Shown: piece after piece, positions 1-64,000 of the stretch | How the letters are laid out: every line of letters starts with the position of its first letter | Position numbering within the stretch: the stretch's first letter is position 1 | Assembly: GCA_016783545.1 (NCBI GenBank) | Contig: JADHWJ010000001.1 | Span: 10,369 to 74,368 of the forward strand | Direction of reading: 5' to 3' | Source: Candidatus Aenigmatarchaeota archaeon | GTDB taxonomy: Archaea > Aenigmatarchaeota > Aenigmatarchaeia > QMZP01 | Length of the DNA: 64,000 nt | Program-made: the position numbers and the translations under genes | The notes under the pieces: generated by a model | Databases searched by the model: none | What the model saw: the letters and a program-made list of their open reading frames with translations, nothing else | What the model was told of the DNA's origin: nothing

Positions 1-306
1 GCCGCCAAGCTCTTTCGCTAATTTGCATGTTTCTTCAAGGTCTTTTCCCTTCTGAAGGGTTTTTTCAACACCGTAAACAAGTATCTCCCCCTTTTCTGTT
101 CTTACTTCCTGTCCTACTATAACATTTATACCTATTGTTTTTGCAAGTTTCTTTCCTTCTAGTCCACCTTTAGTATTATTATGGTCTGTTATGCAGACGG
201 TGTTAAGTCCCATTCTCTTTGCTGTTCTTAGAAGATCTTCTATAGGAATTGAGCCGTCCTTTGAATGAATGCTATGCACGTGAAAATCTATTTTTAAGTT
301 TGCCAT
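1..306 (-). CDS. PHP-domain phosphoesterase; C-terminus runs off the window edge
   Basis: The reverse translation starts at the ATG at 304-306 and reads MANLKIDFHVHSIHSKDGS...VCITDHNN. The HxH and DH metal-binding motifs are typical of the PHP/histidinol-phosphatase fold. The frame is open to position 1. Confidence 0.6.
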   Translation of the reverse strand, partial: MANLKIDFHVHSIHSKDGSIPIEDLLRTAKRMGLNTVCITDHNNTKGGLEGKKLAKTIGINVIVGQEVRTEKGEILVYGVEKTLQKGKDLEETCKLAKELGG

Positions 307-357
307 AGTTACTATTTACATGATACCTTTTTAAGAATTTAATATACAATTATTCTT

Positions 358-1857
358 ATGGTTACCCTAGAAAATATACTGGATATTGCTAAAAGAAGGG
401 GATTCTTTTGGCAGAGCTGCTCTATTCATGGCGCTGTAGCAGGGTTTTATGACTATGGGCACCTAGGAGCGCTTCTTAGGAACAAATGGGAAGATCTTTG
501 GGGAAAAACCTTTCTTGGTCTAGATGATAATTTCTATGAGATTAAAACATCTGTTATAATGCCAGAAGCTGTATTCAAGGCATCTGGGCATCTTGCTAAT
601 TTCACTGACCCTATTGCAAAATGTAAGAAATGTGGCAATGTTATGAGAGCAGATCATATAATTGAAGATGTTTTGAAAGAAAGTTTTGAGGGTATAACAC
701 CTGAAGGTCTGACAGAACTGATAAAAAAGCATAATATAAAATGCAGCAAGTGTAAGAGCTCTTTGGAAAATGTAGAGTCATTTAACATGATGTTCCCACT
801 TGATGTTGGTGCAGGAAAAAGTACACAGAGATGCTATCCTTCTGCAGAGACAGCACAACAGGCTTATGTTAATTTCAAACAGGAGTTTGAAGCCCTTAGA
901 AGGAGACTGCCAATGGGTCTGGCAATAATTGGTAAGGCTTTTAGGAATGAGATTGCACCAAGAAATGCTCTGATAAGAATGAGAGAGTTCACACAGGCAG
1001 AGCTACAGATATTTTTTGATCCTGATACAATCAATGAACATCCAGACTTTAGTAAAGTGCAGAATTATAAACTTTCAATTCTTCCTGCAAAAGGCAAAAA
1101 GATAGTTGAGATAAACTGCAAGGATGCGCTGACAAAACTAAAGCTTCCTAAATTCTATGTCTATCATATGGCATTCGTGCAGAAATTTTATACAGATATA
1201 CTTGGGTTTCCAAAAGAAAAATTCAGGTTTAGAGAATTATCAGAAGAGGAAAGAGCATTTTACAATAGATATCATTTTGATATTGAACTGGATTTGGAAA
1301 GCCTTGGGGGTTTTAAAGAACTCGGTGGAATTCATTATAGAACAGATCATGATCTCAAAGGACATCAAGAAGTTTCTGGAGAAAAAATGGAAGTTAATAT
1401 TGAAGGCAAAAAGATCTTACCACACGTTCTGGAATTAAGCTTTGGTGTAGATAGAAATATGTATGCATTATTTGAGCTTGCTTATGTTGAGGAAAAAGAA
1501 AGAACTGTGCTAAAATTCCCAAGAATAGTCTCACCTTATGATGTAGCAGTATTCCCTCTTGTTAACAAGGAAAAGATGCCTGAAAAAGCAAGAGATGTTC
1601 AGAAGCTTTTAGCAGATGCTGGGTTCGTTGTTTTCTATGACAGTTCTGCAAGCATTGGTCGTAGGTATAGAAGAATGGATGAGATCGGTTGCCCTGCTGG
1701 AATCACAATAGATGGCGACACCATCAAAAATAACAGTGTCACAATCCGAGATAGAGATACAATGAAGCAGATCCGCATTAAGATAAAAGATCTGCCTGAA
1801 ATTCTCAAGTCGTTTTTATCCGGAGAGAAAATAGAGAAACTTGGCAAGTTGGTTTAA
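358..1857 (+). CDS. glyS: glycyl-tRNA synthetase, archaeal/eukaryal class II type
   Basis: A 499-aa ORF whose N-terminus RRGFFWQSCSIHGAVAGFYDYGHLG matches the class II GlyRS catalytic core. It carries a C-terminal anticodon-binding-like region. Confidence 0.88.
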   Translation: MVTLENILDIAKRRGFFWQSCSIHGAVAGFYDYGHLGALLRNKWEDLWGKTFLGLDDNFYEIKTSVIMPEAVFKASGHLANFTDPIAKCKKCGNVMRADHIIEDVLKESFEGITPEGLTELIKKHNIKCSKCKSSLENVESFNMMFPLDVGAGKSTQRCYPSAETAQQAYVNFKQEFEALRRRLPMGLAIIGKAFRNEIAPRNALIRMREFTQAELQIFFDPDTINEHPDFSKVQNYKLSILPAKGKKIVEINCKDALTKLKLPKFYVYHMAFVQKFYTDILGFPKEKFRFRELSEEERAFYNRYHFDIELDLESLGGFKELGGIHYRTDHDLKGHQEVSGEKMEVNIEGKKILPHVLELSFGVDRNMYALFELAYVEEKERTVLKFPRIVSPYDVAVFPLVNKEKMPEKARDVQKLLADAGFVVFYDSSASIGRRYRRMDEIGCPAGITIDGDTIKNNSVTIRDRDTMKQIRIKIKDLPEILKSFLSGEKIEKLGKLV

Positions 1858-1864
1858 GATTATT

Positions 1865-2584
1865 ATGGTAAAGGTTGCTGCTGCTCAAATAGAAGTTCTA
1901 GAAAATGTTAATAAAAACCTTGAAAAAATACTAACATATATAGATAAAGCAAAATCCAAGAATGTTGATATTGTTTGTTTTCCTGAAACATGTCTAAACC
2001 CAATAGAAGAGGGAAAAATTGATGTTTCAACACATGTCAAAGAAATTCAAAACAAATGTAAAGAAAAAGAAATTTATTGTATATTTGGTTCTTATGTTCC
2101 TGAAGGGAATAAGGCAAGAAATGTCACCTTTCTTGTTGATAGATCAGGTAAAATAATATTTGAATATGATAAGGTTCATCTCTGGATAAGTGAAAAAGGT
2201 AAAATTATACCAGGTAGTACAAATAAGGTTATTAATACAGACCTTGGTAAGGTTGGTATAATTAATTGTTGGGATTATGCATTCCCTACATTTATACAAC
2301 AACTTTCACGGAATGGTGCAAAGATTATTTTTGCTCCTTCTTATCTTGTTGGGTATAAAATGAATAAAGAGGTTTTACGAAAAGTGCCGTTAGTTAGAGC
2401 ATTTGAAAATATAGCATTTTACATATCTTGTGACGCATTTACAAATGAAACATTATCTGAAAGCTATATCTGTCATCCATTAAGAATTTTAAAGAAGATT
2501 GAAAAAAAGGAAGGATTGATTTTTGCTAATTTAGATATGGATAGAATAGATTCATTAAGAAAACATTTTGATCATTTAAAATAA
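1865..2584 (+). CDS. carbon-nitrogen hydrolase (nitrilase superfamily)
   Basis: MVKVAAAQIEV...VDIVCFPE...GIINCWD shows the Glu/Lys/Cys triad spacing typical of CN-hydrolases. I chose the start at 1865 (MVKV) to avoid overlapping glyS. Confidence 0.7.
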   Translation: MVKVAAAQIEVLENVNKNLEKILTYIDKAKSKNVDIVCFPETCLNPIEEGKIDVSTHVKEIQNKCKEKEIYCIFGSYVPEGNKARNVTFLVDRSGKIIFEYDKVHLWISEKGKIIPGSTNKVINTDLGKVGIINCWDYAFPTFIQQLSRNGAKIIFAPSYLVGYKMNKEVLRKVPLVRAFENIAFYISCDAFTNETLSESYICHPLRILKKIEKKEGLIFANLDMDRIDSLRKHFDHLK

Positions 2585-2614
2585 CGTTTATAAAACTTTT
2601 TAATAATTAATTTT

Positions 2615-3154
2615 ATGACAAGAGGGAGTTCTCCAAGAAAATATGCAGCACTAGTTTTTAACCCATTCAAAAAGAAACTTGGTTTTTGGCACAAAAGATT
2701 TCATAAAAAAGCACGGTTTTTTCGTACAACGGAAGGTGATGAATATTGCACTGGTTGTAGAAACTACGATCAAGTATGGATAGCTTATGGTTCAGATGAA
2801 TCTGTTTTTTCAGACTTTGAGCATGCAACACCAGAATCAATAATTCTTTTACCAGGGCAAGAAGTTGTTCGTTGTGTGTATTTTGATGAAAATTTTTATT
2901 TGGCTGGTTTAATGGGTGAACTTTTTTATGATGAAGAGGGTGAAATCGGAAATAGGGATGCAATATTTGGTTCATGGTACAATGGACTTCCAGAAAGCAA
3001 TCGCTACCATGGTTTTGATACAGAAGCCTCTGCTTATACAATGGCAAATCACAAACATAGAGGTGTTATAGCAGAGCTTTTTGACAGGCACTTTGAAGCC
3101 AAACCTGGTGCAAGGTCTCTTTCACCAGAAGAATGTCAAGCAATTTCTATTTAA
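2615..3154 (+). CDS. hypothetical protein
   Basis: A 179-aa ORF with ordinary amino-acid composition and no motif I recognise. The antisense ORF at 2667-3047 is His/Leu-rich and less plausible. Confidence 0.3.
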   Translation: MTRGSSPRKYAALVFNPFKKKLGFWHKRFHKKARFFRTTEGDEYCTGCRNYDQVWIAYGSDESVFSDFEHATPESIILLPGQEVVRCVYFDENFYLAGLMGELFYDEEGEIGNRDAIFGSWYNGLPESNRYHGFDTEASAYTMANHKHRGVIAELFDRHFEAKPGARSLSPEECQAISI

Positions 3155-3789
3155 ATCTTCTCAGTAAGTAAAAAATTTCCAATATGAACTTTACTAGTAG
3201 GCATCTGAATTGTTTTGGCTTCGAGTATTTTGAAATGTTGGCTAAACAACTCTTTGACTTCATTCAGACTTGAAAAATAAAGTTCTTGTCCTGCCATTCT
3301 TGATTCAGATGGTGCTACTCTATGCTTTATTCCTGGCTCGCCCAGATGAGAATCCTGGTCATTAAAACATACTGAGAGATACTTTCCACCTTCGTTCAAT
3401 ATGTCTGAAATTTTCTTTTCATACTTCTCCCTTTCTTTAGGCATTAATCCATGAAGTATGGCCCACTCAAAAACAAAGTCAAAGCTTTCTTTTAATTCAT
3501 TTACATTCATAGCATCCATCACAAGAAATCTGATATTTACTCCTACTTTCTTTGCATTCTCTTTTGCATTTTTTATAGCTCTTTCTGAAAAATCAATTCC
3601 AAGAACATCAAACCCCTTTGAGGCAAGATAGATAGAATAGAATCCATCTCCGCAACCAATATCAATAACTTTGCATGGTTTGATTTTTCTAGACTCAATT
3701 AACTCAACTAATTGTTTAGGTGGCTTTTCTAATGTCCAAGGTGCATTGTTGTTTTCATATACCTTATCAAAAAATTTCTTTTCAATCAT
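3151..3789 (-). CDS. class I SAM-dependent methyltransferase
   Basis: VIDIGCGDGFYSIYLA is the glycine-rich SAM-binding motif I. It is followed by the acidic motif II (GIDFSE) and motif IV. Confidence 0.7.
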   Translation of the reverse strand: MIEKKFFDKVYENNNAPWTLEKPPKQLVELIESRKIKPCKVIDIGCGDGFYSIYLASKGFDVLGIDFSERAIKNAKENAKKVGVNIRFLVMDAMNVNELKESFDFVFEWAILHGLMPKEREKYEKKISDILNEGGKYLSVCFNDQDSHLGEPGIKHRVAPSESRMAGQELYFSSLNEVKELFSQHFKILEAKTIQMPTSKVHIGNFLLTEKI

Positions 3790-3811
3790 ATAACATCATT
3801 TTGAATTTCGG

Positions 3812-4753
3812 TTATATAACCTGCAATGCAACGAAAACCGCATAAATAACTAACAAAATCACACCTTCTTTTTTTGTGATCTTTCTCTTTGTTCTCATGA
3901 AGAATATCAATATCACTGGCAACAAAATGAATATTGGCATACTTATCAGAAATGCCTTATGGCTTATGCTAATTGGAACCAAAAAACTTGCAAGTGCTAT
4001 CCCAAAGATATTGAATATATTACTTCCGATTATATTACCTAATGATATACCATGCATTTTCTTGAAAGCCGCCACAACAGAAGTTGCAATTTCTGGCAGA
4101 CTTGTTCCTACTGCCACAGCTATTATTGCAATCATAAATTCTGGTATGCCCAAAATGGCTGAGATGTCAAGAACAGAATTGACAAGAAGTATTGACCCGA
4201 CAACAATCATTCCTGCGCCAAATACACTAATTGATATGTCTCTGACGGTTTCCTTTTTAGATATTATTTTGCAGAAATTTTTTGTCTTGCTGATCCCGCC
4301 TCTGGAATTCTTAACATAAAGCAAAAAGATAAACATAACCATAAGCAAAATAACACCAGAATACCATGTTATGCCAGCAAACAAAAGAACTGCAAAAATG
4401 CCTGATAACAACAACATGAAATAGCCTTCATCGATATATGTTTTCTTCATTAACATGGATCTTGAAAGTACAGCAAGCCCTAAAACAAGACCTATGTTGG
4501 CTATGTTAGAACCTATCACTGTTCCTGAAGCAATGTCTATCGGTGTGTTCGTAGAGACCACCTGACTGGCTGCTGATACAATGGAAACAGATATCTCAGG
4601 TATGGATGTTGTGAAAGCTACAAAAGTAATTCCTATCATGAACTCTGATATTCCACATTTTTTTGCTATCTTTGATGCATATTCTGTTATATAATCAGCA
4701 CCTTTTACTAAAAGAACAAGGCCTGCAATGAAAAGCAGCAAAGGCATTATCAT
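3812..4753 (-). CDS. Na+/Ca2+ exchanger family (CaCA, YrbG-like) membrane protein
   Basis: About 10 TM segments with the duplicated alpha-repeat signatures GSNIANIGLVLG and GTSLPE / GNIIGSNIFNI. Confidence 0.75.
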   Translation of the reverse strand: MIMPLLLFIAGLVLLVKGADYITEYASKIAKKCGISEFMIGITFVAFTTSIPEISVSIVSAASQVVSTNTPIDIASGTVIGSNIANIGLVLGLAVLSRSMLMKKTYIDEGYFMLLLSGIFAVLLFAGITWYSGVILLMVMFIFLLYVKNSRGGISKTKNFCKIISKKETVRDISISVFGAGMIVVGSILLVNSVLDISAILGIPEFMIAIIAVAVGTSLPEIATSVVAAFKKMHGISLGNIIGSNIFNIFGIALASFLVPISISHKAFLISMPIFILLPVILIFFMRTKRKITKKEGVILLVIYAVFVALQVI

Positions 4754-4759
4754 GGATTA

Positions 4760-5086
4760 TTATTTGTTTTTCTTCAACTTAAGTATGGCTTCTGCAAGGT
4801 CGCCATTAGTTTCTTCTAACGCCTGCTTGGCTTCCTCTTCAGAGACACCGGTCTGTTCTGCAACTGTTTTCACATCTTCTTCTGGTACACCCGATTCCCT
4901 TTCAGAAATCTCACCTGTTATCTGGAAGCTTTCCTGTCCCATCATGTTAAGCCTTGCAACATTTGGATTTGATATTACTATCTCTTTTTCTGCAGTCTTA
5001 ATTATAACTTCCTCTGCCTCTATCTCCTCTGTCTGTAAGCCCATTTTCTTTGCCATTTTTTCTATTTGTTTAGGATTTAATTTCAT
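4760..5086 (-). CDS. nac: nascent polypeptide-associated complex protein (archaeal NAC alpha)
   Basis: 108 aa with an N-terminal NAC-domain core (MKKMGLQ...VIIKT...VISNPNV) and a C-terminal UBA-like helix (EEEAKQALEETNGDLAEAILKL). Confidence 0.75.
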   Translation of the reverse strand: MKLNPKQIEKMAKKMGLQTEEIEAEEVIIKTAEKEIVISNPNVARLNMMGQESFQITGEISERESGVPEEDVKTVAEQTGVSEEEAKQALEETNGDLAEAILKLKKNK

Positions 5087-5216
5087 AGATATTTTTTAGG
5101 GTTTAGGTTTATAAAACAAGAGCAGCTGGATATATATAAATTATTTATATATTTCACAAAATATATTTTCCTGTTAGGTCTGTCTATTTATTATTTTTTT
5201 TGTAAAAGATATTCGC

Positions 5217-7856
5217 ATGTTAATTCAAATTCTTGATGTTGATTATGTAATGGTTGATGATAAGCCTGTTATAAGAATATTTGGAAAGAATGGAGCAGGG
5301 GAAGCAGTTTGCGGGTTTTATGAAGGGTTTCTACCATATTTTTATGTTGCTGGGGAAAATGCTGAAGAGGTATTGAAAGATGAAGACCTTAATTTTGAAA
5401 AAGTTAAAAGGAATATTATACTGAAGCACGTGCCTCAAGACGTTTTTAAAATTACACTAAAAGATCCATCAAAAACCCCTGAAATCAGGGATAGGTTAAG
5501 ATCAAAGGGTTTGAAACCATACGAGGCTGATATACTTTTTAAATATAGATTTATGTCTGATATGGGCATCAATGGAATGAACTGGATTGATATAACAGGA
5601 CCTGGTATACAGACAGAAAGTGTTTCAATCAACAAAATAATTCAAATAAAGAAAATGAAAGCTGTTGAGAAGACTGGGAATGCCGACCTTAAAACATTGG
5701 CATTCGACTTAGAATGTGTTTCAAATAGAGGGGGCATACCTGAGGCAAAGAGGGATCCTATTGTCATGATATCAATACTTTTTAGTCATGATTATAAAGG
5801 TACGGATAGGATGCTTCTCAGTACAAGGTCTGGAAAAGGTGTAACATATTTTGAAACCGAAAAGGCAATGTTGGAAACATTCATTAAGATTGTCAATGAT
5901 TTTGATGCTGATATTTTAACAGGCTATAACTGCAATAACTTTGATTTTCCTTATACACTAGAAAGAATGAGACAAAACGGTATAAGGGCTATTTTCGGAA
6001 GATGTAAACAAAAAACAGTATTTGCAAAAAGTATTGGTAATAGGCATAAAGTTTATATGACAGGAAGAATGATTGTTGATAGTTATACTATTGTAAAAAA
6101 GGATTTCTCGTTGGTGCGATATGATCTTGGAACTGTTGCAAAAAATCTGTTAAATGAAGAGAAAATTGATGTCAAGCATTCTGAAATCGAAACACTTTGG
6201 AGAGGAAATGATATTGAATTTGAAAGGCTTGCAAAATATGCCATGAGGGATTCTGTTCTTGCGATAAATCTTCTTAGAAAGCTTGATCTTACAAGTAAAT
6301 ATATAGCTCTTTCAAAGATATCCGGTACTCTATTACAGGACACACTTGATGGTGGAGAGACACTTAGGATTGAAAATTATCTTTTAAGAGAGTTTAATAA
6401 AAAAAAATATATATTTCCATGCAAACCAGAACCAGAAGAAATGGGCAGAAGAATGAGGGAAAGGGAAGAAAATTTCTTAAAAGGTGGATATGTTATAGAA
6501 CCAAAGAAAGGTCTGCATTCAAACGTGGTTGTATTAGACTTCAAATCAATGTATCCGTCCATAATCAATACATTTAACATATGTCCAACAACATTGACCA
6601 GAGAAAACGGCGATGATGTGATAAAATCACTGTCAGGTGCAATGTTCTGCAAAAAATCTGTTAAAAAGGGTATAGTTCCTGATGTTCTTGAAAATTTAAT
6701 GAAAAGCAGACAGGCTGTTAAAATGCAGATGAAAAAAGAAACTGATAAGGAAATCATACGGGTTCTAGATGCCCAGCAATGGGCATTGAAGATTATGGCA
6801 AACGCATTTTACGGATATCTTGGTTACCTAAGGGCAAAAGCATACTATATCGACATAGCGAATTCTGTTACATCTTATGGGAGAAATCTTATTCAAAATA
6901 CCTCAAAATCCATTAAAAAAATGGGCTACGAAATCATATACGGTGATACAGATTCTGTAATGGTTCAATCAAAAAAAATAGAACTTGATGATATAGAAAA
7001 GGAAATGGTGAAAATTGTTGATATTATAAATAAAGATCTTGAAGGCATACTTGAACTTGAGTTTGAAAAAATATTCAAAAGATTTTTACCGTTCACTAAA
7101 AAAAGATATGTTGCTTTATGTTTTGAAAGGGATGGTGATAAATGGAAAGAAAAGATGGAAATGAAAGGTGTGGAGACTGTCAGAAGGGACTGGTGCGAAC
7201 TTACATCAGAAACTATGAAGAGGATTGTTGAGATTCTTTTAAAAGAGAATGATGTTAAGGGGGCGGTTAACCACTTTAAAAATGTTATTGGGAAACTTAT
7301 GAAAGGTGAAATAGCTGTGCAAAAACTTGCTGTTACAAAATCCATGTCAAAGTCTCCTGAAAGATATGTAGGCATGCAACCGCACATAGAACTTGTGAAA
7401 AAAATACGAAAAAGAAGCCCTGAGGAAACACCTGGAATCGGCGATAGAATACCTTATGTTATTGTCAAGGGTCTTGGCCTTCTTTCAAAAAGAGCTGAAG
7501 ATCCTATGTATGTAATTGAACATGGCATACAGGTTGACTCTTCATATTATATTGAGAATCAACTTCTTCCACCATTGGAAAGGATATTCACCAGCCTAGG
7601 AATTTTCAAGTCAGAACTTATGGGCAATGGCAAACAGATGGGAATAATGGATGCTATTAAAAATCATGTAAAAGCTGCGAAAGAAACTGAAAAGGAAAAA
7701 GAAATAATAATTTCATCAAAGGAAATGAACGGGTTTGTATGTTCAAAATGCAATGACTTCCATAGAAGGGTTCCACTAGTGGGTGTATGTGAATGCGGCG
7801 GAGAGTTTTTGTTTTCCAGCCCCAAAGGCACTGCCACAACGATTGTTGCTGGGTAG
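5217..7856 (+). CDS. polB: family B DNA polymerase with an extra C-terminal C4 zinc-ribbon extension
   Basis: The N-terminus ILDVDYV..KPVIRIFGK is like archaeal PolB. Exo motifs FDLE and YNCNNFDFPY are present, as are pol motifs SMYPSII (motif A) and YGDTDS (motif C). After the conserved end near YIENQLLPPLERI there are about 90 extra residues containing CSKCNDFHRRVPLVGVCECGG. Confidence 0.9.
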   Translation: MLIQILDVDYVMVDDKPVIRIFGKNGAGEAVCGFYEGFLPYFYVAGENAEEVLKDEDLNFEKVKRNIILKHVPQDVFKITLKDPSKTPEIRDRLRSKGLKPYEADILFKYRFMSDMGINGMNWIDITGPGIQTESVSINKIIQIKKMKAVEKTGNADLKTLAFDLECVSNRGGIPEAKRDPIVMISILFSHDYKGTDRMLLSTRSGKGVTYFETEKAMLETFIKIVNDFDADILTGYNCNNFDFPYTLERMRQNGIRAIFGRCKQKTVFAKSIGNRHKVYMTGRMIVDSYTIVKKDFSLVRYDLGTVAKNLLNEEKIDVKHSEIETLWRGNDIEFERLAKYAMRDSVLAINLLRKLDLTSKYIALSKISGTLLQDTLDGGETLRIENYLLREFNKKKYIFPCKPEPEEMGRRMREREENFLKGGYVIEPKKGLHSNVVVLDFKSMYPSIINTFNICPTTLTRENGDDVIKSLSGAMFCKKSVKKGIVPDVLENLMKSRQAVKMQMKKETDKEIIRVLDAQQWALKIMANAFYGYLGYLRAKAYYIDIANSVTSYGRNLIQNTSKSIKKMGYEIIYGDTDSVMVQSKKIELDDIEKEMVKIVDIINKDLEGILELEFEKIFKRFLPFTKKRYVALCFERDGDKWKEKMEMKGVETVRRDWCELTSETMKRIVEILLKENDVKGAVNHFKNVIGKLMKGEIAVQKLAVTKSMSKSPERYVGMQPHIELVKKIRKRSPEETPGIGDRIPYVIVKGLGLLSKRAEDPMYVIEHGIQVDSSYYIENQLLPPLERIFTSLGIFKSELMGNGKQMGIMDAIKNHVKAAKETEKEKEIIISSKEMNGFVCSKCNDFHRRVPLVGVCECGGEFLFSSPKGTATTIVAG

Positions 7857-7858
7857 AA

Positions 7859-8374
7859 TTATCTTGTTAACCAAAGCTGAACCATTTTCCTTAAAGCAAG
7901 TCTATTACCTTCTCTTATATCAACATCCATTGTTTTTTCGACTACTTCACTTATTTCTTCATCAAGTCTTGGATCATAATGAGTAAAGTCATTAACTCCA
8001 GAATCATCAATAGCTAAAGTAACCTTTCTATGGATATCTAAATCTGTGCCCGCCCGCCTAGTAAAATTAAAATCATATAAATCAAAAGTGAAAAAATCAT
8101 GCACACCCATATACTCACCTGGTTTTGTAACGAACTGTCCTCTTGGTAACTTAACAGTAGGCGAAGTGATACTTACTCTGAGAACAATATATTTTCCTCT
8201 AACTGTTCTACTTTCATATACTGTTTCTGCTTCACCAAAATTATCTTCTTCAATTTTATTTTCAAAGAATATGTCTTCAGGCGTCTTTCCTCTTTCAGCT
8301 GCCATATCAATATAGTCTCGTATTGAATCTGGATATCCTAACATAGATAATGGTGCTAGATCTTTTCCTGGCAT
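7859..8374 (-). CDS. hypothetical protein
   Basis: A 171-aa ORF that sits tail-to-tail with polB. I recognise no family. Confidence 0.35.
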   Translation of the reverse strand: MPGKDLAPLSMLGYPDSIRDYIDMAAERGKTPEDIFFENKIEEDNFGEAETVYESRTVRGKYIVLRVSITSPTVKLPRGQFVTKPGEYMGVHDFFTFDLYDFNFTRRAGTDLDIHRKVTLAIDDSGVNDFTHYDPRLDEEISEVVEKTMDVDIREGNRLALRKMVQLWLTR

Positions 8375-8971
8375 AACAATATTTTCTTTCTTTGATTTTT
8401 ATTCTTTTCTGAATGAATTATGCTTTTATACCATGTTAACCACTTTTATTATGGATATTACATACATGCGCATAGAACAAACACTTTTCCCTAGTAGTGA
8501 AAACTATATGCCAGACTTTTCAAAAACTTCTAAAGCATGCACTTATTTTCCATTTTTAATCATGCAAAAGATGGTCTTTACAAGAAAAGCTGCCCAAATT
8601 GAAAGAGATAAAGATGAAGAAAAAGGGTTCTGCTGGGAGGACTGCGACATTGAGGAATGTCCTACATACCAAGCTGAAAGAAAGGAATGACGCTTAAAAA
8701 ACTTTTATTTAATCTATTCTATGAAACATATAAAATTGTACCTGAAAGAACCTATTGATGCAGGTCGTATCAATAATTTATTATTAAAATCATTATGTTC
8801 TCTTGGAAGTTTTGATTACACAGAAGATGAAGGTCACACTGCAACAGCAACCACTAACAACTCTTTTTATGAAGATCTTGAAAGGTATAGAGGCAGTATA
8901 TTCTCAAAAATGGAAGTAACTGATCTATCTGGTGAAGAATAGATTTTTAGAAAGATGGAAAAGAATTCAAA

Positions 8972-9223
8972 ATGTCAAAATCATATTTCACCGAGAGAAT
9001 GTCAATTAATCAAGAGGAAATCGTATCAAAAATTAAATGTCCTGTTCTTATTATTCATGGCGATCAAGATGAATCTGTGCCTCTGGATCAATCAAAAAGC
9101 GCTATGAAATACCTATCAAATAATTCAAAATTAGAAATAGTAGAGGACGGAGATCACAGACTGAATGAAAAAATTAATATAATTGTTCCTCTTTCTGTTA
9201 ACTGGTTTAAGAAATATATCTGA
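8972..9223 (+). pseudogene. C-terminal remnant of an alpha/beta-hydrolase (dienelactone hydrolase / S9 peptidase-like)
   Basis: The 83-aa ORF carries PVLIIHGDQDESVP...GDHRL, the Asp and His ends of an a/b-hydrolase triad. The nucleophile-elbow part is missing. The two short ORFs just upstream (8433-8690 and 8721-8942) show no hydrolase motifs. Confidence 0.4.
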
Positions 9224-9256
9224 GATTTATTAACAAACTTAACCAATTATTCTATA

Positions 9257-9733
9257 ATGACACCAATAAGAATCCTCAAGCTTTTGATATCAATAATAGT
9301 GGCTGAGGTAGCCGGGTCAATAGGCTCTATATTTACAATGCCTTCACTGCCAACATGGTATGCCTCTCTTGCAAAGCCATGGTTCACGCCACCTAACTGG
9401 GTTTTTGCTCCTGTATGGACAATACTTTTCGCTCTAATGGGAATATCGGCATGGATAATCTGGGATAAAGGACTTGATAAAAAAGGAATAAAAGAAGCTC
9501 TGTTCTTCTTTGATGTTCAGTTCATATTAAATATATTATGGTCTTTTCTTTTCTTTGGATTAAGAAATCTATTATATGCTTTGATAGAAATAATAATTTT
9601 ATGGATTGCAATTGCACTAACAATATGGAAGTTCTATAAGATAGATAAAAGAGCAGCATATATTATGCTTCCATATATAGCGTGGGTATGTATTGCACTA
9701 GCACTCAACTTAGGAATAGTTTTATTGAATTAA
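9257..9733 (+). CDS. tspO: TspO/MBR family tryptophan-rich sensory protein
   Basis: LAKPWFTPPNWVFAPVWTILFALMGISAWIIW matches the TspO signature. Five TM helices are predicted. Confidence 0.8.
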   Translation: MTPIRILKLLISIIVAEVAGSIGSIFTMPSLPTWYASLAKPWFTPPNWVFAPVWTILFALMGISAWIIWDKGLDKKGIKEALFFFDVQFILNILWSFLFFGLRNLLYALIEIIILWIAIALTIWKFYKIDKRAAYIMLPYIAWVCIALALNLGIVLLN

Positions 9734-10086
9734 GGAAAGGGAACATCATCGTCATCAAATTTGTCCCATATTATAGCTCTTGCAGCTGATCTAACTCCTT
9801 CTCTAACTGCATCATTATATCCAGGCTGCACACCATCACGTTCTTCACGTTCACGATATGTTTCTATTCGTTCCTGAACATAATCAGCCATTTTACCAAC
9901 TCTCCAATCTCTATAAAATCCGTTTGCAATATTTCTATGATGAGCAATTGCATAGTAAACTTCGTCCATTAATTTTGGAAGAATTCTTTCTCCGGTTCTC
10001 AGTAACATCTGATCTCTTAACTCTTCAACCAATAGATGAATATAACTGATTTCTTCTGCAGCTCTCTCTACAACTTCAGGTGTCAT
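9730..10086 (-). CDS. hypothetical protein (Arg-rich, acidic C-terminus)
   Basis: 118 aa. Codon and amino-acid usage are GC-richer and more Arg-rich than the neighbouring genes. The C-terminus is FDDDDVPFP. Confidence 0.35.
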   Translation of the reverse strand: MTPEVVERAAEEISYIHLLVEELRDQMLLRTGERILPKLMDEVYYAIAHHRNIANGFYRDWRVGKMADYVQERIETYREREERDGVQPGYNDAVREGVRSAARAIIWDKFDDDDVPFP

Positions 10087-10310
10087 GTTAGTGTTTTCAA
10101 GATCAGTTTGATATATTATTCTACCCCATTCATCTCTTCCATCATCTGGTTTTTCACAGAGTCGTAATCTTACTGGCTTTAGGAATTCAAAATCATCTGA
10201 CAGATTTAAAAGTACTCCATCTCCACCTAAAATTACTCAAATTTCTCTAATTAGACATTTCATATTACCATGTATTAATTTCCTGTCCTGGTATGAATTT
10301 CATTAAAAAT

Positions 10311-10356
10311 CTCCAGTGGAAGTCAAGGGGTGTTGATTTCTCCACCGGAAGTAAAG
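10311..10356 (+). repeat. pair of ORB-like (origin recognition box) elements
   Basis: CTCCAGTGGAAGTCAAGGGG (10311-10330) and TCTCCACCGGAAGTAAAG (10339-10356) resemble the archaeal ORB consensus: a TCCAGTGGAAA core followed by a G-string. Confidence 0.5.
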
Positions 10357-10551
10357 ATGTTCATATGAATAGTAAACCGATACCATGCAAAAGTCTCCTA
10401 AGGAAACAGAGGGGTATGAAGTAAATATTACTGTATTTTTTGTAATATTACAATTGTTCTAAATTCAATACAAAATCGACAGTATAAGAAATTTTATGAA
10501 GAATATTAACTTATTTTCCACTAGCAATGAAGGGGTGTTAAGTTCATGTGA

Positions 10552-10812
10552 TTATTTCAGGACACTGTCATCTCCAGACATATATTTGTCCAGGTCTTGG
10601 GGAACCAACTTGCCTCTTGATAACATAGTACGGGCATTGTTTATTCTTTGAGATGTTTCAAGACTATCATCTTCATATTCACCTAAAATAGCATCATATC
10701 CTCGCATGGTCTCTTGATAAGGAGTATCGTTTGTTCTTGATTGTAGATAAAAGAATGGCCTTCCTTCTTTTTCTGATTGAACAAACCGCATGAATATTTT
10801 AATGTCGCTCAT
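10552..10812 (-). CDS. hypothetical small protein
   Basis: An 86-aa ORF immediately downstream of, and co-oriented with, the ORF at 10843-11043. Confidence 0.3.
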   Translation of the reverse strand: MSDIKIFMRFVQSEKEGRPFFYLQSRTNDTPYQETMRGYDAILGEYEDDSLETSQRINNARTMLSRGKLVPQDLDKYMSGDDSVLK

Positions 10813-10842
10813 AACATTCCTTTTTCTTTATATTTATAAGGA

Positions 10843-11043
10843 TTAAGCAGCGCCATCTGCTATCTCTTCTGCCTTTTCAAAGTTTCTTCCTCTTAGAAAT
10901 TCAAGAATAATTTTATCCCTTGCATGATTTATATTAAAATCTATGTTTATGGCATCCTCTATGAATTTTTCTTTGCCTTTTTGCCTTTCTTCCAGGTATT
11001 GCATTATAGCATCAACGTCTAGTCTTTTCATAATATTCTCCAA
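10843..11043 (-). CDS. hypothetical small protein
   Basis: A 66-aa ORF with charged helical composition. Confidence 0.3.
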   Translation of the reverse strand: MENIMKRLDVDAIMQYLEERQKGKEKFIEDAINIDFNINHARDKIILEFLRGRNFEKAEEIADGAA

Positions 11044-11144
11044 TTGTCACTATTTGATAGTAACTGTTGTATAAGGGGTATTTAAAGATTTTAACTGCAC
11101 ACTGTGACCATGTTTTTAGAAATATAACAGTGTTAAGTGGGTGT

Positions 11145-12350
11145 TTAGAGTCTGAAATAGAATATTATAAGCGGCAAGATCAGAACTCCCATTGCACTGC
11201 TCCTTCTTACACCAAATAATGGTGCAAGCAGACCAATTGAAGTTGAAACCCATAGTATGAACAGACCAATTGGACCTGTGAGAATTGTTGTTAACCCCAG
11301 AAGAAAAAATATTATAATAATAGTTAGCATTCCATAATTAATTTTCTGCAAGCCGGTGATAAGCTTTCTCATTAATTTCAATAATATAAACGAAGAAATA
11401 CCTGCTGTAAAAACAGCAACCCCAAACAAAAGTATGAGTTCATTAAAGCTGAAATTAGGCAGTATCTGCTGAACAGCTATTGCTGCGCCTGACCTTGGCT
11501 TCGATATTGTATACAAAGAAATCAAAGAGAAAAGCGCCACTATTGTATTTATTGCACCTATTGAAACCAAGAATTCTTTATGATTCTTTCTTCTTGTTAT
11601 CTGCTGGGTTAAAATAGCTGCCTGGGACGCGCCAACACCAGGAAGTGTTCCTACAATGACTCCGCTAAAAAGACCTTTTACTATTCCTAGTAATGATAGC
11701 CCTTTTTTTATGTTTGGAAATTTGAGATTTTGTTCTGGTATCACTGTTCCCCTGTTAAGACTTATCAATAGGTTATTCATGCCAAAAAGCCCTGTGAATA
11801 AAGGGAACATTATCATATGTGAAGGTAGTATGTAAGAGTTTAGTGTTATGTAACCAAGAGTTCCTGATAATATGAAAATAAAACTAGCTTGTAAAATTTT
11901 CTTTATTTTTCTCTCTGTTGCTATAAGCACAACAGCCATTGTCAATAAAATCCAATGTATGTAGATGTGAATGTTCTGGTAAAATAAAGGAATGAAAAAA
12001 ATAAAAGCCGGAAACAGGATAAATGTAATCAGAACTGAAAAAAGTCCTCCAATAACAGTTAAATACAATGCTTCCAATCCTCTTCCCTCAAGAAGCATCT
12101 TATGTCCAGGAAGAACTGCAAGTGCTGTAGAGTCCTCTGGCGCCCCTAAAAAAATCGAGGGTATGAAATCAAAGAATGTGTGGGATATTGCCATTGCTAT
12201 TATAGCAACTGCAATGAAATATGGATTTATTGTTAAGGAGAGTGGTATTAACAAAAGGCTGATTGTATTTACATGAAGACCTGGTATAATGCCTGTTATT
12301 ATTCCAAGAAAACATCCAAATAAGCTGAAAATCAATATCTCAACTATCAT
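11145..12350 (-). CDS. TctA-family (DUF112) integral membrane transporter subunit
   Basis: 401 aa and polytopic. The motifs GIIPGLHVNT and VGTLPGVGASQAAILT are the duplicated G-x-x-P-G-x-G of the TctA/DUF112 family. Confidence 0.6.
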   Translation of the reverse strand: MIVEILIFSLFGCFLGIITGIIPGLHVNTISLLLIPLSLTINPYFIAVAIIAMAISHTFFDFIPSIFLGAPEDSTALAVLPGHKMLLEGRGLEALYLTVIGGLFSVLITFILFPAFIFFIPLFYQNIHIYIHWILLTMAVVLIATERKIKKILQASFIFILSGTLGYITLNSYILPSHMIMFPLFTGLFGMNNLLISLNRGTVIPEQNLKFPNIKKGLSLLGIVKGLFSGVIVGTLPGVGASQAAILTQQITRRKNHKEFLVSIGAINTIVALFSLISLYTISKPRSGAAIAVQQILPNFSFNELILLFGVAVFTAGISSFILLKLMRKLITGLQKINYGMLTIIIIFFLLGLTTILTGPIGLFILWVSTSIGLLAPLFGVRRSSAMGVLILPLIIFYFRL

Positions 12351-12739
12351 ATCTTCTCAAATTTTCCCTTTCTATAAACTAGCTCTAGTTCACCAGAACC
12401 CTTTGGATATTCATCTATAACTCCATTCATACAGAACATATCCCCACTTTCAATATCATATGGGTCTGTGTCAGTATCAATGAGGTCTTTTACCGTGCTA
12501 TTGAACATGACAAATTTTATTTTTCCTGTATCATCAACTATGTCTAGAAATATGTGTTTATTAGAAACTCTTTTCCCTTCAACAATGCCGCAGATAAAAA
12601 CTCCTTTTCCAACATCTCCAATTACTATTTCCTTTATTTTAATATTCTCAGAACCAATGTAACCAGAAATAAGAAAAAGTACCACCAGACCAACTGAAGA
12701 TGAAAATATTGCAAAATTTCTAAGGGTTTGCTCCCTCAT
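12347..12739 (-). CDS. membrane-anchored OB-fold (tRNA_anti-like) nucleic-acid-binding protein
   Basis: An N-terminal TM segment, then GKGVFICGIVEGKRVSNKHIFLDIVDDTGKIKFVMF, which is typical of an OB-fold barrel. It makes 4-nt overlaps with both neighbours, so it sits in the orc1 operon. Confidence 0.45.
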   Translation of the reverse strand: MREQTLRNFAIFSSSVGLVVLFLISGYIGSENIKIKEIVIGDVGKGVFICGIVEGKRVSNKHIFLDIVDDTGKIKFVMFNSTVKDLIDTDTDPYDIESGDMFCMNGVIDEYPKGSGELELVYRKGKFEKI

Positions 12740-13662
12740 ATAAACTCAACCCCCCTCTTACCCAAGTCCACTAAAACGCCACCGCCACCGCAGGAGATAA
12801 TACTAACACCATTATAATTTCTTGCCCATTTCTTTTCAGAAAGTATCCACATTATATCTGGTATTGGTTCTAAAAGAAAATAGTCTTCCTCTGATTTTAT
12901 CATTTGAGGCTCTGGCTTTAGGTGTCTCTTAACAAGATAATCCACTACTATATTGGGGTTCACATCCTTCTCTGGTTTATAGACAAGAATGTTCATCTCA
13001 TTATTCCCCCTTGATATTGTAATCCATGAAGGGTTTGTGAAGTTTGTGAATACATTTTTTTCCTCCTTACCTTCTTCTGTGAATATGAAGTCTGCCTTTA
13101 ATTCTTTGTTAAGTTTCTTCATAAAAGCCACTTTCACACCATCTATTTTTCTTAGCCTATTTTCTTTTGGAATATTTGGAAATATGATCTTATTTTCAAG
13201 TAATTTTTCCTCTCTTCTCATTCCTTTTACAGCAATCACATCATCAATATCCACTTTATTTTTACTAATAACTTCCACACTTCCTGTCATGTCTTCTAGA
13301 ATAAAACCAGACTCTCTCATTTCCTTTACCATTCCTATTACAGCTACAATGGAAAAGGAGTTTTTTATATTATTTATTGAAACAGGATTAACTTTCTCTA
13401 ATAATATTTTTTTCAATCCATTATACCTATTGTTATAATATTTGATGAAATTTTTTAGAAGAAGTTTTTCCTTCACTACAACTCTTTTTATTTTTACATT
13501 TACTTTAGATTCTTTTTCAATATTCCCAAGAATTGTCTGTTCCTGGTTATCTGCCTTTTTCAGATAGAATTCAATATTTTCTTCATTTATATTTTTTAGA
13601 ACTTCTGGTGATAACAATACACCTTTCTCCACAAAACGCATCACTATTTCTTTCTTTTCCAT
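12736..13662 (-). CDS. PolD small subunit (DP1)-like protein, short and apparently catalytically inactive
   Basis: The N-terminus RFVEKGVLLSPEVL matches the DP1 N-terminal domain. It has an OB-fold (SIVAVIGMVKEMRESGFILEDMTGSVEV). The C-terminus LVKRHLKPEP...PDIMWILSEKKWARNYNGVSIISCGGGGV aligns to the DP1 phosphodiesterase end (RRHLAP...PDIFHTGHVH...NSGTWQ), but the metal-binding His/Asp residues are replaced. Confidence 0.55.
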   Translation of the reverse strand: MEKKEIVMRFVEKGVLLSPEVLKNINEENIEFYLKKADNQEQTILGNIEKESKVNVKIKRVVVKEKLLLKNFIKYYNNRYNGLKKILLEKVNPVSINNIKNSFSIVAVIGMVKEMRESGFILEDMTGSVEVISKNKVDIDDVIAVKGMRREEKLLENKIIFPNIPKENRLRKIDGVKVAFMKKLNKELKADFIFTEEGKEEKNVFTNFTNPSWITISRGNNEMNILVYKPEKDVNPNIVVDYLVKRHLKPEPQMIKSEEDYFLLEPIPDIMWILSEKKWARNYNGVSIISCGGGGVLVDLGKRGVEFI

Positions 13663-13668
13663 TTTATT

Positions 13669-14928
13669 TTATACCATCCCCAATTTATTTTTCTGAGCAT
13701 CTAAAAAGAGATTGTCTGTTAAAAGATAGTTCTCTTTTAAAATCTCCCTAATCTTCTTTAGGATATTTTTTTCAAGGAGAACTTTGATCTCTTTTGACCT
13801 TCCATACCTACCCCTTGATATAATTTTCGTGTTTATTATACTGAGCATATCAAGTTCTCCTATAAGGTCTGATACCCTTCTCTGTGTTAAGACCTTAAGA
13901 CCCTTACTAACACATATTTTTTCATATAAGCTGAAAACATCACCAGTCTGTATGTTTTTGGGGTCTTTTTCAAGGAGCTTTAATATTGCGGCGAGAACTG
14001 CTTGTGATTGCCTTGGTTGGGTTTTTACAATCTCAACTGTTTTATCAGTATCTAATTTATTTTCTGCCTTGTCGAGATGCTCAATATTTATTTTACTATT
14101 TTTTTCTCGTTCAGCAATCTCCCCTGATATTCTTAAAAGATTCAGCGCTTTCCTAGCATCTCCATGTTCCTGTGCTGCGAGTGCGGCGCATTTTGCAATA
14201 ACACCTTCAGCTAAAACACTATCATCAAAGGCAAGCTTGGCCCTTTGGTTTAATATATCTTGTAGCTGGGCAGCGTTGTAGGGTGGAAATATTATTTCCT
14301 CTTCAGAAAGACTGGATTTTACTCTTGGATCCAGATTATCTGTGAATGTTGTATCATTAGATATTCCAATTAAGGAGAGTTTGGTTTCCTTAAGCTCTTC
14401 ATTTATTCTCGTAAATCTATAGAGGATATCATCTCCTATCTTGCTTACCAATGCGTCTATTTCATCTAATATTAAAACAACAACAGATTTCTTTGAGTCC
14501 AGTGTCTCATAAAAGATTTTAAAAACCTCATCTGTTGGTAGTCCTGTATAAGGGATCTTTTTTCCCATTATTCTTAGTATCTCAGCAATCATCCTATACT
14601 CTGTATCAGAAACCTTCTTCAGCTTGCAATTTATATAAATAACTTTTACATTATCTGATATTTTAGAAAGTTCTTTTGTAACATGTTTTGCAACACAGCT
14701 TTTACCAGTACCAACTGTGCCGAAAATGAATGTGTTGCTTACTCTCTGGCCTTTAATACTTGGCGCGAGTATCTTTGCAAGCTGATCTACCTGTTCTTCC
14801 CTATGTGGAATATCGTCTGGTATATACCTATCAGTTAGAAAGTCCCTGTCTTTGAATATTATAATTGATTCAGAAGCATATTTAGTAAATAAATCTTTTA
14901 ATGTTTGTTGTGCCATAAACTCTCCCAT
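13669..14928 (-). CDS. orc1: Orc1/Cdc6 replication initiator (AAA+ ATPase with winged helix)
   Basis: Walker A GTVGTGKS and Walker B ILDEID are present, followed by sensor motifs and a C-terminal winged-helix region. Confidence 0.9.
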   Translation of the reverse strand: MGEFMAQQTLKDLFTKYASESIIIFKDRDFLTDRYIPDDIPHREEQVDQLAKILAPSIKGQRVSNTFIFGTVGTGKSCVAKHVTKELSKISDNVKVIYINCKLKKVSDTEYRMIAEILRIMGKKIPYTGLPTDEVFKIFYETLDSKKSVVVLILDEIDALVSKIGDDILYRFTRINEELKETKLSLIGISNDTTFTDNLDPRVKSSLSEEEIIFPPYNAAQLQDILNQRAKLAFDDSVLAEGVIAKCAALAAQEHGDARKALNLLRISGEIAEREKNSKINIEHLDKAENKLDTDKTVEIVKTQPRQSQAVLAAILKLLEKDPKNIQTGDVFSLYEKICVSKGLKVLTQRRVSDLIGELDMLSIINTKIISRGRYGRSKEIKVLLEKNILKKIREILKENYLLTDNLFLDAQKNKLGMV

Positions 14929-15194
14929 CTTCCAGTGGAAATATTAACAATTTTATTTTAGATCTAAATTTTATAAGCTAGATTTCCGCTGGAAAAATAA
15001 AACACTGTAATAAATTATAATTTTGGAGTGGAAATGGTTTTTCCCTTTATTTTTACTATACCCACACCCACCATTTCCTATGGAGATATAACATAATAAA
15101 ATATAAAATATATTTTATAACAATGTTATATTATAAATAAAAATTTTCGATTTTTATTAAAAGTATTTTCCATGAGAAATCAAGGTCTCGGGGG
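14929..15194. other. candidate replication origin (oriC): ORB-like repeats flanking an AT-rich duplex-unwinding element
   Basis: TCCAGTGGAAA (14931-14941, abutting the orc1 start codon), TTTCCGCTGGAAAAA (14984-14998), TTGGAGTGGAAATGG (15023-15037), TTTCCTATGGAGA (15074-15086) and TTTTCCATGAGAAAT (15176-15190) surround a roughly 85% AT tract at 15087-15170. Confidence 0.6.
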
Positions 15195-15920
15195 TTATTC
15201 TATTTTATTTATCCTTTCAATTAATTCTTCTAGTTTCTGATCTTTGGTGATGACTAGAGGAATACCTTCTGCTTCAGCAATTCTTTTTGCGATTTCATCA
15301 ACTTCCCCTATACCATGAAGAACAACTAAGGCTGGTTTTAGATTAGTTAGTTTAATGGCAACCATTGGCCCTCTTCCTGTAGAAAGTTTTGTAAATATTA
15401 ACGCTCTCTGGGTTGTAGAACCGTATACATTTATCAGTTCTGTTGAAGAAAACTCTGTTATTGCCTTTAAAGAGTCTATTACACTATACCCATAAATCAC
15501 ACCACTACCATTAACAATGGGTTTTGCGTTTATTTTTTTACAAAAATCATTCACATCTATACCAGACGCAAATTCTCTCATATCGATTATAGCGTCTGAT
15601 AAAAGCGGCTGTTCGGTTTTCTTCGAAAATGATTTTAATATCTCTCCACCCACCTTTTTATCTATACTGAGCAAAGCCTCTATATATCTCTTTATTATTT
15701 TTATTCCAGGACTCTTTCTTCTACCAGATTCATAGTCAGATATAACACTTGATGTTATACCTAGCTCTTCAGCAAGTTCTTTCTGGGAGATTTTGAATAT
15801 ATTCCTCCATTTCTTTAAAACACTATTTAAATTATCTGAAAGAACAACCTCCCCTACAATATCCTTTATCAGTCTTTCCCTTCCCAATACATCGTCAGAT
15901 AGCTTAATCATGTTCGACAC
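15195..15920 (-). CDS. HTH (XRE-type) transcriptional regulator with a C-terminal uncharacterised domain (COG1395-like)
   Basis: ISQKELAEELGITSSVISDYESGRR is a classic XRE helix-turn-helix. The 241-aa architecture matches a conserved archaeal regulator family. Confidence 0.6.
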   Translation of the reverse strand: MSNMIKLSDDVLGRERLIKDIVGEVVLSDNLNSVLKKWRNIFKISQKELAEELGITSSVISDYESGRRKSPGIKIIKRYIEALLSIDKKVGGEILKSFSKKTEQPLLSDAIIDMREFASGIDVNDFCKKINAKPIVNGSGVIYGYSVIDSLKAITEFSSTELINVYGSTTQRALIFTKLSTGRGPMVAIKLTNLKPALVVLHGIGEVDEIAKRIAEAEGIPLVITKDQKLEELIERINKIE

Positions 15921-15959
15921 CTAACTTATATTACTATAGAAAACTTTATAAATAGAGGC

Positions 15960-18900
15960 TTAGAGCCGCTTTTTATAGATACCTACTGAAAGGATTAGCA
16001 AAAGAATGATTGAAAATTCTTCTAAACCGGAAAACCCTGGTGGGAACCCAATATCTATTCTTACTTCACTTTCATCTTCAAATACCTCACCAGGAGGGAA
16101 CTCAAAAACATCAGATACAGCTATCATCTTCAATTTATAATCTTGGCCAGACTCCCTTGAAGGTATTTCAATGAAAAATCTTTTCCTTTCCCATGGCTGA
16201 AGCACAATATCTTCTATTACCCGTCCTTCTGATTCAACAAACTTTGCCAGGTCATAATCTTCCAAACTTAGGTCAATTGTTTGCGTTTCTCCGAGAAGCT
16301 CCCAAATAGTGACACCGAGTAGATATGTTTCTCCATTTCTGATTACAATATAATTTGAGTCAAATGCAGCCAATGGATGTGTTGTTATTGAATATTCTAT
16401 ATTATTATAATTCTCTGCCCTATCCATTAATTCCACATTTAATTTGACAAGACCTGTTTCATATAATATTTCTATTGGGCAGTTAACACTTCCTCCCCAA
16501 CTATCTCCAGAACCACAATCGTTCCAATCACCACCAGTAGTCCATTTCAAAACACTAACACCAGAGACAGAATCACTTGCATCAATATCCATCTTAACAT
16601 TACCAACATTTCCTGGTATTATTATCCAACCAACCACAGCCTTTATATTATCTATGAATGTTGCTGTATATTCTGGTGGAAGAACGTCTATTGTTGTTCC
16701 CATAAGCCTATTGATGCAATCAGGATCTGCCACATCATCTTCATCACAAACATCTTCAAGTAGTCCATCACTTTCAGAATAAAGACTGAACATAAAGGAG
16801 TAGCTGTCTGTATCACTACCCACCTCATCGTCTGAATCAAAAGTTAAAGATCCTTCAGTGCATTTATCTGGTGTGCATGTAAATTCACCTAAATTAAACC
16901 ACCTAGTCCAAGCAGTCTCTGGACCAGGTCTATTAGGGTTGGGGTTATACCTGTATTTAACAAAAAAGGAGTCCACTGGTGTTCCAGAACCGAATTGTAT
17001 TGGAAATGTAATTTTATTTATCCAATCTGGAAGTCTTGTGAAAAATGATGTCGGAGGGGTAATTACGATTCTTTTTTCCACTGAAACTAGAGGGCCGTCG
17101 TTTCCAACATTATCAAAGGGTTTGCATGTGAATATATATGTTCCTTCATCACCAGCCCAATTGCAAGAGAAATCACCGTTTCCATCCACATCAGCTGTCA
17201 ATATATATGTGAGGTCACCAGACCCATAATTACACATACTATATATATTCAATGGGGTGCCTCCCTCTTCTTTCAGACCAATCTCAAATTCCTTTATCCC
17301 AGATTCATCATCAGTTCCAGTTAGTGGTATAGTAAATGATGACGTAACAGGGGAGTCATCGCCCATTACACATGTTGGCGGGCCCAGGTCAGCGCCCACA
17401 GACTTTTCTTCTTCACCGGTATTTCCAGCCCGGTCAGTTCCTATTAGTTCGAATTTATATAGATAGTTGTTTTGAAGATTATCAAAAACTATTATTTCTC
17501 CAAGGCCAAATAATCCAGGAGTACCAAGTGTTGGTGTGCAGGGGTCTGTTGCTGGAGAACAGCTACCAGATTCTATTGAAATAGGAGTAATACCAAACCC
17601 AGAACCGCCCAGGTCAGAACCAGACCAACTCATGGTGAACGTATCAGCAACCCATGTAATCAGTCCCTCAACATAAAGAGCAGGGGTCACGATTAGAGAG
17701 AAGCTGGGTTCTTGGTTGTCAACCTTTACCTCATTGGTATTGGAAACAGTGACAACACCAAAGTCAGTGAAGATAATGTCAGCCTCAAATTTATAACATT
17801 TACCCGATTCCAGGCCTGTTACTCCAATAATCTCATCAAAAAGTGTTAGTAAGCCACCAACTTGGGTCCTTTCACTATAAGTTCCACACACACCATTAGC
17901 TAATGTCGCTGTCCTTTGGAAAATCTTGAAACCAGTTGAATCTTGATCACTCTTGGTTACAGTAATATCAAGAGTCGTATCCTGGGTAAATCCACCATCA
18001 TAAACTATTGACCCGGTTGCAGTGCCTATTGTTATTGATTTTGTCACCTCCTTTGAATTGTCTGCATTGTCCCATGTGATGGCTTTTATAATATAGCTTG
18101 ACTCTACTATAGTAACACCACAAACAGTCTCTGGAGGCTTTACCTCAACAACACCACTTTCTGGTAAATCACACCCATTATCATTATAATCAACAGTGCA
18201 TTCATCGGATTCATAAATACAGAATCTAGTTTTGTCAATGCCAGAAAGCCCGTCAGACGGTGTTATTTTTACATTAACAAAATCACTTCGAGTACATAGG
18301 TCATCATCACAACCAGTGCCTAAACAACACTCTGCTGCAATAGATGGGTCTGTTATATCTATCTTAACGCTTGTAAGAACAGAATTAGATTCACTTCCAC
18401 TAACATCATTTGCACCAAAATTAAGAAGATCTTCTTGTTCAGAAAGAGTGTTTGTATAATCATATTCATAGGTGCCTTTCATTGTCTTGGTATACCCAAG
18501 AGTTGGATCTGTTAGTTCAACACCATCAACCAGTGGCTCGCAGTCCCCTGAAGTTGCAATGCACATCTTTGTTGCTGCTATGTCATAAGCAGAGCTTACT
18601 GTGACTGTGATGTCCTGATCCTCATTAATCCACACATCATCGCTTCCATAATCCACTTCTAACACAACCCCTGCTGTTGAGACAGGGTCTGATGGGTTTC
18701 CTGCAACATCAATTGCCCTATACACCTTTTTCTTCCCTTCTGGAACAGTCTGGGTGTCATCACTGCAAGATGGATCTCCTTGATCTGGGGCTTCTTCATC
18801 ATTTATTAGGGGACAATTTATTGTTCCTTTCACCCCATCACATGTTCCAGCGCAGTTGCCGGCATCACTCACAGTACAATCGCTTAAAACATCTCCCTGG

Positions 18901-20810
18901 CACCATTTTATTTTCCTCATTCCAGATCCCCCAGCTTCATCGTGCGCTTCTATTTCAAATTCAACACCTGGGAGCACACTCTCTGGTGGTGTTATCACTG
19001 GTGCAATCTTATCTATCTGCACTATGACTGTGGCTGTCTCAAAGTTGTCAAAGCCGTCAGCCGCAGCAGAACAAATAATTACTTTGCTGCTAAGGTCATC
19101 TACTTTACCATCACTTTCATAGTATCCGGGGCTTGGGTATGGTTCTGAATAAGTAACTTTTTCAACATCTGTCCCGCTTAAGAAATCAGCCTTAGAGGGG
19201 CAGCTGACTTCCTTAAAACCAACATCTCTACAACCAACACCATTATCCGGGTCATCACATTTCACTTTAAAGTCTCTGTCAAGGTTGAACCATGGGGTTG
19301 TATCACCATCTTTATAGTTCTCTTTGGTCCCGTCACCATCCATGTCTATCTGGAGCTTGACATTTGGCTTTTCCCTTTCCAGTATTGTAAATTGCCCTTC
19401 AGCTTTGGGAGAACACTCGTGCCAGTAACTTCCCGGAGTATCTTCTGGTATCCTGTTGCAAGATTTCACTTCCCATTCATAATTACCGTATCCAAGCTCG
19501 TTTACATCGTATTTATGTTTGGCTTCATCGAAAACAGCTTCAGGGTCTGCTGGGTTTGGTGTAAAAATTCCTGGAACTATCACTTCCTTTATGTTTTTCA
19601 GGTAAAAATAATACGTGTCAACATAACTGCTATCACTAGCGCGCCACTGGAACTCAACATCCAGATTTCCAGTATCGTCTGTCACTTCCAGCTCGTTTGT
19701 TGGTGCTATTAAAGTTGGTAATTCAGGTACATAGTATTTGGTGATTTTTATCTTGAATGCCGGAGGACCGTAAGAGTCTAGGCCAAGTGAAATACCACCT
19801 GGGGTTTGACTATGCCCATAACTCCATGAAAAATAAAAATTAAAGTCAGTCCCGTCAGACGGGCTTGAAACGTATGGAAGTATTATAAAATATGAATCAA
19901 AATTATACTTCCCAAGGTCATTGGTGAGCCATAAGAAAGTTTTCCATGAAAACCAATCATCAAAATTGACTTGGCTTGGTTCATACTGGAGCCTGTATAT
20001 ATTATTTTCATTATGTGCAAAAGGAGCTGGGTCTGCCCTGAAAACAGTTGGATCTGCTTTCTTTGTGTTTATATTACTACCCCAGTCACTAAAAACTCCA
20101 TCATTGCAATAGTCCCTTCCCTTACACCAGCTTTTTGCTTGGTATTCAAAACCAACTATAGAACCAAGGATTTTATCTGTTGATATTTTAATCCTACATA
20201 ATCTACCTTCATGAATATAATCATGGTTTGCTTTGTTTACCCATTCACATACTTCACAATCATCAGTATCGCATACACAATATTTTTTACATCCATAATA
20301 AACGTCATCTCCACCATCACCTGTAACAGTTCCAGAATTAGCATTGCTTGGAACAAACTCAACCTCAACAGGAGTTGGAAGGTCAACCCATCCAGCATTT
20401 GCAATACCAGAGCTCAGAAGAAAGAAAAATAAAAAAAATATGGGAACATACCCTGCATTGTGATTTATAGCTCCACCCCTTCTGAGTTTTTTAGTAGCTA
20501 AGAAAATAACAAGAATAGCAATCAAAATAATCAATCCCCATAGAATGAATTCATTCCCTTCTACTGGTTCTTCAATTGTTCTGTTGGGTGCTCCAGATAC
20601 CTCTATCCTATTACCATTTTCATCAGCTATGAAATAGCGTTGGTTTTGCTCTATCTCTATACTATCTATTGGGACTTCACTAGAATTAGGAACACATGAA
20701 TCAAGTTCTTCCATATAGACGGTTCCAGTAGGGCAACTCAGCTCTTCAGCCTGAACAAAGACCATGAGCAAAAAAACCGTAAGCAAAAACGAAACTGTTA
20801 TAAATTTCAT
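15960..20810 (-). CDS. giant (1616 aa) Cys/Asp/Gly/Thr-rich cell-surface protein with a C-terminal TM anchor
   Basis: N-terminal signal peptide MKFITVSFLLTVFLLMVFVQA, then a second hydrophobic segment. Long beta-rich repeats follow, with many Cys pairs. The C-terminus FSIILLLILSVGIYKKRL is a TM anchor plus a basic tail. Confidence 0.6.
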   Translation of the reverse strand: MKFITVSFLLTVFLLMVFVQAEELSCPTGTVYMEELDSCVPNSSEVPIDSIEIEQNQRYFIADENGNRIEVSGAPNRTIEEPVEGNEFILWGLIILIAILVIFLATKKLRRGGAINHNAGYVPIFFLFFFLLSSGIANAGWVDLPTPVEVEFVPSNANSGTVTGDGGDDVYYGCKKYCVCDTDDCEVCEWVNKANHDYIHEGRLCRIKISTDKILGSIVGFEYQAKSWCKGRDYCNDGVFSDWGSNINTKKADPTVFRADPAPFAHNENNIYRLQYEPSQVNFDDWFSWKTFLWLTNDLGKYNFDSYFIILPYVSSPSDGTDFNFYFSWSYGHSQTPGGISLGLDSYGPPAFKIKITKYYVPELPTLIAPTNELEVTDDTGNLDVEFQWRASDSSYVDTYYFYLKNIKEVIVPGIFTPNPADPEAVFDEAKHKYDVNELGYGNYEWEVKSCNRIPEDTPGSYWHECSPKAEGQFTILEREKPNVKLQIDMDGDGTKENYKDGDTTPWFNLDRDFKVKCDDPDNGVGCRDVGFKEVSCPSKADFLSGTDVEKVTYSEPYPSPGYYESDGKVDDLSSKVIICSAAADGFDNFETATVIVQIDKIAPVITPPESVLPGVEFEIEAHDEAGGSGMRKIKWCQGDVLSDCTVSDAGNCAGTCDGVKGTINCPLINDEEAPDQGDPSCSDDTQTVPEGKKKVYRAIDVAGNPSDPVSTAGVVLEVDYGSDDVWINEDQDITVTVSSAYDIAATKMCIATSGDCEPLVDGVELTDPTLGYTKTMKGTYEYDYTNTLSEQEDLLNFGANDVSGSESNSVLTSVKIDITDPSIAAECCLGTGCDDDLCTRSDFVNVKITPSDGLSGIDKTRFCIYESDECTVDYNDNGCDLPESGVVEVKPPETVCGVTIVESSYIIKAITWDNADNSKEVTKSITIGTATGSIVYDGGFTQDTTLDITVTKSDQDSTGFKIFQRTATLANGVCGTYSERTQVGGLLTLFDEIIGVTGLESGKCYKFEADIIFTDFGVVTVSNTNEVKVDNQEPSFSLIVTPALYVEGLITWVADTFTMSWSGSDLGGSGFGITPISIESGSCSPATDPCTPTLGTPGLFGLGEIIVFDNLQNNYLYKFELIGTDRAGNTGEEEKSVGADLGPPTCVMGDDSPVTSSFTIPLTGTDDESGIKEFEIGLKEEGGTPLNIYSMCNYGSGDLTYILTADVDGNGDFSCNWAGDEGTYIFTCKPFDNVGNDGPLVSVEKRIVITPPTSFFTRLPDWINKITFPIQFGSGTPVDSFFVKYRYNPNPNRPGPETAWTRWFNLGEFTCTPDKCTEGSLTFDSDDEVGSDTDSYSFMFSLYSESDGLLEDVCDEDDVADPDCINRLMGTTIDVLPPEYTATFIDNIKAVVGWIIIPGNVGNVKMDIDASDSVSGVSVLKWTTGGDWNDCGSGDSWGGSVNCPIEILYETGLVKLNVELMDRAENYNNIEYSITTHPLAAFDSNYIVIRNGETYLLGVTIWELLGETQTIDLSLEDYDLAKFVESEGRVIEDIVLQPWERKRFFIEIPSRESGQDYKLKMIAVSDVFEFPPGEVFEDESEVRIDIGFPPGFSGLEEFSIILLLILSVGIYKKRL

Positions 20811-20888
20811 GTATTATATTTATTCTATTATTGTTAAATAAATCAATTAATTTTTATAAAGTGAATACCATCCAGTCTACTGAACCAA

Positions 20889-21549
20889 TGACTGGTGGTG
20901 GGTATGGGCTTAGTCCATACTATTAGTTCTCAATAAACAAAAAATAAAATGGGGAGTGAAACCTACCCCATTAATTAACAGACTTAATTACTTGTAGGTT
21001 TCGCTTTCTTATAAATCTTTGAGGTGGAAATATGTCAGAGTTTGTTAGAGGTAGCTCCAGCATTTTCAGGCTGGAGGCTCACATATCTTTTAAGGTCAAA
21101 TACTGTCATGATGTATTTGATATTATAGAATTCAAGGAAAGGTGCACTGAGCTGCTGCTGGAAGCAGCAGCTGGTATTGGTATTGAAGTAACAGAACTTG
21201 GCTACGATAGGAATCATGTACATTTAGATATTCGTTGGATGAGGATATGCCTGAGCGTTGACCAAATTTCAAAAAAGCTCAAGGGAACCACTGGAAGGAA
21301 ACTACTAAAAGAGTTTCCTGGTATCAAGAAAAGGTTCTTCTGGGGTTCAGGTCTATGGTCACCTGTTATATACGGTGACTCACTTGGCAAAGACCCAATT
21401 AATATGCATAACTATGTGGCTAACCAAGGAAAGAAAAGCAGCAAGTATACAACTACCTTGGTGAGGTTCTTTAACCAATAATACCACCGGTCTATAGTGA
21501 GCTCACTGATTTAACAGAGGCGAACGGTGACCGGTGGTTGAACCAATGT
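20889..21549 (+). mobile_element. IS200/IS605-family insertion sequence (IS200-type, tnpA only)
   Basis: The tnpA ORF is flanked by a stem-loop GTATGG-GCTTAGT-CCATAC at 20909-20927 and the perfect palindrome AGTGAGCTCACT at 21497-21508. A direct repeat GAACCAATG lies at both boundaries (20890-20898 and 21541-21549). Local GC is higher than the surroundings. Confidence 0.6.
21032..21481 (+). CDS. tnpA: IS200-like Y1 (HUH) transposase TnpA
   Basis: 149 aa with the HUH motif DRNHVHLDI and a C-terminal FWGSGLWSPVIYGDSLG...YVANQ, typical of IS200 TnpA. Confidence 0.8.
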   Translation: MSEFVRGSSSIFRLEAHISFKVKYCHDVFDIIEFKERCTELLLEAAAGIGIEVTELGYDRNHVHLDIRWMRICLSVDQISKKLKGTTGRKLLKEFPGIKKRFFWGSGLWSPVIYGDSLGKDPINMHNYVANQGKKSSKYTTTLVRFFNQ

Positions 21550-21579
21550 TTATAAGCATACATTGATTAATATATAATT

Positions 21580-23229
21580 ATGCAATATTGGGGAGTTTTA
21601 TTAGTCTTTTCTGCATTTTTTATAGCGCTTTCTATTCCAATATATGCCTTTGAGACCTGTTCTGTCAATGTTAAAAGCAAGTATAATCTTCAGCCGCTTG
21701 AAGGAATGCAAGCTGCTATACACGAAGAAAAACTCTTGGGGGCCAACCCATACTGTACCATAATAAATACTGATATGAGTGGCGATGCATCAATTTCCGT
21801 GCCTTGGTCTGTTTCAGGTGATTGCGATTCTGATAAGTGCACAAAATATGAAGCCGTGGCTTATTATCATGGCGAATATGAGACAAAGTCCTTTTCTTCT
21901 GCAGGGAAACTTTATTTCAAAGTGCCTGCTGGAAATATAGATGTTGAAGTCAGGCTTGTTGATAATGCTGGGAATATTGTAACCAGTGGAATAACATCGG
22001 TTTATTTAGGATATGGTGATGGCACTGTTAAGAACACACTCGATGCACAACCACCAACTCAAGGGATTCTTAATACAGTTGTTTATATACCACAGCCAAT
22101 GGGAACTCCGGTAGGTATACACCCAAACCCACAATTTCATTGCCAGGCAGGCATTGGGGACGGCTGTTTTAGGGATATATACACAATGGCAGAGTTGGAT
22201 GATGGGAGTTTCACAAACTGGGAAAAGCTAAGCAGGGTCAATTGGCAAACAATAAACGCTAAGCTATATAAGGAGATAGAGGTAGCCCAAGGAGGCACTG
22301 TTAGTTGCACTGGTGGAACAGGTGAGATAGAAATAGATCTGAAGAGCATAAGAGGGAACAACATAGCTTCTGAAGGTTATAGTTTTAGAATGGTTTGTAA
22401 GTATAAGAGCGGTTTTTTTGGGCAAACTCAGACAGAAGAGCTCAGCCCGGTTTCAGGTACCAGCAGATTTACTGGATTAAAAACAAATTCGGATTTTGAA
22501 TACAGCTATGAAGTTATGTATGGTGCCACTTCAAAGCAGAGAAACAGCGACCTGTCAACAGTGATTGGTAAGGGCAATGCTGGGAGTTTTCCAACAGGCC
22601 AAGACAAAATGAGTCATGAGTATATAGTGAAACCTGATTGTAAGATGTATTGCATTGAAAAGGATCAGGGTACAATTGAGGGCTTGGTTGCCTATATCAT
22701 TGATCCTTTAAGCGAATTAGGTCTTATTGATAAAATTTTAGGCTCGATCATCAATGCCATTACATTTGGACTGACACCAGGTCCGCAGCCAATTAATATA
22801 ATAACTGATATTCTCGGAAACATTGCACATATTGTTGATGCTGTCACATTTGGAAATTTTGGATCAAAGAATTGCAAGCCATTGGAAGACCTTACAGAGG
22901 CTCAAACCGTTGATTATCTAACTACTATCAGGGATACTGTGCTAAAGGATGATGCTGCGCTGACATATTGTTCAATAGAGATTGATGTTAAAGAGGAAAG
23001 TTATGATAAGGAAAATAATGAAGGGAAATATAAGATAGAAATGAACTCAGAGCCAAGGACAGACGACCTGATGAGGGCGATATTCTATTGCCATTTATTG
23101 GGATGCTTTGATTCTGGTGATAGTGAAAGTGGGAGAAAAAATGATGTAGTGCCCGGTAAATGCACACCACCAACTTGTGAATGTCCCCCAGATTCACCAA
23201 ATGAATGTGCGATAAGATGTTGCACTTAA
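21580..23229 (+). CDS. secreted Cys-rich protein (Sec signal peptide)
   Basis: Signal peptide MQYWGVLLVFSAFFIALSIPIYA. The tail is Cys-rich: GKCTPPTCECPPDSPNECAIRCCT. Confidence 0.5.
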   Translation: MQYWGVLLVFSAFFIALSIPIYAFETCSVNVKSKYNLQPLEGMQAAIHEEKLLGANPYCTIINTDMSGDASISVPWSVSGDCDSDKCTKYEAVAYYHGEYETKSFSSAGKLYFKVPAGNIDVEVRLVDNAGNIVTSGITSVYLGYGDGTVKNTLDAQPPTQGILNTVVYIPQPMGTPVGIHPNPQFHCQAGIGDGCFRDIYTMAELDDGSFTNWEKLSRVNWQTINAKLYKEIEVAQGGTVSCTGGTGEIEIDLKSIRGNNIASEGYSFRMVCKYKSGFFGQTQTEELSPVSGTSRFTGLKTNSDFEYSYEVMYGATSKQRNSDLSTVIGKGNAGSFPTGQDKMSHEYIVKPDCKMYCIEKDQGTIEGLVAYIIDPLSELGLIDKILGSIINAITFGLTPGPQPINIITDILGNIAHIVDAVTFGNFGSKNCKPLEDLTEAQTVDYLTTIRDTVLKDDAALTYCSIEIDVKEESYDKENNEGKYKIEMNSEPRTDDLMRAIFYCHLLGCFDSGDSESGRKNDVVPGKCTPPTCECPPDSPNECAIRCCT

Positions 23230-23231
23230 CT

Positions 23232-26200
23232 ATGAACAAAAAAATTAAAGCCCAAGTGGAAATATTGACAATAGTTTTAGTAGCTGCAGGAATAATTGTA
23301 GCTGTAGTGTATGGTGGGACAATGGAAGAGCCGAAAGGAAAATTTGTAGAATCAGCTATAATATCCCTCCAAAATACAATGTGTACAGACCCTGCTAATG
23401 CATATTCATTCTCTGGTGGTGTTAGAACCACATGTACATGTTATCTTGCTTTTCAGCCATACGCAACTTCGTTTTCCACTGCCTATCCTGTTGATGTTGA
23501 ATATCTGGGCCTTGTATGGGAGGGCGCTGAAGGATTCTGTTATGGGCTTCAAATAATACCAGAAGGTGCTGAGCCTGGAATAATGCCACCCGGTGGCGGA
23601 GTAACTCCCCCATCAGGTGAATGCCCTGGTTATGATTGTTCCCCTCATGATGCAAGCAGAGTTAGTAAAAAATTCACTGTTAGCTATAACATCCATCCTA
23701 ATAAAGACAAGAATAATATATTTGGTAATTTGATGGCTAAAGTGAGAATATTGGATGAAAATAGCCCTCCTAATGAAATAGAAATCCTCGATGATGCTGA
23801 TGTTAGTATTGACATACCCAGTAGCTGCAATGCTGTTGGTTCATTAGACTGCAAAGTGGAAGTTTATGTTGATAATCCAGATCCATCGCATATGAAAGAT
23901 GGATATGCTTGGATGTTTTATTTGGGCCAGGCAGCTAAAATTGCTAAAACAGATTGTGATAGTAGCGGAGCATGTGATGGAATAGACTGGGCCGATGGCG
24001 ACGATGTTGATATAGTGGGATTTGAATTTCCAACTTCTACGTTGCCGGTGTTCCCCTTTGGCATGCAGCCAGGAACATTTGAGAGAGCTTTTGATGGTGT
24101 TGAAATCAGAGATTTATGCCTTGAATGGCCTGTTACTGACGGTGAAAGGCTGGAACCAATAACCATTGGTCCCTATTCTGATCCAGTATGTAATTGTAAA
24201 AATCCAGGAGATGGTCCTTATGAGGGATTCCAGAAAGAAGAGAGTGGTAGTGCTCAATGCGTTGAAATTGTTGACACCGGATATGTTAGATTTGAAGACT
24301 ATAACGATGTGGAAACATACGTGTTTTCAAGGGGGGAGAACATGTTCTGCACTGCCCGTATAGACACTTTTAATGATATTGAACCTGTTAATCCAAAAAT
24401 AGAAATTTTAATGGTTAAGGAAGGAGATATTGACAACCCTTTGACAAAAAGCGGCGAAGATGGTAATCCAACCTGTAATTTTAATGAGGACTGTGTAATA
24501 GGATATGATACCCTTGGGATAACAGATTTCAGTTCAGGTCCTGTTAACATTGAGTGTTATGTGAAATACAGCTTTGATGCATGGAATTCCAGGGAATATA
24601 AGAGCATGCCTGAAATGATGTTCCTTAATGGTCCAACCGCTGTTCATCATGTCCCACTGCCCAGTGCGCAGGTTTTCCCATGCCCTGATAAAACCTTAGC
24701 ACAACCTTATCCTAATCCAGAAATACCCGAACTTGGAGAGGAATATTGTGTGTGTGTGGAGAGTGTAACAGTTCCTGATGGAACGTTAGATTTAGATGGT
24801 ACATACGGGCCTGATATGAAGTGTCATATATTACCAATACTCCCAAGTACTATTTTTTATGACGAAGATGGGAATAAAAGGGGAAAAGTCCCGAAAGGCG
24901 ATGTAAGTGTTATAGTGGAGGGAGAAAAATACAAAGACAGTGATGATGTGATTGCCAGGGGATATTTTTATGGCAGGTACGTTTCAGATGATACTGTTAC
25001 ACCACCTGTTGACTGTGAAACAACAATCAATATTAAAAGAATACGTACCGACGCTTCCGGAGCTGAGCAAACAGAGGATTTTGAAGGTACTGATAACTGC
25101 TGCGATGCTAATGAAATATGCGAATTAACTTTCCTTGACGCTGAAACAGAACCATTTGACAAATTTGAGGCCTACATGGCATACAAATTCAAGGTTTGGG
25201 ACGGTGTTAATGAGATTCCAATAACAGGGTACATAGAAGGCGACACTTTAGCCATGGGAATAGGTGACACGTCAGAGGCAGAAGTTGCTCCCTGTCCGGA
25301 TGGATTTGAAACATCTATATATACAGATGCTGTTGGTATTGGTTATAACATATGCATTTGTGGTGATCAGAACGAAGGCTTTACAAGACCAAAGATAGGT
25401 GACGATGATGGTGTTTGCGTCAAGTCAGATATTGAAAATATGAGGTATGGAGATCTTTACACAGAAGAAATCATAGGATTTATGCCTGCTGGTGGTAACT
25501 ATTACACATCTGAAATTCAACCAAAATGTATAGCAGATATTGAAATTGAGAACGGGGAGATAGACAGTGATACTATTGTAGAAGTGAAAGGATTTTTGGA
25601 AGCGGTTGAATATGGGGATGATACTGTAGTGCAGGATTATACTCAAATGTGTGATATTTCACAAGCTGAATGCACTGTTAGTCTTTCTCCACAATCTAAA
25701 TTTCTGTATACAAAATGCAAGTTTAATGAGGATATTTTAACTTGGAGTGGAAAAGCAGACATAACAATTAGAAAACCTATTCAATTTCAACAAATCCAAC
25801 CAGAAGAAAGTATAATGATTATACCGGTTGGTTATATTAAGGGAACTATAAAAGGATGTAGAGATGTTAAAGGAGTTAGAACATGCGCAGAATTGGAAGA
25901 TGTTGAAATAAAATTAATTAGCAGCCAGGTAAATCCACATAAGGTGTGTAATGAATTCCCATGTAATGAAATAGCTGGCGTAACCGATGCAAACGGAAAC
26001 TTTGATATCGGGCCGATATATTCCCAATTTGATGATACTGATAAATTCCTTTTCAGGTTGATGGTTAACTCAGGTGGCATGGAATATTTCTGGGACGGTA
26101 ACCAAATAATGAATGATACTATCTGGGAGACGTTTAATATCCCTTTGAATAGTTATAAAGATTTTGGTGTTTTGGAAATTGAAATGCCTCCGTGCAAAAA

Positions 26201-26558
26201 ACTGCAGGAGATCGGAGAAGGTAAGGATAAAATGGAAGATTTAATTGATGAATTCAATAGTTGCTTGAATAACAATGCATGTAAAATGTTCTGCCAGCCT
26301 AGTTTAAACATAAAAGACGAATATAAAATGAATCTTGGGTCATTAACAACTGTTGTTGATTCAGTCCTGGACGCTCCAATAGTATTATATCAGAGACTTT
26401 TGCTGGGAGTGGTTGACAAGGTAAGATTGATAACTTTCAATAAAGTACCGGTTGTTTCAGCACTCAAAAGTTATATTAATTTATTCACACCCTATCTTAT
26501 TTGGCATGGGGATTTTGAGCTTATTGAAAGAAATAAGAGTTGGTGGCAGATATGGTAG
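23232..26558 (+). CDS. large (about 1100 aa) surface protein with a pilin-like class III signal peptide
   Basis: MNKKIKA|QVEILTIVLVAAGIIVAVV has a basic n-region, then K-A, then Q and E, then a 20-aa hydrophobic stretch, matching archaeal prepilin-peptidase substrates. The body is Cys/Asp/Gly-rich. Confidence 0.5.
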   Translation: MNKKIKAQVEILTIVLVAAGIIVAVVYGGTMEEPKGKFVESAIISLQNTMCTDPANAYSFSGGVRTTCTCYLAFQPYATSFSTAYPVDVEYLGLVWEGAEGFCYGLQIIPEGAEPGIMPPGGGVTPPSGECPGYDCSPHDASRVSKKFTVSYNIHPNKDKNNIFGNLMAKVRILDENSPPNEIEILDDADVSIDIPSSCNAVGSLDCKVEVYVDNPDPSHMKDGYAWMFYLGQAAKIAKTDCDSSGACDGIDWADGDDVDIVGFEFPTSTLPVFPFGMQPGTFERAFDGVEIRDLCLEWPVTDGERLEPITIGPYSDPVCNCKNPGDGPYEGFQKEESGSAQCVEIVDTGYVRFEDYNDVETYVFSRGENMFCTARIDTFNDIEPVNPKIEILMVKEGDIDNPLTKSGEDGNPTCNFNEDCVIGYDTLGITDFSSGPVNIECYVKYSFDAWNSREYKSMPEMMFLNGPTAVHHVPLPSAQVFPCPDKTLAQPYPNPEIPELGEEYCVCVESVTVPDGTLDLDGTYGPDMKCHILPILPSTIFYDEDGNKRGKVPKGDVSVIVEGEKYKDSDDVIARGYFYGRYVSDDTVTPPVDCETTINIKRIRTDASGAEQTEDFEGTDNCCDANEICELTFLDAETEPFDKFEAYMAYKFKVWDGVNEIPITGYIEGDTLAMGIGDTSEAEVAPCPDGFETSIYTDAVGIGYNICICGDQNEGFTRPKIGDDDGVCVKSDIENMRYGDLYTEEIIGFMPAGGNYYTSEIQPKCIADIEIENGEIDSDTIVEVKGFLEAVEYGDDTVVQDYTQMCDISQAECTVSLSPQSKFLYTKCKFNEDILTWSGKADITIRKPIQFQQIQPEESIMIIPVGYIKGTIKGCRDVKGVRTCAELEDVEIKLISSQVNPHKVCNEFPCNEIAGVTDANGNFDIGPIYSQFDDTDKFLFRLMVNSGGMEYFWDGNQIMNDTIWETFNIPLNSYKDFGVLEIEMPPCKKLQEIGEGKDKMEDLIDEFNSCLNNNACKMFCQPSLNIKDEYKMNLGSLTTVVDSVLDAPIVLYQRLLLGVVDKVRLITFNKVPVVSALKSYINLFTPYLIWHGDFELIERNKSWWQIW

Positions 26559-28534
26559 TCTATAAAAAAGCAAACAAGAAAGGAAATATATTTCTTTTAG
26601 TGTTTACTGTAACTATATTATTATCATTTCAAGCAGTATTTGCGCAGCCAGATCTTTGGGTTTATATAACCATAGAAGAAAACCCGGTAAATGCCAGCAT
26701 TAACATACCAATATACATAGCTAATATGGGAAACGAAACAGCAGAAAGTGTAACTTTGAGAATAGAAGACTTTAGTATTATTTCAGAAGAAACCCTTATC
26801 ACAGTCCAAGATATAGTTCCAATAGAACCTGGTGTGGTTGAACTGCTAAACTATGAAGTGAATGAAAGCGGAAAGCATATGATATCAATAATTGCAGACA
26901 CAACAGATGAAAAGTCTGCTATAGACAATTGGCTTCTTCTCTTCCCGACAAAAATCATTGAAGGAAAAGATCTTAGGGTGGAGCTTTCAGATCTTGATGA
27001 AGAGTATGTTGAAGACAGTATAGCTGGAGTTAGGGTTTGGCTGGTAAATATTGGCAACCAGGATTTGAGTAATGTAGTGGCGGACCTGTCAATTACAAAT
27101 AATGACACAACAGAATCCATATGGAATGCGACAGTAGATATTATTCAAAGCGGTTCATATGATGAGCTTGTTAGATGGATACCATCAGGTGGAGAGAGTA
27201 CAATCACTTTAACTGCAACTGTTGATGGTGATGTTAACCTTACAAACAATGTGGATGTAATAGGGGCTTCTACAACTGCTTTGATGGGTGTGAATTTTAC
27301 CTTAACAGACAATGAAGGAAATGGTATAAACCAAACCGTGGAGTTTGAAGACCATTATAGGATTAATAACGAAGAAAATGTTCTGATATTGGTGCCAAAC
27401 AAAACACAAAAAATAATATCTGAGACAAAGGTTGGTTCAGAAATCAATGAAATAAAGTTCCTTGGTTCAAATCCAAGCGAAATGATGGAACTTGTTTTTG
27501 AAAAAAACAATGGCAAGTCATTTGCCGGTAAATATTTCTATCAGATTTATTCATTCAGGCCAAGCTGGGATTATTTAGGTATGGAGATTGTATTTAATTC
27601 TTATCAAAGAGCAAAAAAAGATGAATTCTCAATATATGCATGCTCTGAATGGGATTGGGCAGGAAAGGACTGCAATAGCCAATGGGAAGAGCTGGAAACT
27701 TTGCAGGGTTCCATAAAGGGTGTGGTTGATGATGCAGAAGCTGTTGCTCTGCTGGGCCCTAATTGTGGTAATGGGATATGCGATTCAGGGGAAAGCAGTG
27801 CCAATTGTAGAGAGGACTGTCCACCAGCTATAACAGGGGGACCAGGTAGCTCACCAGGAACAAGTCCTGGGACAGGACCAGGACTTCCAAGCCAGCAACA
27901 AAAAAGCAAATCAGTGACAATCTCAGGTATAGGTGAGGTATCGCTTAATATAACAGCAAGGACAGTTGGTGAAGTAACTATAGAACAGAGAGAAGCGCCT
28001 GCAGTTCAGCCATCTGGAGTTGTTTATACCTATCTGAACATAGATCCAAACGCAGTAAATGTTGTATCAGCAGAGATAAGATTCCAGGTAAGCAAAGAAT
28101 GGATATCAGACAACGAAATAAACAGCAATATGATTAATCTCTTGGAATTCAAAGACAACAAATGGATTGCTCTGGATACTACGCAGACAGGCCAAACAGA
28201 TAGTTATTTGGAATACAAAGCAACTGTAGAAGGGTTTTCAATATTTGCAATATCGGGTGAAAAGATTGCTAATGTATGTGAAGAAGGAAAACTTTGCACA
28301 GAATTCAAGCTGATGAAATGCGAAAACAATGAATGGGAAATAGAAAAGGCATGCATATACGGATGCAACAATGAAACACTCGATTGTAATCCATTACCAA
28401 AAGAAAAACTGACACAGAAACTGCCTAAAATAATAGAGGATTATTCTCTCTATATAATCATAATAATTATAATTGCGGCTGCACTTGGGATAGCTGTGTT
28501 AAAATTTGGATTCTTTGGAAAGAAGAGAAGATAA
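26540..28534 (+). CDS. cell-surface protein with Sec signal, Pro/Gly/Ser linker and C-terminal TM anchor
   Basis: Signal peptide ...FLLVFTVTILLSFQAVFA|Q. It contains a CGNGICDSGESSANCREDC module, a PGSSPGTSPGTGPGLP linker, and the C-terminus IIIIIIIAAALGIAVLKFGFFGKKRR. The start may instead be the ATG at 26552. Confidence 0.5.
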   Translation: MVADMVVYKKANKKGNIFLLVFTVTILLSFQAVFAQPDLWVYITIEENPVNASINIPIYIANMGNETAESVTLRIEDFSIISEETLITVQDIVPIEPGVVELLNYEVNESGKHMISIIADTTDEKSAIDNWLLLFPTKIIEGKDLRVELSDLDEEYVEDSIAGVRVWLVNIGNQDLSNVVADLSITNNDTTESIWNATVDIIQSGSYDELVRWIPSGGESTITLTATVDGDVNLTNNVDVIGASTTALMGVNFTLTDNEGNGINQTVEFEDHYRINNEENVLILVPNKTQKIISETKVGSEINEIKFLGSNPSEMMELVFEKNNGKSFAGKYFYQIYSFRPSWDYLGMEIVFNSYQRAKKDEFSIYACSEWDWAGKDCNSQWEELETLQGSIKGVVDDAEAVALLGPNCGNGICDSGESSANCREDCPPAITGGPGSSPGTSPGTGPGLPSQQQKSKSVTISGIGEVSLNITARTVGEVTIEQREAPAVQPSGVVYTYLNIDPNAVNVVSAEIRFQVSKEWISDNEINSNMINLLEFKDNKWIALDTTQTGQTDSYLEYKATVEGFSIFAISGEKIANVCEEGKLCTEFKLMKCENNEWEIEKACIYGCNNETLDCNPLPKEKLTQKLPKIIEDYSLYIIIIIIIAAALGIAVLKFGFFGKKRR

Positions 28535-28559
28535 ATATATAGAAAACCAATAGTTATCA

Positions 28560-28922
28560 ATGAGCATAAGAAAAGGCATATTCTATGAAAGAGAACTTCT
28601 CCACTATCTGAATGATAGAGGGTTTTCAGTATGCAGGATACCTTCATCAGGAAATTATATCACACCGGTTGATATAATAGCAATGAAAAATGGAAATGTT
28701 GTATGTTTTGAATGCAAGGCATGGTCAAAGAAGCCAAGGTTGAGCAAACCAAAGCGTGAGATGATGGTTAACTGGTGCAATCGAGCAGGTGCAAGAAGTT
28801 TCCTTGCGTGGAGAACAAGAGGTAAATGGTTGTTTCTCAGAATGGAAGATGTGGAAAGAGGAAATTATGCGGATGAAAACTGGCTTGAGATGGAAAATTT
28901 ATTAAGTTTATTGACAGTCTAA
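28560..28922 (+). CDS. hjc: Holliday junction resolvase Hjc-like (PD-(D/E)xK nuclease)
   Basis: 120 aa. GIFYERELLHYLNDRGFSVCRIPSSG then VDIIAMKNGNVVCFECK places the E, D and E-x-K catalytic residues in the Hjc arrangement. Confidence 0.65.
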   Translation: MSIRKGIFYERELLHYLNDRGFSVCRIPSSGNYITPVDIIAMKNGNVVCFECKAWSKKPRLSKPKREMMVNWCNRAGARSFLAWRTRGKWLFLRMEDVERGNYADENWLEMENLLSLLTV

Positions 28923-29956
28923 CTAGGTAAGAAACTCAGATTTTTGCTCATATTTCTTATACCAGCTTCCAGATCTTCAAGCTGTTTGTATTTATCCATT
29001 TTTCCTATCTCTGTCATTAATCCAGAAGGCATGGCATCCACAGCAGCGTCTTTGTATTGGCCAACACTCTTTGTCATATTTTGATTAAGCTCTGCAACAG
29101 AAGGGTGTATCAAAAGCAAAAAGCTTATTATAATGATTGGAAGAACAATGTATTCGATAACAAACAGCTTCTTCATTTTATAGCCGACTATTTTAAAGTA
29201 TTTCAGAAATACAACTGTTACAGCTACAAAAAGCCCTAAGAAAAGAAGCGGTAGGGAAAAGCTATAGATAAAAAATGAAATTCCATAAGAAAACAAAAAT
29301 AATAAAGTGGTTGTGACAAAAACAATCTTATTGCTCGTAAGCAATTCCCTGGTGAATTTAAATTTGTAGAAAATATAAACCACAGTATATGCTATTGAAA
29401 AGCAAAGCATAAGCCAGAAAGGGAATTTGGAAAGATCTGATGTAAAAGCAAACCAGCCAGCAGAATATTTAAGGAATTCTATTAATGTCATATTTACAGA
29501 TGTTTTTGGTATGCTCTTTTTCAGCCTGGTTACATTTGAAGAATGAAGGAAATTCAGGAAAACCATTCCCAGCAAAATCAGTGTGAACCATTTGCTAACA
29601 AAAACAGATATTCCAGTGCCCAAAAGTAAGAGTAAAATATATAGACTCATTGCACCTCTAATTGAAAGCCTGCCAGAAACAAGAAGCTTCCATTTCGATT
29701 TCTCTAGATCCTCTTTATCATCTTCAAAATCCATGATATCATTGAAAAGATAAACCGAAGAATATGCTAAGAGAAAGCTTGAAATTGAGATAATAAAGAT
29801 GAGCGGATTAAAAACACCAAATGTTACCCAGTATAACACAAACCCCAATGAAAACTGTATTACGTTCTTTGGTAAATTAACAGTTACACTGTTATATGCT
29901 AGGCACTTCCATCTTGACGGCTTGGATTCCATGTCTGATTCTGTGTTCATTTTCAT
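28919..29956 (-). CDS. UbiA-family prenyltransferase (possible DGGGP synthase) with a C-terminal extension
   Basis: NDIMDFEDD (the NDxxDxxxD motif) is followed by LLVSGRLS and multiple TM helices. There is about a 60-aa hydrophilic tail. Confidence 0.55.
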   Translation of the reverse strand: MKMNTESDMESKPSRWKCLAYNSVTVNLPKNVIQFSLGFVLYWVTFGVFNPLIFIISISSFLLAYSSVYLFNDIMDFEDDKEDLEKSKWKLLVSGRLSIRGAMSLYILLLLLGTGISVFVSKWFTLILLGMVFLNFLHSSNVTRLKKSIPKTSVNMTLIEFLKYSAGWFAFTSDLSKFPFWLMLCFSIAYTVVYIFYKFKFTRELLTSNKIVFVTTTLLFLFSYGISFFIYSFSLPLLFLGLFVAVTVVFLKYFKIVGYKMKKLFVIEYIVLPIIIISFLLLIHPSVAELNQNMTKSVGQYKDAAVDAMPSGLMTEIGKMDKYKQLEDLEAGIRNMSKNLSFLPS

Positions 29957-29958
29957 AT

Positions 29959-30711
29959 TTATCTTTTATGTTGTTTATATGCTTTTATTATGACAGTGGA
30001 TGCAACTGAAGGGAACTTTGAAAACAGTTTATCAATTTTATACCAGATGGCCTCTTTTCTTTTAGAATAGCTACCATTTCCCACAAGTGGGCTGCCTTTA
30101 ATATTTCCTGGAATAAAGTTTGTATGTTTCAATAAACCAACCAAAGATTTTTTCGTAAAGGCTCTTATATGACCAGAGCTCTCCTTTAGGAACGGATTAC
30201 CAGTATAAGTTGATGAAGATTCTACCCAAGAAGGGACTATGCCGAAGAGAAGGAAAGCTCTGTTGTACCAGGACGCAAGGTTTGGAATTGTTACGATTAT
30301 ATAGCCTCCAGGTCTTAGTATTCGATGCACATCTTCCAGCAGTTTGTCAGGGTAAAATATATGCTCTACGACATCTCCGCAGAAAACCGCATCAAAATAT
30401 CCGTTTTCAAAAGGAAGTTTTTTACCATCAATGTCAATGGATTGTGCTTTGATGCCAGATCCCTTTGCCTTTTGAATTGCAGAACTGCTGACATCTATTC
30501 CATGCATCTCTGCGCCTGTTTTCTTTCCTATCAAAGAAGAAATAAAGCCATCTCCACACCCTATATCCAATATTCTACCGCCATGGTGTGAATTAAATAA
30601 TTCTAAGACTTTCTCTATCTTGTCTCTCTGTATATTATAGTAACTATCAGGATCTTTCTCAAATATTTCCGAATAGAATTTTTCATTATAATTGCCTGAT
30701 TGCATAATCAT
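29959..30711 (-). CDS. class I SAM-dependent methyltransferase (Methyltransf_11-like)
   Basis: ILDIGCGDGFISSLIG is motif I. The acidic motif II (GIDVSS) and ILRPGGYIIV (motif IV-like) are present. Confidence 0.7.
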   Translation of the reverse strand: MIMQSGNYNEKFYSEIFEKDPDSYYNIQRDKIEKVLELFNSHHGGRILDIGCGDGFISSLIGKKTGAEMHGIDVSSSAIQKAKGSGIKAQSIDIDGKKLPFENGYFDAVFCGDVVEHIFYPDKLLEDVHRILRPGGYIIVTIPNLASWYNRAFLLFGIVPSWVESSSTYTGNPFLKESSGHIRAFTKKSLVGLLKHTNFIPGNIKGSPLVGNGSYSKRKEAIWYKIDKLFSKFPSVASTVIIKAYKQHKR

Positions 30712-30783
30712 CTATTGCCCAAAAGTTTAATAAATTGTACTCAAATCAATATAATAAGAAATCCAAACAATAAATATATAGTT

Positions 30784-32046
30784 ATGACTATGAAAAAATT
30801 CAAACTCACTGAAGAAGGAGAAAAATATGCAAAAGAAGGCCTTCCGGAAAAGAATCTCATAGAATTATTAACAAAGAAAAAATCATTGGACATGGGAAAG
30901 GCAAAAGACTCTGTTTTTAATTTTGCAATAGCTTTCCAATGGGCAAAGAAAAATAAATGGGTTGATATAAAAAAAGGAAAGCTTATTCTTCTAAGAAAGC
31001 CTGGAAAAATAGCAGAACAGGATGCCCTCCAAAATCTAAGTAACGGAGATGATATTGATGAGAAGACGCTAGACATGTTATGCAAGAGGCGGCTTGTTGA
31101 GGAAATAAGAGAAGATGCACTAAAAAAAGCCCAGAAGCTTGTTGGTAAGGATGTTACAAACCTTACAGAAGATCTTATTAAAACAGGATTGTGGAAAGAC
31201 GTTAAGCTAAAACCATATAATGTGGAGGCTGTTGGTAAGAAAGTTTTCATTGGAAAAAGACAGCCGTATAATGCATTTCTTTCTGAAGTAAGGCAGAAGC
31301 TTGTTGAGCTTGGCTTCAGGGAGATGACAGGTCCTATAATAGAGCTGGAATTCTGGAACTTCGACGCCATGTACCAAGGTCAGGGTCACCCAAGCAGAGA
31401 TTGGACTCAGACATATAATTTAAAAGAACCAAAAATGGGAACACTTCCTGATAAAAATATAGTTAATAATGTAAAAGAAACGCATGAAAATGGTTGGAAG
31501 ACAGGCTCAACTGGTTGGGGTTATGAATGGAATCCCAAGAAAGCAGCGCAGCTTATGCCAAGGGCGCATGGAACAGCTCTTTCTGCGAGAACATTAGCAA
31601 ATATGCCTGAAATACCTGGAAAATATTTTGCAATAGCGAGATGCTATAGACCAGATATTATAGACGCTACGCATGGTGTTGAATTTAACCAAACAGAAGG
31701 TATTGTCATTGATAAAGATTTGAATTTTAGAAATCTTTTAGGTTTATTAAAACAGTTTGCAGTTGAATTTGCAAGCGCAGATAAAGTTAAGTTTCATGCT
31801 GATTACTATCCATTTACCGAACCATCTGTTCAGTTGTCAGCAAAGCATCCAGAATTAGGTTGGGTAGAATTTGCAGGTGCGGGTATTTTCAGACCAGAAT
31901 TCACACAGCCATTGGGTGTCATGGAGCCTGTATTAGCATGGGGACTCGGAATAGATAGATTGGCCATGTTTAAATTAGATATAAAAGATATCAGAAATCT
32001 ATTTACTAGGAATTTAGGCTGGTTGAGAAAAAGAAGTGTGTTGTAA
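30784..32046 (+). CDS. pheS: phenylalanyl-tRNA synthetase alpha subunit (archaeal)
   Basis: Class II motifs: FREMTGP, YYPFTEPSVQL, GAGIFRPEF, GLGIDRLAM. I chose the start at MTMKKF to avoid overlap with the convergent MTase. Confidence 0.9.
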   Translation: MTMKKFKLTEEGEKYAKEGLPEKNLIELLTKKKSLDMGKAKDSVFNFAIAFQWAKKNKWVDIKKGKLILLRKPGKIAEQDALQNLSNGDDIDEKTLDMLCKRRLVEEIREDALKKAQKLVGKDVTNLTEDLIKTGLWKDVKLKPYNVEAVGKKVFIGKRQPYNAFLSEVRQKLVELGFREMTGPIIELEFWNFDAMYQGQGHPSRDWTQTYNLKEPKMGTLPDKNIVNNVKETHENGWKTGSTGWGYEWNPKKAAQLMPRAHGTALSARTLANMPEIPGKYFAIARCYRPDIIDATHGVEFNQTEGIVIDKDLNFRNLLGLLKQFAVEFASADKVKFHADYYPFTEPSVQLSAKHPELGWVEFAGAGIFRPEFTQPLGVMEPVLAWGLGIDRLAMFKLDIKDIRNLFTRNLGWLRKRSVL

Positions 32047-32088
32047 TTATTTCTAAAATTTAAATATATGTAAATACAATATATATAC

Positions 32089-32232
32089 ATGGTAAATAAA
32101 AAATTTGAAAGAATAATTGATGCAAAATTATGGAAAACTGGAAATGCAATAGTGGTTACAATACCTTCTTCTATTATTAAAAAATTCAAAATGAATGAAG
32201 GGGATATTATAGAAGTAAGAATAAAGAGATGA
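32089..32232 (+). CDS. 47-aa AbrB/SpoVT/MazE-like swapped-hairpin protein
   Basis: MVNKKFERIIDAKLWKTGNAIVVTIPSSIIKKFKMNEGDIIEVRIKR has the typical AbrB-type beta-hairpin pattern. Its stop overlaps the ATG of the next gene (ATGA). It is below the 60-aa cutoff of the ORF track. Confidence 0.45.
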   Translation: MVNKKFERIIDAKLWKTGNAIVVTIPSSIIKKFKMNEGDIIEVRIKR

Positions 32233-33224
32233 ATATCATGAATGTTAAAAGAAAAGTATCAAAAAAAATATTAAAAAATTTATATTGGAAGGAAGGCTAT
32301 TCATTATCTAGAATCGGTAAAATTGTCGGAATGTCATATAGTGGTGTAGCTTACTATATGAAAAAATTCGGTATAAGAAGGAGACCATCTGACACTAGGA
32401 ATTATCCGAAATTCAATTTTTCTGGAAATCTTATTGAAAAATCTTATATGTTGGGGTTTAGGGCAGGAGATTTATACTCTAAGAGGAAATGCAATAATAT
32501 TAAGATTGAAACAACATCTTCCAAGGAGATATTCTTGGATCTTTTCCATGAAATTTTTGAAAAATATGGTATAGTAAGAGCATATGAAAGAAAGGGAAGT
32601 CTTACTAAAAAGACATTTAAAATGCATTGTTATTTGAACAATTCTTTTAATTTTCTATTAAGAAAGCCTCTAAGAATTCCTAAATGGATAATTAAAAATA
32701 ATAAATGTTTTTTTTCATTCTTTGGCGGTTATTCTGATGCTGAAGGTAGCTGGGTAATAACAAATCATAAATATAGAGATTCTATTAATAAAGATAGTAT
32801 GTTTTGTATGAGGAGTTGTGATAAAGATATAATGCATCAGATTCATGATGGATTAACAAAGAATAATCTGAAATCAAATCTATATCTCGAGAGAAAGAAA
32901 GGCACTTGCACAAACATAGGGAAATATAAATCAGATCTATATAAAATTTGCTTGTATGGTAAAAATGCATTAAAATTGGCAGCTTTAACTTTACCGTTTA
33001 GTAGATATGCATGTAAAAAATACAAAATGGAATCTATAATAGAACTTGAAAATAGTAAAATAATGAATCTAGGAACTTTAAATATAAGTTGCATTTCTTG
33101 TGATCATAAAAAAGTTCGTAAAAACGGTTCTTATGGATATAAAAACAAAAGATTTCAAAGATATAAATGTCCTATATGTAAAAAGGTTTTTTCCGAACAA
33201 ACTCTAAGGAAGCAGGTGATATAA
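32229..33224 (+). CDS. free-standing double-motif LAGLIDADG homing-endonuclease-like protein with N-terminal HTH and C-terminal IS1595/IS1-type zinc ribbon
   Basis: SYMLGFRAGDLYS and FFGGYSDAEGSWVI are the two LAGLIDADG motifs. The N-terminal HTH is YSLSRIGKIVGMSYSGVAYYMKK. The C-terminus is CISCDHKKVRKNGSYGYKNKRFQRYKCPICKKVF. The region is markedly more AT-rich than pheS and pheT. Confidence 0.55.
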   Translation: MNIMNVKRKVSKKILKNLYWKEGYSLSRIGKIVGMSYSGVAYYMKKFGIRRRPSDTRNYPKFNFSGNLIEKSYMLGFRAGDLYSKRKCNNIKIETTSSKEIFLDLFHEIFEKYGIVRAYERKGSLTKKTFKMHCYLNNSFNFLLRKPLRIPKWIIKNNKCFFSFFGGYSDAEGSWVITNHKYRDSINKDSMFCMRSCDKDIMHQIHDGLTKNNLKSNLYLERKKGTCTNIGKYKSDLYKICLYGKNALKLAALTLPFSRYACKKYKMESIIELENSKIMNLGTLNISCISCDHKKVRKNGSYGYKNKRFQRYKCPICKKVFSEQTLRKQVI

Positions 33225-34885
33225 TGCCAACAATAGAACTCTCACACTCAGACCTTTGCAGTCTAATGGGAACAGTTGTTTCAGTCAAAGACCTGGAAGA
33301 GAATGTTATAATGTATGCGAAGGGTGAAGTGGAAGAAATAGATGGAGATAATCTTAAGATTGACATTAAGGACACTAATAGGCCTGATCTATGGTCAGCT
33401 GAAGGAATAGCAAGGGAGATAAAGTTTAGACTTTCTCCTGGAAAATTACCGAAATATAAAATGAAAAAATCAGGAAGAAAAATACTGGTTTCCAAAGAAA
33501 TGAAAAACATAAGACCTCTTATTGCAGCAGCAATAGTAAAGGATATAGTTATTACAGAAGAACTTTTACTCCAGATGATACACTTACAAGATAAAGTCGA
33601 TGAAACATTTGGAAGAAAAAGAAAAGAAGTTGCAATTGGTATTTATGACTATGATAAAGTAAAGGGTGATATAGAATATAGAGCAGCTGATCCAAACAAG
33701 GTTAAGTTTGTTCCACTAGAATTTAAAAAGGAGCTAAGCTTAAAGGAAATATTAAATCAGCATCCAAAGGGCAAGGCATATGCACACCTTATAAGAAAAT
33801 ATCCTAAATACCCTCTTCTCGCAGATTCTGAAGGTGATATTCTTTCAATGCCTCCTGTAATAAATTCCAATTATTCAGGCAAGGTAGAGGAAACAACAAA
33901 GAATTTAATGATTGAGGTAACAGGATATAGTGAAAAATATGTAAGTACTGCAATCAGTGTTTTAGCAGCCGCACTATCGGATAGAGGAGGAAAACCGGAA
34001 TCTGTTGAGATCGTTTATCCAGATAGAAAGGTAACAACACCTAACATGAAACCAAAAAGTATATCTATTGATATCGAATTAATAAGGAAAATTTCTGGAC
34101 TGGATCTGACAAACAATGAAATATATGATCTTCTGAAAAAATCTGGTTATGGTATAAAATCAAAATCCAAAAAAACTAAGCTTCTATACCCTGCATATAG
34201 GCAAGACGTAATGCATCCTATTGATGTTGTGGAAGATGTTATAATATCATATGGATATGGTAATGTTGAGGTAAAAGTTCCTGAGATAGCTACAACAGGG
34301 AAGGCAGATGAGACTGAGGTATTTTCCAAGAGGATTGCAGAAGTAATGGTAGGTCTTGGTATGCAAGAAATACTCTCCTATACACTTACAAATAAAAATG
34401 ATCTCTTTGGGAAAATGAATAAGAAGGAAGAACCTATTGCTGAAATAGAAAATATTGTTTCTTCAAATTGGTCAGTTTTTAGGAACTGGCTTCTCCCAAG
34501 TGTTTTGGAATTCCTACTCCAAAATAAACACATTGAATATCCGCAAGAGGTTTTTGAAATTGGAGATTGTGTTGTTTTGGATAATTTCCAACCAACTAAA
34601 ACAAGAAATGTCAGAAAACTTGCAGGTGCAATAACAAATAGCACTGTCAACTATGAGCAGATTGCTTCTTATGTGGATGCTCTGATAAGTGCAATTGGGA
34701 TTAAATACAAACTAAGAAAAACAAATCATCCAAGTTTTGTCAATGGTAGATGTGCAGAGATATTCGTAGAAAACAAATCTATTGGTTTTGTTGGTGAGAT
34801 AAGCCCAAAGGTTCTCAATAAATGGGGACTGGAAAAACCTGTAACAGCATTTGAGGTAGATTTGGAAAATCTAAAACCTATTTAA
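33224..34885 (+). CDS. pheT: phenylalanyl-tRNA synthetase beta subunit (archaeal)
   Basis: 553 aa with an N-terminal B3/4-like domain (DIKDTNRPDLWSAEGIAREI). The C-terminal B5 and catalytic-like domains are typical of archaeal PheT. Confidence 0.88.
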   Translation: MPTIELSHSDLCSLMGTVVSVKDLEENVIMYAKGEVEEIDGDNLKIDIKDTNRPDLWSAEGIAREIKFRLSPGKLPKYKMKKSGRKILVSKEMKNIRPLIAAAIVKDIVITEELLLQMIHLQDKVDETFGRKRKEVAIGIYDYDKVKGDIEYRAADPNKVKFVPLEFKKELSLKEILNQHPKGKAYAHLIRKYPKYPLLADSEGDILSMPPVINSNYSGKVEETTKNLMIEVTGYSEKYVSTAISVLAAALSDRGGKPESVEIVYPDRKVTTPNMKPKSISIDIELIRKISGLDLTNNEIYDLLKKSGYGIKSKSKKTKLLYPAYRQDVMHPIDVVEDVIISYGYGNVEVKVPEIATTGKADETEVFSKRIAEVMVGLGMQEILSYTLTNKNDLFGKMNKKEEPIAEIENIVSSNWSVFRNWLLPSVLEFLLQNKHIEYPQEVFEIGDCVVLDNFQPTKTRNVRKLAGAITNSTVNYEQIASYVDALISAIGIKYKLRKTNHPSFVNGRCAEIFVENKSIGFVGEISPKVLNKWGLEKPVTAFEVDLENLKPI

Positions 34886-35635
34886 GATGTCAGAGAAAAA
34901 GCCTCTAATGGAAAAGGATGGGCTATAATCTTCTCCAAGAAGGTTGGATGCTATTCCTATAAACTGTTGCGCGGCAGGTGAGCCCCTGTTAAATAGTATT
35001 ATTGGCTGCCTGAAGGAGATTGCCTTTCTCACGGTTTCGTCTTCTGGAACTATTCCAATAACAGGCAAATCTATGAATTCAGATATGCCTTCTATAGGAA
35101 TTTCATGTTTCTTTCCCTTTATTCTATTAACAACAACACCAAGGTTTGCTGTACCGCATTTTTCGGCCATTCTAGCAAGTTTTAATGCATCAGTAATTGC
35201 CGGAAGTTCAGGATTTGTTACAATAAGAAGCTCATCTGCAGCCTCAACAGCTGACAGAGATTCTCTACCAAGGCCTGCTGCAGAATCAATAAGAATGAAA
35301 TCAGCATTGTCAATAAGACTATAAAAAATATTGACAAATTGTCTGGTCTTTGGTACCATTATTTTATCTAATGAAATGTCAGCAGGAATAATCTTCAAAC
35401 CGGTTGGGTGTTCATATATAACATCATCAATTTTTGCTTTCCCTTTCATTATGTCCTGTACACCGGTTGGGTATGTTGGTATGCCAAAATGTATGCTAAG
35501 ATTAGACGTTGTTAGATTGGCATCAATAACAATGACAGAATATCCCATTTCTGTAAGCGCAAGTGAAAGGTTTGCTGTTAATGTGGTCTTGCCGACCCCA
35601 CCCTTTGCAGAACCAACGCAAATTACCCTTCCCAT
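34871..35635 (-). CDS. minD: MinD/ParA-family P-loop ATPase
   Basis: The deviant Walker A is GSAKGGVGKTT. The Walker B region is IDANL and ILIDSAAG. Confidence 0.8.
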   Translation of the reverse strand: MGRVICVGSAKGGVGKTTLTANLSLALTEMGYSVIVIDANLTTSNLSIHFGIPTYPTGVQDIMKGKAKIDDVIYEHPTGLKIIPADISLDKIMVPKTRQFVNIFYSLIDNADFILIDSAAGLGRESLSAVEAADELLIVTNPELPAITDALKLARMAEKCGTANLGVVVNRIKGKKHEIPIEGISEFIDLPVIGIVPEDETVRKAISFRQPIILFNRGSPAAQQFIGIASNLLGEDYSPSFSIRGFFSDILNRF

Positions 35636-35675
35636 GGAAAAATATTAACAGTTAGATTTAAATGATTCTAGTTAA

Positions 35676-35789
35676 CGGACCTGGGAGGGTCTTCAGCTTC
35701 GCTGAAGGCATATGCTTTCAGCATAGCATTCGAACCTCCGACCTTCACCTTAGGAGGGTGCCGCTCTAATCCAACTGAGCTACAGGCCC
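35676..35789 (-). tRNA. tRNA-Arg(CCU) with a roughly 39-nt non-canonical intron in the T-loop (about 35689-35727)
   Basis: The reverse complement reads GGGCCUG UA GCUC AGUUGGAUUA GAGC G GCACC CUCCUAA GGUGA AGGUC GGAGG UUCGAAU [GCUAUGCUGAAAGCAUAUGCCUUCAGCGAAGCUGAAGAC] CCUCC CAGGUCC G. All four stems are present. The insert contains two GAA-loop hairpins. Confidence 0.7.
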
Positions 35790-35825
35790 ATTAAATCTTT
35801 TATTTCTTTATATTAATCTTTCTAT

Positions 35826-36680
35826 ATGAAGTATATCATTTTATGCTTATTATTAATAGTGCTTGTTTCTGGATGTATATATCCAATAACAGGTCAGTCC
35901 ATAAATAAAGAAAAAATAAGAGAAGAGCTAAAAGGTGTTATGGAAAAAATGAATAATACAATTCCTGATAAAGAAGAAAAGATTCCAGAAGAACCGAAAA
36001 ATGCGACTGAAGTTCAGGTAGAAGAAACACTCAAATGTCCTATCTGCAACGATGATAATTCTTGCACAAACGATTATTGTAGTGAGACAACTAATTTTGA
36101 ATGTGTTTATGAAGAGATATCATGCCAGAATACAATAGCAACCTGCCCAGACGGGTTTGAGATGACATGTGAAAACATCTGCATGGACGGTGTGTGTACA
36201 ATATGCATACCCGATTGCATTGGTCATAGAACACCACAGACAGAAGAACCGTGTATTGAATCATGGTCTTGTTCTGATTGGTCTGAATGCACAAACGGAA
36301 CCAAAAATAGAGAGTGCTCTGAAAATAACTGCGAAACAGAAGAAAACAGACCAGAAGAATTTCAGACATGTGTAGAACAGCCTAGAATAAATTATATAGA
36401 ATCTGGAAAGGGTAGAGAAAAATTAGACGAATGGATTGAATTAATTGGTCATGGTGTGGACTTGACCAATTGGACAATAGCAGATGCAGCTAATCATAGA
36501 TTCACATTCCCTAGTATTGAAATAACAGAAAATCTAAAAGTTCACACAGGTCCAGGTGAAAACAATTCAACTGATCTTTTCTGGGGATATGGAAGTCCTA
36601 TATGGAACAATAATGGTGATAATGCAACATTAAAGGATAGCAATGGTAATGTCGTAGACATCTACACATATTCAGAATAG
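35826..36680 (+). CDS. lipoprotein-type secreted Cys-rich protein with a C-terminal lamin-tail domain (LTD)
   Basis: LVSGC is a lipobox-like signal. There are several Cys clusters (CPICNDDNSC, WSCSDWSEC). The C-terminus EWIELIGHGVDLTNWTIADAANHRFTFP...TLKDSNGNVVD matches the LTD fold signature. Confidence 0.55.
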   Translation: MKYIILCLLLIVLVSGCIYPITGQSINKEKIREELKGVMEKMNNTIPDKEEKIPEEPKNATEVQVEETLKCPICNDDNSCTNDYCSETTNFECVYEEISCQNTIATCPDGFEMTCENICMDGVCTICIPDCIGHRTPQTEEPCIESWSCSDWSECTNGTKNRECSENNCETEENRPEEFQTCVEQPRINYIESGKGREKLDEWIELIGHGVDLTNWTIADAANHRFTFPSIEITENLKVHTGPGENNSTDLFWGYGSPIWNNNGDNATLKDSNGNVVDIYTYSE

Positions 36681-37220
36681 TCATTCCATTCTACAATCTT
36701 CGCACATCCATTTACCGCTCACATTTTTTAGCTCATCTGAATAGCCTTCACAGCTTTCACATATTCCAGAGGTTTCGGATTCAGGGTCTGCTACAGAAGA
36801 GACTCTTGATTTTAATTTTTCAGAAAGAATATCAATCATTTCAGGTGCTGCTATAAGTATTTCCTTATCAGATACAATTCCTATTAGCTTTTCATTTTCA
36901 ATAACAGGAAGCCTTTTAACACCGCTTTTCACCATTTTTCTTGTAATTGCCAGCATATCGTCTCTGGGATCAGCTGTTATAAATTTTGTTGTTTTAACAT
37001 CCTTTATTTTCATAGTTTTCGGATCACTGCCAAGTGCAACAACACTAACAATATCAGAATCAGTGATTATTCCAACAGGAGCACCTTCATCGAGAATGAC
37101 AACACTCCCAATTCTGTTATTTGTCATTATTTTCGCAACATCAGAAATGTTAATATCCGGGCTCACTGTAATAACATTTTTCTTCATTATATCCTTCACT
37201 TTAATGCTCATAACAACCAA
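36681..37220 (-). CDS. CBS-domain pair protein with a C-terminal zinc ribbon
   Basis: Two CBS repeats (VITVSPDINISDVAKIM...; KFITADPRDDMLAITRKM...LPVIENEKLIGIVSD). The tail is CESCEGY...CEDC. Confidence 0.7.
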   Translation of the reverse strand: MVVMSIKVKDIMKKNVITVSPDINISDVAKIMTNNRIGSVVILDEGAPVGIITDSDIVSVVALGSDPKTMKIKDVKTTKFITADPRDDMLAITRKMVKSGVKRLPVIENEKLIGIVSDKEILIAAPEMIDILSEKLKSRVSSVADPESETSGICESCEGYSDELKNVSGKWMCEDCRME

Positions 37221-37299
37221 TATAATTATTAAATTAATGTTTTAAATAGGGAATAAATTCAAGGTATTGTTTTTAAACCTTTGTTTCAATTTATAGTGT

Positions 37300-38361
37300 A
37301 TGGATATCGAAAAATTCCTTTTGGAGAAGAAGCCTATTATAGATTCAAAGTTATTGGAATTTCTTCCTAAAGAACCAGATGAAAAATATGTTGAATGGGC
37401 ATTTGGCAAAGCAAGGTATGCTTATGACATAGAGACAATAAAAAACTCACTATCTAAACCTGTCTGGGATATTCTTGACAGAGGTGGTAAAAGATGGAGA
37501 CCTATTATGTTGCTTTTGGTGAATGAAGCTTTTGGTGGGGACCCCGAAAAAGTTTTGGACTTTACAGCAACAGTTGAATTCAGTCATGAGGGAAGTTTGC
37601 TTGTAGATGATATCGAAGACCTTAGCGAACTTAGAAGAGGCAAGCCATGCATACATAAGATATATGGAAATGATATTGCAATAAATGCTGGAAACTTTAT
37701 GTACTTTTTACCAGCTCTGCCGTTCATAAAAAATAGATCAGGATTTGATGAGAAAACATTGCTCAATGCATATAACATCTTTACACAGGAAATGATAAAC
37801 ATACATATCGGTCAGGGTCTTGACATTTTTTGGCATAGTGGGAAAAAAGAAGATGTCAAAGAGGAAGAATATCTGCAGATGTGCGCATACAAAACAGGAA
37901 CTCTTGCAAGGATGTCAGCAAAGCTTGGTGCTGTATTTGCAAATGCTTCAGAAGAACAGGTTGAAAAAATTGGGAAGTTTGCAGAGGCGGTTGGTGTCGG
38001 ATTCCAGATACAAGATGATATTCTCAGTGTTGTGGGCGATAAGTTCCAAGATAAGAAAGGGTATGGCGATGACATCACAGAAGGGAAAAGAACTTTGATG
38101 GTTCTTTATACACTTACAAAGGTTTCTGAAGATGAAAAAAACAGACTTCTGGAAATACTTGGAATGCACACAACAGATAAAAAATTAATTGGAGAAGCTC
38201 TGGACATTCTGAAGAAATCCGGTTCAGTTGAATATGCAAAAGAAAAAGCAAAGGAAATTGTTAAGAGTGCCTGGTTAGAAGTTAATGATATTCTTGAAGA
38301 ATCAGACGCAAAGCAAAAATTAAAGGCATTTGCTGATTTTTTAGTCGAAAGAGAGGTATAA
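37300..38361 (+). CDS. idsA: trans-polyprenyl diphosphate synthase (probable geranylgeranyl diphosphate synthase)
   Basis: The first aspartate-rich motif is LLVDDIEDLSELRRGK. The second is GFQIQDDILSV. Confidence 0.8.
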   Translation: MDIEKFLLEKKPIIDSKLLEFLPKEPDEKYVEWAFGKARYAYDIETIKNSLSKPVWDILDRGGKRWRPIMLLLVNEAFGGDPEKVLDFTATVEFSHEGSLLVDDIEDLSELRRGKPCIHKIYGNDIAINAGNFMYFLPALPFIKNRSGFDEKTLLNAYNIFTQEMINIHIGQGLDIFWHSGKKEDVKEEEYLQMCAYKTGTLARMSAKLGAVFANASEEQVEKIGKFAEAVGVGFQIQDDILSVVGDKFQDKKGYGDDITEGKRTLMVLYTLTKVSEDEKNRLLEILGMHTTDKKLIGEALDILKKSGSVEYAKEKAKEIVKSAWLEVNDILEESDAKQKLKAFADFLVEREV

Positions 38362-38498
38362 AACCTTTATAAGCCATAATGACCTATATCAGATAATAAT
38401 ACAAGCAATATTCGCTTTTTTTTGCTGTATTATAATCATCACAAACTAGAAAGTTTGTGCATGTAAATCATTGCCATAAGGCATTAAGGAGTAAACAT

Positions 38499-38666
38499 AT
38501 GGGCGATTTTGGAAGAAATAAAGACTTTAATAGAAATTCTGGACCAAGACAGATGCATAAAGCAACTTGTTCTGAGTGTGGAAAAGACTGTGAAGTTCCG
38601 TTCAAACCTGTAGAAGGTAGACCTGTCTTTTGTAGAGACTGTTTCATGAAGAAAAGAAGTTATTAG
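38499..38666 (+). CDS. small zinc-ribbon protein (zf-trcl-like CxxC...PF.P..RPVFC..C)
   Basis: MGDFGRN...ATCSECGKDCEVPFKPVEGRPVFCRDCF. AAGGAG lies 9 nt upstream of this ATG. Confidence 0.5.
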   Translation: MGDFGRNKDFNRNSGPRQMHKATCSECGKDCEVPFKPVEGRPVFCRDCFMKKRSY

Positions 38667-38864
38667 TAGAGAATTCTAAGTTTTTTTGATTATAGTAGAT
38701 GTTGGAATACAGTATATAACATTGTTATATATAACCAAAAATCAGAGACCGTGTTAAATAAACATGATTTGGTTTAATCCACATCTCTTTTTTTATTTAC
38801 CAATTTTAATTGTTATTAGAATATCGATAAAACGTATTAAAACAAAAAACAATAAATAGAACAT

Positions 38865-39035
38865 ATGTTTGACATTAAATCTAAAATAGCAAACTGTAAG
38901 AGGGTTCTGCAGATAGCAAGGAAGCCTAGCAAGGACGAATTCATATCATCGAGTAAAGTAAGTGCTCTTGGTATGTTTGTGATAGGTATGATCGGCTTTG
39001 TAATATTCCTAGTGTTCGTATTTTTGCCCTTATAA
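38865..39035 (+). CDS. secE: preprotein translocase subunit SecE (Sec61 gamma)
   Basis: The 56-aa MFDIKSKIANCKRVLQIARKPSKDEFISSSKVSALGMFVIGMIGFVIFLVFVFLPL has the conserved KP-x-x-x-EF motif and a single TM helix. It sits directly upstream of spt5, as in the conserved archaeal cluster. It is below the 60-aa ORF-track cutoff. Confidence 0.7.
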   Translation: MFDIKSKIANCKRVLQIARKPSKDEFISSSKVSALGMFVIGMIGFVIFLVFVFLPL

Positions 39036-39093
39036 ACCATTTAAATAAAAATTAATTGAATAATAATACAAATTAAGGAATTTTTTTGATTAC

Positions 39094-39618
39094 ATGATAT
39101 ACACATTAAGAACAACATCTGGAAGAGAGGACATTGTGATAGACCTATTAACAACGAAAATAAAGTCCCAGGGTCTTGGGGTAAATGCGATTTTCCACCC
39201 AGCTGAAATTAAGGGTTACATTTTCATAGAAGGTGATCTAAATTCAATACATAAGTCAATTCAGGGTTTAATGCATTCAAAGGGATTGATAGAAAAACCC
39301 GTTAAGCTAGCAGATCTTCAGCATTTCTTACAGAGAAAAACATCAAAAATAAAGATTGGTGTTGGTGACACTGTTGAGATTATTGGAGGACCTTTTAAGG
39401 GAGAAAAGGGGAAGATTACAAGGATTGATAAAGTAAAAGATGAAGTTACTGCAGAGCTTTTGGAGGCAACTATACCAATACCTGTTACAATTGCAACAGA
39501 ATTCGTGAAAGTAATAAAAAGAGTAAAACATGATGAAAAACTAGAAGATGAAGAAAAGGAAGAAAAGCCAAAAAAGAAGAAATTCAGTCTGGATGATTTG
39601 AAGGACCAGCTTGGATAA
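39094..39618 (+). CDS. spt5: transcription elongation factor Spt5 (archaeal NusG) with a charged C-terminal extension
   Basis: NGN domain (IYTLRTTSGREDIV...GYIFIEG) and KOW motif (GDTVEIIGGPFKGEKGKI). About 35 extra K/E-rich residues follow. Confidence 0.85.
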   Translation: MIYTLRTTSGREDIVIDLLTTKIKSQGLGVNAIFHPAEIKGYIFIEGDLNSIHKSIQGLMHSKGLIEKPVKLADLQHFLQRKTSKIKIGVGDTVEIIGGPFKGEKGKITRIDKVKDEVTAELLEATIPIPVTIATEFVKVIKRVKHDEKLEDEEKEEKPKKKKFSLDDLKDQLG

Positions 39619-39642
39619 CTTGAATGTAAGGACAGTGCTATT

Positions 39643-39918
39643 ATGACTGAAGATTTTGGCCAACCAAAAATAAAGTACACCATAACAAGAGACTTCTCAC
39701 AAAAAGTAGGGCATCAATATAAAGTTGTTTTTTATATAATGGGTAATAAGAAGCCAAAGGCAACGTTCAGAATATGCGAATGTGGTGCTAATGGTTTACT
39801 AGAAAGCATAAAAAAGAATTTAAATGCTATAATTGAAAATAAAGGAAGGGGAGCAGTTCCTGATGCAAAAGAAACCCCAAGTTCAGAAGATCAGGAACAT
39901 ACCAGATATATAGGATAG
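39643..39918 (+). CDS. hypothetical protein inserted between spt5 and rpl11
   Basis: A 91-aa ORF with a CECG motif. I recognise no family. Confidence 0.3.
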   Translation: MTEDFGQPKIKYTITRDFSQKVGHQYKVVFYIMGNKKPKATFRICECGANGLLESIKKNLNAIIENKGRGAVPDAKETPSSEDQEHTRYIG

Positions 39919-39960
39919 CTTGACTGAAATGACAGGCTACAACGAATACAAGATGATAAT

Positions 39961-40503
39961 ATGGGCGAACAGACATTTGATTTACTGATTGAAGGAGGAA
40001 AAGCAACAGTCACACCTGCAATGGGACAGCAGCTTGGACCTTTAGGTGTTAATACAGGTGAAATTATAAATCAAATAAATGAAAAAACAAAAGAGCTTGC
40101 TGGTATACAGGTTCCTGTTAAACTTGTGGTTGATACTGGAACAAAAGAATTCTCAATAGATGTTGGAACACCACCTGTTTCTGCTTTGGTAAAAAAAGAG
40201 CTAGGTATTGATAAAGGTTCTGGGGAGACAGGTATATCAAGAGTTGGGGATTTAACAGAAGATCAAGTAGTGAAAATATCAAAAGCAAAATTCGGTTCAG
40301 ATTCTCCTGATTTAATTAGCCAGGTAAAAGGAACATGCAAAAGCATGGGTGTTTCCATAGGTCAGGGCGCTGTTACTGATGAGGAAATAAAGAAGGCAAC
40401 TGAGAAGAAGGAAGAGGCACCTGTAGAAGAAGAAGCACCAATAGAAGCACCAAAAGAAGAAAAGAAGGAAGAAAAGAAAAGAAGAGTGTTCAAGGGAAGA
40501 TAA
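39961..40503 (+). CDS. rpl11: ribosomal protein uL11 with an acidic/Lys-rich C-terminal tail
   Basis: VTPAMGQQLGPLGVN...PVKLVVDTG...FSIDVGTPP is the uL11 signature. The tail is EEAPVEEEAPIEAPKEEKKEEKKRR. Confidence 0.9.
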   Translation: MGEQTFDLLIEGGKATVTPAMGQQLGPLGVNTGEIINQINEKTKELAGIQVPVKLVVDTGTKEFSIDVGTPPVSALVKKELGIDKGSGETGISRVGDLTEDQVVKISKAKFGSDSPDLISQVKGTCKSMGVSIGQGAVTDEEIKKATEKKEEAPVEEEAPIEAPKEEKKEEKKRRVFKGR

Positions 40504-40544
40504 GCTTCAGTAAAAGAAACCTTTAAAAAAGTTATTTCTAAAGA

Positions 40545-41027
40545 ATGCCTATGGGAATGTGGAATAATATCTTTTGGGCAGTTTTTATCCTAATATTGAT
40601 ATCATTAATTGCAACCGTTCTAACCGGATTTCTGTATGTCTACATGTTCTTCGGCCTCTTTACCATAATAGTTGGTATCCAAATGCTTTCCCTGGAATTC
40701 CAGGAAAGGAGAATAAAAAATAGACAGGAAGAGCTAAGAGTTGCGATTAATAGAGTTATACGCTGGGTGAATCAGAATTATCGACAGGAAAAACCAAAAG
40801 ATAGGGTAAGTGAATTAACTGAAAAGAAAAAAGAGCTCCTAAATGAAGTGGAAAACAGGAACAGGTTGATAATAAAGAAAATGCTTGAACTGGAAAATAA
40901 ACTAAATGAGGTATCAAAAGCATTTGCTTCCAAAGAAACTGTTCGGAGTGGAAAGGGAGATAACAGGATTATAAAATCCGGGGAAAAGGGCGAAACCGTA
41001 TATGTACACGAAGAGGAATTGATATAA
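40545..41027 (+). CDS. hypothetical two-TM membrane protein with a coiled-coil tail, inserted between rpl11 and rpl1
   Basis: 160 aa with two N-terminal TM helices. Then comes a heptad-like charged region (ELLNEVENRNRLIIKKMLELENKLNEV). Confidence 0.4.
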   Translation: MPMGMWNNIFWAVFILILISLIATVLTGFLYVYMFFGLFTIIVGIQMLSLEFQERRIKNRQEELRVAINRVIRWVNQNYRQEKPKDRVSELTEKKKELLNEVENRNRLIIKKMLELENKLNEVSKAFASKETVRSGKGDNRIIKSGEKGETVYVHEEELI

Positions 41028-41112
41028 GCTTTAAAAGCCTTTTATGCATATAATTATCTATCCGTTAAAGCATCTCAATGGTGCTGGCACTACTTTCGAG
41101 TAGGAGGATATT

Positions 41113-41958
41113 ATGACAGATGAAAAAAAGAAAAATAAAAAGAAAAATGAAAAAAAGAAAAATGAAAAAAAGAAAAAAGAAAAGAAGGAAAAACCTATTT
41201 CTAAACAAAAAACTACTGTTAAAAAAGAAGAACCGAAAAAACAAAATCCACCAAAAAAAGCTGTTAAACCCAAACCTGAAAAGAAAGAAGCCCCATTAAA
41301 AGAAGCTCAGACAGGTGTTTTCAAAACAAAAACATTCGAAGAAGCAATTAAATCGGCAAGGGAAGCCTCTAAAAAGAGAAAATTTAACCAGACCTGGGAT
41401 CTTATAGTTAACTTAAAGAACATTAATTTGAAGAAAGAGGTAGAGAATAGGTTCAATTTAGACCACCTTTTGCCAGAAGGCCGAGGAGAGGGCTTAAAGG
41501 TCGCTGTTATAGCTGATTCTCTGGCATCGAAGGCAGGAAAATGCGCAGACCTTGTTGTTAGAAAGCAAGAAATCCCTTCCATTTCCAAAGATAAAAAAAA
41601 GCTTAAAAATATTGCAGAATCTTATGATTTTTTCTACGCAGAGGCAACTTTGATGATAGATGTTGCTAAAAATTTCGGTGCTATATTAGGTCCAAGAGGA
41701 AAGATGGCAAAACCAATACCACCTAATGTAGATGTTGAACCTTTTGTGAAAAGAGCAAAAAGACTAACAAAGCTCAAATTGAGTGAAATACCTGTTGTGT
41801 ATGTTGCTATTGGAAAAGAGGATATGGCTGATGAAAAAATAGCAAAGAATGTAGAATCTGTCTATGGTGTTATAACTGAGAAAATGCCAAAGGGAAAAGA
41901 AAACATAAAATCAGTCTACTTAAAATTGACAATGGGAAAACCTATAAGGGTGATCTAA
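41113..41958 (+). CDS. rpl1: ribosomal protein uL1 with an approximately 65-aa Lys-rich N-terminal extension
   Basis: The conserved uL1 core starts at FEEAIKSAREASKKRKFNQTWDLIVNLKNINLKK. It is preceded by KKKNKKKNEKKKNEKKKKEKKEK... Confidence 0.85.
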   Translation: MTDEKKKNKKKNEKKKNEKKKKEKKEKPISKQKTTVKKEEPKKQNPPKKAVKPKPEKKEAPLKEAQTGVFKTKTFEEAIKSAREASKKRKFNQTWDLIVNLKNINLKKEVENRFNLDHLLPEGRGEGLKVAVIADSLASKAGKCADLVVRKQEIPSISKDKKKLKNIAESYDFFYAEATLMIDVAKNFGAILGPRGKMAKPIPPNVDVEPFVKRAKRLTKLKLSEIPVVYVAIGKEDMADEKIAKNVESVYGVITEKMPKGKENIKSVYLKLTMGKPIRVI

Positions 41959-42800
41959 TGGTTTCAAAGAAAAAACTCCAGGTAGTGAAGGAAATGAAAG
42001 AAGAGATGAAAAAATATCCAGTGATAGGGCTATTGGATATGCATAAAATGCCTGCAAGGCAACTACATGAGATAAGGAATAGTCTAAGGGGAGATGTTGT
42101 TATAAGAATGGTAAAGAAAAGGCTGATTAAACTCATACTTAAAGAATCAAAACTCAATGGCGCGGAAAAGATTGAAGACTATATTCAAGGAGAGCCTGCG
42201 TTTTTATTGAGTGGAATAAATCCGTTCAAGCTTGCCAGGACACTGGAAAAGAATAAATCAAAGGCAGCTGCAAAGCCAGGAGACATAGCGCCCAAGGAAA
42301 TGATTATTCCAGCAGGACCGACCCCTCTTGCAGCAGGACCTGCAATAGGAGAGCTGCAGAAAATAGGTTTGCAGGCCACAGTTCAGGATGGTAAGATAGC
42401 TGTTAGAGTGGATAAAGTTGTTGCAAAAGAAGGTGAAGAAATAACAGAGGATGTTGCATCTGTGTTAGGCAAATTAGGAATAGAGCCAATGGAAATAGGG
42501 CTTAACTTAGTCTGTACATGGGAAAATGGAACAATTTATGAAAAGGATATATTGTTTGTTCCGTTGGAACAGTATGAGGAAGATATAAAAACCTCTGTAT
42601 CAAACGCTTTTAATCTTGCTGTTAATATAAATTATCCGACAGCAGAAACCATAGGGCTTTTGCTTTCAAAGGCGCATTCAGAATCATTGTCATTGGCAAA
42701 GGAAGCCAATATTATAACCCCGGAGACTGTTGGGAATGTTTTGGCTAAGGCTAAGGCAGAAGCAGAGGCTCTGGAAAAAAAGACTAATGCTCAAAAATGA
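41958..42800 (+). CDS. rpl10: ribosomal protein uL10 (acidic stalk protein P0)
   Basis: KKYPVIGLLDMHKMPARQLHEIRNSLRGDVVIRMVKKRL matches the archaeal P0 N-terminal domain. The C-terminus is an Ala/Glu-rich stalk tail. Confidence 0.85.
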   Translation: MVSKKKLQVVKEMKEEMKKYPVIGLLDMHKMPARQLHEIRNSLRGDVVIRMVKKRLIKLILKESKLNGAEKIEDYIQGEPAFLLSGINPFKLARTLEKNKSKAAAKPGDIAPKEMIIPAGPTPLAAGPAIGELQKIGLQATVQDGKIAVRVDKVVAKEGEEITEDVASVLGKLGIEPMEIGLNLVCTWENGTIYEKDILFVPLEQYEEDIKTSVSNAFNLAVNINYPTAETIGLLLSKAHSESLSLAKEANIITPETVGNVLAKAKAEAEALEKKTNAQK

Positions 42801-42822
42801 TGAGATAAATATAGGAGGTAAT

Positions 42823-43239
42823 ATGAAAGAAGAAAAAGAGGTTGTAACTGCAGGAGAAGACGCACAAAAGCCAGCTGAAGCACCAGAGAAGAAAGAAGAG
42901 TCAAAAAAAGGGAATGCTGAGGCACCGGCAACGAAAAAACCAAATTATGTCTACCTTGCACTATTTTTACATTCTGCTAACAAAGAGATAACTGAAGAGA
43001 ACATAAAAAAACTTTCTGATTCTATAGGCGAAAAAGCAGACGATGCGCAATTAAAGGCACTGGTTTCAAGTCTTGAAGGAATTGATATAAATGATGCAAT
43101 AAGCCAGGCAATTGCAGCACCCGCAGCAGCAGCTCCAGTAGGAGAAGTGAAAGAAGAAAAGAAAGAGGAAAAGAAAGAAGAAGACGCTGAAAAGAAATCA
43201 GAAGAAGCTGCAGCAGGACTGAGTTCTCTATTTAGTTAA
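42823..43239 (+). CDS. rpl12: ribosomal stalk protein P1 (aL12) with an approximately 45-aa N-terminal extension
   Basis: NYVYLALFLHSANKEITEENIKKLS...LEGIDINDAI..AAPAAAAP..EEKKEEKKEE matches archaeal P1. The ATG at 42823 is preceded by TAGGAGGT. The ORF-track start at 42730 overlaps rpl10 and is unlikely. Confidence 0.8.
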   Translation: MKEEKEVVTAGEDAQKPAEAPEKKEESKKGNAEAPATKKPNYVYLALFLHSANKEITEENIKKLSDSIGEKADDAQLKALVSSLEGIDINDAISQAIAAPAAAAPVGEVKEEKKEEKKEEDAEKKSEEAAAGLSSLFS

Positions 43240-43302
43240 GATATTGTTCACTGATCAGATGAGATGACGTGAATTTTTAGTTTTTAGAATGTTTTTATTC
43301 TG

Positions 43303-46300
43303 TTAGGCAACTTTATGGTTTAGAGCAGGCGGAGTTTTAGCAGCAGGAAGTACACCACCAGGTCCATGAGCGTGAGGTGGTATGCCAGTTCCAGTCGGCT
43401 TGTCTGCTCCAGCACCGCCCGCACCTGTTCCAGGAGAGATTGCCCATATCATGGCAACTATACAAAGCAGGGAGAGTATGCTGCTCAATCCCATCATGTC
43501 GTTTCCAAAATCCCCATGACTGCTTATACCACCTCTCAACCCGTCTACATTATCTGCATTACAAAGCGACTCCTTTGATTTTTTCAGCTGATCCAGCTCT
43601 TGTTTGGCCTCTTCATATTTTGTCAGGGCGTCTGAAGCAAGGCAGAGAAGGATTGCTGTTGCAAACCTGCAGTACCAAGGAGCGGTCTCGCCCTTATCAA
43701 GAGCTGCTTGGCACACCGCATAGATAATAACAACAGCTGAGATATATTGAGTGAATTCTTCTTTTCTCTTGTCAATTTCGTCTTCTAAATCATCAATATC
43801 AGCTTTAGTTTTTTCACAGTTTATATAATCCAGACTCTTGTTGCCTTTGATTATCAAAGTCCCAGTGGCAGAAAGGTCTCGTGTTGAAACAGTTTCTCCT
43901 TCTTTGTATTCTACTGTAACAAACAAACTGAGAGATCTGTTAACCTTCCTGAGTGCCCTTAACCCATTTTCTATAACAGGTGGTAGTATGGGACATGATA
44001 TATTAATGCTCTGGTTTGTTGAATTAAGTACACTGCAATATGTTTCAGAAATATCACTATCATTGAATTGATATGAACTGCTCTTGAGCTTGGTAAAGCC
44101 TGCAGGAGGATTTTGTATCAGTGCGCTCACCTCAAATGATTGAGTCGATACACATTGCTTTTTCAAATTCACTGAACATTCAATAGGGTTTGGTATATAC
44201 ATATTCAATAGCATTGAATCACTGCTTATACATTCTCCATTCTCTTTAGCACCATTATAACAGAATTGTTCACCCGGACAACCGCAATCCAGACAGCAGG
44301 TGCCTGCTGACTCTCCGACATCATTTTCACATTTACCATCACCGCAATGCGGAATGGGTTTGATTGTAAACAACGGCAGGTCTGCTCTTAGTGTGCCTCC
44401 AACTGTTTTGTCACCGTTATTAAATCTTATCCAAAAGCTAAGGTTTCCTGGTGGAAACCTGACTATACCATTAGGTCTATCAAATAATTGTGAGGTGTTA
44501 TAATCTACTGTGGGTAGCGTCAAATTGCACGCAAAACGCACATCCCCGATTTCTTCACATTCAACAGTACAGGGAACATCATCATCAAACTCGCATGTGG
44601 AACTAGTGAAAATGAACCCTTCTGGTGGCTTTTCAACCATAACAGTCATTTTTGATTTATGATGTATTGTTGTATCCTCAAAATCTTTTTTATCATACTC
44701 TTCAATAATCAATCTTATTTGGGATTTTAACTCACAGCTATCTCCTGGTGTAAATCCCCCCAAATCTTGAGTACTGCAATAATAACCATCATCACACCCA
44801 CAATCATAGCAGCAATTGTTGCTGGTCTCCCACGGTTCATCACAAATTCTATTCCCGCATTGCATCAAACCTATTGAAATGCCTGGTGCAGAAGCTTCCA
44901 GTCGTTTCAAGAGAGCTCCATGTGTACCATCCATGTAGCTTATATTAACAGCTATATCTGGGTTCAATGTATATACTTTTGAAGAATTATATTCAAGCAC
45001 CTGAAATCTTAATGAACATGTCGCATTGTATATGTTTGTATCAGAACTAGGAAGCCCAGAGCATGTTAGTGTGCATGTGGATATGCAGGGAGTTCTGTCA
45101 GCAGTGCATTCAGTTGAACATGTTGTAGAAACAACGCTCATTGTTTTTGGTTTGTTTTGTATATTGATTAATAGATTTACAATTTCTGTGGAAGTTCCTT
45201 TATAGAATGAAAGTGGATTGGCTTCAATAATTACAAGATCACTGTCTATTGGATCTAACCTGCATTCAGCTTGTGTATGATCAGAGACATTATAATCACA
45301 ATAACCTGTTACACAATCACAATCATAGCAGGAATTCTGCTCGTTTTCTCCTAAATCTCTTTGACATTCTCCATCGGCTGGAAACCAGCTAACAACTGTT
45401 ATATCATCAAAATTCCCTTCTAATGTTTTATAAACAGTATCAGCACCATCTGGAAAATTTGTATCCATAACAAGACTGTTAGGTCCTATTGTAAATGTAC
45501 CAGAATCACAATCTGGATCAGCAAATAATGTTATATTACATTTGTATACTTCCCTAACCTTTGCACATGTTGTTGGTAGTGTGGTTTGGTTCAGCCTATA
45601 CATTACACTGTCAAGGTTTATACCACTTGGTTCATTGTCAATAATAACAGAGAGCTCTATCTCATTATCAACTTTGCAGTTAGTTATGCCTGTATTTCCA
45701 GATATGCTAAGCGTTATGCTATCAAGATCTTTACACCCCTTTCCTATATCACAATAATCACTTTCAACACCACAGCCGCAATCAAGACAGCAGTTTACAG
45801 AATTTTCCCCAATACTACCTTCGCATTTCTCACCAGGTGAATCATACCCGGGTCCAAATCCACAGTGATAGTCTGTTACATTATGCAAAGTAATGGGGTT
45901 GTATACACCATTATCATTTTCAGAGAAAACAACCCAGAAATCAGCATCAATTGTCTCTACAGCACTTGCATAACTTTCAGATGTTCTGAAACTGGCAGAG
46001 TCCATTTCAGCTTCATCTCCTTTGATTATATACAATTTGTTACTGTCTGCAAAAACAGCCCTTTCTGTGATATCAGAACGGAAAGGAACTATTTCATTAA
46101 TCCTAACAAAGTCCCTTATGAAACTAAACCTTCCGATTGAATTTGTGTATAAGTTGACTCTATCCAGCTCTCTATTGACTTTGAATAGAACACTTCCTGT
46201 TTTCATTACTTCTTCCCAAAACCCAATCCAGCCAACAGCGCCGCCAACCCTTGTTTTAACAAGCATGAGGATGTTTGCCACATCATCACTTGATATATCA

Positions 46301-46614
46301 GAAAATGGATAAGTTTTTAAGAAATCACCTGAAGAAGAATCATAATCTCCAGCATCTATGCATTCTTTTGGATTTTTATCCGTGCATTTATACACCTGGA
46401 CCTTTTCGATATTGTCTCCCCCCAAAGAGACTGAAACATCATTTCCGTTTAAAGAAATTGATTTAGTTGCTATATCCCCTGGATTTAATTGAACTGTATC
46501 AGAACTCACTCCATAAATCATATTGATTTCAGTTGCGAAAGCAAATGGCATTGAAAAAATTAAATATGTCATGGATATTGCAAACACTTCGAGTATCATT
46601 ATTTTATAATTCAT
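43303..46614 (-). CDS. large secreted Cys-rich protein with four copies of a CG-x-G-x-C...GE-x...CC-x-DCGC module and a multi-TM C-terminal region
   Basis: Signal peptide MNYKIMILEVFAISMTYLIFSMPFAFA. The four repeats are GEKCEGSIGENSVNCCLDCGC, GECQRDLGENEQNSCYDCDC, CGNRICDEPWETSNNCCYDCGC and CGDGKCENDVGESAGTCCLDCGC. The C-terminus has a coiled-coil stretch and hydrophobic helices. Confidence 0.55.
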   Translation of the reverse strand: MNYKIMILEVFAISMTYLIFSMPFAFATEINMIYGVSSDTVQLNPGDIATKSISLNGNDVSVSLGGDNIEKVQVYKCTDKNPKECIDAGDYDSSSGDFLKTYPFSDISSDDVANILMLVKTRVGGAVGWIGFWEEVMKTGSVLFKVNRELDRVNLYTNSIGRFSFIRDFVRINEIVPFRSDITERAVFADSNKLYIIKGDEAEMDSASFRTSESYASAVETIDADFWVVFSENDNGVYNPITLHNVTDYHCGFGPGYDSPGEKCEGSIGENSVNCCLDCGCGVESDYCDIGKGCKDLDSITLSISGNTGITNCKVDNEIELSVIIDNEPSGINLDSVMYRLNQTTLPTTCAKVREVYKCNITLFADPDCDSGTFTIGPNSLVMDTNFPDGADTVYKTLEGNFDDITVVSWFPADGECQRDLGENEQNSCYDCDCVTGYCDYNVSDHTQAECRLDPIDSDLVIIEANPLSFYKGTSTEIVNLLINIQNKPKTMSVVSTTCSTECTADRTPCISTCTLTCSGLPSSDTNIYNATCSLRFQVLEYNSSKVYTLNPDIAVNISYMDGTHGALLKRLEASAPGISIGLMQCGNRICDEPWETSNNCCYDCGCDDGYYCSTQDLGGFTPGDSCELKSQIRLIIEEYDKKDFEDTTIHHKSKMTVMVEKPPEGFIFTSSTCEFDDDVPCTVECEEIGDVRFACNLTLPTVDYNTSQLFDRPNGIVRFPPGNLSFWIRFNNGDKTVGGTLRADLPLFTIKPIPHCGDGKCENDVGESAGTCCLDCGCPGEQFCYNGAKENGECISSDSMLLNMYIPNPIECSVNLKKQCVSTQSFEVSALIQNPPAGFTKLKSSSYQFNDSDISETYCSVLNSTNQSINISCPILPPVIENGLRALRKVNRSLSLFVTVEYKEGETVSTRDLSATGTLIIKGNKSLDYINCEKTKADIDDLEDEIDKRKEEFTQYISAVVIIYAVCQAALDKGETAPWYCRFATAILLCLASDALTKYEEAKQELDQLKKSKESLCNADNVDGLRGGISSHGDFGNDMMGLSSILSLLCIVAMIWAISPGTGAGGAGADKPTGTGIPPHAHGPGGVLPAAKTPPALNHKVA

Positions 46615-48380
46615 TTAATTACACCTCCACAGTTATCTTCTACCATCTCCACGAGCTCTGTTGCATCAAAGCCTGTTTCTGATTTTGGTATATAGGCATC
46701 AAGGCTTGAGCTTACAGAGAATTCATGTTCTTTCAAAAACTCACCTAACAGTAAACCACTTTCAGCATCTGAAGCTGTTGCTTTAACTACATATGTTCCA
46801 GGGGCATATCTCAGAGTTAATGAAGTGGTTAAGCATTTTGAAATACATCCATCAGGGTCAGGTCCAGCTAAACATAAAGAAAAGCACTCAGCATCCACAT
46901 TTGTTGCAGAAGAATCATCAAGATTAATCTCAACCAGTGCTTTCTCATCCCTGACATCTGTTACAGCGCAATCTAATGCGTTAATCATCTGCAAATTGAA
47001 CAGAACTGTTTCAGATTCCTTTCTTACTAGCTCAAGTTCCAGATCTTCAAGGTCATCAGAATCAAAAGCATCTCTAAATGGATCATATCCCTCTTTATTT
47101 ACATAGAGCATATCAATACCGCATTTTACAGAACCCTCTACAATACCCCTGGAATTTGTTGTTCCAATAGGACAATCACCAAACTGTACACGCGCACCGA
47201 AAACAGGCTCCCCTAAATCATTTTCCATTGTTATTTTAGCACTGCAGTCAAGATTGACACAATCATCTTCAATAGGATCTAAATCCAAATTGCATTCGCC
47301 TTCGTCTGGTTCCAATCCGTCAATTCCTACCAACAGCGCAAAATGAAATGCGTGTCCAGAGAGCTTATCATCAACCCTTAAAACAAGAGGATAATATAAT
47401 GAATAATAATGTTCGTATATGGTAAGGCATTGCTGGAAATCAAGTCCGCTGTATCCTGGATCAACTTCATGATCGCCATCATCACAAATTTTCACTGGCC
47501 TATCAACTTCTATTTCGAACCCATCTGATTCAAAAAATCTTATCTGAAGATCTGGATATGTTCTACCGCCCAAATCTTCAATTCCAAATGTCATAGCACC
47601 TTCTGGTGAAGGCTGAATATCTCTCCACCAAAAAGTATTAGTAACCACAAAATCAACAATATTTTCCATTAGTGTTGATACCTGCTCCTTTGAGAGATAT
47701 ATACACTCATCACATTCCATTATAAGCCCTTGCATAGGAAGGAAGCTACTTGACATGTAAAAACCAGTTATTGTAAACCAATCAAAATATCTTTCATTAA
47801 TATTATCATTGACAAGATCATTTGAGAAATCAATTATTCTTCCAAGACTTGAGGAGATGGTGATTTCATATGGTTCAGTTATAAGATAACCGTCTATTTT
47901 TGTTGGTATAGTGGCAGTAAATACAATTTTATTATCCAATATATTCGCAGAAACAACAACGTCTGATAAGTCGAATTCCACTCTCTCCCCAACATCGTTT
48001 GTTAAAGTATTTATTATATAATTTTTAACACCCTCTTCGAGTCTAACTTTAAAAGTACCTTTTGAAACCGTTATCTTCTCACCACATCTCTGCCAATAAG
48101 GAACAACTATACCTGCAAATAAGACGCTTCTATCTAGTGGTGGATCAAAATAACCGCCATGTATGCTTAGATATTCAAGAGACATGTCCGCACCTTCAGT
48201 GATAACGTCTTTAACAGACTCTCTGACAAATTTCTCCCTTTGCATTATACTATACGGTATTGTGGTTGGTTTAAGAACATCTGTCTGCATTGCAAAGAAT
48301 ATGGCCAATACAGCGATTACAACAATGCCCATGATAAAATAAATAGTACTTTGAGATTTCATGTGAAACATTCTTATCAA
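46611..48380 (-). CDS. membrane-anchored extracellular protein, co-operonic with the Cys-module protein
   Basis: 589 aa with an N-terminal TM (IYFIMGIVVIAVLAIFFAM). The body is acidic and Cys-containing. It makes a 4-nt overlap with the downstream gene. Confidence 0.45.
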   Translation of the reverse strand: MIRMFHMKSQSTIYFIMGIVVIAVLAIFFAMQTDVLKPTTIPYSIMQREKFVRESVKDVITEGADMSLEYLSIHGGYFDPPLDRSVLFAGIVVPYWQRCGEKITVSKGTFKVRLEEGVKNYIINTLTNDVGERVEFDLSDVVVSANILDNKIVFTATIPTKIDGYLITEPYEITISSSLGRIIDFSNDLVNDNINERYFDWFTITGFYMSSSFLPMQGLIMECDECIYLSKEQVSTLMENIVDFVVTNTFWWRDIQPSPEGAMTFGIEDLGGRTYPDLQIRFFESDGFEIEVDRPVKICDDGDHEVDPGYSGLDFQQCLTIYEHYYSLYYPLVLRVDDKLSGHAFHFALLVGIDGLEPDEGECNLDLDPIEDDCVNLDCSAKITMENDLGEPVFGARVQFGDCPIGTTNSRGIVEGSVKCGIDMLYVNKEGYDPFRDAFDSDDLEDLELELVRKESETVLFNLQMINALDCAVTDVRDEKALVEINLDDSSATNVDAECFSLCLAGPDPDGCISKCLTTSLTLRYAPGTYVVKATASDAESGLLLGEFLKEHEFSVSSSLDAYIPKSETGFDATELVEMVEDNCGGVIK

Positions 48381-48433
48381 TTATTTATTGTTTACCACGC
48401 AATAAATATATAATTAATAGAAAGAGATGTCTT

Positions 48434-51328
48434 ATGCTTTCTGATAAAGAGCTAAAAAAGAAATATGAAGAGGTTTTTAGAAAAAGCCCGGAGAAGTATT
48501 ATCCAACAAGAACACTTGAGGAGCTGGGCTATTTTAGGGGAAAATGTAAACATTGTGGGAGATTTTTCTGGTCAACAGATAAATACAGAGATTTTTGTGG
48601 GGATGCAATGTGTTCTGGTGGTTTTTCATTTATTGGGAACACTCCAGCTAAAAACAAGATGAATTATATAGATGTCTGGAAAAAACTTTCAAAAATCCTT
48701 GGAGGGTTTGGTTACACTCCAATAAAAAGATATCCTGTTGTTGCAAGATGGCGAGATGATGTGCATTTTGTACAGGCTTCAATAGATGATTTCATTCCTT
48801 ATGTTATCAACGGCGAAGTTGATCCACCAGAAAATCCGCTTTTGGTTCCGCAAATATGTTTAAGATTTAATGACATAGACAATGTAGGCATAACGGGTCA
48901 GCATTACACTGCCTTTATAATGGTAGGGCAGCACAGATTTGAAAAACCTGAAAACTATATGCAGGGAGAATATCTAAAGCATCTGTTTGAATGGTTTAGC
49001 AAAGGGCTCGGGATAAGGAATAATGATTTAGTTTTTCATGAAGATGTCTGGGCAGGTTCTGGGAACTTCGGACCTTGCATAGAATTCTTTTCTGGTGGCT
49101 TGGAGCTTGCAAATCAAGTGTATATGCAATTTAAACAAACTCAGTCAGGACATAAAGATCTTAATCTTAAGGTTTTGGACATGGGCCTTGGTTATGAAAG
49201 AAATGCCTGGTTTAGTGTTGGAGAATCAACTTCATATGAGATCACATTCCCAACAGTTATGAAAACCCTGAAAAAAATAACAGGGATAGAATATGATAAA
49301 AAATTATTTGCAAAATTCCTCCCTTTTTCTGGTATGCTTAACATAGATGAAGTTAGCGACATAGAAGCAGTGTGGAAAGATGTAGCTAGTAAAATAGGCA
49401 TTCATGTAGAAGATCTCAAGTCTTCTATTTTGCCTCTTTCGGCTTTGTATTCAGTTGCAGAGCATGCAAGATCTCTGTTAATAGCGCTAAATGATGGTGC
49501 ATTACCAAGTAATGTTGGCGGAGGATATAACCTAAGGGTTCTTTTAAGAAGAAGCCTGTCTTTCATAGACAGATATAACTGGAACATAAATCTGCCTGAT
49601 ATATGCAAATGGCATGCTGATCATCTGAAACCAATTTTTCCTGAACTAAAAGAGAATCTGGATGATGTGACCCAGATACTTGACGTTGAAAAGGAAAAAT
49701 TTTCAAATACAAAGAAAAAGTCAATTGCAATAATTTCGAAAATGGTGAAGGAAAAAGTAACAGAAGAGGATTTGCTAAAGGTCTATGATTCCAAAGGCAT
49801 ACCACCAGAACTTATAAAAGAAGAGGCAGAAAAGGAAGGAAAGGACATAGACATACCAAAAGATTTCTATTCAAAGGTTTCTGAACTGCATCAGGAAAAG
49901 GAGCTTGAGAAAAAAGAAAAACAGGAAATTGATAGCAAAGGTATAGAAGAAACAGATATACTTTATTATCAAAATCCAGATCAGAATATATTCGATGCGA
50001 AAGTATTGAAAATATCAGGTGATATGGTCATACTCGACAAAACAGCTTTTTATCCAGAAGGTGGTGGCCAGGAGACTGATTATGGAAAAATAAATAACTG
50101 CAAGGTTTATGATGTACAGAAACAAGGGAATGTGATTATACATTTTGTTGAAAAACCAAATTTTAAAGAAGGAGAGACTATTAGAGGTGAAATAAATTGG
50201 GAAAGAAGAATGAGCCTCACAAGGCATCATACCGCAATACATATAATAAACCTAGCTGCAAGAAATGTGTTGGGAAATCACATATTTCAGGCAGGTTCGC
50301 ATAAATCAGAAGACAAGGCACATCTTGATATAACACACTTCAAATCATTAACAAATGAAGAAATTCAAAAAATAGAAGAATTTGCAAATCAGATTGTAAA
50401 AAAAGAAATAGAGATAAAATCCAAAGTCATGTCGAGAAATCTAGCAGAAAAAGAATATGGCATGAGAATATACCAGGGTGGTGCTGTTCCAGGAAAGAAC
50501 ATACGAATTGTTTCAATAGAGGGATTTGACACAGAAGCTTGTGGAGGAACACATCTGTCAAATACAAAAAAAGCAGGGAGAATAATAATTTTGAATTCTG
50601 AACGAATACAGGATGGAATTGATAGAATAACAATAAAAGCAGGTGAGAAGGCAGATAGGTATTTGAAAGAAATATTAAAAGATTCAATGGATGTTGTTAA
50701 GACACTGAACGAATTAAGTGTGGCAAAGATTTCAGATAATCTATTGAGAAAACTTGAGAATCCTGCTCAATCGTTTAGAGAATTCCAAGAAGCCTCGGAG
50801 ATTTTTAACATAACACCAGAACAATTAGCAAGCACAATAAAAAGATTTCTGAATGAAATAGCTGAAAATAAAAAGAAAGTAGAGGATTTAGGTGCTGAAA
50901 TACCTTCTGTTAGAAAAAGGGAAGAAGAAGAGACCACTATCAAGGATTCACTGAAAGACATATCAAAAGAAATATTTGATATCTGGAAAGCTCAGCGAAA
51001 GGAGATTGAAAAGCTAACAGCCTATCTGGCAAGAGTTGAGGCAAAGAAGCTTATTGTAAAAGCAAAGGAAAACATGCTTTTTGAAGTTGTTCATTTAGAA
51101 AGAGAAGGAATGATAAGTCTTGCAAACGAAATCATTGGCTTGAATAAGAACATAACAGTTATACTGGCAAATGAAAATGGTGATATAATTGGAATGAGTA
51201 AAAAAGATGAGATGGGTTCAATGATCTCAAATATATGCAAACAAGCAGGCGGTTCTGGTGGAGGAAAAAAAGATTTTGGGCAGGGAAAAGTTGATCTTTC
51301 CAAACTATTGAAAATAATGAAAAGTTAA
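48434..51328 (+). CDS. alaS: alanyl-tRNA synthetase (archaeal type)
   Basis: The N-terminus is GKCKHCGRFFWS. The editing domain has HTAIHII (an HxxxH motif) and CGGTH. A C-terminal DHHA1-like region follows. Total length 964 aa. Confidence 0.9.
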   Translation: MLSDKELKKKYEEVFRKSPEKYYPTRTLEELGYFRGKCKHCGRFFWSTDKYRDFCGDAMCSGGFSFIGNTPAKNKMNYIDVWKKLSKILGGFGYTPIKRYPVVARWRDDVHFVQASIDDFIPYVINGEVDPPENPLLVPQICLRFNDIDNVGITGQHYTAFIMVGQHRFEKPENYMQGEYLKHLFEWFSKGLGIRNNDLVFHEDVWAGSGNFGPCIEFFSGGLELANQVYMQFKQTQSGHKDLNLKVLDMGLGYERNAWFSVGESTSYEITFPTVMKTLKKITGIEYDKKLFAKFLPFSGMLNIDEVSDIEAVWKDVASKIGIHVEDLKSSILPLSALYSVAEHARSLLIALNDGALPSNVGGGYNLRVLLRRSLSFIDRYNWNINLPDICKWHADHLKPIFPELKENLDDVTQILDVEKEKFSNTKKKSIAIISKMVKEKVTEEDLLKVYDSKGIPPELIKEEAEKEGKDIDIPKDFYSKVSELHQEKELEKKEKQEIDSKGIEETDILYYQNPDQNIFDAKVLKISGDMVILDKTAFYPEGGGQETDYGKINNCKVYDVQKQGNVIIHFVEKPNFKEGETIRGEINWERRMSLTRHHTAIHIINLAARNVLGNHIFQAGSHKSEDKAHLDITHFKSLTNEEIQKIEEFANQIVKKEIEIKSKVMSRNLAEKEYGMRIYQGGAVPGKNIRIVSIEGFDTEACGGTHLSNTKKAGRIIILNSERIQDGIDRITIKAGEKADRYLKEILKDSMDVVKTLNELSVAKISDNLLRKLENPAQSFREFQEASEIFNITPEQLASTIKRFLNEIAENKKKVEDLGAEIPSVRKREEEETTIKDSLKDISKEIFDIWKAQRKEIEKLTAYLARVEAKKLIVKAKENMLFEVVHLEREGMISLANEIIGLNKNITVILANENGDIIGMSKKDEMGSMISNICKQAGGSGGGKKDFGQGKVDLSKLLKIMKS

Positions 51329-51771
51329 ACTTCTCTTAATAAACATTCTTTTGGTTGTAACAAAGCAATTTCACAGAATACATCCATAAGATTTTCTTGT
51401 GTTATGTTTTCTAATTGTCTTATCTCTCCGCCCCTTCCTATAATCTCTAATTTTTCTGTTTCGTTTGAAGGGATTTCAACCTTTTCTAGAACAACATAAT
51501 CCTTGAAATTTTCAGCAAAGCTCTCCAGGTTTTGCAAAACAAGTTCACAGTCTGTGCAATTCTCTCTGTACCAGTCTCTTATCAATACTCTTCCTGTTCT
51601 TATTATGAATACTATTTCTGAGCTCTCCAGCGGACCTTTAACGATATGAGATATTGTTTTTACAGGTTTTGTTGCAATAGGCCTGCTGCTTAACATGGCA
51701 AAACCAGCAATAGAGCTTATCATAATAAAACCAATAAATATTGCCATTGCCCGCTCAGCTCCTAGTCCCAT
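51325..51771 (-). CDS. membrane-anchored hypothetical protein with a CxxC motif (possible thioredoxin-like fold)
   Basis: An N-terminal TM and then ENCTDCELV. The thioredoxin-like assignment is weak. Confidence 0.35.
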   Translation of the reverse strand: MGLGAERAMAIFIGFIMISSIAGFAMLSSRPIATKPVKTISHIVKGPLESSEIVFIIRTGRVLIRDWYRENCTDCELVLQNLESFAENFKDYVVLEKVEIPSNETEKLEIIGRGGEIRQLENITQENLMDVFCEIALLQPKECLLREV

Positions 51772-51943
51772 AAAATCATAGAGTTTATTAACCCATTAGC
51801 TTTCTAGTTATTTATAAATTATGTAATTTATGATATTTATTCTCTCTATAAACAATGAATATTAACGAATTGTCGATTTTTTTCTTTAAAGACTTAAAAA
51901 TGTTATTTTCCAATCATCTTAGATATAGTTCGGAGATAGATTT

Positions 51944-52981
51944 ATGGTAGGAATAGTGGGATATGGTTCTTATGTACCTAGGCTTAGGATTTCAGTAGAA
52001 GAGATAGCAAAAGTTTGGGGAGAGAATCCTGAAGGAATAAAAAAAGGATTAAATATCACTGAAAAAAGTGTTCCTGAACTGGATGAGGATACAATTACAA
52101 TAAGTCTGGAGGCAGCGAGAAATGCTCTCCTAAGAGCAGAAATTAATCCAAGAGATATTGGAGCTGTATATATTGGTTCTGAATCACACCCATATGCTGT
52201 GAAACCAAGTGGTACTGTTGTTGCAGAAGCTCTTGGCGTAGGACCTGATGTTAATATCGTTGATACAGAGTTTGCTTGTAAAGCAGGAACATCTTGTATT
52301 ATACTTAATATGGGACTTGTCAAGGCAGGTTACATAAAATATGGTTTAGCAATAGGCGCTGATACCTCACAGGGAAGGCCAGGCGATATGCTTGAATACA
52401 CTGCAGCAGCAGGCGGTGCTGCTTTTATAATAGGAAATAAAGATTTGGTTGCTGAGATAGAGGATTGGTATTCATTTACAACAGACACTTCTGATTTCTG
52501 GAGAAGAGAAGGTCAAGATTATCCAAGTCATGGTGCAAGGTTCACAGGAAAGCCTGCATATTTCAAGCATCTTCTTTCTTCAACGAATAACATAATGGAA
52601 AAAAACAATCTAAAACCAGAAGATTTCAAGCATGTTGTTCTTCATATGCCTAACGGTAAGTTTCCATTAAAAGCTGCCAAAACGCTTGGTTTTTCAAGCG
52701 ATCAGATCAGACAGAGCATGATTGTCTGTAAGATAGGCAACTGTTATTCTGGTTCCAGTGTTCTTGGTCTGACAAATGTTCTTGATATTGCAGAACCAGG
52801 AGATAAGATTTTGATGACATCATATGGTTCTGGTGCAGGTTCTGATTCATTTATAATCAATGTCACTGACAGGATTTTGAAAGTTAGAGACAAGGCAAAG
52901 AAAACCGAGGACTATATGAACAACAAAGAAAACATCAATTATGGTATGTATGCAAGATTGAGGGGGAAGTTGAAGGTATGA
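51944..52981 (+). CDS. hydroxymethylglutaryl-CoA synthase (archaeal type)
   Basis: [21 protein letters not shown]...AARNAL...[12 protein letters not shown] places the active-site Cys in the archaeal HMGCS context. Confidence 0.85.
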
Positions 52982-53151
52982 GCGAAATATGTGCTGGAAA
53001 CAGGGAACTTTTTGTGAGAGATCTAATATCAATGCATGGCGGAACATCAGAAATGATAACAAGCTTATAGCACCAGTTGAAAGTGGAAGGTCTGTAAAAA
53101 TATCTGGTGCAGTATCCGAATACAGTGTGGAACGTATAGAATTAAACGAAT

Positions 53152-53469
53152 TTGAGGGAATATTATATCTGTTTGAAGACGGGAAAGTTACTGGAAAACA
53201 GAAATATAGATGGTCATTGTGAAATTATGAAAACTGAAAGACATTCAAATGCCCAGGCATTTGTTGATGCATATAATGAAGAGTATGGCTTGAGATTTGA
53301 TATTGGTTCAGAAGTTGATACAGTTACTTGTGGAGAATCCAAAAGATGCGTCTGCGAAGATCTCAATTACAGCATCCAGTTGATGAGAGACACTGTTATT
53401 GGGTGTTTTTATTCGGAAAAGGATTCAAAGCATAAGACATTTAGATGGCAGTTTGAGGGCAAAGTATGA
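53152..53469 (+). CDS. hypothetical Cys-containing small protein between HMGCS and thiolase
   Basis: 105 aa. It overlaps a second small ORF at 52989-53222. I recognise no family. Confidence 0.25.
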   Translation: MREYYICLKTGKLLENRNIDGHCEIMKTERHSNAQAFVDAYNEEYGLRFDIGSEVDTVTCGESKRCVCEDLNYSIQLMRDTVIGCFYSEKDSKHKTFRWQFEGKV

Positions 53470-54623
53470 AAAGAGTAGCAATAATCGGAGCAGGTCAGAC
53501 AAAGTTTGATGAACACTGGGAAAAATCACTCAGAGATCTGTCGACAGAAGCAGGTGCTCTGGCATTAGCAGATGCAAAAATAACAAGTAAACAGGTTGAC
53601 GCTCTTTATATTGGCAATATGTCTGCTGGAAGATTTGTTGGACAGGAGCATCTAGGAGCAATGGCAATGGATAATGCAGGGCTGAATCCAAAACCTGCAG
53701 TAAGATGCGAGGCAGCATGTGCATCAAGTGCACTGGCTTTCAGACAGGGTTACATGTCAATACTTTCAGGAGAGCATGATATTGTAATGGTTGGTGGAGC
53801 AGAAAAAATGACTGATCTTAAAGGAACAGGTGCAATCGCAACATTAATGGGTGCTGGTGATCAGGAATGGGAGAGCTCAATAGGAAATACCTTTGTAGGT
53901 TTATACGCATTAATAGCAAGGGCGCATATGAAAGAATTTGGAACAACAAGAGAGCAGATGGCCATGGTGTCTGTAAATAATCATAAAAACGGTTCATTGA
54001 ATCCTCTTGCACAATTTCCATGTGAGATTACTGTTGAAGATGTTCTTAATTCCACTCTAATAGCAGATCCTCTTAGACTATTGGACTGTTCACCTATTAC
54101 AGATGGCGGGGCAGCTCTTATACTTGCATCAGAAGAGGCTGCCAAGAAGCTTGATAACCCTATCTGGGTTCTGGGAACAGGTCAGGCATCTGACACATTA
54201 GCGCTTCATGATAGAAAAAGTCACATTGAAATGATTGCAACAAAAGTAGCTGCAAAGAAAGCATATGAACAGGCAGGTCTAACGTCTGAGAAAATAGATA
54301 TTGCAGAAGTTCATGATTGTTTCAGTATAAATGAAATCCTTGCAATTGAAGACCTTGGTTTTTGTAAGAAGGGCGATGGTGGAAAGTTTGTTGAACAAGG
54401 AAAAATAGCAAGAGATGGTGAGAAACCAATAAACACAACAGGCGGACTGAAATCAATAGGACATCCTGTTGGCGCAACTGGTGTAAGACAGATTGTTGAT
54501 ATCACAAAACAGTTAAGAGGACAGTGTGGTAAACTACAGATGAAGGGAATAAAAAACGGTCTGGCTCTAAACGTAGGTGGTTCAGGAGCAACTGCTGTTG
54601 TTAATATTTTAGGAGTTGATTAA
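53466..54623 (+). CDS. acetyl-CoA acetyltransferase (archaeal thiolase)
   Basis: VAIIGAGQTKF...CEAACASSALA (active-site Cys) ...GHPVGATG. Confidence 0.85.
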   Translation: MKRVAIIGAGQTKFDEHWEKSLRDLSTEAGALALADAKITSKQVDALYIGNMSAGRFVGQEHLGAMAMDNAGLNPKPAVRCEAACASSALAFRQGYMSILSGEHDIVMVGGAEKMTDLKGTGAIATLMGAGDQEWESSIGNTFVGLYALIARAHMKEFGTTREQMAMVSVNNHKNGSLNPLAQFPCEITVEDVLNSTLIADPLRLLDCSPITDGGAALILASEEAAKKLDNPIWVLGTGQASDTLALHDRKSHIEMIATKVAAKKAYEQAGLTSEKIDIAEVHDCFSINEILAIEDLGFCKKGDGGKFVEQGKIARDGEKPINTTGGLKSIGHPVGATGVRQIVDITKQLRGQCGKLQMKGIKNGLALNVGGSGATAVVNILGVD

Positions 54624-55028
54624 ATGGGTCATAGAAGCAGCATACCTCTATATTGGAGATTACAGAAATCAAAGTATAATTTAGTTGGAACAAAATGCAA
54701 AACATGTGGAAAGCTCTATTTTCCACCAAGACAGCTCTGTTCAGAATGTAGAAGAAAGGGTGAGATAGAAGACTTTAGTTTCTCTGGTAAAGGAGAGATA
54801 ATTTCATTTACAGTTATAAGAGCAGCCCCAGAAGGATTTGAAAAATACACACCTTATGCAATTGCATTAATAAAACTGGAAGAAGGTGAAGTTATCTCAG
54901 GTCAGATAGTTGGTGATGTTACTAAAGTCGAAGAAGGAAAAAAAGTGAAGTCTGTTTTCAGAAGAATGCATGAAGACGGAAAAGATGGCGTCATCTTTTA
55001 TGGTGTCAAATTTCAATTAGTTGGTTAG
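54624..55028 (+). CDS. DUF35 OB-fold/zinc-ribbon scaffold protein of the thiolase-HMGCS complex
   Basis: CKTCGKLYFPPRQLCSECRR is a rubredoxin-like zinc ribbon, followed by an OB-fold. Its start abuts the thiolase stop. Confidence 0.8.
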   Translation: MGHRSSIPLYWRLQKSKYNLVGTKCKTCGKLYFPPRQLCSECRRKGEIEDFSFSGKGEIISFTVIRAAPEGFEKYTPYAIALIKLEEGEVISGQIVGDVTKVEEGKKVKSVFRRMHEDGKDGVIFYGVKFQLVG

Positions 55029-57610
55029 AGTATGTCCATATCTGTCTTATTCAGCCTCTTTTCAAATAGTTTCATTAATCTGTATGTCATGGAAGCTGGG
55101 AATTTTTTATAGAATCGCCTGAAAAGAAGCCCTTTTCTAATTCCTTTACCAATAACACTTTCCCATTCTTTTTCATATTGGCTTAAGAAGGATTCTGAAA
55201 AATTATTTTCTCTAAGAGCTTTTTGAATTGTTTCAGCTGCTTTTTCAGCTGCTGTAAACCCATAAACAACACCACCACCACTATTATGAAGTATTAATGG
55301 ACCAAGGCCTCCTATAAACATATTACTTTTTGGAACTTCTATATCAAAAACATCTCTATTTGTTTTTATTTTTCTAATCTCTTTTATAGGGAGAAGTATC
55401 ATTTTATTTTTAATTAATTTTTTTATAAACTCTTTTTCTCTACCATTTCCAATTTTATTCAAACCTTTCAATAATTTTTCATAACTGAGAATATTACAGC
55501 TTTTGTTTTTACATCTATTTGAAATGTATTTTCCAACCTCAGTTTTTATTAGTTCATTTATCATATCATTTGATAAAATGTTTTTTGGAAAACCAAATGT
55601 GGGTCTGGATTTAATATTATTTAAGTATTTTTTAATTTCTATTTTATTTGGGAAAATATCTGAAAGTTTTTCTAAATCTTTTTTGGAGGAAAAACTAATT
55701 TTATATGATTTACTGGTTTTTATTTTTTTATTGTAGAATGAATGTACTCTGCTTTCTGATTCCTCAACTGATGGAAACAAACCCAGTTGCAATGAAAGTA
55801 TAATAATATCACTGGCAAGTTTACGGCTAGCTGTTTTAGAAGAAATTTCTGCAGACCAATTTCTTCTTTTTTCTGGCATTCTAACTCTGCAGAATCCATC
55901 ACCTTTCATATAAGCCTTTAAAAACTCAATCTTCACTTCATCTGAAATGTTGAAAATTATATATGGAATTTGTTTATTATATGCATTCTTACCCGTTTCC
56001 AGTATGTCAGTAAATATTTTGGCAAGTAATTTTCCACCAAAAGATATAGGAAATTCTGTTTCTTCTTTTGTATACGGATTTTTTCTTGGTTTCCAGAAAC
56101 TTATATTAATTCCAAACGTTTTACCAATACAATCTATTAGATCATCCATAATACCGTTTTTAATATCATCTTTTCCTAAGGACATGTGAATGTGTTTACC
56201 TTTTGATGAGTCTCCTTCAGCAATATAATAACCGAGAATACGGCAAAATTCAGGTGTTATTTTAATTATATTCGGAATTTCTACTTTCTTTTTTGGAGGT
56301 TCATAGACAATTCTGACATCTTTAGGTATAATTTTTTCATTCAAAAATAATTTTAGAGGTATAGAGTCGCGGTCCCAATATGTTGTTCTATAATTTATTG
56401 GAACTTCAGAACGCTTAGAAAAAAGAAGTTTTTTCCCTCCTCTAACACGAATTTTTTTCACAAATTCGGGATATTTTTTTATTATCAAATTAATTAAATT
56501 CAGTTCTGTTATATTATTTGCATTATTAGGAACACTTGAAGTAAAAAGTAAGTGATCTTTTTTAGGTTCCAATTCAGAAACTTTTTTAGGCATCAAATTA
56601 AAATCATTTACACAAATTACACTGTGTGAACCTGTTGTCTTAACCCTATAACCTTTATTTGTGATTATTTCAAACATGTTTTCATCCAGTTTATGTTCTA
56701 AACACGATTTTATTTTCATAAAATTTAGAAGAGAAGCATTCTTAGATGGTGAAAATGCATAAATATTTTTTATTTTATTGTTTCTAAAATTGTTAACTAC
56801 TTCTTCTATCTTTACATTTTTTATAAGTCCGTTTTCTTTTATAATTATACTTTCTTCTCCATCAATGCTCCACGGTTTGACCTGTCCTGCTGCATCTCCA
56901 ACTAAGAGAACTCTTTCAGCATAGCTTTTACAGCTACCGATTGGTATCAAAGCGCCCATTCTTTCATAGTCTTTAAGATCAAAGAATCTTTCCAAATCTA
57001 GAAATTTTGCATTCTTTCCAAGTATTCCATATTCTGTTGTTTCCCCTCTTGGAATCTTCCATAGAAAACCATCAGTTATTTTTTTATCATACCAGAGCTC
57101 AACAAAATTATTATTATTTTTTTCTGAAACAGTTGCTATTAGACCATTTACAAGTTCTGTTCTATATCCAAGGAAATCCCTGACAGAAGAGCTTGCACCA
57201 TCACAACCAACCAAGAGTTTTGTATTTAACTTCCCTTTAGTAGTTTCAACAATCAGATGATCTTTAGCCTTTTCAAAACCAATGAACTTTGTATTGAGTT
57301 TAATTTTGGATTCAAGACTCTTTGCAAGACTCTTGTCAAATTTTGACCTATCTAAAACATAGGCCGCTGTCTTTTCTTTGACTAGATTTATAGTGCCTGA
57401 ATTGAAATGTATTTTTGCACCCCTCACTTCATGTTCTAGAAAGTCCTTATTTACTGGAACGAATTTTTCCAAGTTAGTTGATATTAGACCAGAACATGGT
57501 TTCTTACCAATATGGTCTTTGCTTTCAAGAATAACAACATCCAAATCGCTTAGCTTATGTGCTAAGAAAAGTCCAACAGGTCCTGCACCAACAATAACAA
57601 CATCATGCAT
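55025..57610 (-). CDS. geranylgeranyl reductase family flavoprotein interrupted by a 529-aa intein
   Basis: The N-terminus is VVIVGAGPVGLFLAHKL (FAD GxGxxG). The N-extein ends ...VGDAAGQVKPW and the C-extein resumes SGGGVVYGF, so the reconstructed GDAAGQVKPWSGGGV matches the conserved GGR motif GDAAG..P..GGGI. Confidence 0.75.
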   Translation of the reverse strand: MHDVVIVGAGPVGLFLAHKLSDLDVVILESKDHIGKKPCSGLISTNLEKFVPVNKDFLEHEVRGAKIHFNSGTINLVKEKTAAYVLDRSKFDKSLAKSLESKIKLNTKFIGFEKAKDHLIVETTKGKLNTKLLVGCDGASSSVRDFLGYRTELVNGLIATVSEKNNNNFVELWYDKKITDGFLWKIPRGETTEYGILGKNAKFLDLERFFDLKDYERMGALIPIGSCKSYAERVLLVGDAAGQVKPWSIDGEESIIIKENGLIKNVKIEEVVNNFRNNKIKNIYAFSPSKNASLLNFMKIKSCLEHKLDENMFEIITNKGYRVKTTGSHSVICVNDFNLMPKKVSELEPKKDHLLFTSSVPNNANNITELNLINLIIKKYPEFVKKIRVRGGKKLLFSKRSEVPINYRTTYWDRDSIPLKLFLNEKIIPKDVRIVYEPPKKKVEIPNIIKITPEFCRILGYYIAEGDSSKGKHIHMSLGKDDIKNGIMDDLIDCIGKTFGINISFWKPRKNPYTKEETEFPISFGGKLLAKIFTDILETGKNAYNKQIPYIIFNISDEVKIEFLKAYMKGDGFCRVRMPEKRRNWSAEISSKTASRKLASDIIILSLQLGLFPSVEESESRVHSFYNKKIKTSKSYKISFSSKKDLEKLSDIFPNKIEIKKYLNNIKSRPTFGFPKNILSNDMINELIKTEVGKYISNRCKNKSCNILSYEKLLKGLNKIGNGREKEFIKKLIKNKMILLPIKEIRKIKTNRDVFDIEVPKSNMFIGGLGPLILHNSGGGVVYGFTAAEKAAETIQKALRENNFSESFLSQYEKEWESVIGKGIRKGLLFRRFYKKFPASMTYRLMKLFEKRLNKTDMDIL
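55283..56869 (-). mobile_element. intein with LAGLIDADG homing-endonuclease domain inside the GGR gene
   Basis: It begins SIDGEESIIIKENG...KTTGSHSV (splicing blocks A and B). It contains LGYYIAEGD and LKAYMKGDG (LAGLIDADG motifs) and ends ...GLGPLILHN, followed by Ser+1. Confidence 0.7.
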
Positions 57611-57639
57611 AGATATTCTTTTGTAAGGTTATTTTAAAG

Positions 57640-58300
57640 CACTATCTATCCCTCTTAATAGACAATATAAAGGGCATGGAGCCCTTGAAGCTATAACATC
57701 CCAATCTGAACAAGATCAGAAAATCATAGTTTTCGATATTTGGGAGTGGTATTTCAAGGTCGACTCCACAGAAGCTGGCGCTCCTGTCTCTAAGTCTCCC
57801 ACTTACACTACACACCAGATATCTATCAAGGGTTTGGTAGATAGGGAATCGGACCCCAAGCAGAACCATGACCAATAAACTATCCGACCTTGGCCTGCGC
57901 TACACCTTTACTGGTCCACCACCATTCCATGCCCAGGGAATGAATCCCTTCCAACAAGCCGCCGGGGCTTATCCCACAGTCGGCGGCTGTTTAGTCCAAA
58001 CCTTCACGTATCCTCAAAATAAGTATGACCTCGCCGATAAAGGCACTCATACAAACTGGATGCCACCAATCAAGATCACGCACCTTTGTCCTGTTCGGGG
58101 CATTTCCTTTGTGCCACACTTCTAGAAGCCTCTGAAACCCCTCGGATTTCAGCCAACCGACTGTTACTCTTTCAAGATCCATCACAAAATCCCCTCCAAA
58201 GATTCTCCCCAGACGTTGAATGTGGTTCAGAAAGAGACTATTCACTAAGAAAAAGTTCATGCTCTCTGAACAGTGAAAATGGTAGATAACCAACTAAGTT
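57640..58300. ncRNA. GC-rich ORF-free island, probably encoding one or more structured ncRNAs (SRP RNA or RNase P RNA are candidates; identity and strand unresolved)
   Basis: GC is clearly above the genome average and only short overlapping ORFs on both strands are present. Perfect stems occur: AAGGGC-AUGGA-GCCCUU at 57670-57687; GCCGCCG-(GGGCUUAUCCCACAGU)-CGGCGGC at 57958-57987 with a nested GGG-CUUAU-CCC; and GGGAAUGAAUCCC at 57936-57948. Confidence 0.4.
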
Positions 58301-58420
58301 GTTAAACTAAAATTGGCTAATATTTTCATTTGTTCATATGATTTAAAAAGCTTTAAAAGAGGAAACTATTAGATAATTAATAAATACTTATAGACTAATT
58401 AAACATAATTAAGGAATAAT

Positions 58421-59257
58421 ATGGATTATAAACTTTTGCTAATAGTGCCATTATTGTTATTATTCGGTTCAATTGCAATACTTGTAAACGGTTACGTTCA
58501 GACAGGAGAATGGTTTGAAAGGTCAATAGAGCTTCGCGGAGGAACACTGATAACCGTAAATACAGACGAGCAGCAAGATATCAATTCTATAGAAAAACAG
58601 CTCTCAGAAGAGTTTGGTGCAGTTATAGTGAAGGGATTAAGAGGTATAGGTGGATATGGAATACAGATAGAGGTTGGTTCTGATGCAGATTCCAGCAGAA
58701 TCCTAGAGATATTGTCAGAATATATGGATACCTCAAAATCATCTATAGAATCAATAGAGCCGGCTCTTGGAGAGACCTTTTGGAACCAGGCACAACTTGG
58801 AATCATATTAGCGTTCATTTTTATGGGAATAATAGTTTTTGCAATATTTAGAAGTTTTGTTCCTAGTTTTGCTGTTATATTGGCTGCGGTTTCTGACATA
58901 CTAGTTACACTAACACTCATGCAGGTTTTTAAAATAGAACTTACTTTAGCTGGTCTGGCATCGCTTCTAATGCTCATAGGATATAGTATAGACACTGACA
59001 TAATGCTTACAACAAGACTTCTCAAGAGAGCTGGAAATCTCAAAGAAAACATAAACTCAGCATTCAAAACAGGCATAACAATGACAGGAACAACATTGGG
59101 CGCTTTGGCTGTTATATACATTGTTCCAACATCTCCTGTCATAACAGAGATAGCAAGCATATTGTTAATAGGTCTTGTTATTGATGTTATTATGACATGG
59201 CTGCAGAATTCTGTTCTGTTAAGATGGTATGTAGAAAGGAGAAATGTAATATGCTAA
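58421..59257 (+). CDS. secF: protein-export membrane protein SecF
   Basis: N-terminal TM, then ELRGGTLITV, a periplasmic-type domain, and a C-terminal six-TM bundle. It is immediately followed by secD. Confidence 0.8.
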   Translation: MDYKLLLIVPLLLLFGSIAILVNGYVQTGEWFERSIELRGGTLITVNTDEQQDINSIEKQLSEEFGAVIVKGLRGIGGYGIQIEVGSDADSSRILEILSEYMDTSKSSIESIEPALGETFWNQAQLGIILAFIFMGIIVFAIFRSFVPSFAVILAAVSDILVTLTLMQVFKIELTLAGLASLLMLIGYSIDTDIMLTTRLLKRAGNLKENINSAFKTGITMTGTTLGALAVIYIVPTSPVITEIASILLIGLVIDVIMTWLQNSVLLRWYVERRNVIC

Positions 59258-61038
59258 AACATTGGCGTGTATTGATATTATTGGTAATGTTGTTAGGTGC
59301 TGTATTATCCATAGGACTAAAATTATATCCTTATGGAAGGTATGGAGTGGAAATCGTTTATATAACAGATGACTCTCCCGCTAGAGATGTTATTGAAAAT
59401 GGTATGCAGATAACAGAACTGAATGGTGAACGAATAGAAAATTCAGAAGATTGGAATAGAAGAATAAGCAACCTGACAGGGAATATATCTTTGCGAGCTA
59501 ATGGTGAGATATATGAAATAGAGATTGTTGACATACTTGGGATAGATGTGATGGATATAGAGAGGACAAATTTGGAATTTGGCCTTGATTTAAGAGGTGG
59601 GACAAGGATAATTTTAACACCTGAGAATGTAACTGATAAAGAAACAATGGATCAGATTTTAGCAACTCTGCAGACAAGAGCAAACCTTTACGGACTAAAG
59701 GAAATAAAGTTTTATTCGATAAAAGGAGAGCGATCATATATACAGGTAGAGGCTACTGGACTTGGAAGTGAGGTTGTAAACCAGCTGCTTTCAACACAGG
59801 GTAAGTTTGAGGCAAAGGTTGGAAAACCAGTTACAATAAATGATAATAAAGGAAACTTCATCTTAGGTGATAGGAGTTATCCTGTTACATATAATAATGG
59901 TACAGTAGAGATAAACAATTCTTTAATACAGTCAAATGATACATTTACCCTTGAAGGAATACTGTTTCAATATCTGAATAAAACAGACGATAAACTGATA
60001 TTTCTTGGAACAGTGTATGAAGGGGAAGACATAGAACTTGTTTATACAGATCCTCAGAGATCTGGTATAGTACCAAGAGGTGGAGGATATAACTTTTATT
60101 TTGTTGTTCTGGTCTCCCAAGACGGTGCGCAGAGGTTTGCAGACGTGACAACAGGCATACCAAAGATTTTGGATATAGAGATAGGAGAAGAATATCTGGA
60201 TTCGAACATATACCTTTTCCTTGATAACAAGCTTGTTTCAAGTCTGAGAATAGGAGAGAGTCTTGGAGGAGAGGTTTATACAACTCCACAGATACAGGGA
60301 TCAAGACTGAATATGGAAGATGCTATAGAAGAGAAATTAAGGCTGCAGACAATATTGAGATCAGGTGCTCTTCCAACAAAGCTGGAAACAGTTTCTGTTG
60401 ATATTATATCACCAACACTTGGAAAGGGCTTTTTCAGCTCAACTCTATACGCAGGTCTTTTTGCTGGTATTGCGGTTATAATCATAATATTCCTCAGATA
60501 TAGGAGCATAAAATTAGCATTACCACTGGTCTTCATTGGACTTTCAGAGGTGTTGATAATACTGGGAATTGCAGCAACAAATGATTCGTTTATATGGGGG
60601 ACTGTTATGGTTGTAAATGCCTCAATCGCTATTTTAGCGTGGTGGAAAAAACAAGAGATGGATATATACGCATGGGCAGGTGTTATAATCATACCATTGC
60701 TTGGTATGCTGTCATGGACAATAGATCTTCCTACAATAGGCGGAATAATAGCTGCGATAGGAACAGGCGTAGATCATCAGATAATAATAGCAGATGAAGT
60801 GGTTATTGGAAGAAAGATAGAAGAGAAGATATTCTTCAGTATGAAGGAGAAGATAAAGTCTGCATTCTTTATCATATTTGGTGCAGCAGCAACCACAATT
60901 GCTGCAATGGTGCCTTTGGTATTCTTGGGCATAGGTTTAGTGAGAGGATTTGCAATAACAACAATGATAGGTGTTCTTGTTGGCATATTGATAACAAGGC
61001 CTGCATATGCGAAGATAGTTGAAGTGTTGTTTAAGTAA
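59251..61038 (+). CDS. secD: protein-export membrane protein SecD
   Basis: LDLRGGTRIIL is present after the N-terminal TM. A large extracytoplasmic domain and C-terminal TM bundle follow. I chose the start at MLKHW (59251) to minimise overlap with secF. Confidence 0.8.
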   Translation: MLKHWRVLILLVMLLGAVLSIGLKLYPYGRYGVEIVYITDDSPARDVIENGMQITELNGERIENSEDWNRRISNLTGNISLRANGEIYEIEIVDILGIDVMDIERTNLEFGLDLRGGTRIILTPENVTDKETMDQILATLQTRANLYGLKEIKFYSIKGERSYIQVEATGLGSEVVNQLLSTQGKFEAKVGKPVTINDNKGNFILGDRSYPVTYNNGTVEINNSLIQSNDTFTLEGILFQYLNKTDDKLIFLGTVYEGEDIELVYTDPQRSGIVPRGGGYNFYFVVLVSQDGAQRFADVTTGIPKILDIEIGEEYLDSNIYLFLDNKLVSSLRIGESLGGEVYTTPQIQGSRLNMEDAIEEKLRLQTILRSGALPTKLETVSVDIISPTLGKGFFSSTLYAGLFAGIAVIIIIFLRYRSIKLALPLVFIGLSEVLIILGIAATNDSFIWGTVMVVNASIAILAWWKKQEMDIYAWAGVIIIPLLGMLSWTIDLPTIGGIIAAIGTGVDHQIIIADEVVIGRKIEEKIFFSMKEKIKSAFFIIFGAAATTIAAMVPLVFLGIGLVRGFAITTMIGVLVGILITRPAYAKIVEVLFK

Positions 61039-61057
61039 CATTTATTTTCAAAAGAAA

Positions 61058-63997
61058 TTACTTTTGCCAAGGCCTTTTCTTTTTCCTTTTAGTAGCAGAC
61101 TTGACCCTTTTCTTTACATGATGAACAGCTCTTTTTATGTTTTCACTTCTGTTTTTTTTTGGACTGAAACCGCGCTGTGGGCTATATCCAGAAGGAGGTG
61201 GTAAAAGTAAATAAAGGAGTAGTACAGCAACAATAATTGCCACAGTCACACCAACCCATAACCATGGATTAAGCCACCATGCACCGGCAGCTTTTTCTAT
61301 AACTTCTTTGAACTCGGACTTTACCCTTTCCAATTCAGTTAGTGTGCTGTTAAGTGTTGTTGTAAGCTCTGTGAGAATAGTTTCTGCGGTTGCATAATTC
61401 TCATTGTTTATTGCAGTTAGTGCAGAAGTTAGCTTTTCATTACTGCTATTCAGTAGACGTTCAACCTCAGTGAGATTTTCACTAGGCACAACACCATAAG
61501 AAACTATGCTCCTAAATTCTGTTGATAGGTTGCTGAATATGGAAAGAAGCGAATAATATGATTCGTTTATTCCTTCAAGTCTTTCAGTTGTTACCATTAC
61601 ATCAAAAAGGAATGTTTTTTCATTCTTTATTGTATCTCTGGCTGCATTTTCATAAGCAATAAATTTGCCTGAATGATTTCCTAGTGAAGAAGTATTTGAT
61701 ATATTAAATGTTACATTGTATACACAGCTCGCATTTAATCCAAGTGAACAGGAAGCAGGTGCGACAGATGCTGTGATATCACTGCTTATATCTATATCAA
61801 GCTTGGATAATATTGCCCTCTGACCTGTATTGTTAACTCTTATTTTTGTAAAGTTTGAACCCCCTGGAATACCACTCAAAAAGCTTACATGCTCTGTAAT
61901 AAGAAGTGAATCAGGTATACAAATATGATTTACTATGGCTCCCAAAGAACAGGGTACGGCTTTACATGTGCTTGTACTGGTGTCACAATATTGATTTGAA
62001 GCGCAGGTTGAATTTGAACTGCAAGAGTCACCTGTGCCTGCATTATTATTATTACCACTAGATGTAGAAACCTCAACAACTGACACACCACCGGATATGC
62101 TGGAATATGTATTGTCTGTTGCTGTGATTGATACTGGGCATGCTGTTGTGGAGCTCACATTTCCAGCTGTAAGACTCCAATAGTACCAGCAGATTTCAGT
62201 CCCGTTTTCAGTTATGTTTATCTGAGCCACATTGCTTCCGGTTGCATAAGAACCACACCCATCTTTTTTGTTGTTAAGCACGGGTGTTATAGTGCTGCAG
62301 GTTGATAATGTTATGTTACCAGTTGCAGGTAGATTACCAAAATTCACAACACTCATATTGTAATAGATAACAGTGTCCTCATTTGTTGTCCGATTCGCAT
62401 TGCTTATGAAAGTAATGTTCAGTCCAGTTCTATTAATTGTTAGAGGATAATTATAATTGCTTCCAGAGAACGAAAGGTTGTCCTTGATATAACTGGCATT
62501 CACATATACTCGATATTTTCCGCCAGGTATACCTGTTGGTATGCTTACGTTTATGTTATATATATTTGAAGAGTAGAGTGGTGAAGTGCCATTGTATTCT
62601 GTTAGAAAACTGCTGCTTGACGTTGGATATCTGTATGTTGTGACATTATTTTCCACAAGCCATACTGTAAAGTTCTCTAGTTGAAGAGCATTTATCAGTG
62701 TATTGTTCAGCAATGAAACATTTGTAAATATAGTTATATTCTCAGCCCTTGAGACATTCTCAATTTCAGTGTTTCCATCAGCTGTTTTTATCTGCGTTAT
62801 ATTAACAATAAGGTCATTTGTAAGATTTACCTGAACTGTCAGGTTAAAGCCCTGATAAGGGTATGCATCTGTTGCATTAAGATATATCCAGCCTGCATAC
62901 ACACCTTCCCGATTACCTGTTTCATTGGTGTCTACTGTAAAGTTTATTTCCATTTGGGTACTGGAACCAATCGTAAGGTTATTTGGACATGAATATGAGA
63001 AGTTTATACCATAACTGCTGCTTGTGAGATTAGTTGAATTTGTGCAGTTAATTGATGTGATGTTTCTGTTTCCTGTGTTGTTTATTGGTATTGATATCTG
63101 CAAATCAGTACCGCTCCTATTAAATCCTATATTATCTCTTATCTGGACAGTATCAGATTCAAATGTACTGTTTACCAGAAGAGTGCCTGTTGTCACATTT
63201 ACTGAAAGAGGTGTTGAGAGTATTGCTCCTCTACTATCTCTGTAATCGAAAAATCCTTGGTATAGACCACTGATACTTGTATTTGGTATGGTAAATGTTA
63301 GAGCAAAGTTCTTTGTGTAATTGCTTACATTAGTTATGTTAAGGCTTGTTGTTGTATAATTAGAGCTTAGCCAAGTGTTTACAAAGAACATAAGATCGAT
63401 TGTATAGTTGCCGTTCATGACAGTGTTGTTTAGAACCTCTGCCCTCCAAATACCTTTGGTGATAGATGTTGTTTCAATAAACTCTTCTTGCATTGCCCCT
63501 GTGACATTTGCATTCACTCTTTTACCTGTTGAATTGGAAACCAATGTTCCATTTGGCAAATACAAACTGAGAGTGTAATTTGTTCCATCTGTCCAATTGA
63601 TCAAAGTCTTTACCCGTGTTGCGTATGAAGGAACAGTGAAAGTATAATTATTTGCTATGGTTGAATTAGACCTATCCAAATGATAAAATCTCTTTAATTC
63701 TACTGTACTTAATGAGGTAAGATTTCCATCATTCCTCAAAGTAATATTAACAGTGGTGTTCTCGCTAATATTCATCTCACCAAAACTTAGATTATATATT
63801 GTATTGTTATTGCTAGTGTTTGTCAAATTCAATGATGTGAAATATAAATTACCAGTGTAGTTTTCTGCTGCTGTGAAATTTCCATATAACCTTATCTCCC
63901 ATAGACCAGGCGTTAGATAGCTGTAATTAAGCACTTCAGAATTAGTGCTTTTACCTGCTGACTTGGAAGCGAATAACGAATTATTGAAAAGAAACAT
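61058..63997 (-). CDS. S-layer/surface glycoprotein candidate: Asn/Thr-rich with dense N-x-S/T sequons and a C-terminal TM anchor; the N-terminus probably lies beyond the window
   Basis: At least 979 aa with dozens of N-x-[ST] sequons (NFTA, NYTG, NLTN, NTSN, NISE, NTTV, ...). The C-terminus is WLWVGVTVAIIVAVLLLYLLL followed by the basic tail KKRVKSATKRKKKRPWQK. There is no signal peptide at the first in-window Met, and the frame is open to the window edge. Confidence 0.5.
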   Translation of the reverse strand: MFLFNNSLFASKSAGKSTNSEVLNYSYLTPGLWEIRLYGNFTAAENYTGNLYFTSLNLTNTSNNNTIYNLSFGEMNISENTTVNITLRNDGNLTSLSTVELKRFYHLDRSNSTIANNYTFTVPSYATRVKTLINWTDGTNYTLSLYLPNGTLVSNSTGKRVNANVTGAMQEEFIETTSITKGIWRAEVLNNTVMNGNYTIDLMFFVNTWLSSNYTTTSLNITNVSNYTKNFALTFTIPNTSISGLYQGFFDYRDSRGAILSTPLSVNVTTGTLLVNSTFESDTVQIRDNIGFNRSGTDLQISIPINNTGNRNITSINCTNSTNLTSSSYGINFSYSCPNNLTIGSSTQMEINFTVDTNETGNREGVYAGWIYLNATDAYPYQGFNLTVQVNLTNDLIVNITQIKTADGNTEIENVSRAENITIFTNVSLLNNTLINALQLENFTVWLVENNVTTYRYPTSSSSFLTEYNGTSPLYSSNIYNINVSIPTGIPGGKYRVYVNASYIKDNLSFSGSNYNYPLTINRTGLNITFISNANRTTNEDTVIYYNMSVVNFGNLPATGNITLSTCSTITPVLNNKKDGCGSYATGSNVAQINITENGTEICWYYWSLTAGNVSSTTACPVSITATDNTYSSISGGVSVVEVSTSSGNNNNAGTGDSCSSNSTCASNQYCDTSTSTCKAVPCSLGAIVNHICIPDSLLITEHVSFLSGIPGGSNFTKIRVNNTGQRAILSKLDIDISSDITASVAPASCSLGLNASCVYNVTFNISNTSSLGNHSGKFIAYENAARDTIKNEKTFLFDVMVTTERLEGINESYYSLLSIFSNLSTEFRSIVSYGVVPSENLTEVERLLNSSNEKLTSALTAINNENYATAETILTELTTTLNSTLTELERVKSEFKEVIEKAAGAWWLNPWLWVGVTVAIIVAVLLLYLLLPPPSGYSPQRGFSPKKNRSENIKRAVHHVKKRVKSATKRKKKRPWQK

Positions 63998-64000
63998 ATC

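What the first reader, a model, noticed from the sequence alone, without database searches (positions are those of the whole stretch)
32089..33224. HTH-LAGLIDADG-zinc-ribbon gene plus overlapping AbrB-like mini-ORF wedged between pheS and pheT
pheS and pheT are normally adjacent. Here a 1.2-kb, strongly AT-shifted insert separates them and encodes a 47-aa AbrB/MazE-type swapped-hairpin protein. Its stop overlaps the start of a 331-aa protein with an N-terminal HTH, two LAGLIDADG motifs and a C-terminal transposase-type zinc ribbon (motifs in the feature evidence). It looks like a free-standing homing-endonuclease or transposase-derived selfish element, or a domesticated regulator, that landed in an essential operon.
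Basis: partly seen in the sequence, partly recalled or inferred. Interest (0 to 1): 0.6.

Follow-up and report, generated by a model that had tools for sequence, protein, structure and literature searches.

The report
Mobile homing-endonuclease cassette between pheS and pheT
A small selfish DNA cassette, made of a tiny DNA-binding regulator gene and a DNA-cutting "homing" enzyme gene with its own promoter, sits between the two genes of an essential archaeal enzyme, and comparison with related genomes indicates it copies itself into that same spot in other species.

Summary
A 1,177-bp insert separates archaeal pheS and pheT and is the lowest-GC stretch of the window. It encodes a 47-aa AbrB-like protein overlapping a 331-aa HTH–LAGLIDADG–zinc-ribbon protein.

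The predicted structure (pLDDT 89.5) matches single-chain LAGLIDADG homing endonucleases. Both catalytic acidic residues (D81, E172) are invariant in all 14 homologues.

About 70 of 80 related genomes have pheS abutting pheT. Eleven independent carriers hold the gene at the same site, scattered over the host tree. The gene is up to 65–68% identical between hosts whose PheT is only 45–49% identical. Its GC3 is far below that of its flanks. One carrier (L083) has a mosaic pheS 3' end matching a distant carrier (p = 1e-10), the signature of co-conversion.

The mini-ORF is an integral part of the element. In 24 of 24 testable loci its homologues precede an overlapping HTH-LAGLIDADG gene. A conserved TATA box plus palindromic operator (GTAWWTAY-N3-RTAWWTAC) precedes them, mostly next to aspS.

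Verdict: a free-standing, probably self-repressed LAGLIDADG homing cassette. It is not an IS1 transposase, as NCBI labels it, and not a domesticated regulator. Cleavage and repression are inferred. I found no prior description.

The parts
30781..32046 (+). pheS (archaeal PheRS alpha subunit), the upstream host gene. In other carriers its 3' ~0.4 kb shows co-conversion.
   Evidence: NCBIfam PRK04172 1.7e-154 and Pfam tRNA-synt_2d 3.1e-75. The mosaic PheS in L083 is shown.
32059..32068 (+). TATA-box-like element TTTAAATATA of the cassette promoter, centred about 25 nt upstream of the mini-ORF ATG. This spacing predicts a leaderless or near-leaderless transcript (inferred).
   Evidence: Sequence read. 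An equivalent TTTATATA or TTTAAATA is present at the same place in all cassette loci.
32070..32088 (+). Putative operator GTAAATAC-AAT-ATATATAC: two 8-bp palindromic boxes, 11 bp centre to centre, abutting the start codon.
   Evidence: Pattern GTAWWTAY-N3-RTAWWTAC has 1 hit in the window with 0 expected. It occurs once in each of the 32 mini-ORF-bearing loci and in 0 of 104 other loci.
32089..32232 (+). 47-aa AbrB/MazE/SpoVT-type (swapped-hairpin) DNA-binding protein, the proposed autorepressor of the cassette.
   Evidence: Pfam MazE_antitoxin E 2.8e-4 (below cut-off) and TIGR02609 2.5e-5. Family profile vs PDB hits 48-54-aa archaeal AbrB regulators 5itm/2l66/5itj at E ~6e-4. AF2 pLDDT 78.7, with best folds RIFT/MazE/VapB/SpoVT but weak. 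The family is 71-73% identical per column.
32229..33224 (+). 331-aa HTH-LAGLIDADG-Zn-ribbon endonuclease gene (NCBI starts it at 32238, giving 328 aa, and names it 'IS1 family transposase').
   Evidence: 100% match to P0001. AF2 pLDDT 89.5, pTM 0.73. Foldseek prob 1.00 to E-DreI, I-Tsp061I, I-DmoI, I-SceI, I-AniI, PI-PfuI.
32256..32366 (+). N-terminal three-helix HTH domain (aa 10-46). It is present in 1-3 copies in the wider family.
   Evidence: Pfam HTH_24 E 2.6e-3. Helices 12-21, 26-33 and 37-46 in the model. Repeated HTH units appear in P0012-14.
32451..32474 (+). LAGLIDADG motif 1 (LGFRAGDL). Catalytic D81 is at 32469-32471.
   Evidence: G80 and D81 are invariant in 14 of 14 homologues.
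32721..32750 (+). LAGLIDADG motif 2 (FGGYSDAEGS). Catalytic E172 is at 32742-32744.
   Evidence: D170 and E172 are invariant in 14 of 14 homologues.
33075..33203 (+). C-terminal C4 zinc ribbon (C288, C291, C314, C317). It is specific to the pheS-pheT subfamily and duplicated in some members.
   Evidence: NCBIfam IS1/IS1595 Zn domain E 5.7e-4 and Pfam Zn_ribbon_InsA 5e-3. The cysteines are conserved in all 9 subfamily members and absent from P0010-14.
33215..33226 (+). GGTGAT Shine-Dalgarno inside the last codons of the endonuclease gene, followed by the TAATG stop/start overlap with pheT. This reproduces the coupling that pheS provides at empty sites.
   Evidence: Sequence read. Empty junctions read ...AAGGTGATnnnnTAA|ATGCC....
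33224..34885 (+). pheT (archaeal PheRS beta subunit), the downstream host gene.
   Evidence: TIGR00471 pheT_arch 6.2e-168.

Best explanation
The insert is a self-contained, free-standing LAGLIDADG homing-endonuclease cassette.

Anatomy. An archaeal TATA box and a 19-bp two-box palindromic operator come first. A 47-aa AbrB-type DNA-binding protein follows, translationally coupled to a single-chain LAGLIDADG endonuclease. The endonuclease carries two extra DNA-binding modules, an N-terminal HTH and a C-terminal zinc ribbon.

Proposed mechanism.
1. The endonuclease recognises a long site in or near the 3' part of pheS, or the pheS-pheT junction, of genomes that lack the cassette, and makes a double-strand break there.
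2. The break is repaired by homologous recombination from a cassette-bearing copy. This copies the cassette plus up to ~0.4 kb of the adjoining pheS 3' end into the empty site. It is 'intronless homing', as for T4 mobE between nrdA and nrdB.
3. The insertion is tolerated because pheS stays intact and the last codons of the endonuclease gene recreate the Shine-Dalgarno and the stop/start overlap that couple pheT translation.
4. The AbrB-like dimer binds the operator over the transcription start and keeps nuclease expression low (autorepression).

Sister cassettes share the same regulator and operator but have very divergent nucleases. They occupy the 3' flank of aspS, another class II aaRS gene.

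Shown here: anatomy, fold, retained catalytic residues, patchy distribution, horizontal transfer, a flanking mosaic, and the cassette and operator conservation.

Inferred: cleavage activity and its site, repression by the mini-protein, and the roles of the HTH and zinc ribbon.
For: Fold and active site.
- The AF2 model has pLDDT 89.5. Foldseek gives prob 1.00 to I-Tsp061I, I-DmoI, I-SceI, E-DreI, I-AniI and PI-PfuI.
- D81 and E172 are invariant in 14 of 14 homologues. The neighbouring positions are mostly basic (K99: K/Q/H/R; K199: mostly K). These are the criteria that separate active enzymes from WhiA (PMC3384342).

Same site, patchy distribution.
- About 70 of 80 species-level relatives have pheS abutting pheT at 0-20 bp.
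- Eleven independent carriers hold the gene at the junction: the window, L001, L004, L091, L008, L083, L086, L072, L098, L099 and L107.
- The eight carriers with full-length pheS fall in at least 5 places on the PheS+PheT tree, next to empty sisters. PheT identity is 78% for L083/L078 and 85% for L072/L067.

Horizontal transfer.
- ORF2 identities are L008-L083 65%, L008-L086 60% and L083-L086 68%.
- For the same pairs PheT is 45%, 42% and 49%, and PheS is 55%, 48% and 54%.
- Within the vertically related L001/L004/L091 group, ORF2 (63-72%) evolves faster than PheT (73-80%).

Composition. ORF2 GC3 is far below its flanks in every carrier: L008 0.22 vs 0.48/0.53, L086 0.26 vs 0.46/0.49.

Co-conversion.
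- L083 PheS residues 1-295 are sister-like at 90 informative sites and L008-like at 5. Residues 296 to the end are 11 vs 19 (Fisher p = 1e-10).
- A PheS variant '[CA]EL' occurs in 4 of 4 clade-II carriers and 0 of 70 empty-site genomes.

Cassette.
- In 24 of 24 testable loci, close mini-ORF homologues are followed by an overlapping HTH-LAGLIDADG gene.
- The operator motif is present once in all 32 mini-bearing loci and in 0 of 104 others, with 0 expected in the window.

Exclusions. No intron or other RNA family and no transposon-like terminal repeats.
Against: - No biochemical evidence exists. Neither cleavage nor a target site has been demonstrated.
- Every copy found is intact apart from one HTH-less variant (L099). 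ORF2 is about as conserved as PheT across carriers. A purely selfish element is expected to leave decayed copies as well.
- Clear co-conversion is documented in only one lineage (L083, with L107 related to it). Other carriers lack close enough empty sisters to test.
- The trees are NJ trees on MAG data, and several loci come from co-assemblies.
- Unrelated genes also occupy this junction in other lineages, so the site may simply tolerate insertions.
- Five of eleven carriers lack the mini-ORF and the operator, so autorepression is not essential.
- In the window itself the AT shift is mostly an amino-acid-composition effect.
- The window genome has no close relative in the data, so the timing of its own acquisition is unknown.
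Confidence: 0.75

Rival explanations
1. Domesticated host gene. An ex-homing-endonuclease is retained as a DNA-binding regulator or other beneficial factor of the pheST operon. It was inherited vertically from an ancestor of these archaea and lost many times.
For: - All copies are intact, and ORF2 identity to the window copy (50/43/51%) is close to that of PheT (52/44/53%).
- The gene is tightly translationally coupled to pheT, and in L001/L004/L091/L086 also to pheS, without a promoter of its own.
- It has extra HTH and Zn-ribbon DNA-binding modules, as WhiA has an HTH (PMC3384342).
Against: - It is absent from about 70 of 80 related species, including close sisters of carriers.
- ORF2 is 60-68% identical between hosts whose PheT is 42-49% identical, although ORF2 evolves faster than PheT in vertical lineages.
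- GC3 is unameliorated, and the pheS flank is mosaic.
- Both catalytic acidic residues are invariant, unlike WhiA (PMC3384342).
- The same regulator and operator travel with very different nucleases at aspS.
Confidence: 0.12
2. Toxin-antitoxin-like addiction module. The AbrB/MazE-type mini-protein is an antitoxin and autorepressor, the LAGLIDADG nuclease is the toxin, and the pair stabilises itself or the locus rather than homing.
For: - The architecture is that of a type II TA system: a small AbrB/MazE-family gene comes first, overlaps the larger gene, and is preceded by a palindromic operator at the promoter.
- The best NCBIfam hit is 'putative addiction module antidote' (TIGR02609, 2.5e-5).
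- The pairing is strict in 24 of 24 loci.
Against: - The mini-protein (47 aa) is only the DNA-binding domain and has no C-terminal toxin-binding extension.
- Five of eleven carriers keep an intact, catalytically complete nuclease without any mini-ORF.
- Nothing in a TA model explains the fixed insertion site, the empty-site polymorphism or the co-converted flank.
- The cassette is not detected by name in any family library scanned here. The PADLOC and TA-specific libraries were not scanned.
Confidence: 0.08
3. IS1-family transposase or insertion sequence, as annotated in the NCBI record.
For: The NCBI product name for the 100% identical protein P0001. There are weak hits of aa 288-325 to IS1/IS1595 N-terminal zinc-binding models (E 1.3e-4 to 5.7e-4, far below cut-offs).
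Against: - The match covers only the 35-aa zinc ribbon. There is no DDE domain.
- The rest of the protein folds as a LAGLIDADG endonuclease.
- There are no terminal inverted repeats or target-site duplication.
- All copies occupy one site rather than many. There are no paralogues in the window, and none of this subfamily elsewhere in the fetched loci apart from a weak LAGLIDADG match in L050.
Confidence: 0.01

Closest known systems
Free-standing homing endonucleases of T-even phages ('intronless homing'), especially T4 mobE between nrdA and nrdB (PMC2988022, PMC2790892)
   Same: - The gene sits in the intergenic space between conserved genes; for mobE these encode the two subunits of one essential enzyme.
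- It shows presence/absence polymorphism at a fixed site.
- Flanking DNA is co-converted over hundreds of bp.
- It must fit into host operon expression.
   Different: - The catalytic family differs: LAGLIDADG here, GIY-YIG or HNH in T4.
- The host is a cellular archaeal (DPANN) chromosome, not a phage.
- This cassette has a dedicated AbrB-type partner gene and its own promoter and operator.
- Activity has not been shown.
Archaeal intron- and intein-encoded single-chain LAGLIDADG endonucleases (I-DmoI, I-Tsp061I, PI-PfuI)
   Same: [quoted passage not shown]
- It has two LAGLIDADG helices with terminal acidic residues.
- Foldseek prob 1.00, TM (target-normalised) up to 0.68.
   Different: - It is not embedded in an intron or intein.
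- Sequence identity is only 12-16%.
- It has an added N-terminal HTH and C-terminal zinc ribbon.
- It is partnered with a regulator gene.
WhiA/DUF199 (bacterial LAGLIDADG + HTH transcription factor; PMC3384342)
   Same: A LAGLIDADG scaffold fused to an HTH domain. It provides a possible route to domestication.
   Different: [quoted passage not shown]
- Here D81 and E172 are invariant and the gene is patchy and horizontally transferred.
- The HTH is N-terminal here, not C-terminal.
I-TevI autorepression and type II toxin-antitoxin operons with AbrB/MazE-fold antitoxins (MazE, VapB)
   Same: Nuclease expression is controlled by binding to an operator at its own promoter. A small AbrB-fold gene comes first, overlaps the second gene, and is preceded by a palindromic operator.
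   Different: - In I-TevI the endonuclease itself is the repressor.
- In TA systems the antitoxin has a toxin-binding tail and the toxin is not a site-specific homing enzyme.
- Here the regulator is a bare 47-aa DNA-binding domain, most similar to stand-alone archaeal AbrB proteins (5itm/2l66).

Membership tests
LAGLIDADG homing endonuclease (single-chain, two-motif) | [quoted passage not shown] | tested here: met
   Motifs at aa 75-82 and 165-174. The model's secondary structure is H68-81/E/E/H/E/E/H and H158-172/E/E/H/E/E/H. Foldseek prob 1.00 to I-DmoI, I-SceI, I-Tsp061I and others.
LAGLIDADG homing endonuclease (single-chain, two-motif) | Metal-binding acidic residue at the C-terminal end of each motif (I-DmoI D20/E117) | tested here: met
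   D81 and E172 are invariant in 14 of 14 homologues down to 33% identity.
LAGLIDADG homing endonuclease (single-chain, two-motif) | Neighbouring basic or polar catalytic residues (I-DmoI K43/K130; I-CreI Q47/K98) | tested here: inconclusive
   Candidate positions are K99 (K/Q/H/R across the family) and K199 (K in 10 of 14, otherwise E/R/L/I). No structural superposition could be done with these tools.
LAGLIDADG homing endonuclease (single-chain, two-motif) | Match to a curated LAGLIDADG sequence model above threshold | tested here: inconclusive
   The window protein gives no Pfam LAGLIDADG hit at E<=1. Homologues do: PF14528 precomputed for P0002-5, 7 and 10, and L098 scores 29.4 bits against a cut-off of 22.5.
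LAGLIDADG homing endonuclease (single-chain, two-motif) | Site-specific double-strand cleavage of a 14-40-bp target | not testable with these tools
   Requires biochemistry.
Free-standing HEG spreading by intronless homing | Located between conserved genes, not within an intron or intein | tested here: met
   It lies between pheS and pheT as separate ORFs. No Rfam family matches at E<=1.
Free-standing HEG spreading by intronless homing | Occupied and empty alleles of the same site among related genomes | tested here: met
   Eleven carriers against about 70 empty junctions. Empty sisters have 78-85% PheT identity to carriers.
Free-standing HEG spreading by intronless homing | Element phylogeny incongruent with host flanks (horizontal spread) | tested here: met
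   ORF2 is 60-68% identical where PheT is 42-49% and PheS 48-55%. GC3 is far below the flanks.
Free-standing HEG spreading by intronless homing | Co-conversion of flanking host sequence | tested here: met
   L083 PheS is a mosaic with Fisher p = 1e-10. A carrier-specific PheS variant occurs in 4 of 4 clade-II carriers vs 0 of 70 empties. Only one lineage is cleanly testable.
Free-standing HEG spreading by intronless homing | Endonuclease cleaves the HEG-less allele | not testable with these tools
   Requires a cleavage assay on empty-junction DNA.
AbrB/MazE/SpoVT swapped-hairpin DNA-binding domain (mini-ORF) | Sequence or structure match to the family | tested here: inconclusive
   Pfam PF04014 scores 21.2 bits against a cut-off of 24.7. 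PF04014 is precomputed for several homologues. The family profile vs PDB hits archaeal AbrB regulators at E 5.6e-4. Foldseek top hits are all this fold but at E >= 0.14. The overall picture is consistent but sub-threshold.
Type II toxin-antitoxin module | Antitoxin has a toxin-neutralising extension beyond the DNA-binding domain | tested here: not met
   The protein is 47 aa, which is the DNA-binding domain only. Relatives add at most ~10 K/E-rich residues.
Type II toxin-antitoxin module | Toxin gene not maintained without its antitoxin | tested here: not met
   L001, L004, L091, L086 and L072 carry an intact nuclease gene without the mini-ORF or operator.
IS1-family transposase (NCBI annotation) | DDE transposase catalytic domain | tested here: not met
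   The NF033558 match is restricted to aa 288-325 of 331 (profile positions 1-35 of 199), 22 bits against a cut-off of 100.
IS1-family transposase (NCBI annotation) | Terminal inverted repeats, target-site duplication, multiple copies | tested here: not met
   No flanking repeats beyond AT-rich chance matches. No paralogue in the window or elsewhere in the carriers' loci.
WhiA-like domesticated LAGLIDADG regulator | Loss of catalytic residues and uniform vertical presence in a clade | tested here: not met
   Catalytic residues are retained. The distribution is patchy and horizontally transferred.

The most novel reading that the evidence does not exclude
The most novel reading that the evidence does not exclude has three parts.

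1. This is the first recognised family of autoregulated, TA-like two-gene homing cassettes. It combines a portable promoter and operator, an ultra-conserved AbrB-type governor, and an interchangeable HTH-LAGLIDADG nuclease.
2. The family practises intronless homing in cellular archaeal chromosomes.
3. It has radiated by retargeting between paralogous class II aminoacyl-tRNA synthetase genes (pheS and aspS), possibly by recognising DNA that encodes shared class II motifs.

On this reading the mini-protein is not merely a repressor. It would be an obligatory cofactor or antitoxin-like brake that makes such nucleases tolerable in tiny DPANN genomes.
Probability: 0.25. Interest if true: 0.8.

Novelty: new variant of a known kind. 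Interest (0 to 1): 0.66.

Why it matters
- Free-standing homing endonucleases and 'intronless homing' are known almost entirely from phages, with GIY-YIG and HNH enzymes. LAGLIDADG enzymes are known mainly from introns and inteins. A LAGLIDADG cassette that homes between the subunit genes of an essential aaRS in archaeal chromosomes would extend the phenomenon to a new enzyme family, a new host type and a new class of targets.
- It also brings its own repressor and operator. This gives a compact natural example of how a genome-cutting selfish gene is kept harmless.
- The conserved operator and regulator pair, combined with highly divergent nucleases, provides a ready-made series of natural specificity variants. 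These carry accessory HTH and zinc-ribbon modules and could interest meganuclease engineers.
- Practically, the finding corrects a database misannotation ('IS1 family transposase').
- It also warns that aaRS genes of DPANN archaea, which are used as phylogenetic markers, can carry co-converted foreign tracts.

Tried and rejected
- Degraded ORF2 remnants in intermediate-sized pheS-pheT gaps (L021/25/26/28, L029, L052, L056, L066, L067, L077). hmmsearch with the family profile found nothing. These gaps hold unrelated genes.
- Homology between the L067 low-GC gap and the L072 spacer, as a footprint of excision. blastn found none.
- Paralogues of ORF2 in the window. None were found.
- The cassette in viral contigs. 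None were found.
- Intron or other structured RNA in the insert. Rfam gave no hit at E<=1.
- Transposon ends. There were none.
- The similarity between the ORF2 C-terminus (LRKQVI*) and the pheS C-terminus of empty sites (WLRKQVIV*), first read as a target-site duplication. I rejected it as unproven. The shared GGTGAT Shine-Dalgarno plus the TAATG overlap forces [K/Q]-V-I-* in that frame, the DNA differs at nearly every codon, and other carriers end differently.
- A co-conversion signal on the pheT side. No dip in identity was seen.
- Direct PDB sequence search with ORF2. It returned only a spurious zinc-finger hit.
- The sigma-70 promoter scan is uninformative for an archaeon.
- Literature searches for AbrB+LAGLIDADG, homing endonuclease+pheS/pheT, and Aenigmarchaeota+LAGLIDADG found no prior description.
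Full report
**1. What is in the window**

The region holds four co-directional, tightly packed ORFs.
- pheS, 30781-32046. NCBIfam archaeal PheRS alpha, E 1.7e-154.
- A 47-aa ORF, 32089-32232.
- A 331-aa ORF, 32229-33224.
- pheT, 33224-34885. TIGR00471 pheT_arch, E 6.2e-168.

The mini-ORF's TGA overlaps the ATG of the 331-aa ORF. The TAA of the 331-aa ORF overlaps the pheT ATG, and it is preceded by a GGTGAT Shine-Dalgarno.

The 1,177 bp between pheS and pheT have 26.3% GC, against a window mean of 35.9% (sd 3.1). This is the lowest value for any window of that size in the 64 kb. The window is 100% identical to a Candidatus Aenigmarchaeota MAG, in which the 331-aa product is named 'IS1 family transposase'.

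**2. What the two proteins are**

Sequence models give only sub-threshold hits for the 331-aa protein. These are HTH_24 (aa 10-46), an IS1/InsA-type zinc ribbon (aa 283-325), and no LAGLIDADG hit.

Homologues at 33-51% identity do carry PF14528. In the 14-sequence alignment, G80/D81 of motif 1 (LGFRAGDL) and D170/E172 of motif 2 (GGYSDAEGS) are invariant.

An AlphaFold2 model built on that alignment is confident (pLDDT 89.5, pTM 0.73). [quoted passage not shown]

Foldseek against the PDB returns only single-chain LAGLIDADG enzymes at probability 1.00. These include E-DreI, I-Tsp061I, I-DmoI, I-SceI, I-AniI, PI-PfuI and I-OnuI.

[quoted passage not shown] The acidic residues are retained here without exception. 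The candidate basic positions (K99, K199) are mostly basic.

The IS1 label rests on about 35 residues of zinc ribbon. There is no DDE domain and there are no terminal repeats.

The 47-aa protein scores just below threshold for MazE/AbrB models. A profile of its family hits 48-54-aa archaeal AbrB-type regulators in the PDB (5itm, 2l66, 5itj; E ~6e-4). Its model (pLDDT 78.7) finds only swapped-hairpin or cradle-loop folds as best matches, and those matches are weak.

**3.

The first homologues I examined (P0005, P0006, P0007, P0008, P0009) all lie between pheS and pheT. Taken alone, that looked like refutation.

A scan of species-representative genomes with a PheT profile returned 80 loci, mostly Aenigmatarchaeota. 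Mapping pheS, the mini-ORF, ORF2 and pheT onto them gave the following.
- About 70 loci have pheS abutting pheT at -14 to +23 bp. The junction is well conserved: ...AAGGTGATnnnnTAA|ATGCCnACnATAGA.
- Only three of the 80 (L008, L083, L072) carry ORF2.

With metagenome contigs added, there are 11 independent carriers.

On a PheS+PheT NJ tree the carriers with full-length pheS fall in at least five separate places, each beside empty-site relatives. L083's sister L078 has 78% PheT identity and an empty junction. L072's relatives L067 and L066 have 85% and 83%.

**4. Horizontal transfer into the same site**

Pairwise identities among carriers are incongruent.

| Pair | ORF2 | PheT | PheS |
|---|---|---|---|
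| L008-L083 | 65% | 45% | 55% |
| L008-L086 | 60% | 42% | 48% |
| L083-L086 | 68% | 49% | 54% |
| L008-L072 | 62% | 50% | not available |

In the one clade where inheritance looks vertical (L001/L004/L091), ORF2 is 63-72% identical and diverges faster than PheT (73-80%). ORF2 being more similar than the essential flanks across distant hosts therefore implies transfer of ORF2 on its own.

In every carrier ORF2 has lower GC3 than its flanks. The gap is dramatic in GC-richer hosts: L008 0.22 vs 0.48/0.53, L086 0.26 vs 0.46/0.49, L083 0.38 vs 0.50.

In the window itself the shift is mainly at codon positions 1 and 2. There it partly reflects amino-acid composition.

**5. Co-conversion**

Homing by double-strand-break repair drags flanking donor sequence along (PMC2988022).

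- In the last ~130 residues of PheS, L083 is only 62-67% identical to its sisters L078, L080 and L077. Those sisters are 75-88% identical to one another. This gives z = -2.2 to -3.2 against the relation seen in 2,415 empty-empty pairs.
- Its nearest neighbour for that segment is L008, a carrier from a distant host clade, at 75%.
- Site by site, residues 1-295 of L083 PheS are sister-like at 90 informative positions and L008-like at 5. Residues 296 to the end are 11 vs 19 (Fisher p = 1e-10).
- The shared derived segment includes SGYFPFTEPS(C/A)ELY, where the near-universal sequence is PDYYPFTEPSVQLSA.
- A '[CA]EL' variant is present in all four clade-II carriers that have a pheS (L008, L083, L086, L107). 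It is present in none of 70 empty-site genomes.
- No comparable signal is seen on the pheT side.

This fits a break within pheS some hundreds of bp from the insertion point, as described for phage free-standing enzymes. The variant could be hitch-hiking donor sequence or a cleavage-resistant allele. I cannot distinguish the two.

**6. The mini-ORF is part of a conserved cassette**

The mini-protein has close homologues of 44-58 aa with 57-71% identity and an invariant FDAKLWKTGNA core.

Every one whose context could be read is followed by an overlapping HTH-LAGLIDADG gene. That covers three protein look-ups and 24 of 24 testable metagenome loci.

Most of these cassettes lie directly downstream of aspS.
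- The archaeal non-discriminating type in 7 of the 10 upstream genes scanned.
- A bacterial-type aspS in L108 and L117.
- pheS in L107.

The nucleases in the aspS cassettes are only 20-23% identical to ORF2 and lack the zinc ribbon, yet the mini-protein is about 60% identical. Weaker mini-ORF relatives precede unrelated Ig-like-domain proteins and belong to another family.

The DNA upstream of the mini-ORF is also conserved across cassettes. It has a TATA box (TTTATATA or TTTAAATA), followed by two 8-bp palindromic boxes, GTAWWTAY-N3-RTAWWTAC, that end 0-3 nt before the ATG.

In the window the motif occurs exactly once, at 32070-32088, with 0 expected. Among 136 fetched loci it occurs once in each of the 32 mini-ORF-bearing loci and in none of the other 104.

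The TATA box is centred about 25 nt upstream of the ATG. This predicts a leaderless transcript starting within the operator (inference from standard archaeal promoter geometry).

Carriers without the mini-ORF (L001, L004, L091, L086, L072) also lack the operator. In four of them (L001, L004, L091, L086) ORF2 sits 0-14 bp after pheS, so it is presumably expressed by read-through. In L072 pheS is not adjacent.

**7. Best explanation and rivals**

The evidence fits a free-standing LAGLIDADG homing cassette that invades the pheS-pheT junction by break-induced gene conversion and is kept quiet by an AbrB-type autorepressor (confidence 0.75).

The closest known analogue in behaviour is T4 mobE, which sits between nrdA and nrdB. 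The closest in fold are archaeal intron and intein enzymes such as I-DmoI.

The rivals are as follows.
- **Domesticated regulator (0.12).** It is favoured by the uniformly intact copies and tight coupling to pheT. It is contradicted by the patchy distribution, the transfer, and the retained active site.
- **Toxin-antitoxin-like module (0.08).** The architecture matches. However, the mini-protein lacks a neutralising tail, and five carriers keep the nuclease alone.
- **IS1 transposase (0.01).** This is effectively refuted.

Endonuclease activity, its target, and repression by the mini-protein have not been demonstrated.

**8. Novelty**

Homing endonucleases, free-standing ones, and LAGLIDADG enzymes are all known, so this is not a new kind of system. 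Five things appear new.
- The combination of an HTH-LAGLIDADG-zinc-ribbon nuclease with an AbrB-type partner.
- A portable promoter and operator.
- A setting in cellular DPANN archaeal chromosomes.
- Targets beside class II aaRS genes.
- Comparative evidence for intronless homing by a LAGLIDADG enzyme.

Full-text searches found no paper combining AbrB with LAGLIDADG, and none on endonuclease genes at pheS/pheT or in Aenigmarchaeota apart from group I intron work. The wider HTH-LAGLIDADG family is large, with 572 cluster representatives at E<=1e-30. The phenomenon may therefore be widespread and under-annotated.

**9. Caveats**

- All data are MAGs or metagenome contigs, some from co-assemblies.
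- The trees are NJ trees.
- Only one lineage gives a clean co-conversion test.
- The junction also hosts unrelated genes in other lineages.
- The window's own genome has no close relative in the collections, so when it acquired the cassette is unknown.

Noticed in passing
window 55025-57610 (- strand): An 861-aa FAD-dependent (geranylgeranyl-reductase-like) ORF is interrupted by an intein carrying its own LAGLIDADG domain (Pfam Intein_splicing 1.4e-14 over aa 259-776; the intein ends ...LILHN|S). This is the second lowest-GC patch of the window, so the window holds two independent LAGLIDADG elements.
   Followed up: partly
L021/L025/L026/L028 (~4050-4500), L052 3961-4488, L066 960-1964, L056 3492-4445(-), L067 4230-4496: In other Aenigmatarchaeota the pheS-pheT junction holds unrelated genes: NUDIX-like, isochorismatase-like, Ldh_2-like, a ROK-like gene on the opposite strand, and an 89-aa ORF. 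The junction is a general landing pad. Whether endonuclease-induced breaks promote this is unknown. The family names are my reading of the translated sequences, not the result of a family scan.
   Followed up: partly
L072 1331-2816 and 3192-4187: A reverse-transcriptase gene (YVDD motif) and a 175-aa ORF sit directly upstream of the ORF2 homologue. pheS is not within 4.5 kb, so a second mobile element appears to have hit the same locus and separated pheS from pheT.
   Followed up: no
L099 292-1137: In this pheS-pheT carrier the endonuclease gene lacks the N-terminal HTH domain (the alignment starts at residue 61), while the mini-ORF and operator are intact. It may be a partly decayed or trimmed variant.
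   Followed up: no
L086 6032-6559: An extra 175-aa predicted membrane-protein ORF with low GC (0.30 vs 0.45) lies between the ORF2 homologue and pheT. It may be a passenger gene of the element in this lineage.
   Followed up: no
L001/L002 11202-12038 (-); L050 6998-7708: Further LAGLIDADG-type genes lie near the PheRS operon in other genomes. L001/L002 has a separate LAGLIDADG_3 gene about 4 kb downstream. L050 has a weak ORF2-like match (E 3e-7) just downstream of pheT.
   Followed up: no
L108 171-1571, L117 1982-3385: Two AbrB+LAGLIDADG cassettes follow a bacterial-type aspS (NF001750, E 1e-199 to 1e-206) of only ~467 aa rather than the archaeal type. The hosts could be CPR bacteria or archaea with a transferred aspS. 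This was not resolved.
   Followed up: no
L123, L124, L126, L127, L130 and neighbouring loci L131-L133 (ORFs directly downstream of the mini-ORF relatives): More distant relatives of the 47-aa protein (40-55% identity, or only partial matches) overlap the start of large ORFs instead of nucleases. The five scanned (330-541 aa; L123, L124, L126, L127, L130) carry an Ig-like domain. This is a different pairing of the same small DNA-binding fold.
   Followed up: partly
window 32520-32539: A hairpin followed by a T-run lies inside the 5' third of the endonuclease gene. It matches on both strands, counted as 2 found vs 0.3 expected. It resembles the internal terminators in T4 mobE and segF that limit nuclease expression. 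It is only a consensus match, and archaeal termination differs.
   Followed up: no
window 32229-33224: The public record names this protein 'IS1 family transposase'. The name is based only on the C-terminal zinc ribbon and is a misannotation.
   Followed up: yes

Follow-up and report, generated by a model that had tools for sequence, protein, structure and literature searches.

Sequence analysis of a 64-kb stretch of archaeal DNA (the window) leads us to conclude that positions 35676–35789 of its minus strand very probably constitute a functional tRNA-Arg(CCU) gene of Aenigmarchaeota, in which a 39-nt protein-spliced intron separates tRNA position 59 from position 60 (Table 1). The original prediction had placed a tRNA-Arg(CCU) with a 39-nt intron in the T-loop at these coordinates without stating the strand. 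The coordinates were correct, and the assignment was confirmed both by ARAGORN on the spliced sequence and by a covariance model (R1, 64.8 bits, see below). Read from 35789 to 35676, the gene is GGGCCUG-UA-GCUC-AGUUGGAUUA-GAGC-G-GCACC-CUCCUAA-GGUGA-AGGUC-GGAGG-UUCGAA-[39 nt]-C-CCUCC-CAGGUCC-G, and CCA is not encoded.

Table 1. Coordinates of the tRNA-Arg(CCU) gene, its intron, and other features of the window.
Feature	Positions	Strand	Remarks
Whole tRNA-Arg(CCU) gene	35676..35789	-	G1 = 35789, discriminator G73 = 35676; matched end to end by R1
5' exon, tRNA positions 1-59	35729..35789	-	acceptor 5' strand, D-arm, anticodon arm, variable loop, T-stem 5' strand, T-loop U54-A59
Anticodon CCU	35752..35754	-	reads AGG; ARAGORN on the spliced sequence
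39-nt BHB intron at 59/60, UGCUAUGCUGAAAGCAUAUGCCUUCAGCGAAGCUGAAGA	35690..35728	-	sole register giving a 3-4-3 bulge-helix-bulge; R1 insert after A59
3' exon, positions 60-73	35676..35689	-	C60, T-stem CCUCC, acceptor CAGGUCC, G73
Central helix H, exon strand U54 U55 C56 G57	35731..35734	-	pairs with intron UGAA
Central helix H, intron strand UGAA	35692..35695	-	pairs with U54-G57
5' bulge A58 A59 / U	35728..35730	-	5' cut predicted between 35729 and 35728 from BHB geometry
3' bulge G A / C60	35689..35691	-	3' cut predicted between 35690 and 35689 from BHB geometry
Outer helix h', 3' strand = T-stem CCUCC	35684..35688	-	pairs with GGAGG 35735..35739 (5 bp)
Intron body	35696..35727	-	helix h (GCU 35725..35727 / AGC 35696..35698) at the base of a 7+2 bp hairpin (35700..35723)
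TATA-like box, TTAATATA	35809..35816	-	20-27 nt upstream of the mature 5' end; sequence reading
Large ORF	15960..20810	-	no Pfam domain
IS200-like Y1 transposase gene and following ORF	21032..23229		149 aa, then 549 aa
Large ORF	23205..26558	+	no Pfam domain
Large ORF	43303..46614	-	no Pfam domain
Geranylgeranyl-reductase-like gene	55025..57610	-	861 aa, contains an intein
GC-rich segment	57620..58330		about 650-700 nt
Large ORF	61058..63997	-	no Pfam domain

The unspliced gene escapes standard tools. ARAGORN called no tRNA in the whole window, and Rfam gave no match to the unspliced locus at the gathering threshold. With relaxed thresholds, RF00005 aligned to the gene over model positions 8–63 with 25.5 bits, against a cut-off of 29, and the 3' strand of the T-stem was misaligned into the insert. 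Deletion of the 39 nt affords a 75-nt sequence that ARAGORN identifies as tRNA-Arg(cct) with four regular arms and a single G27·A43 mismatch. R1 was built solely from 12 intronless tRNA-Arg(CCU) genes of unrelated archaeal genomes. A search of the 64 kb with this model returned a single match that coincides exactly with the gene (model positions 1–75, 64.8 bits, E about 1e-12) and places an insertion of 40 nt, the 39-nt intron plus N60, after A59. The gene thus passes the model once the insert is allowed, as the original prediction had demanded of it. A pattern consisting of anticodon loop, T-arm, insert, and 3' end also matched once in the window, compared with 0.00 matches expected from 100 shuffles. 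Since the identical 114-nt sequence is present in two independent assemblies (Logan SRR12042682 and ENA ERZ24794676), we can eliminate the possibility of an assembly artefact.

The identity elements of Arg-type tRNAs are A20, C35, and a purine at position 73. The gene encodes A20 in the D-loop, G73, and a 7-nt anticodon loop CU-CCU-AA with U33 and A37, as expected for tRNA-Arg(CCU). Among the Arg codons of the window, AGG ranks second in use; its frequency in 17 confident ORFs is 11.2 per 1000 codons. No further hidden tRNAs were found in the window by T-loop and D-arm motif scans, by GC-island scans, or by the covariance model. The TATA-like box TTAATATA upstream of the gene is a possible archaeal promoter, although in a genome with 35% GC such a box is weak evidence.

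The host is an archaeon of the DPANN lineage Aenigmarchaeota, a group with frequent disruption of tRNA genes. The window (about 35% GC) encodes a family B DNA polymerase, Cdc6/Orc1, Hjc, Spt5, the ribosomal proteins L1/L10/L11/L12, and both the alpha and beta subunits of PheRS, all of archaeal type, and its MinD and SecF match, with 100% identity, NCBI proteins that bear the label Candidatus Aenigmarchaeota archaeon. The earlier suggestion that non-canonical intron positions mark certain archaeal lineages agrees with this assignment.

Several other features of the window were recorded. A segment of 48–50% GC, compared with a background of about 35%, separates the geranylgeranyl-reductase-like gene from the gene for SecF. 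Neither an ORF longer than 100 aa nor a Pfam or Rfam match was found in it, it is free of repeats, and it occurs only once in the window; its minus strand is predicted to fold with -226 kcal/mol (z = -3.25). Since the same two genes are merely 62 nt apart in the related locus L087 (SecF 74% identical), the segment represents a lineage-specific insertion, which may encode an orphan structured RNA or may be what is left of a mobile element. The neighboring reductase-like protein is an FAD-binding protein interrupted by an intein, which includes a homing-endonuclease domain of the LAGLIDADG type; its orthologue in L087 is intein-free and consists of 335 aa. The gene for an IS200-like Y1 transposase is followed by an ORF without Pfam match, and the two may form an element of the IS200/IS605 type in which the partner gene has diverged. 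Finally, four large ORFs (979–1616 aa), located in regions with a slightly raised GC content (about 38–41%), may code for large surface proteins typical of DPANN.

With the identity of the gene established, the question is where the intron begins and ends. Archaeal splicing endonucleases act on a 4-bp helix with a 3-nt bulge on either side, and they cut each bulge between its second and third nucleotides. Only the 59/60 register provides this geometry: both bulges contain 3 nt, the central helix (H) contains 4 bp, and both outer helices (h and h') are present. The motif as modeled is a strict 3-4-3 hBHBh' in which none of the features that define a relaxed bulge-helix-bulge (BHB) is found, that is, neither a missing bulge or one that deviates from 3 nt nor a missing outer helix. 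The original prediction had instead proposed an intron at 60/61 (UUCGAAU / 39 nt / CCUCC) that folds into two GAA-capped hairpins and is excised from a relaxed BHB by an endonuclease of broad specificity. Deletion of 35689–35727 does give a valid cloverleaf with U60, the base present in most orthologues, and both hairpins can be drawn. At the corresponding cuts, however, there is no central helix, because UCGA and GAAG do not match at the second pair. The two-hairpin fold (-40.1 kcal/mol for the 114-nt precursor) is 3.4 kcal/mol less stable than the strict BHB fold (-43.5 kcal/mol) and sequesters the UGAA strand that the BHB needs. In addition, the 59/60 register gives a perfect BHB in 13 other genomes. 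An intron at 60/61 is, in our judgment, very unlikely, and the junction is better placed at 59/60, where the BHB geometry leaves C60 rather than U60 in the mature tRNA.

The minimum free energy (MFE) fold of the precursor (-46.7 kcal/mol) is not the BHB fold. In the nearest-neighbor model of the isolated RNA, the latter is less stable than the MFE fold by 3.2 kcal/mol. The sole difference between the two is that the 4-bp helix H is replaced by two shifted pairs (U55-A and C56-G). The model prefers this 2-bp alternative, giving the four H pairs an ensemble probability of only about 0.006; the pairs of helix h have ensemble probabilities of 0.985–0.999. We favor the BHB over the shifted pairing because the H pairing is kept in the 59/60 introns of other genomes, and these comparative sequence data settle the question for the BHB. 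For several orthologues, the BHB fold is itself the unconstrained MFE of the T-arm plus intron.

Two further ideas about the intron were considered and rejected. The sequence AUGCUGA is one mismatch away from a box C, and the intron contains two CUGA motifs, as might be expected of a box C/D guide RNA. This reading was ruled out since the GCUGAA repeats are helix strands, no orthologous intron carries the motifs, and 39 nt are too short for such an RNA. The intron is not a mobile repeat either, as searches of the window and of 13 archaeal loci revealed no second copy.

The comparative data derive in part from a pattern scan over one genome per species, in which the 3' end of the insert was left unconstrained. 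The majority of the 82 matches fell on bacterial or archaeal tRNA-Arg(CCU) genes that have no intron and are followed by a CCYCC by chance; these were removed by an acceptor-stem check. This left 10 loci in which the T-loop of tRNA-Arg(CCU) carries a genuine insert. Their sources are Aenigmatarchaeota (L007, L058, L062), Nanoarchaeota (L044, L077), a genome labelled Methanosarcinales (L073), and Thermoplasmatota/Methanomassiliicoccales (L032, L043, L045, L075). A pattern scan of metagenomes produced a single JGI contig (L085). A perfect 4-bp helix H with 3-nt bulges at 59/60 is present in 8 of the 10 scan loci, the intron sequences of which cannot be aligned. Across the tRNA-Arg(CCU) introns at 59/60 collected from other genomes, the count is 13 of 15. 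The intron strand of H varies exclusively in ways that preserve pairing (UGAA, CGAA, CGAG, CGGA), and in L088 an A57-U pair takes the place of the G57·U or G57-C pair found elsewhere. A weak helix h or an imperfect helix H was seen in the L007 clade and in L062.

Some of these loci have additional peculiarities. The tRNA-Arg(CCU) genes of L044, L077, and L073 are multi-intron genes: besides the intron at 59/60, each contains one or more inserts in the D-arm or 5' region. The intron of L073 closely resembles that of L077. In the Thermoplasmatota locus L075 (2259–2647), an intact intronless tRNA-Arg(CCU) (96.4 bits) is preceded, about 75 nt upstream, by a second copy (54.2 bits), the T-loop of which bears a 46-nt insert without a proper BHB; a further partial match scores 25.5 bits. 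This arrangement looks like a tandem duplication with decay.

The exons are conserved as those of a tRNA. In the spliced exons of eight genes, the cloverleaf is kept with 96% of cells paired. Compensatory changes occur at eight pairs, compared with zero to one in slid controls, and none of 500 shuffles reached this number. One such change is the T-stem pair A51-U63, which spans the intron and is G-C in orthologues. The G27-A43 mismatch that the original prediction had flagged as a potential weakness is real. Since it is conserved in the orthologues L007, L058, L085, L094, and L095, it is not a sign of decay.

These observations also bear on the possibility that the gene is a pseudogene, broken by a 39-nt insertion and left unprocessed, with AGG decoded by another tRNA such as Arg-UCU. 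Failure of standard predictors to call the gene is in line with such a scenario, and the insert-bearing copy beside the intact gene in L075 demonstrates that decayed copies do exist. Yet the exons in the window are undamaged, their score across the insert is 64.8 bits, the insert ends exactly as a strict BHB requires, and the covariance model detected no other tRNA-Arg(CCU) within the window. Moreover, syntenic orthologues with about 50% protein identity keep both exons, with compensatory changes in the stems, as well as the BHB. A pseudogene is therefore extremely unlikely.

A self-splicing group I or II intron, or a T-loop expansion that is retained in the mature RNA, has even less in its favor. 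Nothing specific speaks for either idea, which we raise solely because bacterial tRNA introns belong to group I. An insert of 39 nt is far too short for a ribozyme, the core of which comprises hundreds of nucleotides, and no Rfam intron matches it. Retention of 39 nt in the T-loop would abolish its interaction with the D-loop. The orthologous T-loop introns vary freely in length (22–61 nt) and sequence, and the BHB is all that they keep. We consider the probability of either idea negligible and return to a BHB intron that is removed by proteins.

Knowledge of archaeal tRNA splicing in general suggests how such a gene would be processed once it is expressed. In the precursor, the invariant T-loop residues U54–G57 would pair with UGAA near the 3' end of the intron to form the 4-bp central helix between the two 3-nt bulges (A58 A59/U and G A/C60). 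The T-stem would serve as the outer helix on one side, and the GCU/AGC helix of the intron, which leads into a hairpin, would do so on the other. The endonuclease EndA would then make one cut per bulge, and an RtcB-type ligase would join the exons to complete the T-loop UUCGAAC. The predicted exon junction reads ...GGUUCGAA-CCCUCCCAGG... (UUCGAA-CCCUCC, with C60). Because the gene does not encode CCA, this sequence would have to be added post-transcriptionally. Pfam scans located no genes for EndA, RtcB, or a CCA-adding enzyme in the 64-kb window, and tblastn with EndA from M. jannaschii, a query that was checked against PDB 1a79, found no match to EndA there.

The original prediction had called for a permissive splicing endonuclease. 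Previous work has shown that the alpha4 and alpha2 forms of EndA need a strict 3-4-3 hBHBh' and that relaxed motifs alone need the (alpha-beta)2 or epsilon2 forms (PMC3239211). Since the strict hBHBh' is a substrate for alpha4 and alpha2 enzymes, a permissive EndA is not implied by the motif. The 59/60 introns of Thermoplasmatota would fit with this view. The EndAs described from DPANN are alpha4 enzymes with an L3 insert, (alpha-beta)2, or epsilon2 (PMC5829648).

The surroundings of the gene allowed us to follow it through related genomes. A gene for a MinD-type ATPase starts 40 nt downstream of the tRNA on the same strand. The order PheRS-alpha, PheRS-beta, MinD, tRNA, (LTD protein), CBS is common to three Aenigmatarchaeota MAGs and one JGI contig, the proteins of which are 48–60% identical. 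Eight further relatives (L088–L095) were picked by similarity of their MinD homologues and size of the contig alone, blind to introns, and the region upstream of MinD was read. They share the gene order, and the tRNA lies upstream of MinD in all eight. Seven of the eight genes were readable and were spliced by hand. ARAGORN re-called the six with a full exon set as tRNA-Arg(cct); L092 was left out of this re-call since its 5' part is displaced. In L090 (GCA_012974965.1), a run of N at about 888–907 falls within the 5' half of the tRNA and masks its intron state.

The intron content of these genes differs widely. L088, the closest relative (MinD 76%), contains 26 nt at 59/60, and L095 contains 59 nt at the same position. 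L092, the gene with the displaced 5' part, combines 19 nt at 37/38 with 61 nt at 59/60. L093 carries 49 nt at 37/38, L089 has introns at about 29/30 and at 37/38, L091 has one in the D-loop and one at about 30/31, and L094 has no intron. The gene is consequently interrupted in six of seven readable relatives, at no fewer than five different positions, and all three new 59/60 introns (L088, L095, L092) form a perfect helix H with 3-nt bulges. The tRNA-Arg(CCU) gene is thus orthologous across these relatives and under selection; its intron content turns over, and 59/60 recurs. These data provide evidence that intron turnover in the lineage has a hot spot at this one syntenic gene.

One may ask whether the MinD-adjacent tRNA-Arg(CCU) gene is a long-lived hot spot of gain, loss, and relocation of BHB introns in Aenigmarchaeota and other DPANN. 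We regard this broad generalization as unlikely. Recurrence of the 59/60 position, also in Nanoarchaeota and Thermoplasmatota, possibly reflects the fact that the invariant T-loop sequence UUCG/A supplies a ready-made half of the central BHB helix. Should the persistence of introns be due to selection and not to neutral turnover, this locus would be a natural test case for the retention of archaeal tRNA introns. Candidate selective causes are the shielding of the 3' half of the gene from integrating elements or the ordering of T-loop modification. In either case, one syntenic orthologous gene with differing intron configurations offers material for studies on intron turnover and on the co-evolution of EndA with its substrates.

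The findings have a practical side for genome annotation. ARAGORN and the Rfam gathering score also missed the gene in all four Aenigmatarchaeota orthologues tested. Annotation of this kind would report tRNA-Arg(CCU) as missing, so that genome completeness or decoding capacity would be misjudged. The archaeal mode of tRNAscan-SE 2.0 does look for such introns with BHB covariance models (PMC8450103). The incomplete tRNA sets of new DPANN genomes have been taken to point to undetected disrupted tRNA genes (PMC5829648), and the gene described here is a case in point.

Position 59/60 is a published non-canonical site of tRNA introns (PMC4090602). With the intron in the window, Aenigmarchaeota join the lineages with BHB introns in the T-loop, and the known mechanism is unchanged. 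The closest precedent is ARMAN-2 (Candidatus Micrarchaeum, DPANN), in which pre-tRNA-Cys(GCA) and pre-tRNA-Pro(GGG) have introns at 59/60; that of tRNA-Cys is cleaved in vitro by the epsilon2 EndA of the host (Fujishima et al. 2011, PMC3239211). The two cases share the T-loop position, the superphylum, and a protein-spliced BHB, which in the ARMAN-2 tRNA-Pro is also a strict hBHBh'. They differ in the tRNA (Arg-CCU), in the phylum (Aenigmarchaeota), in the length of the intron (39 nt compared with 13 nt in the ARMAN-2 tRNA-Cys), and in the motif, which is relaxed (hBH) in this tRNA-Cys and strict in the window.

Non-canonical and multiple tRNA introns are also documented for Thermoproteales and other Crenarchaeota (PMC4090602, PMC4033280). 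As in the relatives of the present host, their BHB introns occupy many positions, including 59/60, and intron content differs among close relatives. Crenarchaeota, however, use an (alpha-beta)2 EndA with a Crenarchaea-specific loop and have many relaxed motifs, whereas the present host belongs to DPANN. The canonical intron at 37/38, which the orthologous gene of the relative L093 carries, shares the 3-4-3 hBHBh' with the intron in the window and presumably depends on the same EndA and RtcB. In contrast to this canonical arrangement, helix H of the 59/60 intron is formed by T-loop bases 54–57 instead of the anticodon loop, the T-stem instead of the anticodon stem provides the outer helix, and the intron is missed by standard predictors that are limited to introns in the anticodon loop.

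Follow-up and report, generated by a model that had tools for sequence, protein, structure and literature searches.

The window, by which we mean the whole 64,000-nt stretch of DNA analyzed here, taken from a Candidatus Aenigmatarchaeota (DPANN) archaeon, encodes a 1103-aa protein (the big protein) whose architecture, namely a signal, a head, four Cys-knot/Ig units, helices, and a tail, is well supported, together with a large partner whose N-terminus, as judged by sequence, resembles that of archaeal type IV pilins. The families of both proteins have duplicated and diverged together. We put at about one in two the probability that the big protein forms an Ig rod, stapled by disulfides, exported through Sec, and anchored in the membrane at its C-terminus, which takes part in adhesion or cell contact alongside its pilin-type partner. 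The Cys module repeated along this protein is a true, autonomous extracellular module, and the reuse documented for it is spread over different phyla rather than over this one genome.

Table 1. Window coordinates of the big-protein gene, the partner gene, and the short module form, with the corresponding protein features.
Feature	Position	Strand	Details
Big-protein gene	43303..46614	-	order: signal, N-domain, 4 x (8-Cys module + Ig-like domain), helical membrane region, disordered tail
Signal-like hydrophobic N-terminus	46534..46614	-	aa 1-27, ends AFA/TE; predicted helix 3-21 and strand from aa 28
N-terminal beta-rich domain	45880..46533	-	aa 28-245; AF2 pLDDT ~90
Cys module 1	45733..45864	-	aa 251-294; 8 Cys; 9-aa insertion between C1 and C2
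Ig-like beta-sandwich 1	45385..45726	-	aa 297-410
Cys module 2	45262..45366	-	aa 417-451; 6 Cys; without C1 and C3
Ig-like beta-sandwich 2	44875..45255	-	aa 454-580; additional Cys
Cys module 3	44734..44859	-	aa 586-627; 8 Cys; long C7-C8 loop with conserved FTPGDSC
Ig-like beta-sandwich 3	44362..44727	-	aa 630-751
Cys module 4	44230..44346	-	aa 757-795; 8 Cys
Ig-like beta-sandwich 4	43837..44223	-	aa 798-926
C-terminal helical region	43441..43833	-	aa 928-1058; AF2 pLDDT 63-72
Disordered Gly/Pro-rich tail	43306..43440	-	aa 1059-1103; pLDDT <50
Partner gene	46611..48362	-	583 aa from ATG at 48362; upstream of the big-protein gene
ATGA overlap, partner stop/big-protein start	46611..46614	-	identical 4-nt overlap in related contigs L001, L003, L004
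Class III (prepilin-type) signal-like N-terminus of partner	48288..48362	-	MKSQ followed by STIYFIMGIVVIAVLAIFF
Short 4-Cys module form	27764..27820	+	CGNGICDSGESSANCREDC, equivalent to C1, C2, C3, C5; in 664-aa surface protein (26540-28534)

Translation of the big-protein ORF yields a polypeptide with 56 Cys, the signal-like segment of which ends in an A-x-A/T cleavage-type site, with Ala27 at its end invariant across 42 homologues. The ~220-aa N-terminal domain behind it contains one conserved Cys pair (C77 and C85); Pfam scans and profile searches of PDB sequences assigned this head to no known family and recognized no binding fold in it. At the opposite end, the several hydrophobic helices anticipated by a preliminary description of this DNA are indeed present: the long helices spanning residues 928–973, 980–1019, and 1036–1058 include a charged juxtamembrane helix as well as three hydrophobic ones (~951–972, 980–1000, and 1036–1058), the last two of which flank an amphipathic helix. 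The same description regarded the protein as secreted; it is better read as exported and C-terminally membrane-anchored. A subset of relatives (type B, see below) carries instead a single hydrophobic helix followed by 400–800 aa of further Cys-rich sequence, which would be cytoplasmic under a simple topology and counts against an anchored rod. The 16 N-x-S/T sequons of the big protein (10.6 expected) were counted toward a surface location. Pfam and NCBIfam returned nothing meaningful for the four large proteins of the window, the big protein among them, and the family has no sequence match in the PDB.

The four module copies reported for the big protein proved genuine. Its C.DC.C core occurs four times against 0.012 expected, with a maximum of two in 20,000 composition-preserving shuffles, and an HMM built from the modules of homologues alone recovered all four copies with significant scores (iE 3e-9 to 9e-16). 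The module had been described as ~25 aa long; its actual length is ~40–45 aa with eight Cys, and the true repeat of the protein, present four times, amounts to ~170 aa, consisting of the module and a ~125-aa domain whose four copies were likewise recovered by leave-out HMMs (iE 9e-21 to 1.5e-9). AF2 modeled the fourth of these units with a pLDDT of 92.2 and a pTM of 0.86, folding the second half of the module into a beta-hairpin and the domain that follows into an Ig-like beta-sandwich. Foldseek runs on the unit and on the full-length model (pLDDT 82), against PDB and BFVD, returned generic Ig-like or multi-Ig matches with low TM-scores: AggA, VNAR, IL-18R, BTLA, and others for the unit, with probabilities of 0.97–1.0 and TM-scores of only 0.3–0.5, and multi-Ig ectodomains for the full model. 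Taken together, the runs yielded nothing but such ectodomains and rods resembling adhesins, including KIT, DSCAM, integrin legs, A2M, and SbsC. AF2 and Foldseek together place the ~125-aa domain within the Ig-like beta-sandwich fold. Matches to Fsx1 and to the AMDV virus were judged generic. Mean pairwise identity is 43–51% among the modules versus 24–35% among the Ig domains, which makes the module the best-conserved part of the big protein.

Beyond this family, the module, sought with a degenerate DNA pattern, turned up in DPANN, Methanosarcinales, CPR, Myxococcota, and a small number of MAGs from other bacteria. It is present there as a single copy or a tandem array, joined to diverse extracellular domains and often beside a membrane anchor in otherwise unrelated surface proteins; among relatives it also builds tandem arrays devoid of the Ig domain. 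When proteins were searched with the module alignment through a word index, a method ill-suited to a 50-column profile, 17 candidates came up and none of them matched. Whole-protein hmmscan misses repeats in long Cys-rich proteins, including those of DUF4215, so that its negatives on such proteins are unreliable and only scans of isolated repeats were relied on. In these, Pfam and NCBIfam yielded nothing at E≤10 for 22 isolated modules, while DUF4215, the positive control, was detected on isolated myxo-type repeats at 1.7e-8; both the module and its short form were negative for it. Proteins with tandem module arrays had no Pfam or NCBIfam match, and the best hit of a module profile search of PDB sequences was eggshell CREMP (E 1.1). 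A well-described domain, for example an EGF- or TNFR-like one, a match to which the preliminary description had named as a refutation of its view, was not found in Pfam or NCBIfam for isolated modules.

The likenesses are nonetheless instructive. DUF4215 (PF13948), which we take to be the Myxococcus cysteine-rich repeat CGNG..E.GEECDDGN...DGC, shares with the module a CG[DN]G start, an acidic GE motif, and extracellular tandem arrays, and the two coexist in one CPR protein (L065). However, their Cys patterns differ, and hhalign aligns just seven columns, CGDG only, with a probability of 1.1%. EGF-like, integrin I-EGF, and TNFR-type modules are similarly ~40 aa long, autonomous, disulfide-rich, and extracellular. 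They are found as single copies or in arrays, interspersed with Ig or FN3-type domains, and act as rigid spacers in the membrane-anchored adhesion receptors of eukaryotes; the beta-hairpin predicted for the second half of the module adds to the likeness. In Pfam, however, they show no sequence match to the module, and the latter is prokaryotic and mostly found in DPANN. Furthermore, EGF has six Cys bonded C1–C3, C2–C4, and C5–C6, whereas the module has eight conserved Cys with predicted C1–C3 and C2–C5 bonds.

The module was also said to recur in the 664-aa surface protein listed in Table 1. This holds for its first half but not for the full module, and the positions originally given (27766–27822) are out of frame. 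The motif in the 664-aa protein aligns to HMM positions 5–27 of 50 (E 1.4e-3) and scores E 2.8e-6 against an HMM of 713 modules; it is the one 4-Cys half-form in the 64-kb window outside the big protein, where the sole further candidate is a doubtful half-motif in a 979-aa ORF. This form corresponds to an uncurated short motif of archaeal and CPR surface proteins, CGDGxCxxxExxxxC(P)xDC, which lacks the C4/C6/C7/C8 beta-hairpin extension; hhalign shows this motif to be a homologue of the module's first half (96.7%, E 4.3e-10, 23 columns). Short and full forms are mixed in shared arrays (L010 and L065).

Across the 713 modules, C2 and C5 were lost together ~137 times, as opposed to four single losses, and C1 and C3 were jointly missing in ~32 cases. 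This paired loss implies that the module Cys would form the disulfides C1–C3 and C2–C5, while informative variants among C4, C6, C7, and C8 were too few for pairing the last two bonds. The earlier notion of a modular, disulfide-bonded extracellular domain is borne out as to the autonomous module and gains indirect support as to the disulfides. That the Cys bind a metal (Zn or Fe-S) instead, which would render the repeats metal-stabilized or redox-active, appears highly improbable. Dense CC-x-DC-x-C spacing can chelate metals, and, going by their sample names, a large share of the relatives probably live in anoxic habitats, where extracellular disulfides are harder to form. Yet such specific paired loss is the signature of disulfides rather than of a four-ligand metal site, the 4-Cys short form retains exactly the pairs C1/C3 and C2/C5, and the extracellular context as well as the lack of His or Asp ligand patterns in the module also speak against metal.

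Concerning the coupled partner gene, its adjacency and the ATGA overlap were confirmed, but on the minus strand it lies upstream of the big-protein gene, not downstream as initially stated. The 589 aa attributed to its product stem from a TTG start at 48380 in the ORF list; translation probably begins at the ATG at 48362, in agreement with the 583 aa of the NCBI gene call P0007. The product had been called membrane-anchored; we re-read its N-terminus as type IV pilin-like, since it displays the sequence hallmarks of an archaeal class III signal, i.e., a short basic N-terminus, a small residue at −1, Q at +1, and ~20 hydrophobic residues. Six partner homologues begin with M[RK]K[AG]Q.E and continue with a hydrophobic stretch, and one of seven gave a weak Arch_flagellin match (E 0.0036). 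No known domain was found in the 560-aa body by Pfam and NCBIfam scans of the seven partners or by a PDB profile search. Streptococcus sanguinis PilB, a modular large type IV pilin, similarly joins a pilin N-terminus to a large globular C-terminal part, and large modular pilins are a known route for adding adhesive functions to pilin scaffolds (PMC8179133). The partner differs from PilB-type pilins by its putative archaeal class III motif [KR][GAS]Q and by a body devoid of known domains.

The big-protein family comprises 295 representative clusters at E≤1e-3 (172 at E≤1e-30), ~100 of them full length with their parts in identical order, and all 15 loci for which a phylum is named belong to Aenigmatarchaeota. 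It is uncurated, with no Pfam match in 42 members, and searches of the literature on Aenigmatarchaeota surface structures and by motif string retrieved a description of neither the family nor the module. The arrangement of partner followed by big protein is found in the window and at L001–L005. More broadly, the partner sits directly upstream of the family gene in 22 of 26 assessable cases, the other four family genes being preceded by another family member. Partners and big proteins track each other in pairwise identity, with r=0.957 over 22 pairs (0 of 5000 permutations reached this value), and both sort into the same three types, even inside one MAG. Each MAG carries two to three divergent paralogous pairs that vary in length, with 3 to 10 modules. 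The window pair is of type A, with a single pilin-like gene, and type-B paralogues come last in an operon that has six such genes, namely the partner gene and five small ones.

In the window and three related contigs (L001, L003, and L004), the pair lies between AlaRS and the rpL1-L10-P1 cluster, a constancy that points to a core function passed on vertically and would suit a two-component S-layer or envelope scaffold. The role of the pair would then be structural and not adhesive, with the big protein as a membrane-anchored stalk like SlaB or tetrabrachion and the partner as a second subunit of the lattice. Ig-like arrays followed by a helix and a C-terminal anchor are also typical of archaeal surface-layer proteins, and Foldseek matched SbsC, an S-layer protein. 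Sulfolobales SlaA/SlaB offer a parallel, a two-gene operon of which one product runs from beta-sandwich domains through a helix to a C-terminal membrane anchor, but they are not homologous to the window pair, which differs in the prepilin-type N-terminus of the partner and in having several paralogous versions per genome. We deem such a scaffold decidedly unlikely. A structure-prediction survey describes the Aenigmatarchaeota S-layer protein as an MSTP-like beta-sandwich, orthologous across DPANN (preprint 10.1101/2024.05.28.596244), and Pfam found no MSTP-like (DUF1608-type) tiles in the big protein or the 42 members. In addition, the variety of paralogues per MAG is more in keeping with the diversification of adhesins than with a lattice, and three hydrophobic helices alongside a prepilin-type partner are foreign to S-layers.

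The type-B operon brings to mind bacterial fimU-pilVWXY1 and hence a different role for the big protein, that of a PilY1-like accessory adhesin at the tip of a type IV-like filament primed by the partner and other minor pilins, in place of a protein residing in the membrane. As in the PilY1 minor-pilin operon, a ~1100-aa protein with a Sec-type rather than a pilin-type signal directly follows several pilin-like genes at type-B loci. There is, however, no homology between the two, and the archaeal protein ends in three hydrophobic helices. The N-terminal vWA and C-terminal beta-propeller domains of PilY1 are absent, in that the 42 members lack any Pfam match and AF2 shows Ig-like domains and helices. 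Moreover, the window pair includes one pilin-like gene only, with no gene for a pilus ATPase, platform protein, or prepilin peptidase near it in the 64-kb window. On balance, a PilY1-like function is unlikely.

A large ectodomain followed by helices and approximately three hydrophobic segments is likewise a trait of archaeal Fsx1, and the big protein might thus be a fusexin-like membrane-fusion or bridge protein that inserts a hydrophobic helical hairpin into the host membrane. This we find barely credible. Fsx1 (7p4l_B) does appear among the matches of the unit (E 6e-3), but only a single, generic Ig-like domain is aligned, with a TM-score of 0.31, and it is missing from the top matches of the full model; neither model revealed in Foldseek the domain arrangement of class II fusogens. 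The gene is chromosomal, syntenic, and outside mobile elements. A viral origin was also rejected: tblastn against phage records found no match, and the single pattern match in IMG/VR was an out-of-frame chance match in 60% GC DNA, with no true module in viral contigs.

Coming back to the anchored rod, we envisage that the big protein would be exported by Sec and then held in the cell's own membrane through its C-terminal helices. Its Ig domains may be stiffened into a rod by disulfide knots, each with the C1–C3 and C2–C5 bonds plus two further ones among C4, C6, C7, and C8; ~28 disulfides would need to be oxidized per protein. Such a knot could serve as a rigid, protease-resistant spacer comparable to the EGF-like and TNFR-type modules of eukaryotic receptors. 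By a rough estimate from typical domain sizes, the rod would measure a few tens of nanometers and hold its N-terminal head out past the envelope. A prepilin peptidase would trim the pilin-like partner, which would either stay in the membrane or join a short pilus-like fiber and bind the rod as its cognate subunit. The complex could fasten the archaeon to a surface or a host cell, which is what one would expect of a DPANN episymbiont. Against this picture stand the head, in which no binding fold was recognized, the modest AF2 pLDDT of the C-terminal helices, and the absence of pilus-machinery genes near the pair in the window. Surface attachment is probably the function of the pair, in view of its architecture, its gene neighborhood, and the DPANN lifestyle.

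A broader reading, which we advance only tentatively, is that of an undescribed, Aenigmatarchaeota-specific apparatus, a pilin-dependent, disulfide-stapled, host-gripping spike, together with the 8-Cys module as a new prokaryotic domain superfamily. On the side of the apparatus, the type-B cassette supplements the pair with its five small pilin-like genes and with an Ig-like protein encoded downstream. On the side of the superfamily, the module may be viewed as an equivalent of EGF-like spacers in prokaryotes, with a wide distribution that takes in DPANN, Methanosarcinales, CPR, and Myxococcota.

How DPANN archaea hold onto their hosts is, to our knowledge, largely unknown, and we know of no cultured member of Aenigmatarchaeota. 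A conserved, co-diverging pair of a pilin-like protein and a putative membrane-anchored Ig/Cys-knot rod, with several paralogous versions per genome, represents a candidate host-contact machinery that could be sought in metaproteomes and cryo-tomograms. The 8-Cys module and its 4-Cys core emerge as parts from which surface proteins of DPANN, Methanosarcinales, CPR, and Myxococcota are commonly assembled, and the disulfide map proposed here is a testable structural prediction. A curated model of the module would annotate many surface proteins now labeled hypothetical and mark their extracellular regions.

The 36% GC window DNA is chromosomal DNA of a DPANN archaeon, with housekeeping neighbors (ribosomal proteins L10 and P1, AlaRS, PolB, Cdc6, and PheRS) around the gene pair that we describe here. 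The larger gene of this pair, 43303-46614 (−), encodes 1103 aa with 56 cysteines (5.1% of residues). A C.DC.C core recurs four times in this protein, at aa 276, 429, 602, and 774, as compared with a mean of 0.012 and a maximum of 2 in 20,000 composition-preserving shuffles of its sequence. All four module copies proposed in the preliminary description were recovered by an HMM built from homologue modules only (iE 3e-9 to 9e-16). The module, formerly taken to span some 25 aa, is about 40-45 aa long and follows the eight-cysteine consensus C-G-[DN]-G-x-C-E-x3-G-E-x4-C-C-x-D-C-G-C-x2-G-x-[YF]-C-D-x(5-14)-C (C1 to C8), with C1 and C3 absent from module 2. The 8-Cys feature is genuine and significant.

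Behind each module comes a beta domain of ~125 aa, likewise present four times (leave-out HMM, iE 9e-21 to 1.5e-9). The true repeat is therefore a unit of ~170 aa, which explains the 153-173 aa spacing between module copies. Mean pairwise identity is highest in the modules (43-51%), as compared with 24-35% in the Ig-like domains, 27% in the N-domain, and 20% in the membrane region, and N-glycosylation sequons are mildly enriched (16 vs. 10.6 expected). AlphaFold2 modeling of unit 4 from an alignment of 24 units (pLDDT 92.2, pTM 0.86) placed a small knot, containing a beta-hairpin and one short helix, ahead of a beta-sandwich with about eight strands. For this unit model, Foldseek retrieved only generic Ig-like domains from the PDB (TM-scores 0.3-0.5). 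The full-length model (42 sequences, pLDDT 82) resembled only strings of Ig domains, namely KIT, DSCAM, integrin legs, alpha-2-macroglobulin, and the S-layer protein SbsC. Searching BFVD with this model (mf5bc420675f7) gave the best scores to multi-Ig viral proteins. The top matches were AMDV3_1 (E 9e-16) and AMDV4_2 (2e-13), both multi-Ig arrays, with TM-scores of only ~0.09; their record states only 'uncultured virus', and we take 'AMDV' to stand for acid-mine-drainage viruses. An architecture in which four [8-Cys knot + Ig-like] units form a rod with a head at the N-terminus, predicted to be exported and anchored by its C-terminus, is well supported for the protein.

Predicted parts of the 1103-aa protein and location of the type-B operon in related loci
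Feature	Position	Source or remark
Helix	aa 3-21	full-length AlphaFold2 model
Beta-rich N-domain	aa 28-245	full-length model, pLDDT about 90
Four units	after N-domain, before C-terminal helices	full-length model
C-terminal helices	aa 928-973, 980-1019, 1036-1058	full-length model, pLDDT 63-72
Disordered tail	after C-terminal helices	full-length model
Type-B operon	L002 3398-16907	also L005, L009, L016, L055, L069, L071, L082, L087, L112, L115

A word-indexed protein search returned only 6 relatives, at 26-30% identity; exhaustive profile searching yielded 295 representative clusters at E<=1e-3, 172 of them at E<=1e-30. About 100 clusters are full-length members with an identical order of parts, that is, a signal ending in A-x-A before T, the N-domain, the modules (at about aa 265, 420, 590, and 770), and one to four C-terminal hydrophobic helices. 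Type A members resemble the window protein; type B members carry a long C-terminal extension and a module 2 cut down to its second half; and type C members have 7-10 modules, of which the initial five or six form a tandem array with a spacing of ~42 aa. All 15 family loci with a phylum in the record title are from Aenigmatarchaeota, the remainder being unlabelled archaeal MAGs, and no Pfam family matched in any of 42 members scanned. In type-B relatives (P0005, P0006, and others), a single hydrophobic helix gives way, at about aa 950, to a Cys-rich, beta-rich stretch of 400-800 aa that reaches the C-terminus. Under a simple out-to-in topology this extension would be cytoplasmic, a puzzling placement.

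The second gene of the pair encodes a 589-aa partner; the identical protein in NCBI is ISS36_00300, which comes from the MAG of a 'Candidatus Aenigmarchaeota archaeon'. Both genes lie on the minus strand and the partner is upstream, not downstream as first thought; its stop codon and the ATG of the large gene overlap as ATGA. From its likely start, the partner reads MKSQ and then STIYFIMGIVVIAVLAIFF, and six homologues share an M[RK]K[AG]Q.E N-terminus followed by about 20 hydrophobic residues. This N-terminus shows the archaeal class-III (prepilin) signal pattern. The 560-aa body has no explanatory match in Pfam or PDB. The order AlaRS, partner, large protein, rpP1-L10-L1 is common to the window and three related loci (L001, L003, and L004). 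Among the 26 family genes with upstream sequence to examine, the partner directly precedes 22 and another family gene the other 4. Pairwise identities of partners and large proteins are correlated (r=0.957 over 22 pairs, 0/5000 label permutations as high), a value that includes a contribution from shared phylogeny. Partners also sort into types A, B, and C as the large proteins do, even inside one MAG (L001 vs. L087), and from both observations it follows that the pair duplicated and diverged as a unit. One locus, L004, carries a tandem duplicate of the whole pair (2060-13360, +). Obligatory pairing of the large protein with a pilin-like protein is well supported. Tandem duplications take two forms across loci, of the whole pair or of the large gene alone (L004; L050, L052, L056, L097; L076/L080), and several MAGs have two or three divergent pairs, each on separate contigs.

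The type-B pair closes a conserved operon. Ahead of the partner and the large gene it contains six additional small genes, of which five have [KR]GQ plus hydrophobic N-termini; an Ig-like protein of ~518 aa is encoded downstream. None of these extra genes is present in the window, and the 10-kb flanks of type-B operon loci contain no pilus ATPase or platform gene. The nearest genetic analogue of the pair is the minor-pilin/PilY1 operon. An S-layer role for the pair is weakened by the several paralogous pairs in each MAG and by a survey that gives the phylum an MSTP-like S-layer protein.

All eight cysteines are present in 373 of 713 distinct modules. C2 and C5 are lost jointly in ~137 of these 713, with single losses in 3 and 1, and C1 and C3 jointly in ~32. 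Since disulfide partners are lost in pairs, C1-C3 and C2-C5 are the probable bonds; two further ones presumably lie among C4, C6, C7, and C8. About 28 disulfides in the large protein would need a source of oxidizing power. A 4-Cys short form of the module keeps exactly the cysteines of both proposed pairs. It occurs in the 664-aa protein at 26540-28534, where the motif CGNGICDSGESSANCREDC lies at 27764-27820 (previously placed 2 nt out of frame, at 27766-27822). The claim that this protein shares the module holds for the first half, while the second half was not matched. The motif scored E 1.4e-3 against a small module HMM and 2.8e-6 against that of the 713 modules, and a profile of 100 short motifs from other loci aligned with module columns 5-29 (hhalign 96.7%, E 4e-10), its cysteines falling on C1, C2, C3, and C5. 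Elsewhere, the 664-aa protein matches CARDB weakly, contains a PGF-pre-PGF domain (5.5e-24), and ends in an anchor.

The 664-aa gene is one of three overlapping ORFs at 21580-28534 (+) encoding Cys-rich proteins of 549, 1117, and 664 aa (20, 43, and 12 Cys), which look like a second surface-protein operon. Pfam gave no match for the 549-aa and 1117-aa proteins, the latter starting with a class-III-like signal (..KKIKAQ, then VEILTIVLVAAGIIVAVV). A further large surface protein rich in cysteine is encoded by the 1616-aa ORF at 15960-20810 (−); it has 46 Cys, begins with a Sec-like signal, carries a hydrophobic anchor at the C-terminus, and matches no Pfam family. In the 979-aa ORF at 61058-63997 (−), CSSNSTCASNQYCDTSTSTC (aa 645-692) weakly matches the module second half (iE 0.02), perhaps as a half-module that has degenerated, perhaps only by chance. 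The window also encodes an 861-aa FAD-dependent oxidoreductase (FAD_binding_3/Lycopene_cycl-like N-terminus; 55025-57610, −) whose sequence is split by an intein (Intein_splicing 1.4e-14) that carries a LAGLIDADG endonuclease domain.

A degenerate DNA pattern for GE-x4-CC-x-DCGC, run over species-representative genomes, matched >118 loci, with 108 ORFs containing HMM-confirmed modules (238 altogether). Outside the family, these belong to DPANN lineages (Woese-, Pace-, Nano-, Undin-, Micr-, and Iainarchaeota, Altiarchaeia), Methanosarcinales, CPR (Peribacteraceae, Saccharibacteria), and other bacteria (Myxococcota, Omnitrophota, Atribacterota). There the module is single or arrayed, often next to a membrane anchor, and has beta-helix, M14 peptidase, or transglutaminase-like domains as fusion partners. 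Pattern matches in Acidobacteriaceae, Anaerolineae, and Schekmanbacteria were chance, as evidenced by in-frame stops, and those in Planctomycetota and Symploca lacked an HMM-confirmed module. A single match in viral contigs was also judged chance, and phage records gave none. Two proteins are built for the most part from short 4-Cys and long 8-Cys modules, present by the dozen, one of 1647 aa from Peribacteraceae (CPR; L065 2461-7401, −), where they stand alongside DUF4215 repeats, and one of 1539 aa from Undinarchaeota (L010 1785-6401, +). On these whole proteins hmmscan reports nothing, the repeats being detected only once excised.

The module might have proved to be a known domain family, the outcome that the preliminary description held would refute it; no Pfam model matched isolated modules, and profile-profile comparison with DUF4215-type repeats was negative (1%). 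As a control, DUF4215 was found on excised myxo-type repeats of the Peribacteraceae protein (1.7e-8), with module and short form negative. EGF-like, I-EGF, and TNFR-type spacer modules are its nearest functional analogues. We found no description of family or motif in the literature searched. A modular disulfide-rich Ig-rod surface protein is a known kind of protein; here, both the family and the module are without a match in Pfam or NCBIfam. We infer that the pair serves a DPANN symbiont for adhesion or cell contact.

Follow-up and report, generated by a model that had tools for sequence, protein, structure and literature searches.

A predicted class 1 intein with a LAGLIDADG endonuclease in a geranylgeranyl reductase-family gene of a Candidatus Aenigmarchaeota archaeon

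The locus

The stretch of DNA analysed here (64 000 nucleotides; 'the window') carries a gene for a flavoprotein of the geranylgeranyl reductase (GGR) family that is interrupted by an insert of 1587 nt (Table 1). The encoded protein is identical, over 861/861 residues, to GenBank entry MBL7206027.1 (P0282) from a Candidatus Aenigmarchaeota archaeon, whose product name is given only as 'FAD-dependent monooxygenase'. On the opposite strand the gene faces a trio of mevalonate-pathway genes; their adjacency lends weak support to a lipid substrate for the extein. Neither a further intein nor a second GGR copy was found in the window, and its PolB is free of inteins.

A GC-rich stretch adjoins the precursor gene (57500–58500 examined). 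Its ORFs had no Pfam match and it is not repeated elsewhere in the window. Searches for RNA genes with Rfam, at the gathering threshold across the whole window and in E-value mode across 57500–58500, and with ARAGORN found none, so that an RNA gene was rejected as the explanation of this stretch; its folding z-scores were only −1.5 and −0.8.

Table 1. Features of the precursor gene and its neighbours, in window coordinates
Feature	Position	Strand	Basis or remark
Mevalonate-pathway trio	51944..55028	+	Convergent with the GGR gene; overlaps its end by 4 nt
HMG-CoA synthase	51944–52981	+	Same order in L017; Pfam labels
Thiolase	53466–54623	+	Same order in L017; Pfam labels
DUF35/OB-fold protein	54624–55028	+	Same order in L017; Pfam labels
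Precursor gene, GGR-family flavoprotein plus intein	55025..57610	−	Single ORF, 861 aa plus stop
N-extein, aa 1–247	56870..57610	−	FAD_binding_3 and TIGR02032 matches; alignment to 3oz2
Intein, aa 248–776, 529 aa, class 1 (predicted)	55283..56869	−	Ser1, terminal His-Asn, profiles, structure model
N-terminal Hint half, intein residues 1–119	56513..56869	−	TIGR01445; aligns with 5o9j/5o9i, E 9e-15
Block B, T326-G-S-H329	56624–56635	−	Thr and His invariant in 19/19 GGR inteins
LAGLIDADG homing-endonuclease domain, intein residues 200–406	55652..56272	−	LAGLIDADG_3; aligns with PI-PkoII 2cw7
LAGLIDADG motif 1, RILGYYIAEGDSS, acidic residue E465	56204–56242	−	Contains LGYYIAEG
LAGLIDADG motif 2, KIEFLKAYMKGDGFCR, acidic residue D571	55886–55933	−	Contains FLKAYMKGDG
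C-terminal splicing half, intein residues 477–529	55283..55441	−	TIGR01443; TFIIB intein alignment
C-extein, aa 777–861 plus stop codon	55025..55282	−	Ser+1, then directly the GGG motif G778–G780

The insert and its splicing domain

A preliminary description of this DNA, made from the letters alone, had proposed an intein here, and translation of the ORF returns exactly the boundaries and the length of 529 aa that it gave. The junctions read ...LLVGDAAGQVKPW/SIDGEES...GPLILHN/SGGGVVYG..., where the slashes mark the splice points; both are in frame, and the serines proposed for the first intein position and for position +1 are read there as Ser248 and Ser777. Alignment of the extein to 3oz2 places the insertion between GDAAGQVKPW, the FAD motif, and SGGGVVYG; only one residue separates it from the catalytic GGG motif, and it lies within the GDAAG..GGG loop, as had been suggested. 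A stop-free frame of 529 codons would arise at the insert's base composition with a probability of ∼1.6e-23, and the two alternative frames on that strand contain 54 and 73 stops, which excludes a random open frame.

Comparison with Pfam and TIGRFAM intein models gave scores above the curated cut-offs throughout. Pfam Intein_splicing scored 60.5 bits (cut-off 35.8) over insert residues 12–529, reaching the last position of the model, while TIGR01445 (intein_Nterm) scored 34.4 bits (cut-off 24.5) and TIGR01443 (intein_Cterm) 18.2 bits (cut-off 15.6). The last of these models covers blocks F and G, whose absence from a profile search had been named in advance as evidence against an intein. The block A nucleophile is Ser248, block F reads VFDIEV...NMFIGG and includes D756, and block G reads LILHN, ending in H775 and N776. 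Ser1, the T..H pair of block B, the block F Asp, the terminal His-Asn and a Ser or Thr at +1 (S777 here) are kept in 19/19 of the GGR inteins considered below. The same five features exclude class 2 (Ala1) and class 3 (WCT) inteins as well as bacterial intein-like domains.

AlphaFold modelled the precursor with a pLDDT of 89.7, and the only segments that fall below 50, residues 245–249 and 776–779, are the two splice junctions. Foldseek matched the modelled insert to the inteins 2cw7, 7qss and 1dq3. Both the Intein_splicing profile and the AlphaFold/Foldseek comparison indicate a Hint fold assembled from the N- and C-terminal segments of the insert. We conclude that the insert is very probably a canonical class 1 intein with a LAGLIDADG homing endonuclease that interrupts, in frame, the active-site loop of a GGR-family flavoenzyme from Ca. 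Aenigmarchaeota (DPANN).

The base composition of the intein sets it apart from its surroundings. Its GC content is 26.8%, as compared with 35.0% in the exteins and 35.9% on average in the other genes, and it lies below all 38 other ORFs of the window (z −3.2; GC3 z −2.4). The low GC content could result in part from a composition rich in Lys, Asn and Ile rather than from foreign origin. Given that the sequence comes from a metagenome-assembled genome, so sharp a drop in GC inside the insert might also be taken to mean that the bin contains an assembly chimera, that the gene is dead, or that the insert is a domain that does not splice. We give this reading hardly any credence. The junctions are in frame, the splicing residues are invariant in 19 independent sequences obtained from different samples and with different assemblers, and two fragments (P0135 and P0283) on separate ENA contigs are 100% identical across the C-terminal junction; a dead gene is further contradicted by an open frame that chance would provide at only ∼1e-23.

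The host protein

GGRs have been characterized by an active-site Cys, a YXWXFPX7-8GXG motif and a GGG motif, the last of which has been described as catalytic (PMC6309074). The N-extein contains a GxGxxG Rossmann motif, Cys39 (in KPCSG), an FLWKIP...G segment and, at its end, GDAAGQVKPW; Cys39 and G778–G780 are present and conserved in extein alignments, and the aromatic motif occurs as the variant F-L-W-K-I-P-x7-G-I-L-G, with Phe for Tyr, Ile for Phe and GxxG for GxG. The spliced extein, of 332 aa, scores 174.5 bits with TIGR02032 (cut-off 158.8).

Among solved structures, the closest to the spliced extein are TaGGR (Thermoplasma acidophilum Ta0516, 3oz2) and the Sulfolobus enzyme (SaGGR, 3atq), with an E-value of 7.7e-15. 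They share with it the active-site Cys, the W..P motif, GDAA and GGG, and the alignment continues through the junction, where TaGGR reads 'lvgdaarlidpitgggi'. They differ from the window protein in that they lack an intein and are only ∼21% identical to the extein, which does not reach the equivalog cut-offs; and because the spliced extein measures 332 aa as compared with their 397–453 aa, the C-terminal part of the extein clade is shorter. When the joined exteins were compared with 3oz2 by Foldseek, the match (E 1.2e-18, rmsd 2.8 Å) extended over 288 columns, more than the 247 residues of the N-extein, so that both extein halves must have been matched together; SaGGR entries followed at ∼1e-14.

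The profile match and the fold thus uphold the assignment of the host to the GGR family. The more specific designation as a 'lipid saturation' gene fared less well at the level of equivalog profiles, since the scores with the two models for digeranylgeranylglycerophospholipid reductase, NF041080 and NF041160, were 69.7 bits against a required 580 and 59.6 bits against 780. With these cut-offs not reached, that the host saturates membrane lipids is something that we only infer.

A LAGLIDADG endonuclease within the intein

Pfam LAGLIDADG_3 matched the insert with 23.5 bits, a margin of only 1 bit over the cut-off of 22.5. By sequence, intein residues 200–406 align to PI-PkoII, whose structure, 2cw7, is also the top Foldseek match, as expected of the pseudo-dimeric alpha-beta nuclease fold. 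Profile matches, alignment to solved inteins and Foldseek therefore agree with the earlier proposal of an intein with a LAGLIDADG endonuclease. The acidic residues of the two LAGLIDADG motifs have a described catalytic role (PMC8966425), and both are kept in 18/19 GGR inteins, the exception being P0001, in which the Asp of motif 2 is replaced by Asn. With a mean pairwise identity of 50.6%, the endonuclease is the most conserved long segment of these inteins, level with the 53-residue C-terminal half (51.2%).

Empty sites and the distribution of GGR inteins

The 120 closest extein homologues are all without the insert, as follows from their lengths of only 312–369 aa, and in an alignment of 50 of them the intein columns hold just the shared Ser. 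That none of the 120 carries the insert rules against its being a genuine GGR domain, and provides the empty sites that had been predicted for related genomes. One of these is a syntenic orthologue (L017), with the gene order SecF-GGR-DUF35-thiolase-HMGCS-..-AlaRS and neighbouring proteins 67–81% identical to those of the window, in which the GGR site is uninterrupted: the protein reads LLVGDAAGQTKPW-SGGGVIYG, and the DNA at the insertion point GCAGCAGGGCAGACAAAGCCTTGG/AGTGGTGGTGGTGTTATCTATGGT. The insert is thus an in-frame addition that orthologues lack, and the host position it occupies is conserved.

Neighbour-joining analysis of the exteins places L017 as the sister of the window protein, within a clade of 50 intein-free sequences; the intein-bearing members outside this clade were chosen by way of their inteins, so that the tree is uninformative about intein frequency there. 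Within the clade, the only carriers seen are the window protein and a fragment (P0144), as against more than 120 members without an intein.

At least 19 distinct inteins occupy the same GGR site in public data, in Iainarchaeota, Micrarchaeota, Nanoarchaeia and unnamed archaea. The short N-exteins of P0005 and P0140 might suggest truncated host genes, an explanation that was rejected since each lies at a contig end with the frame open to base 1. Mean pairwise identity is 45% for the inteins and 32% for the exteins, with the intein the more similar of the two in 43/45 pairs, and intein and extein identities are weakly correlated (Spearman 0.37). The identity among GGR inteins is only about 37–60%, which argues against any recent transfer. 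No near-identical intein was found in a different host lineage among the GGR inteins, nor was there a co-conversion tract in the flanking extein, the flanks being most similar to intein-free members of the clade.

These last observations would suit an intein that splices and is immobile, having descended vertically from an early DPANN GGR with many precise losses, its endonuclease a relic or repurposed. The moderate identities, with no recent transfer caught, the lack of a co-conversion tract, the weak correlation, and the substitution in P0001, a possible sign of decay, can all be read in this way. We nevertheless consider it unlikely. It would require dozens of precise deletions to leave two carriers among more than 120 intein-free relatives; no other long part of the intein is as well conserved as the endonuclease, which almost always keeps its acidic residues; the intein is better conserved than the enzyme that harbours it in nearly every pair; and its composition is atypical for the genome. 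The sporadic distribution with empty sites and the mismatch between intein and host histories are supportive of mobility without being decisive. Taken together, the sequence data point to a splicing-competent homing element that spreads horizontally.

Relationship to known inteins

The nearest relatives by sequence other than GGR inteins are the Top6A inteins of Thermoproteota, Nitrososphaerales and Bathyarchaeota. Four of these (P0141, P0142, P0146 and P0148) score 164–203 bits, and three (L010–L012) are 29–32% identical and have, like the GGR intein, Ser1 and Ser/Thr+1 at their junctions. Their host is an enzyme of DNA metabolism, and they are inserted elsewhere, at two sites, one preceding TDGDPWG and the other SDIVKY. 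As scores fall from at least 279 bits for the GGR inteins to at most 203 bits, the GGR inteins form a group of their own.

Among solved structures, the best sequence matches are the MjaTFIIB and MvuTFIIB inteins of Methanocaldococcus (5o9j and 5o9i), which match in both halves with E-values of 9e-15 and 2e-13. They have in common with the GGR intein an N-terminus with Ser1 and S[IV]D..E.IIIKENG.IK.VKI, and a C-terminus ...F[IV][AG]G.G..[IV]LHN. The native TFIIB inteins are, like the GGR intein, archaeal class 1 inteins with a LAGLIDADG domain (PMC8966425). The host, however, is the transcription factor TFIIB rather than a flavoenzyme, the native MjaTFIIB intein has 335 residues as compared with 529, and the solved chains are engineered mini-inteins from which the endonuclease is absent. 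By structure, the top matches are PI-PkoII (2cw7), TliVMA (7qss) and PI-PfuI (1dq3), with E-values of 5e-22, 9e-20 and 6e-16. They share an architecture in which a LAGLIDADG nuclease of two motifs, with accessory domains, interrupts a Hint domain, but sequence identity is only 14–16%, and they reside in a DNA polymerase, a V-type ATPase and a ribonucleotide reductase, respectively.

The best NCBIfam match of the intein is NF045703, the intein-containing tetraether lipid synthase (Tes), with 96.5 bits over the intein part. Two Tes proteins (P0149 and P0152) that pass the equivalog NF045702 contain inteins 34–35% identical to the GGR intein, so that the same broad lineage of inteins has also invaded Tes, a second membrane-lipid enzyme of archaea. 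Tes differs in being a radical SAM enzyme with another insertion site, and NCBI has already curated it as intein-containing, a label that the GGR case does not bear.

Proposed splicing, homing and significance

We infer splicing and DNA cleavage by the GGR intein from its sequence features. An 861-aa precursor would be translated first and would presumably not be a working enzyme, because the intein parts the GDAAG FAD motif from the catalytic GGG motif. An N–O acyl shift at Ser248, aided by Thr326 and His329 of block B and by Asp756 of block F, would yield an ester open to attack by Ser777; His775-assisted cyclization of Asn776 and a subsequent O–N shift would then release a reductase of 332 aa that reads across the junction as an ordinary ...KPW-SGGG.... 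The endonuclease of the freed intein would cleave the corresponding site in GGR alleles that lack an intein, and the intein would be copied into the break during its repair.

The GGR intein could be more than a passenger if splicing responded to redox state, FAD, substrate or temperature, in which case a domesticated intein would gate the reductase and so exert post-translational control over isoprenoid and lipid saturation in DPANN archaea. A presumably inactive precursor, the occupation of the site across several DPANN phyla, and the documented conditional splicing of other archaeal inteins, such as that of RadA (PMC4513877, PMC5790916, PMC11409957), are in keeping with this; were it true, the spread over Aenigmarchaeota, Iainarchaeota, Micrarchaeota and Nanoarchaeia would record genes passing directly from one episymbiotic lineage to another. 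We believe it improbable, more so than an immobile intein: no sequence feature demands it, positions 1 and +1 are Ser rather than redox-sensitive Cys, most close relatives lack the intein, and an endonuclease that has been kept intact is in line with a selfish element that persists.

The GGR intein described here conforms to the textbook pattern; what is uncommon, and so far undescribed, is its host gene. Surveys assign about two thirds of archaeal inteins to proteins of replication and repair, and 8% to nucleotide metabolism (PMC4760082). Literature searches for inteins together with GGR, with Tes/GDGT, with DPANN and with the phylum names did not turn up a description of a GGR intein, and inteins go unmentioned in a review of GGR multiplicity and in the Tes paper. 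The preliminary description was right to call the host unusual; that it is not unique is clear from the at least 19 alleles at this site and from the related inteins in Tes.

Our understanding of the intein mechanism is unchanged by this case. It adds a flavin-dependent isoprenoid reductase as a new class of intein host and, together with the Tes inteins, identifies archaeal membrane-lipid enzymes as intein targets. Alleles at one site over several DPANN phyla are a possible marker of gene exchange among organisms not yet cultured, and GGR inteins provide cysteine-free (Ser1/Ser+1) splicing elements as well as a LAGLIDADG endonuclease of new specificity. Finally, under a label such as 'FAD-dependent monooxygenase', entries of this kind could be misjudged in surveys of DPANN lipid genes that rely on length or on profiles.

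A LAGLIDADG intein in a geranylgeranyl reductase gene

In GenBank, the window proteins carry locus tags ISS36_ and come from a single contig (119,898 bp) of a MAG assigned to Candidatus Aenigmarchaeota; the geranylgeranyl reductase (GGR) precursor, MBL7206027.1, is named there only 'FAD-dependent monooxygenase'. The intein limits proposed in the preliminary description correspond exactly to precursor residues 248–776; Ser248 opens the insert and Ser777 is the first C-extein residue, in agreement with the proposed Ser1 and Ser+1. In the precursor translation the junctions (slash) read ...LLVGDAAGQVKPW/SIDGEES... and ...GPLILHN/SGGGVVYG.... Despite a strong AT bias (26.8% GC vs 34–35% in the flanking exteins), the insert is open over 529 codons (chance expectation ∼1.6e-23); the two other frames contain 54 and 73 stops. 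An assembly artefact is argued against by two library proteins, P0135 and P0283, 100% identical fragments on two ENA contigs that span the C-terminal junction.

Four Pfam and TIGRFAM models match the insert above their curated cut-offs, TIGR01443 covering blocks F and G. Among solved structures, the best sequence match of the splicing halves is to the Methanocaldococcus TFIIB inteins (5o9i/5o9j, E 9e-15 and 2e-13), which likewise have Ser1, while for the middle of the insert the aligned structure is an endonuclease, PI-PkoII (2cw7). The complete precursor was modelled with AlphaFold from a 60-sequence alignment; the model is confident (mean pLDDT 89.7) and falls below 50 only in segments 245–249 and 776–779, the two splice junctions. 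Foldseek comparison of this model with the PDB matched the insert to PI-PkoII, the TliVMA intein and PI-PfuI, and the exteins to Sulfolobus GGR entries and to Thermoplasma GGR 3oz2 (rmsd 2.8 A over 288 columns, hence including both extein halves). On every point that could be tested, the insert is a class-1 intein, predicted to splice, and its LAGLIDADG homing endonuclease, as first proposed, is predicted to cleave. It carries a complete class-1 splicing apparatus and an intact two-motif nuclease, and lies in the catalytic loop of its host.

Splicing would follow the standard four steps with oxygen nucleophiles: an N–O shift at Ser248, trans-esterification by Ser777, cyclisation of Asn776 and an O–N shift restoring ...KPW-SGGG..., by which the geometry of the FAD and substrate sites would be regained. 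Nothing new is implied about the mechanism of inteins.

Features of the window and of related loci (L010–L012)
Feature	Position	Strand	Remarks
Precursor ORF	55025..57610	minus	single uninterrupted frame, 861 aa
Intein	55283-56869	minus	1587 nt, 529 aa
Pfam Intein_splicing	insert		60.5 bits, cut-off 35.8
Pfam LAGLIDADG_3	insert		23.5 bits, cut-off 22.5
TIGR01445, N-terminal splicing region	insert		34.4 bits, cut-off 24.5
TIGR01443, C-terminal splicing region	insert		18.2 bits, cut-off 15.6
Top6A intein	L010 3251-5959 (gene)		site before TDGDPWG
Top6A intein	L011 2881-5529 (gene)		site before SDIVKY
Top6A intein	L012 3161-5833 (gene)		site before SDIVKY
Large ORF	15960-20810	minus	
Large ORF	21580-23229	plus	
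Large ORF	23205-26558	plus	
Large ORF	26540-28534	plus	
Large ORF	43303-46614	minus	
Large ORF	46611-48380	minus	
Large ORF	61058-63997	minus	

Host enzyme and insertion site

The spliced 332-aa product passes the GGR family model TIGR02032 (174.5 bits vs cut-off 158.8) and does not reach the digeranylgeranylglycerophospholipid reductase equivalog models (69.7/580 and 59.6/780 bits); the preliminary assignment therefore holds for the family, the role in lipid saturation being presumptive. The gene is convergent with an HMG-CoA synthase/thiolase/DUF35 trio, consistent with an isoprenoid role; its substrate is inferred. GGR hallmarks are an active-site Cys, a YXWXFPX7-8GXG motif and a GGG motif (PMC6309074). 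Cys39 and G778–G780 are both found in the host, and its aromatic motif is a variant, FLWKIP-x7-GILG. Together with these motifs, alignment across the junction with TaGGR (3oz2) 'lvgdaarlidpitgggi' places the intein between the FAD motif GDAAG and the catalytic GGG, which begins one residue after the insert, in the loop originally indicated.

GGR inteins in other archaea

Protein and genome searches recovered intein-bearing GGRs, all interrupted at exactly this site, from Iainarchaeum (five genomes), Micrarchaeota (two), Nanoarchaeia, several further archaea and metagenomic proteins. All 19 distinct full-length inteins have Ser1, block B Thr and His, block F Asp, terminal His-Asn and Ser/Thr at +1, and 18 keep both LAGLIDADG acidic residues (in P0001, Asp is replaced by Asn). 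Among ten full-length proteins, the inteins are better conserved than their hosts (mean identity 45% vs 32%; 43 of 45 pairs). Of the long segments the endonuclease domain is conserved best: its 50.6% is on a par with the 51.2% of the C-terminal splicing half (53 residues), and the N-terminal half stands at 41%. One carrier locus, L003 (CAZUSQ010000002.1), is labelled 'uncultured Methanosarcinales archaeon', every other named carrier being DPANN; either the binning or the label may be at fault, or the intein may truly occur beyond DPANN.

In an exhaustive representative search, GGR inteins scored 279–469 bits and the next relatives at most 203, a gap that sets the GGR inteins apart as a separate group. 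The hosts of those relatives are Top6A, an XPD-type helicase, NrdD and Tes, the radical-SAM tetraether lipid synthase; the best NCBIfam match of the window's intein is the curated 'Tes, intein-containing' model. Two Tes proteins passing the NF045702 equivalog (P0149, P0152) carry inteins 34–35% identical to the GGR intein. Related Ser1 inteins occupy two different sites in Top6A genes of Thermoproteota, Nitrososphaerales and Bathyarchaeota MAGs, and another lies in a radical-SAM activase of a Nanoarchaeota MAG (L013 3761-5965).

Replication and repair proteins make up 66.9% of archaeal intein hosts, and nucleotide metabolism 8.3% (PMC4760082). Metabolic enzymes are known but uncommon as hosts; UDP-glucose dehydrogenase and ribonucleotide reductase are two of them (PMC2874743). 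The host was called unusual, and it does lie outside replication and repair; with 19 inteins at the same site, its class is not unique. The overall reading of a real intein is supported with that caveat and the one on lipid role. The GGR intein is a clean example outside the replication network; it is found repeatedly across DPANN phyla and is of value for annotation and tool-building. Full-text literature searches, together with look-ups in one GGR review and one Tes paper, gave no description of a GGR intein; the allele is thus present in public databases, though unlabelled, and apparently undescribed.

Empty sites and origin of the intein

None of the 120 closest matches to the spliced extein (312–369 aa, 44–54% identity; where named, mostly Aenigmarchaeota or Nanoarchaeota) contains the insert, which is therefore not a genuine GGR domain. 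The closest, P0015, lies on a contig (L017) with the gene order of the window, SecF-GGR-DUF35-thiolase-HMGCS-...-AlaRS, and its site, LLVGDAAGQTKPW-SGGGVIYG, is continuous. The intein is thus polymorphic in presence between syntenic relatives. Neighbouring genes are 67–81% identical between the two loci (HMGCS 75%, thiolase 81%, DUF35 72%, SecF 74%, AlaRS 67%). The GGR extein, at 54%, is far more diverged than these (window 51944-59257 vs L017), with no concentration of divergence near the site; DNA identity is 81% within 21 nt either side of it vs 62% over the whole gene.

In a neighbour-joining extein tree the window protein is sister to the L017 orthologue within a clade of 50 intein-free sequences; a fragment, P0144, represents a second, separate carrier in that broad clade. 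The endonuclease would cut empty GGR alleles, into which repair would then copy the intein gene. Horizontal gain from another DPANN GGR is the most parsimonious origin in the window lineage. A history of vertical inheritance and repeated exact loss is less likely, yet keeps some probability because we saw neither a recent transfer, which would leave nearly identical inteins in hosts that have diverged, nor a co-conversion tract in the flanking extein. A foreign origin also fits the composition of the intein, whose GC is below that of all 38 other window ORFs of at least 150 aa (z −3.2) and whose GC3 is 0.178, compared with 0.243 in the exteins and 0.279 on average in other genes (z −2.4); amino-acid bias contributes to these values.

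Other features of the window

The GGR intein is the only one found in the window, none being present in nine other large ORFs scanned or in the family-B DNA polymerase (5217-7856, plus strand, 879 aa), a frequent archaeal intein host. SecF and the start of the GGR gene are 810 bp apart, as against 62 bp in L017, giving ∼550–750 bp extra in the window. Within this gap lies a GC-rich island (57735-58300; 46–50% GC vs 36% for the window) that has no Rfam, tRNA or Pfam match; its RNA folding is not significant (z −1.5 and −0.8), and it is not repeated anywhere else in the window. A SecD-like ORF (59197-61038, plus strand, 613 aa) falls in the same 90% cluster as the 241-aa 'hypothetical protein' MBL7206030.1 of the same contig, which suggests that the gene as deposited does not cover the full open frame. 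Seven large ORFs (549–1616 aa; see table) match no Pfam family at E<=1e-4; GC is locally raised in some of them, in patches near 18500-19000, 27600-28000 and 43200-43700.
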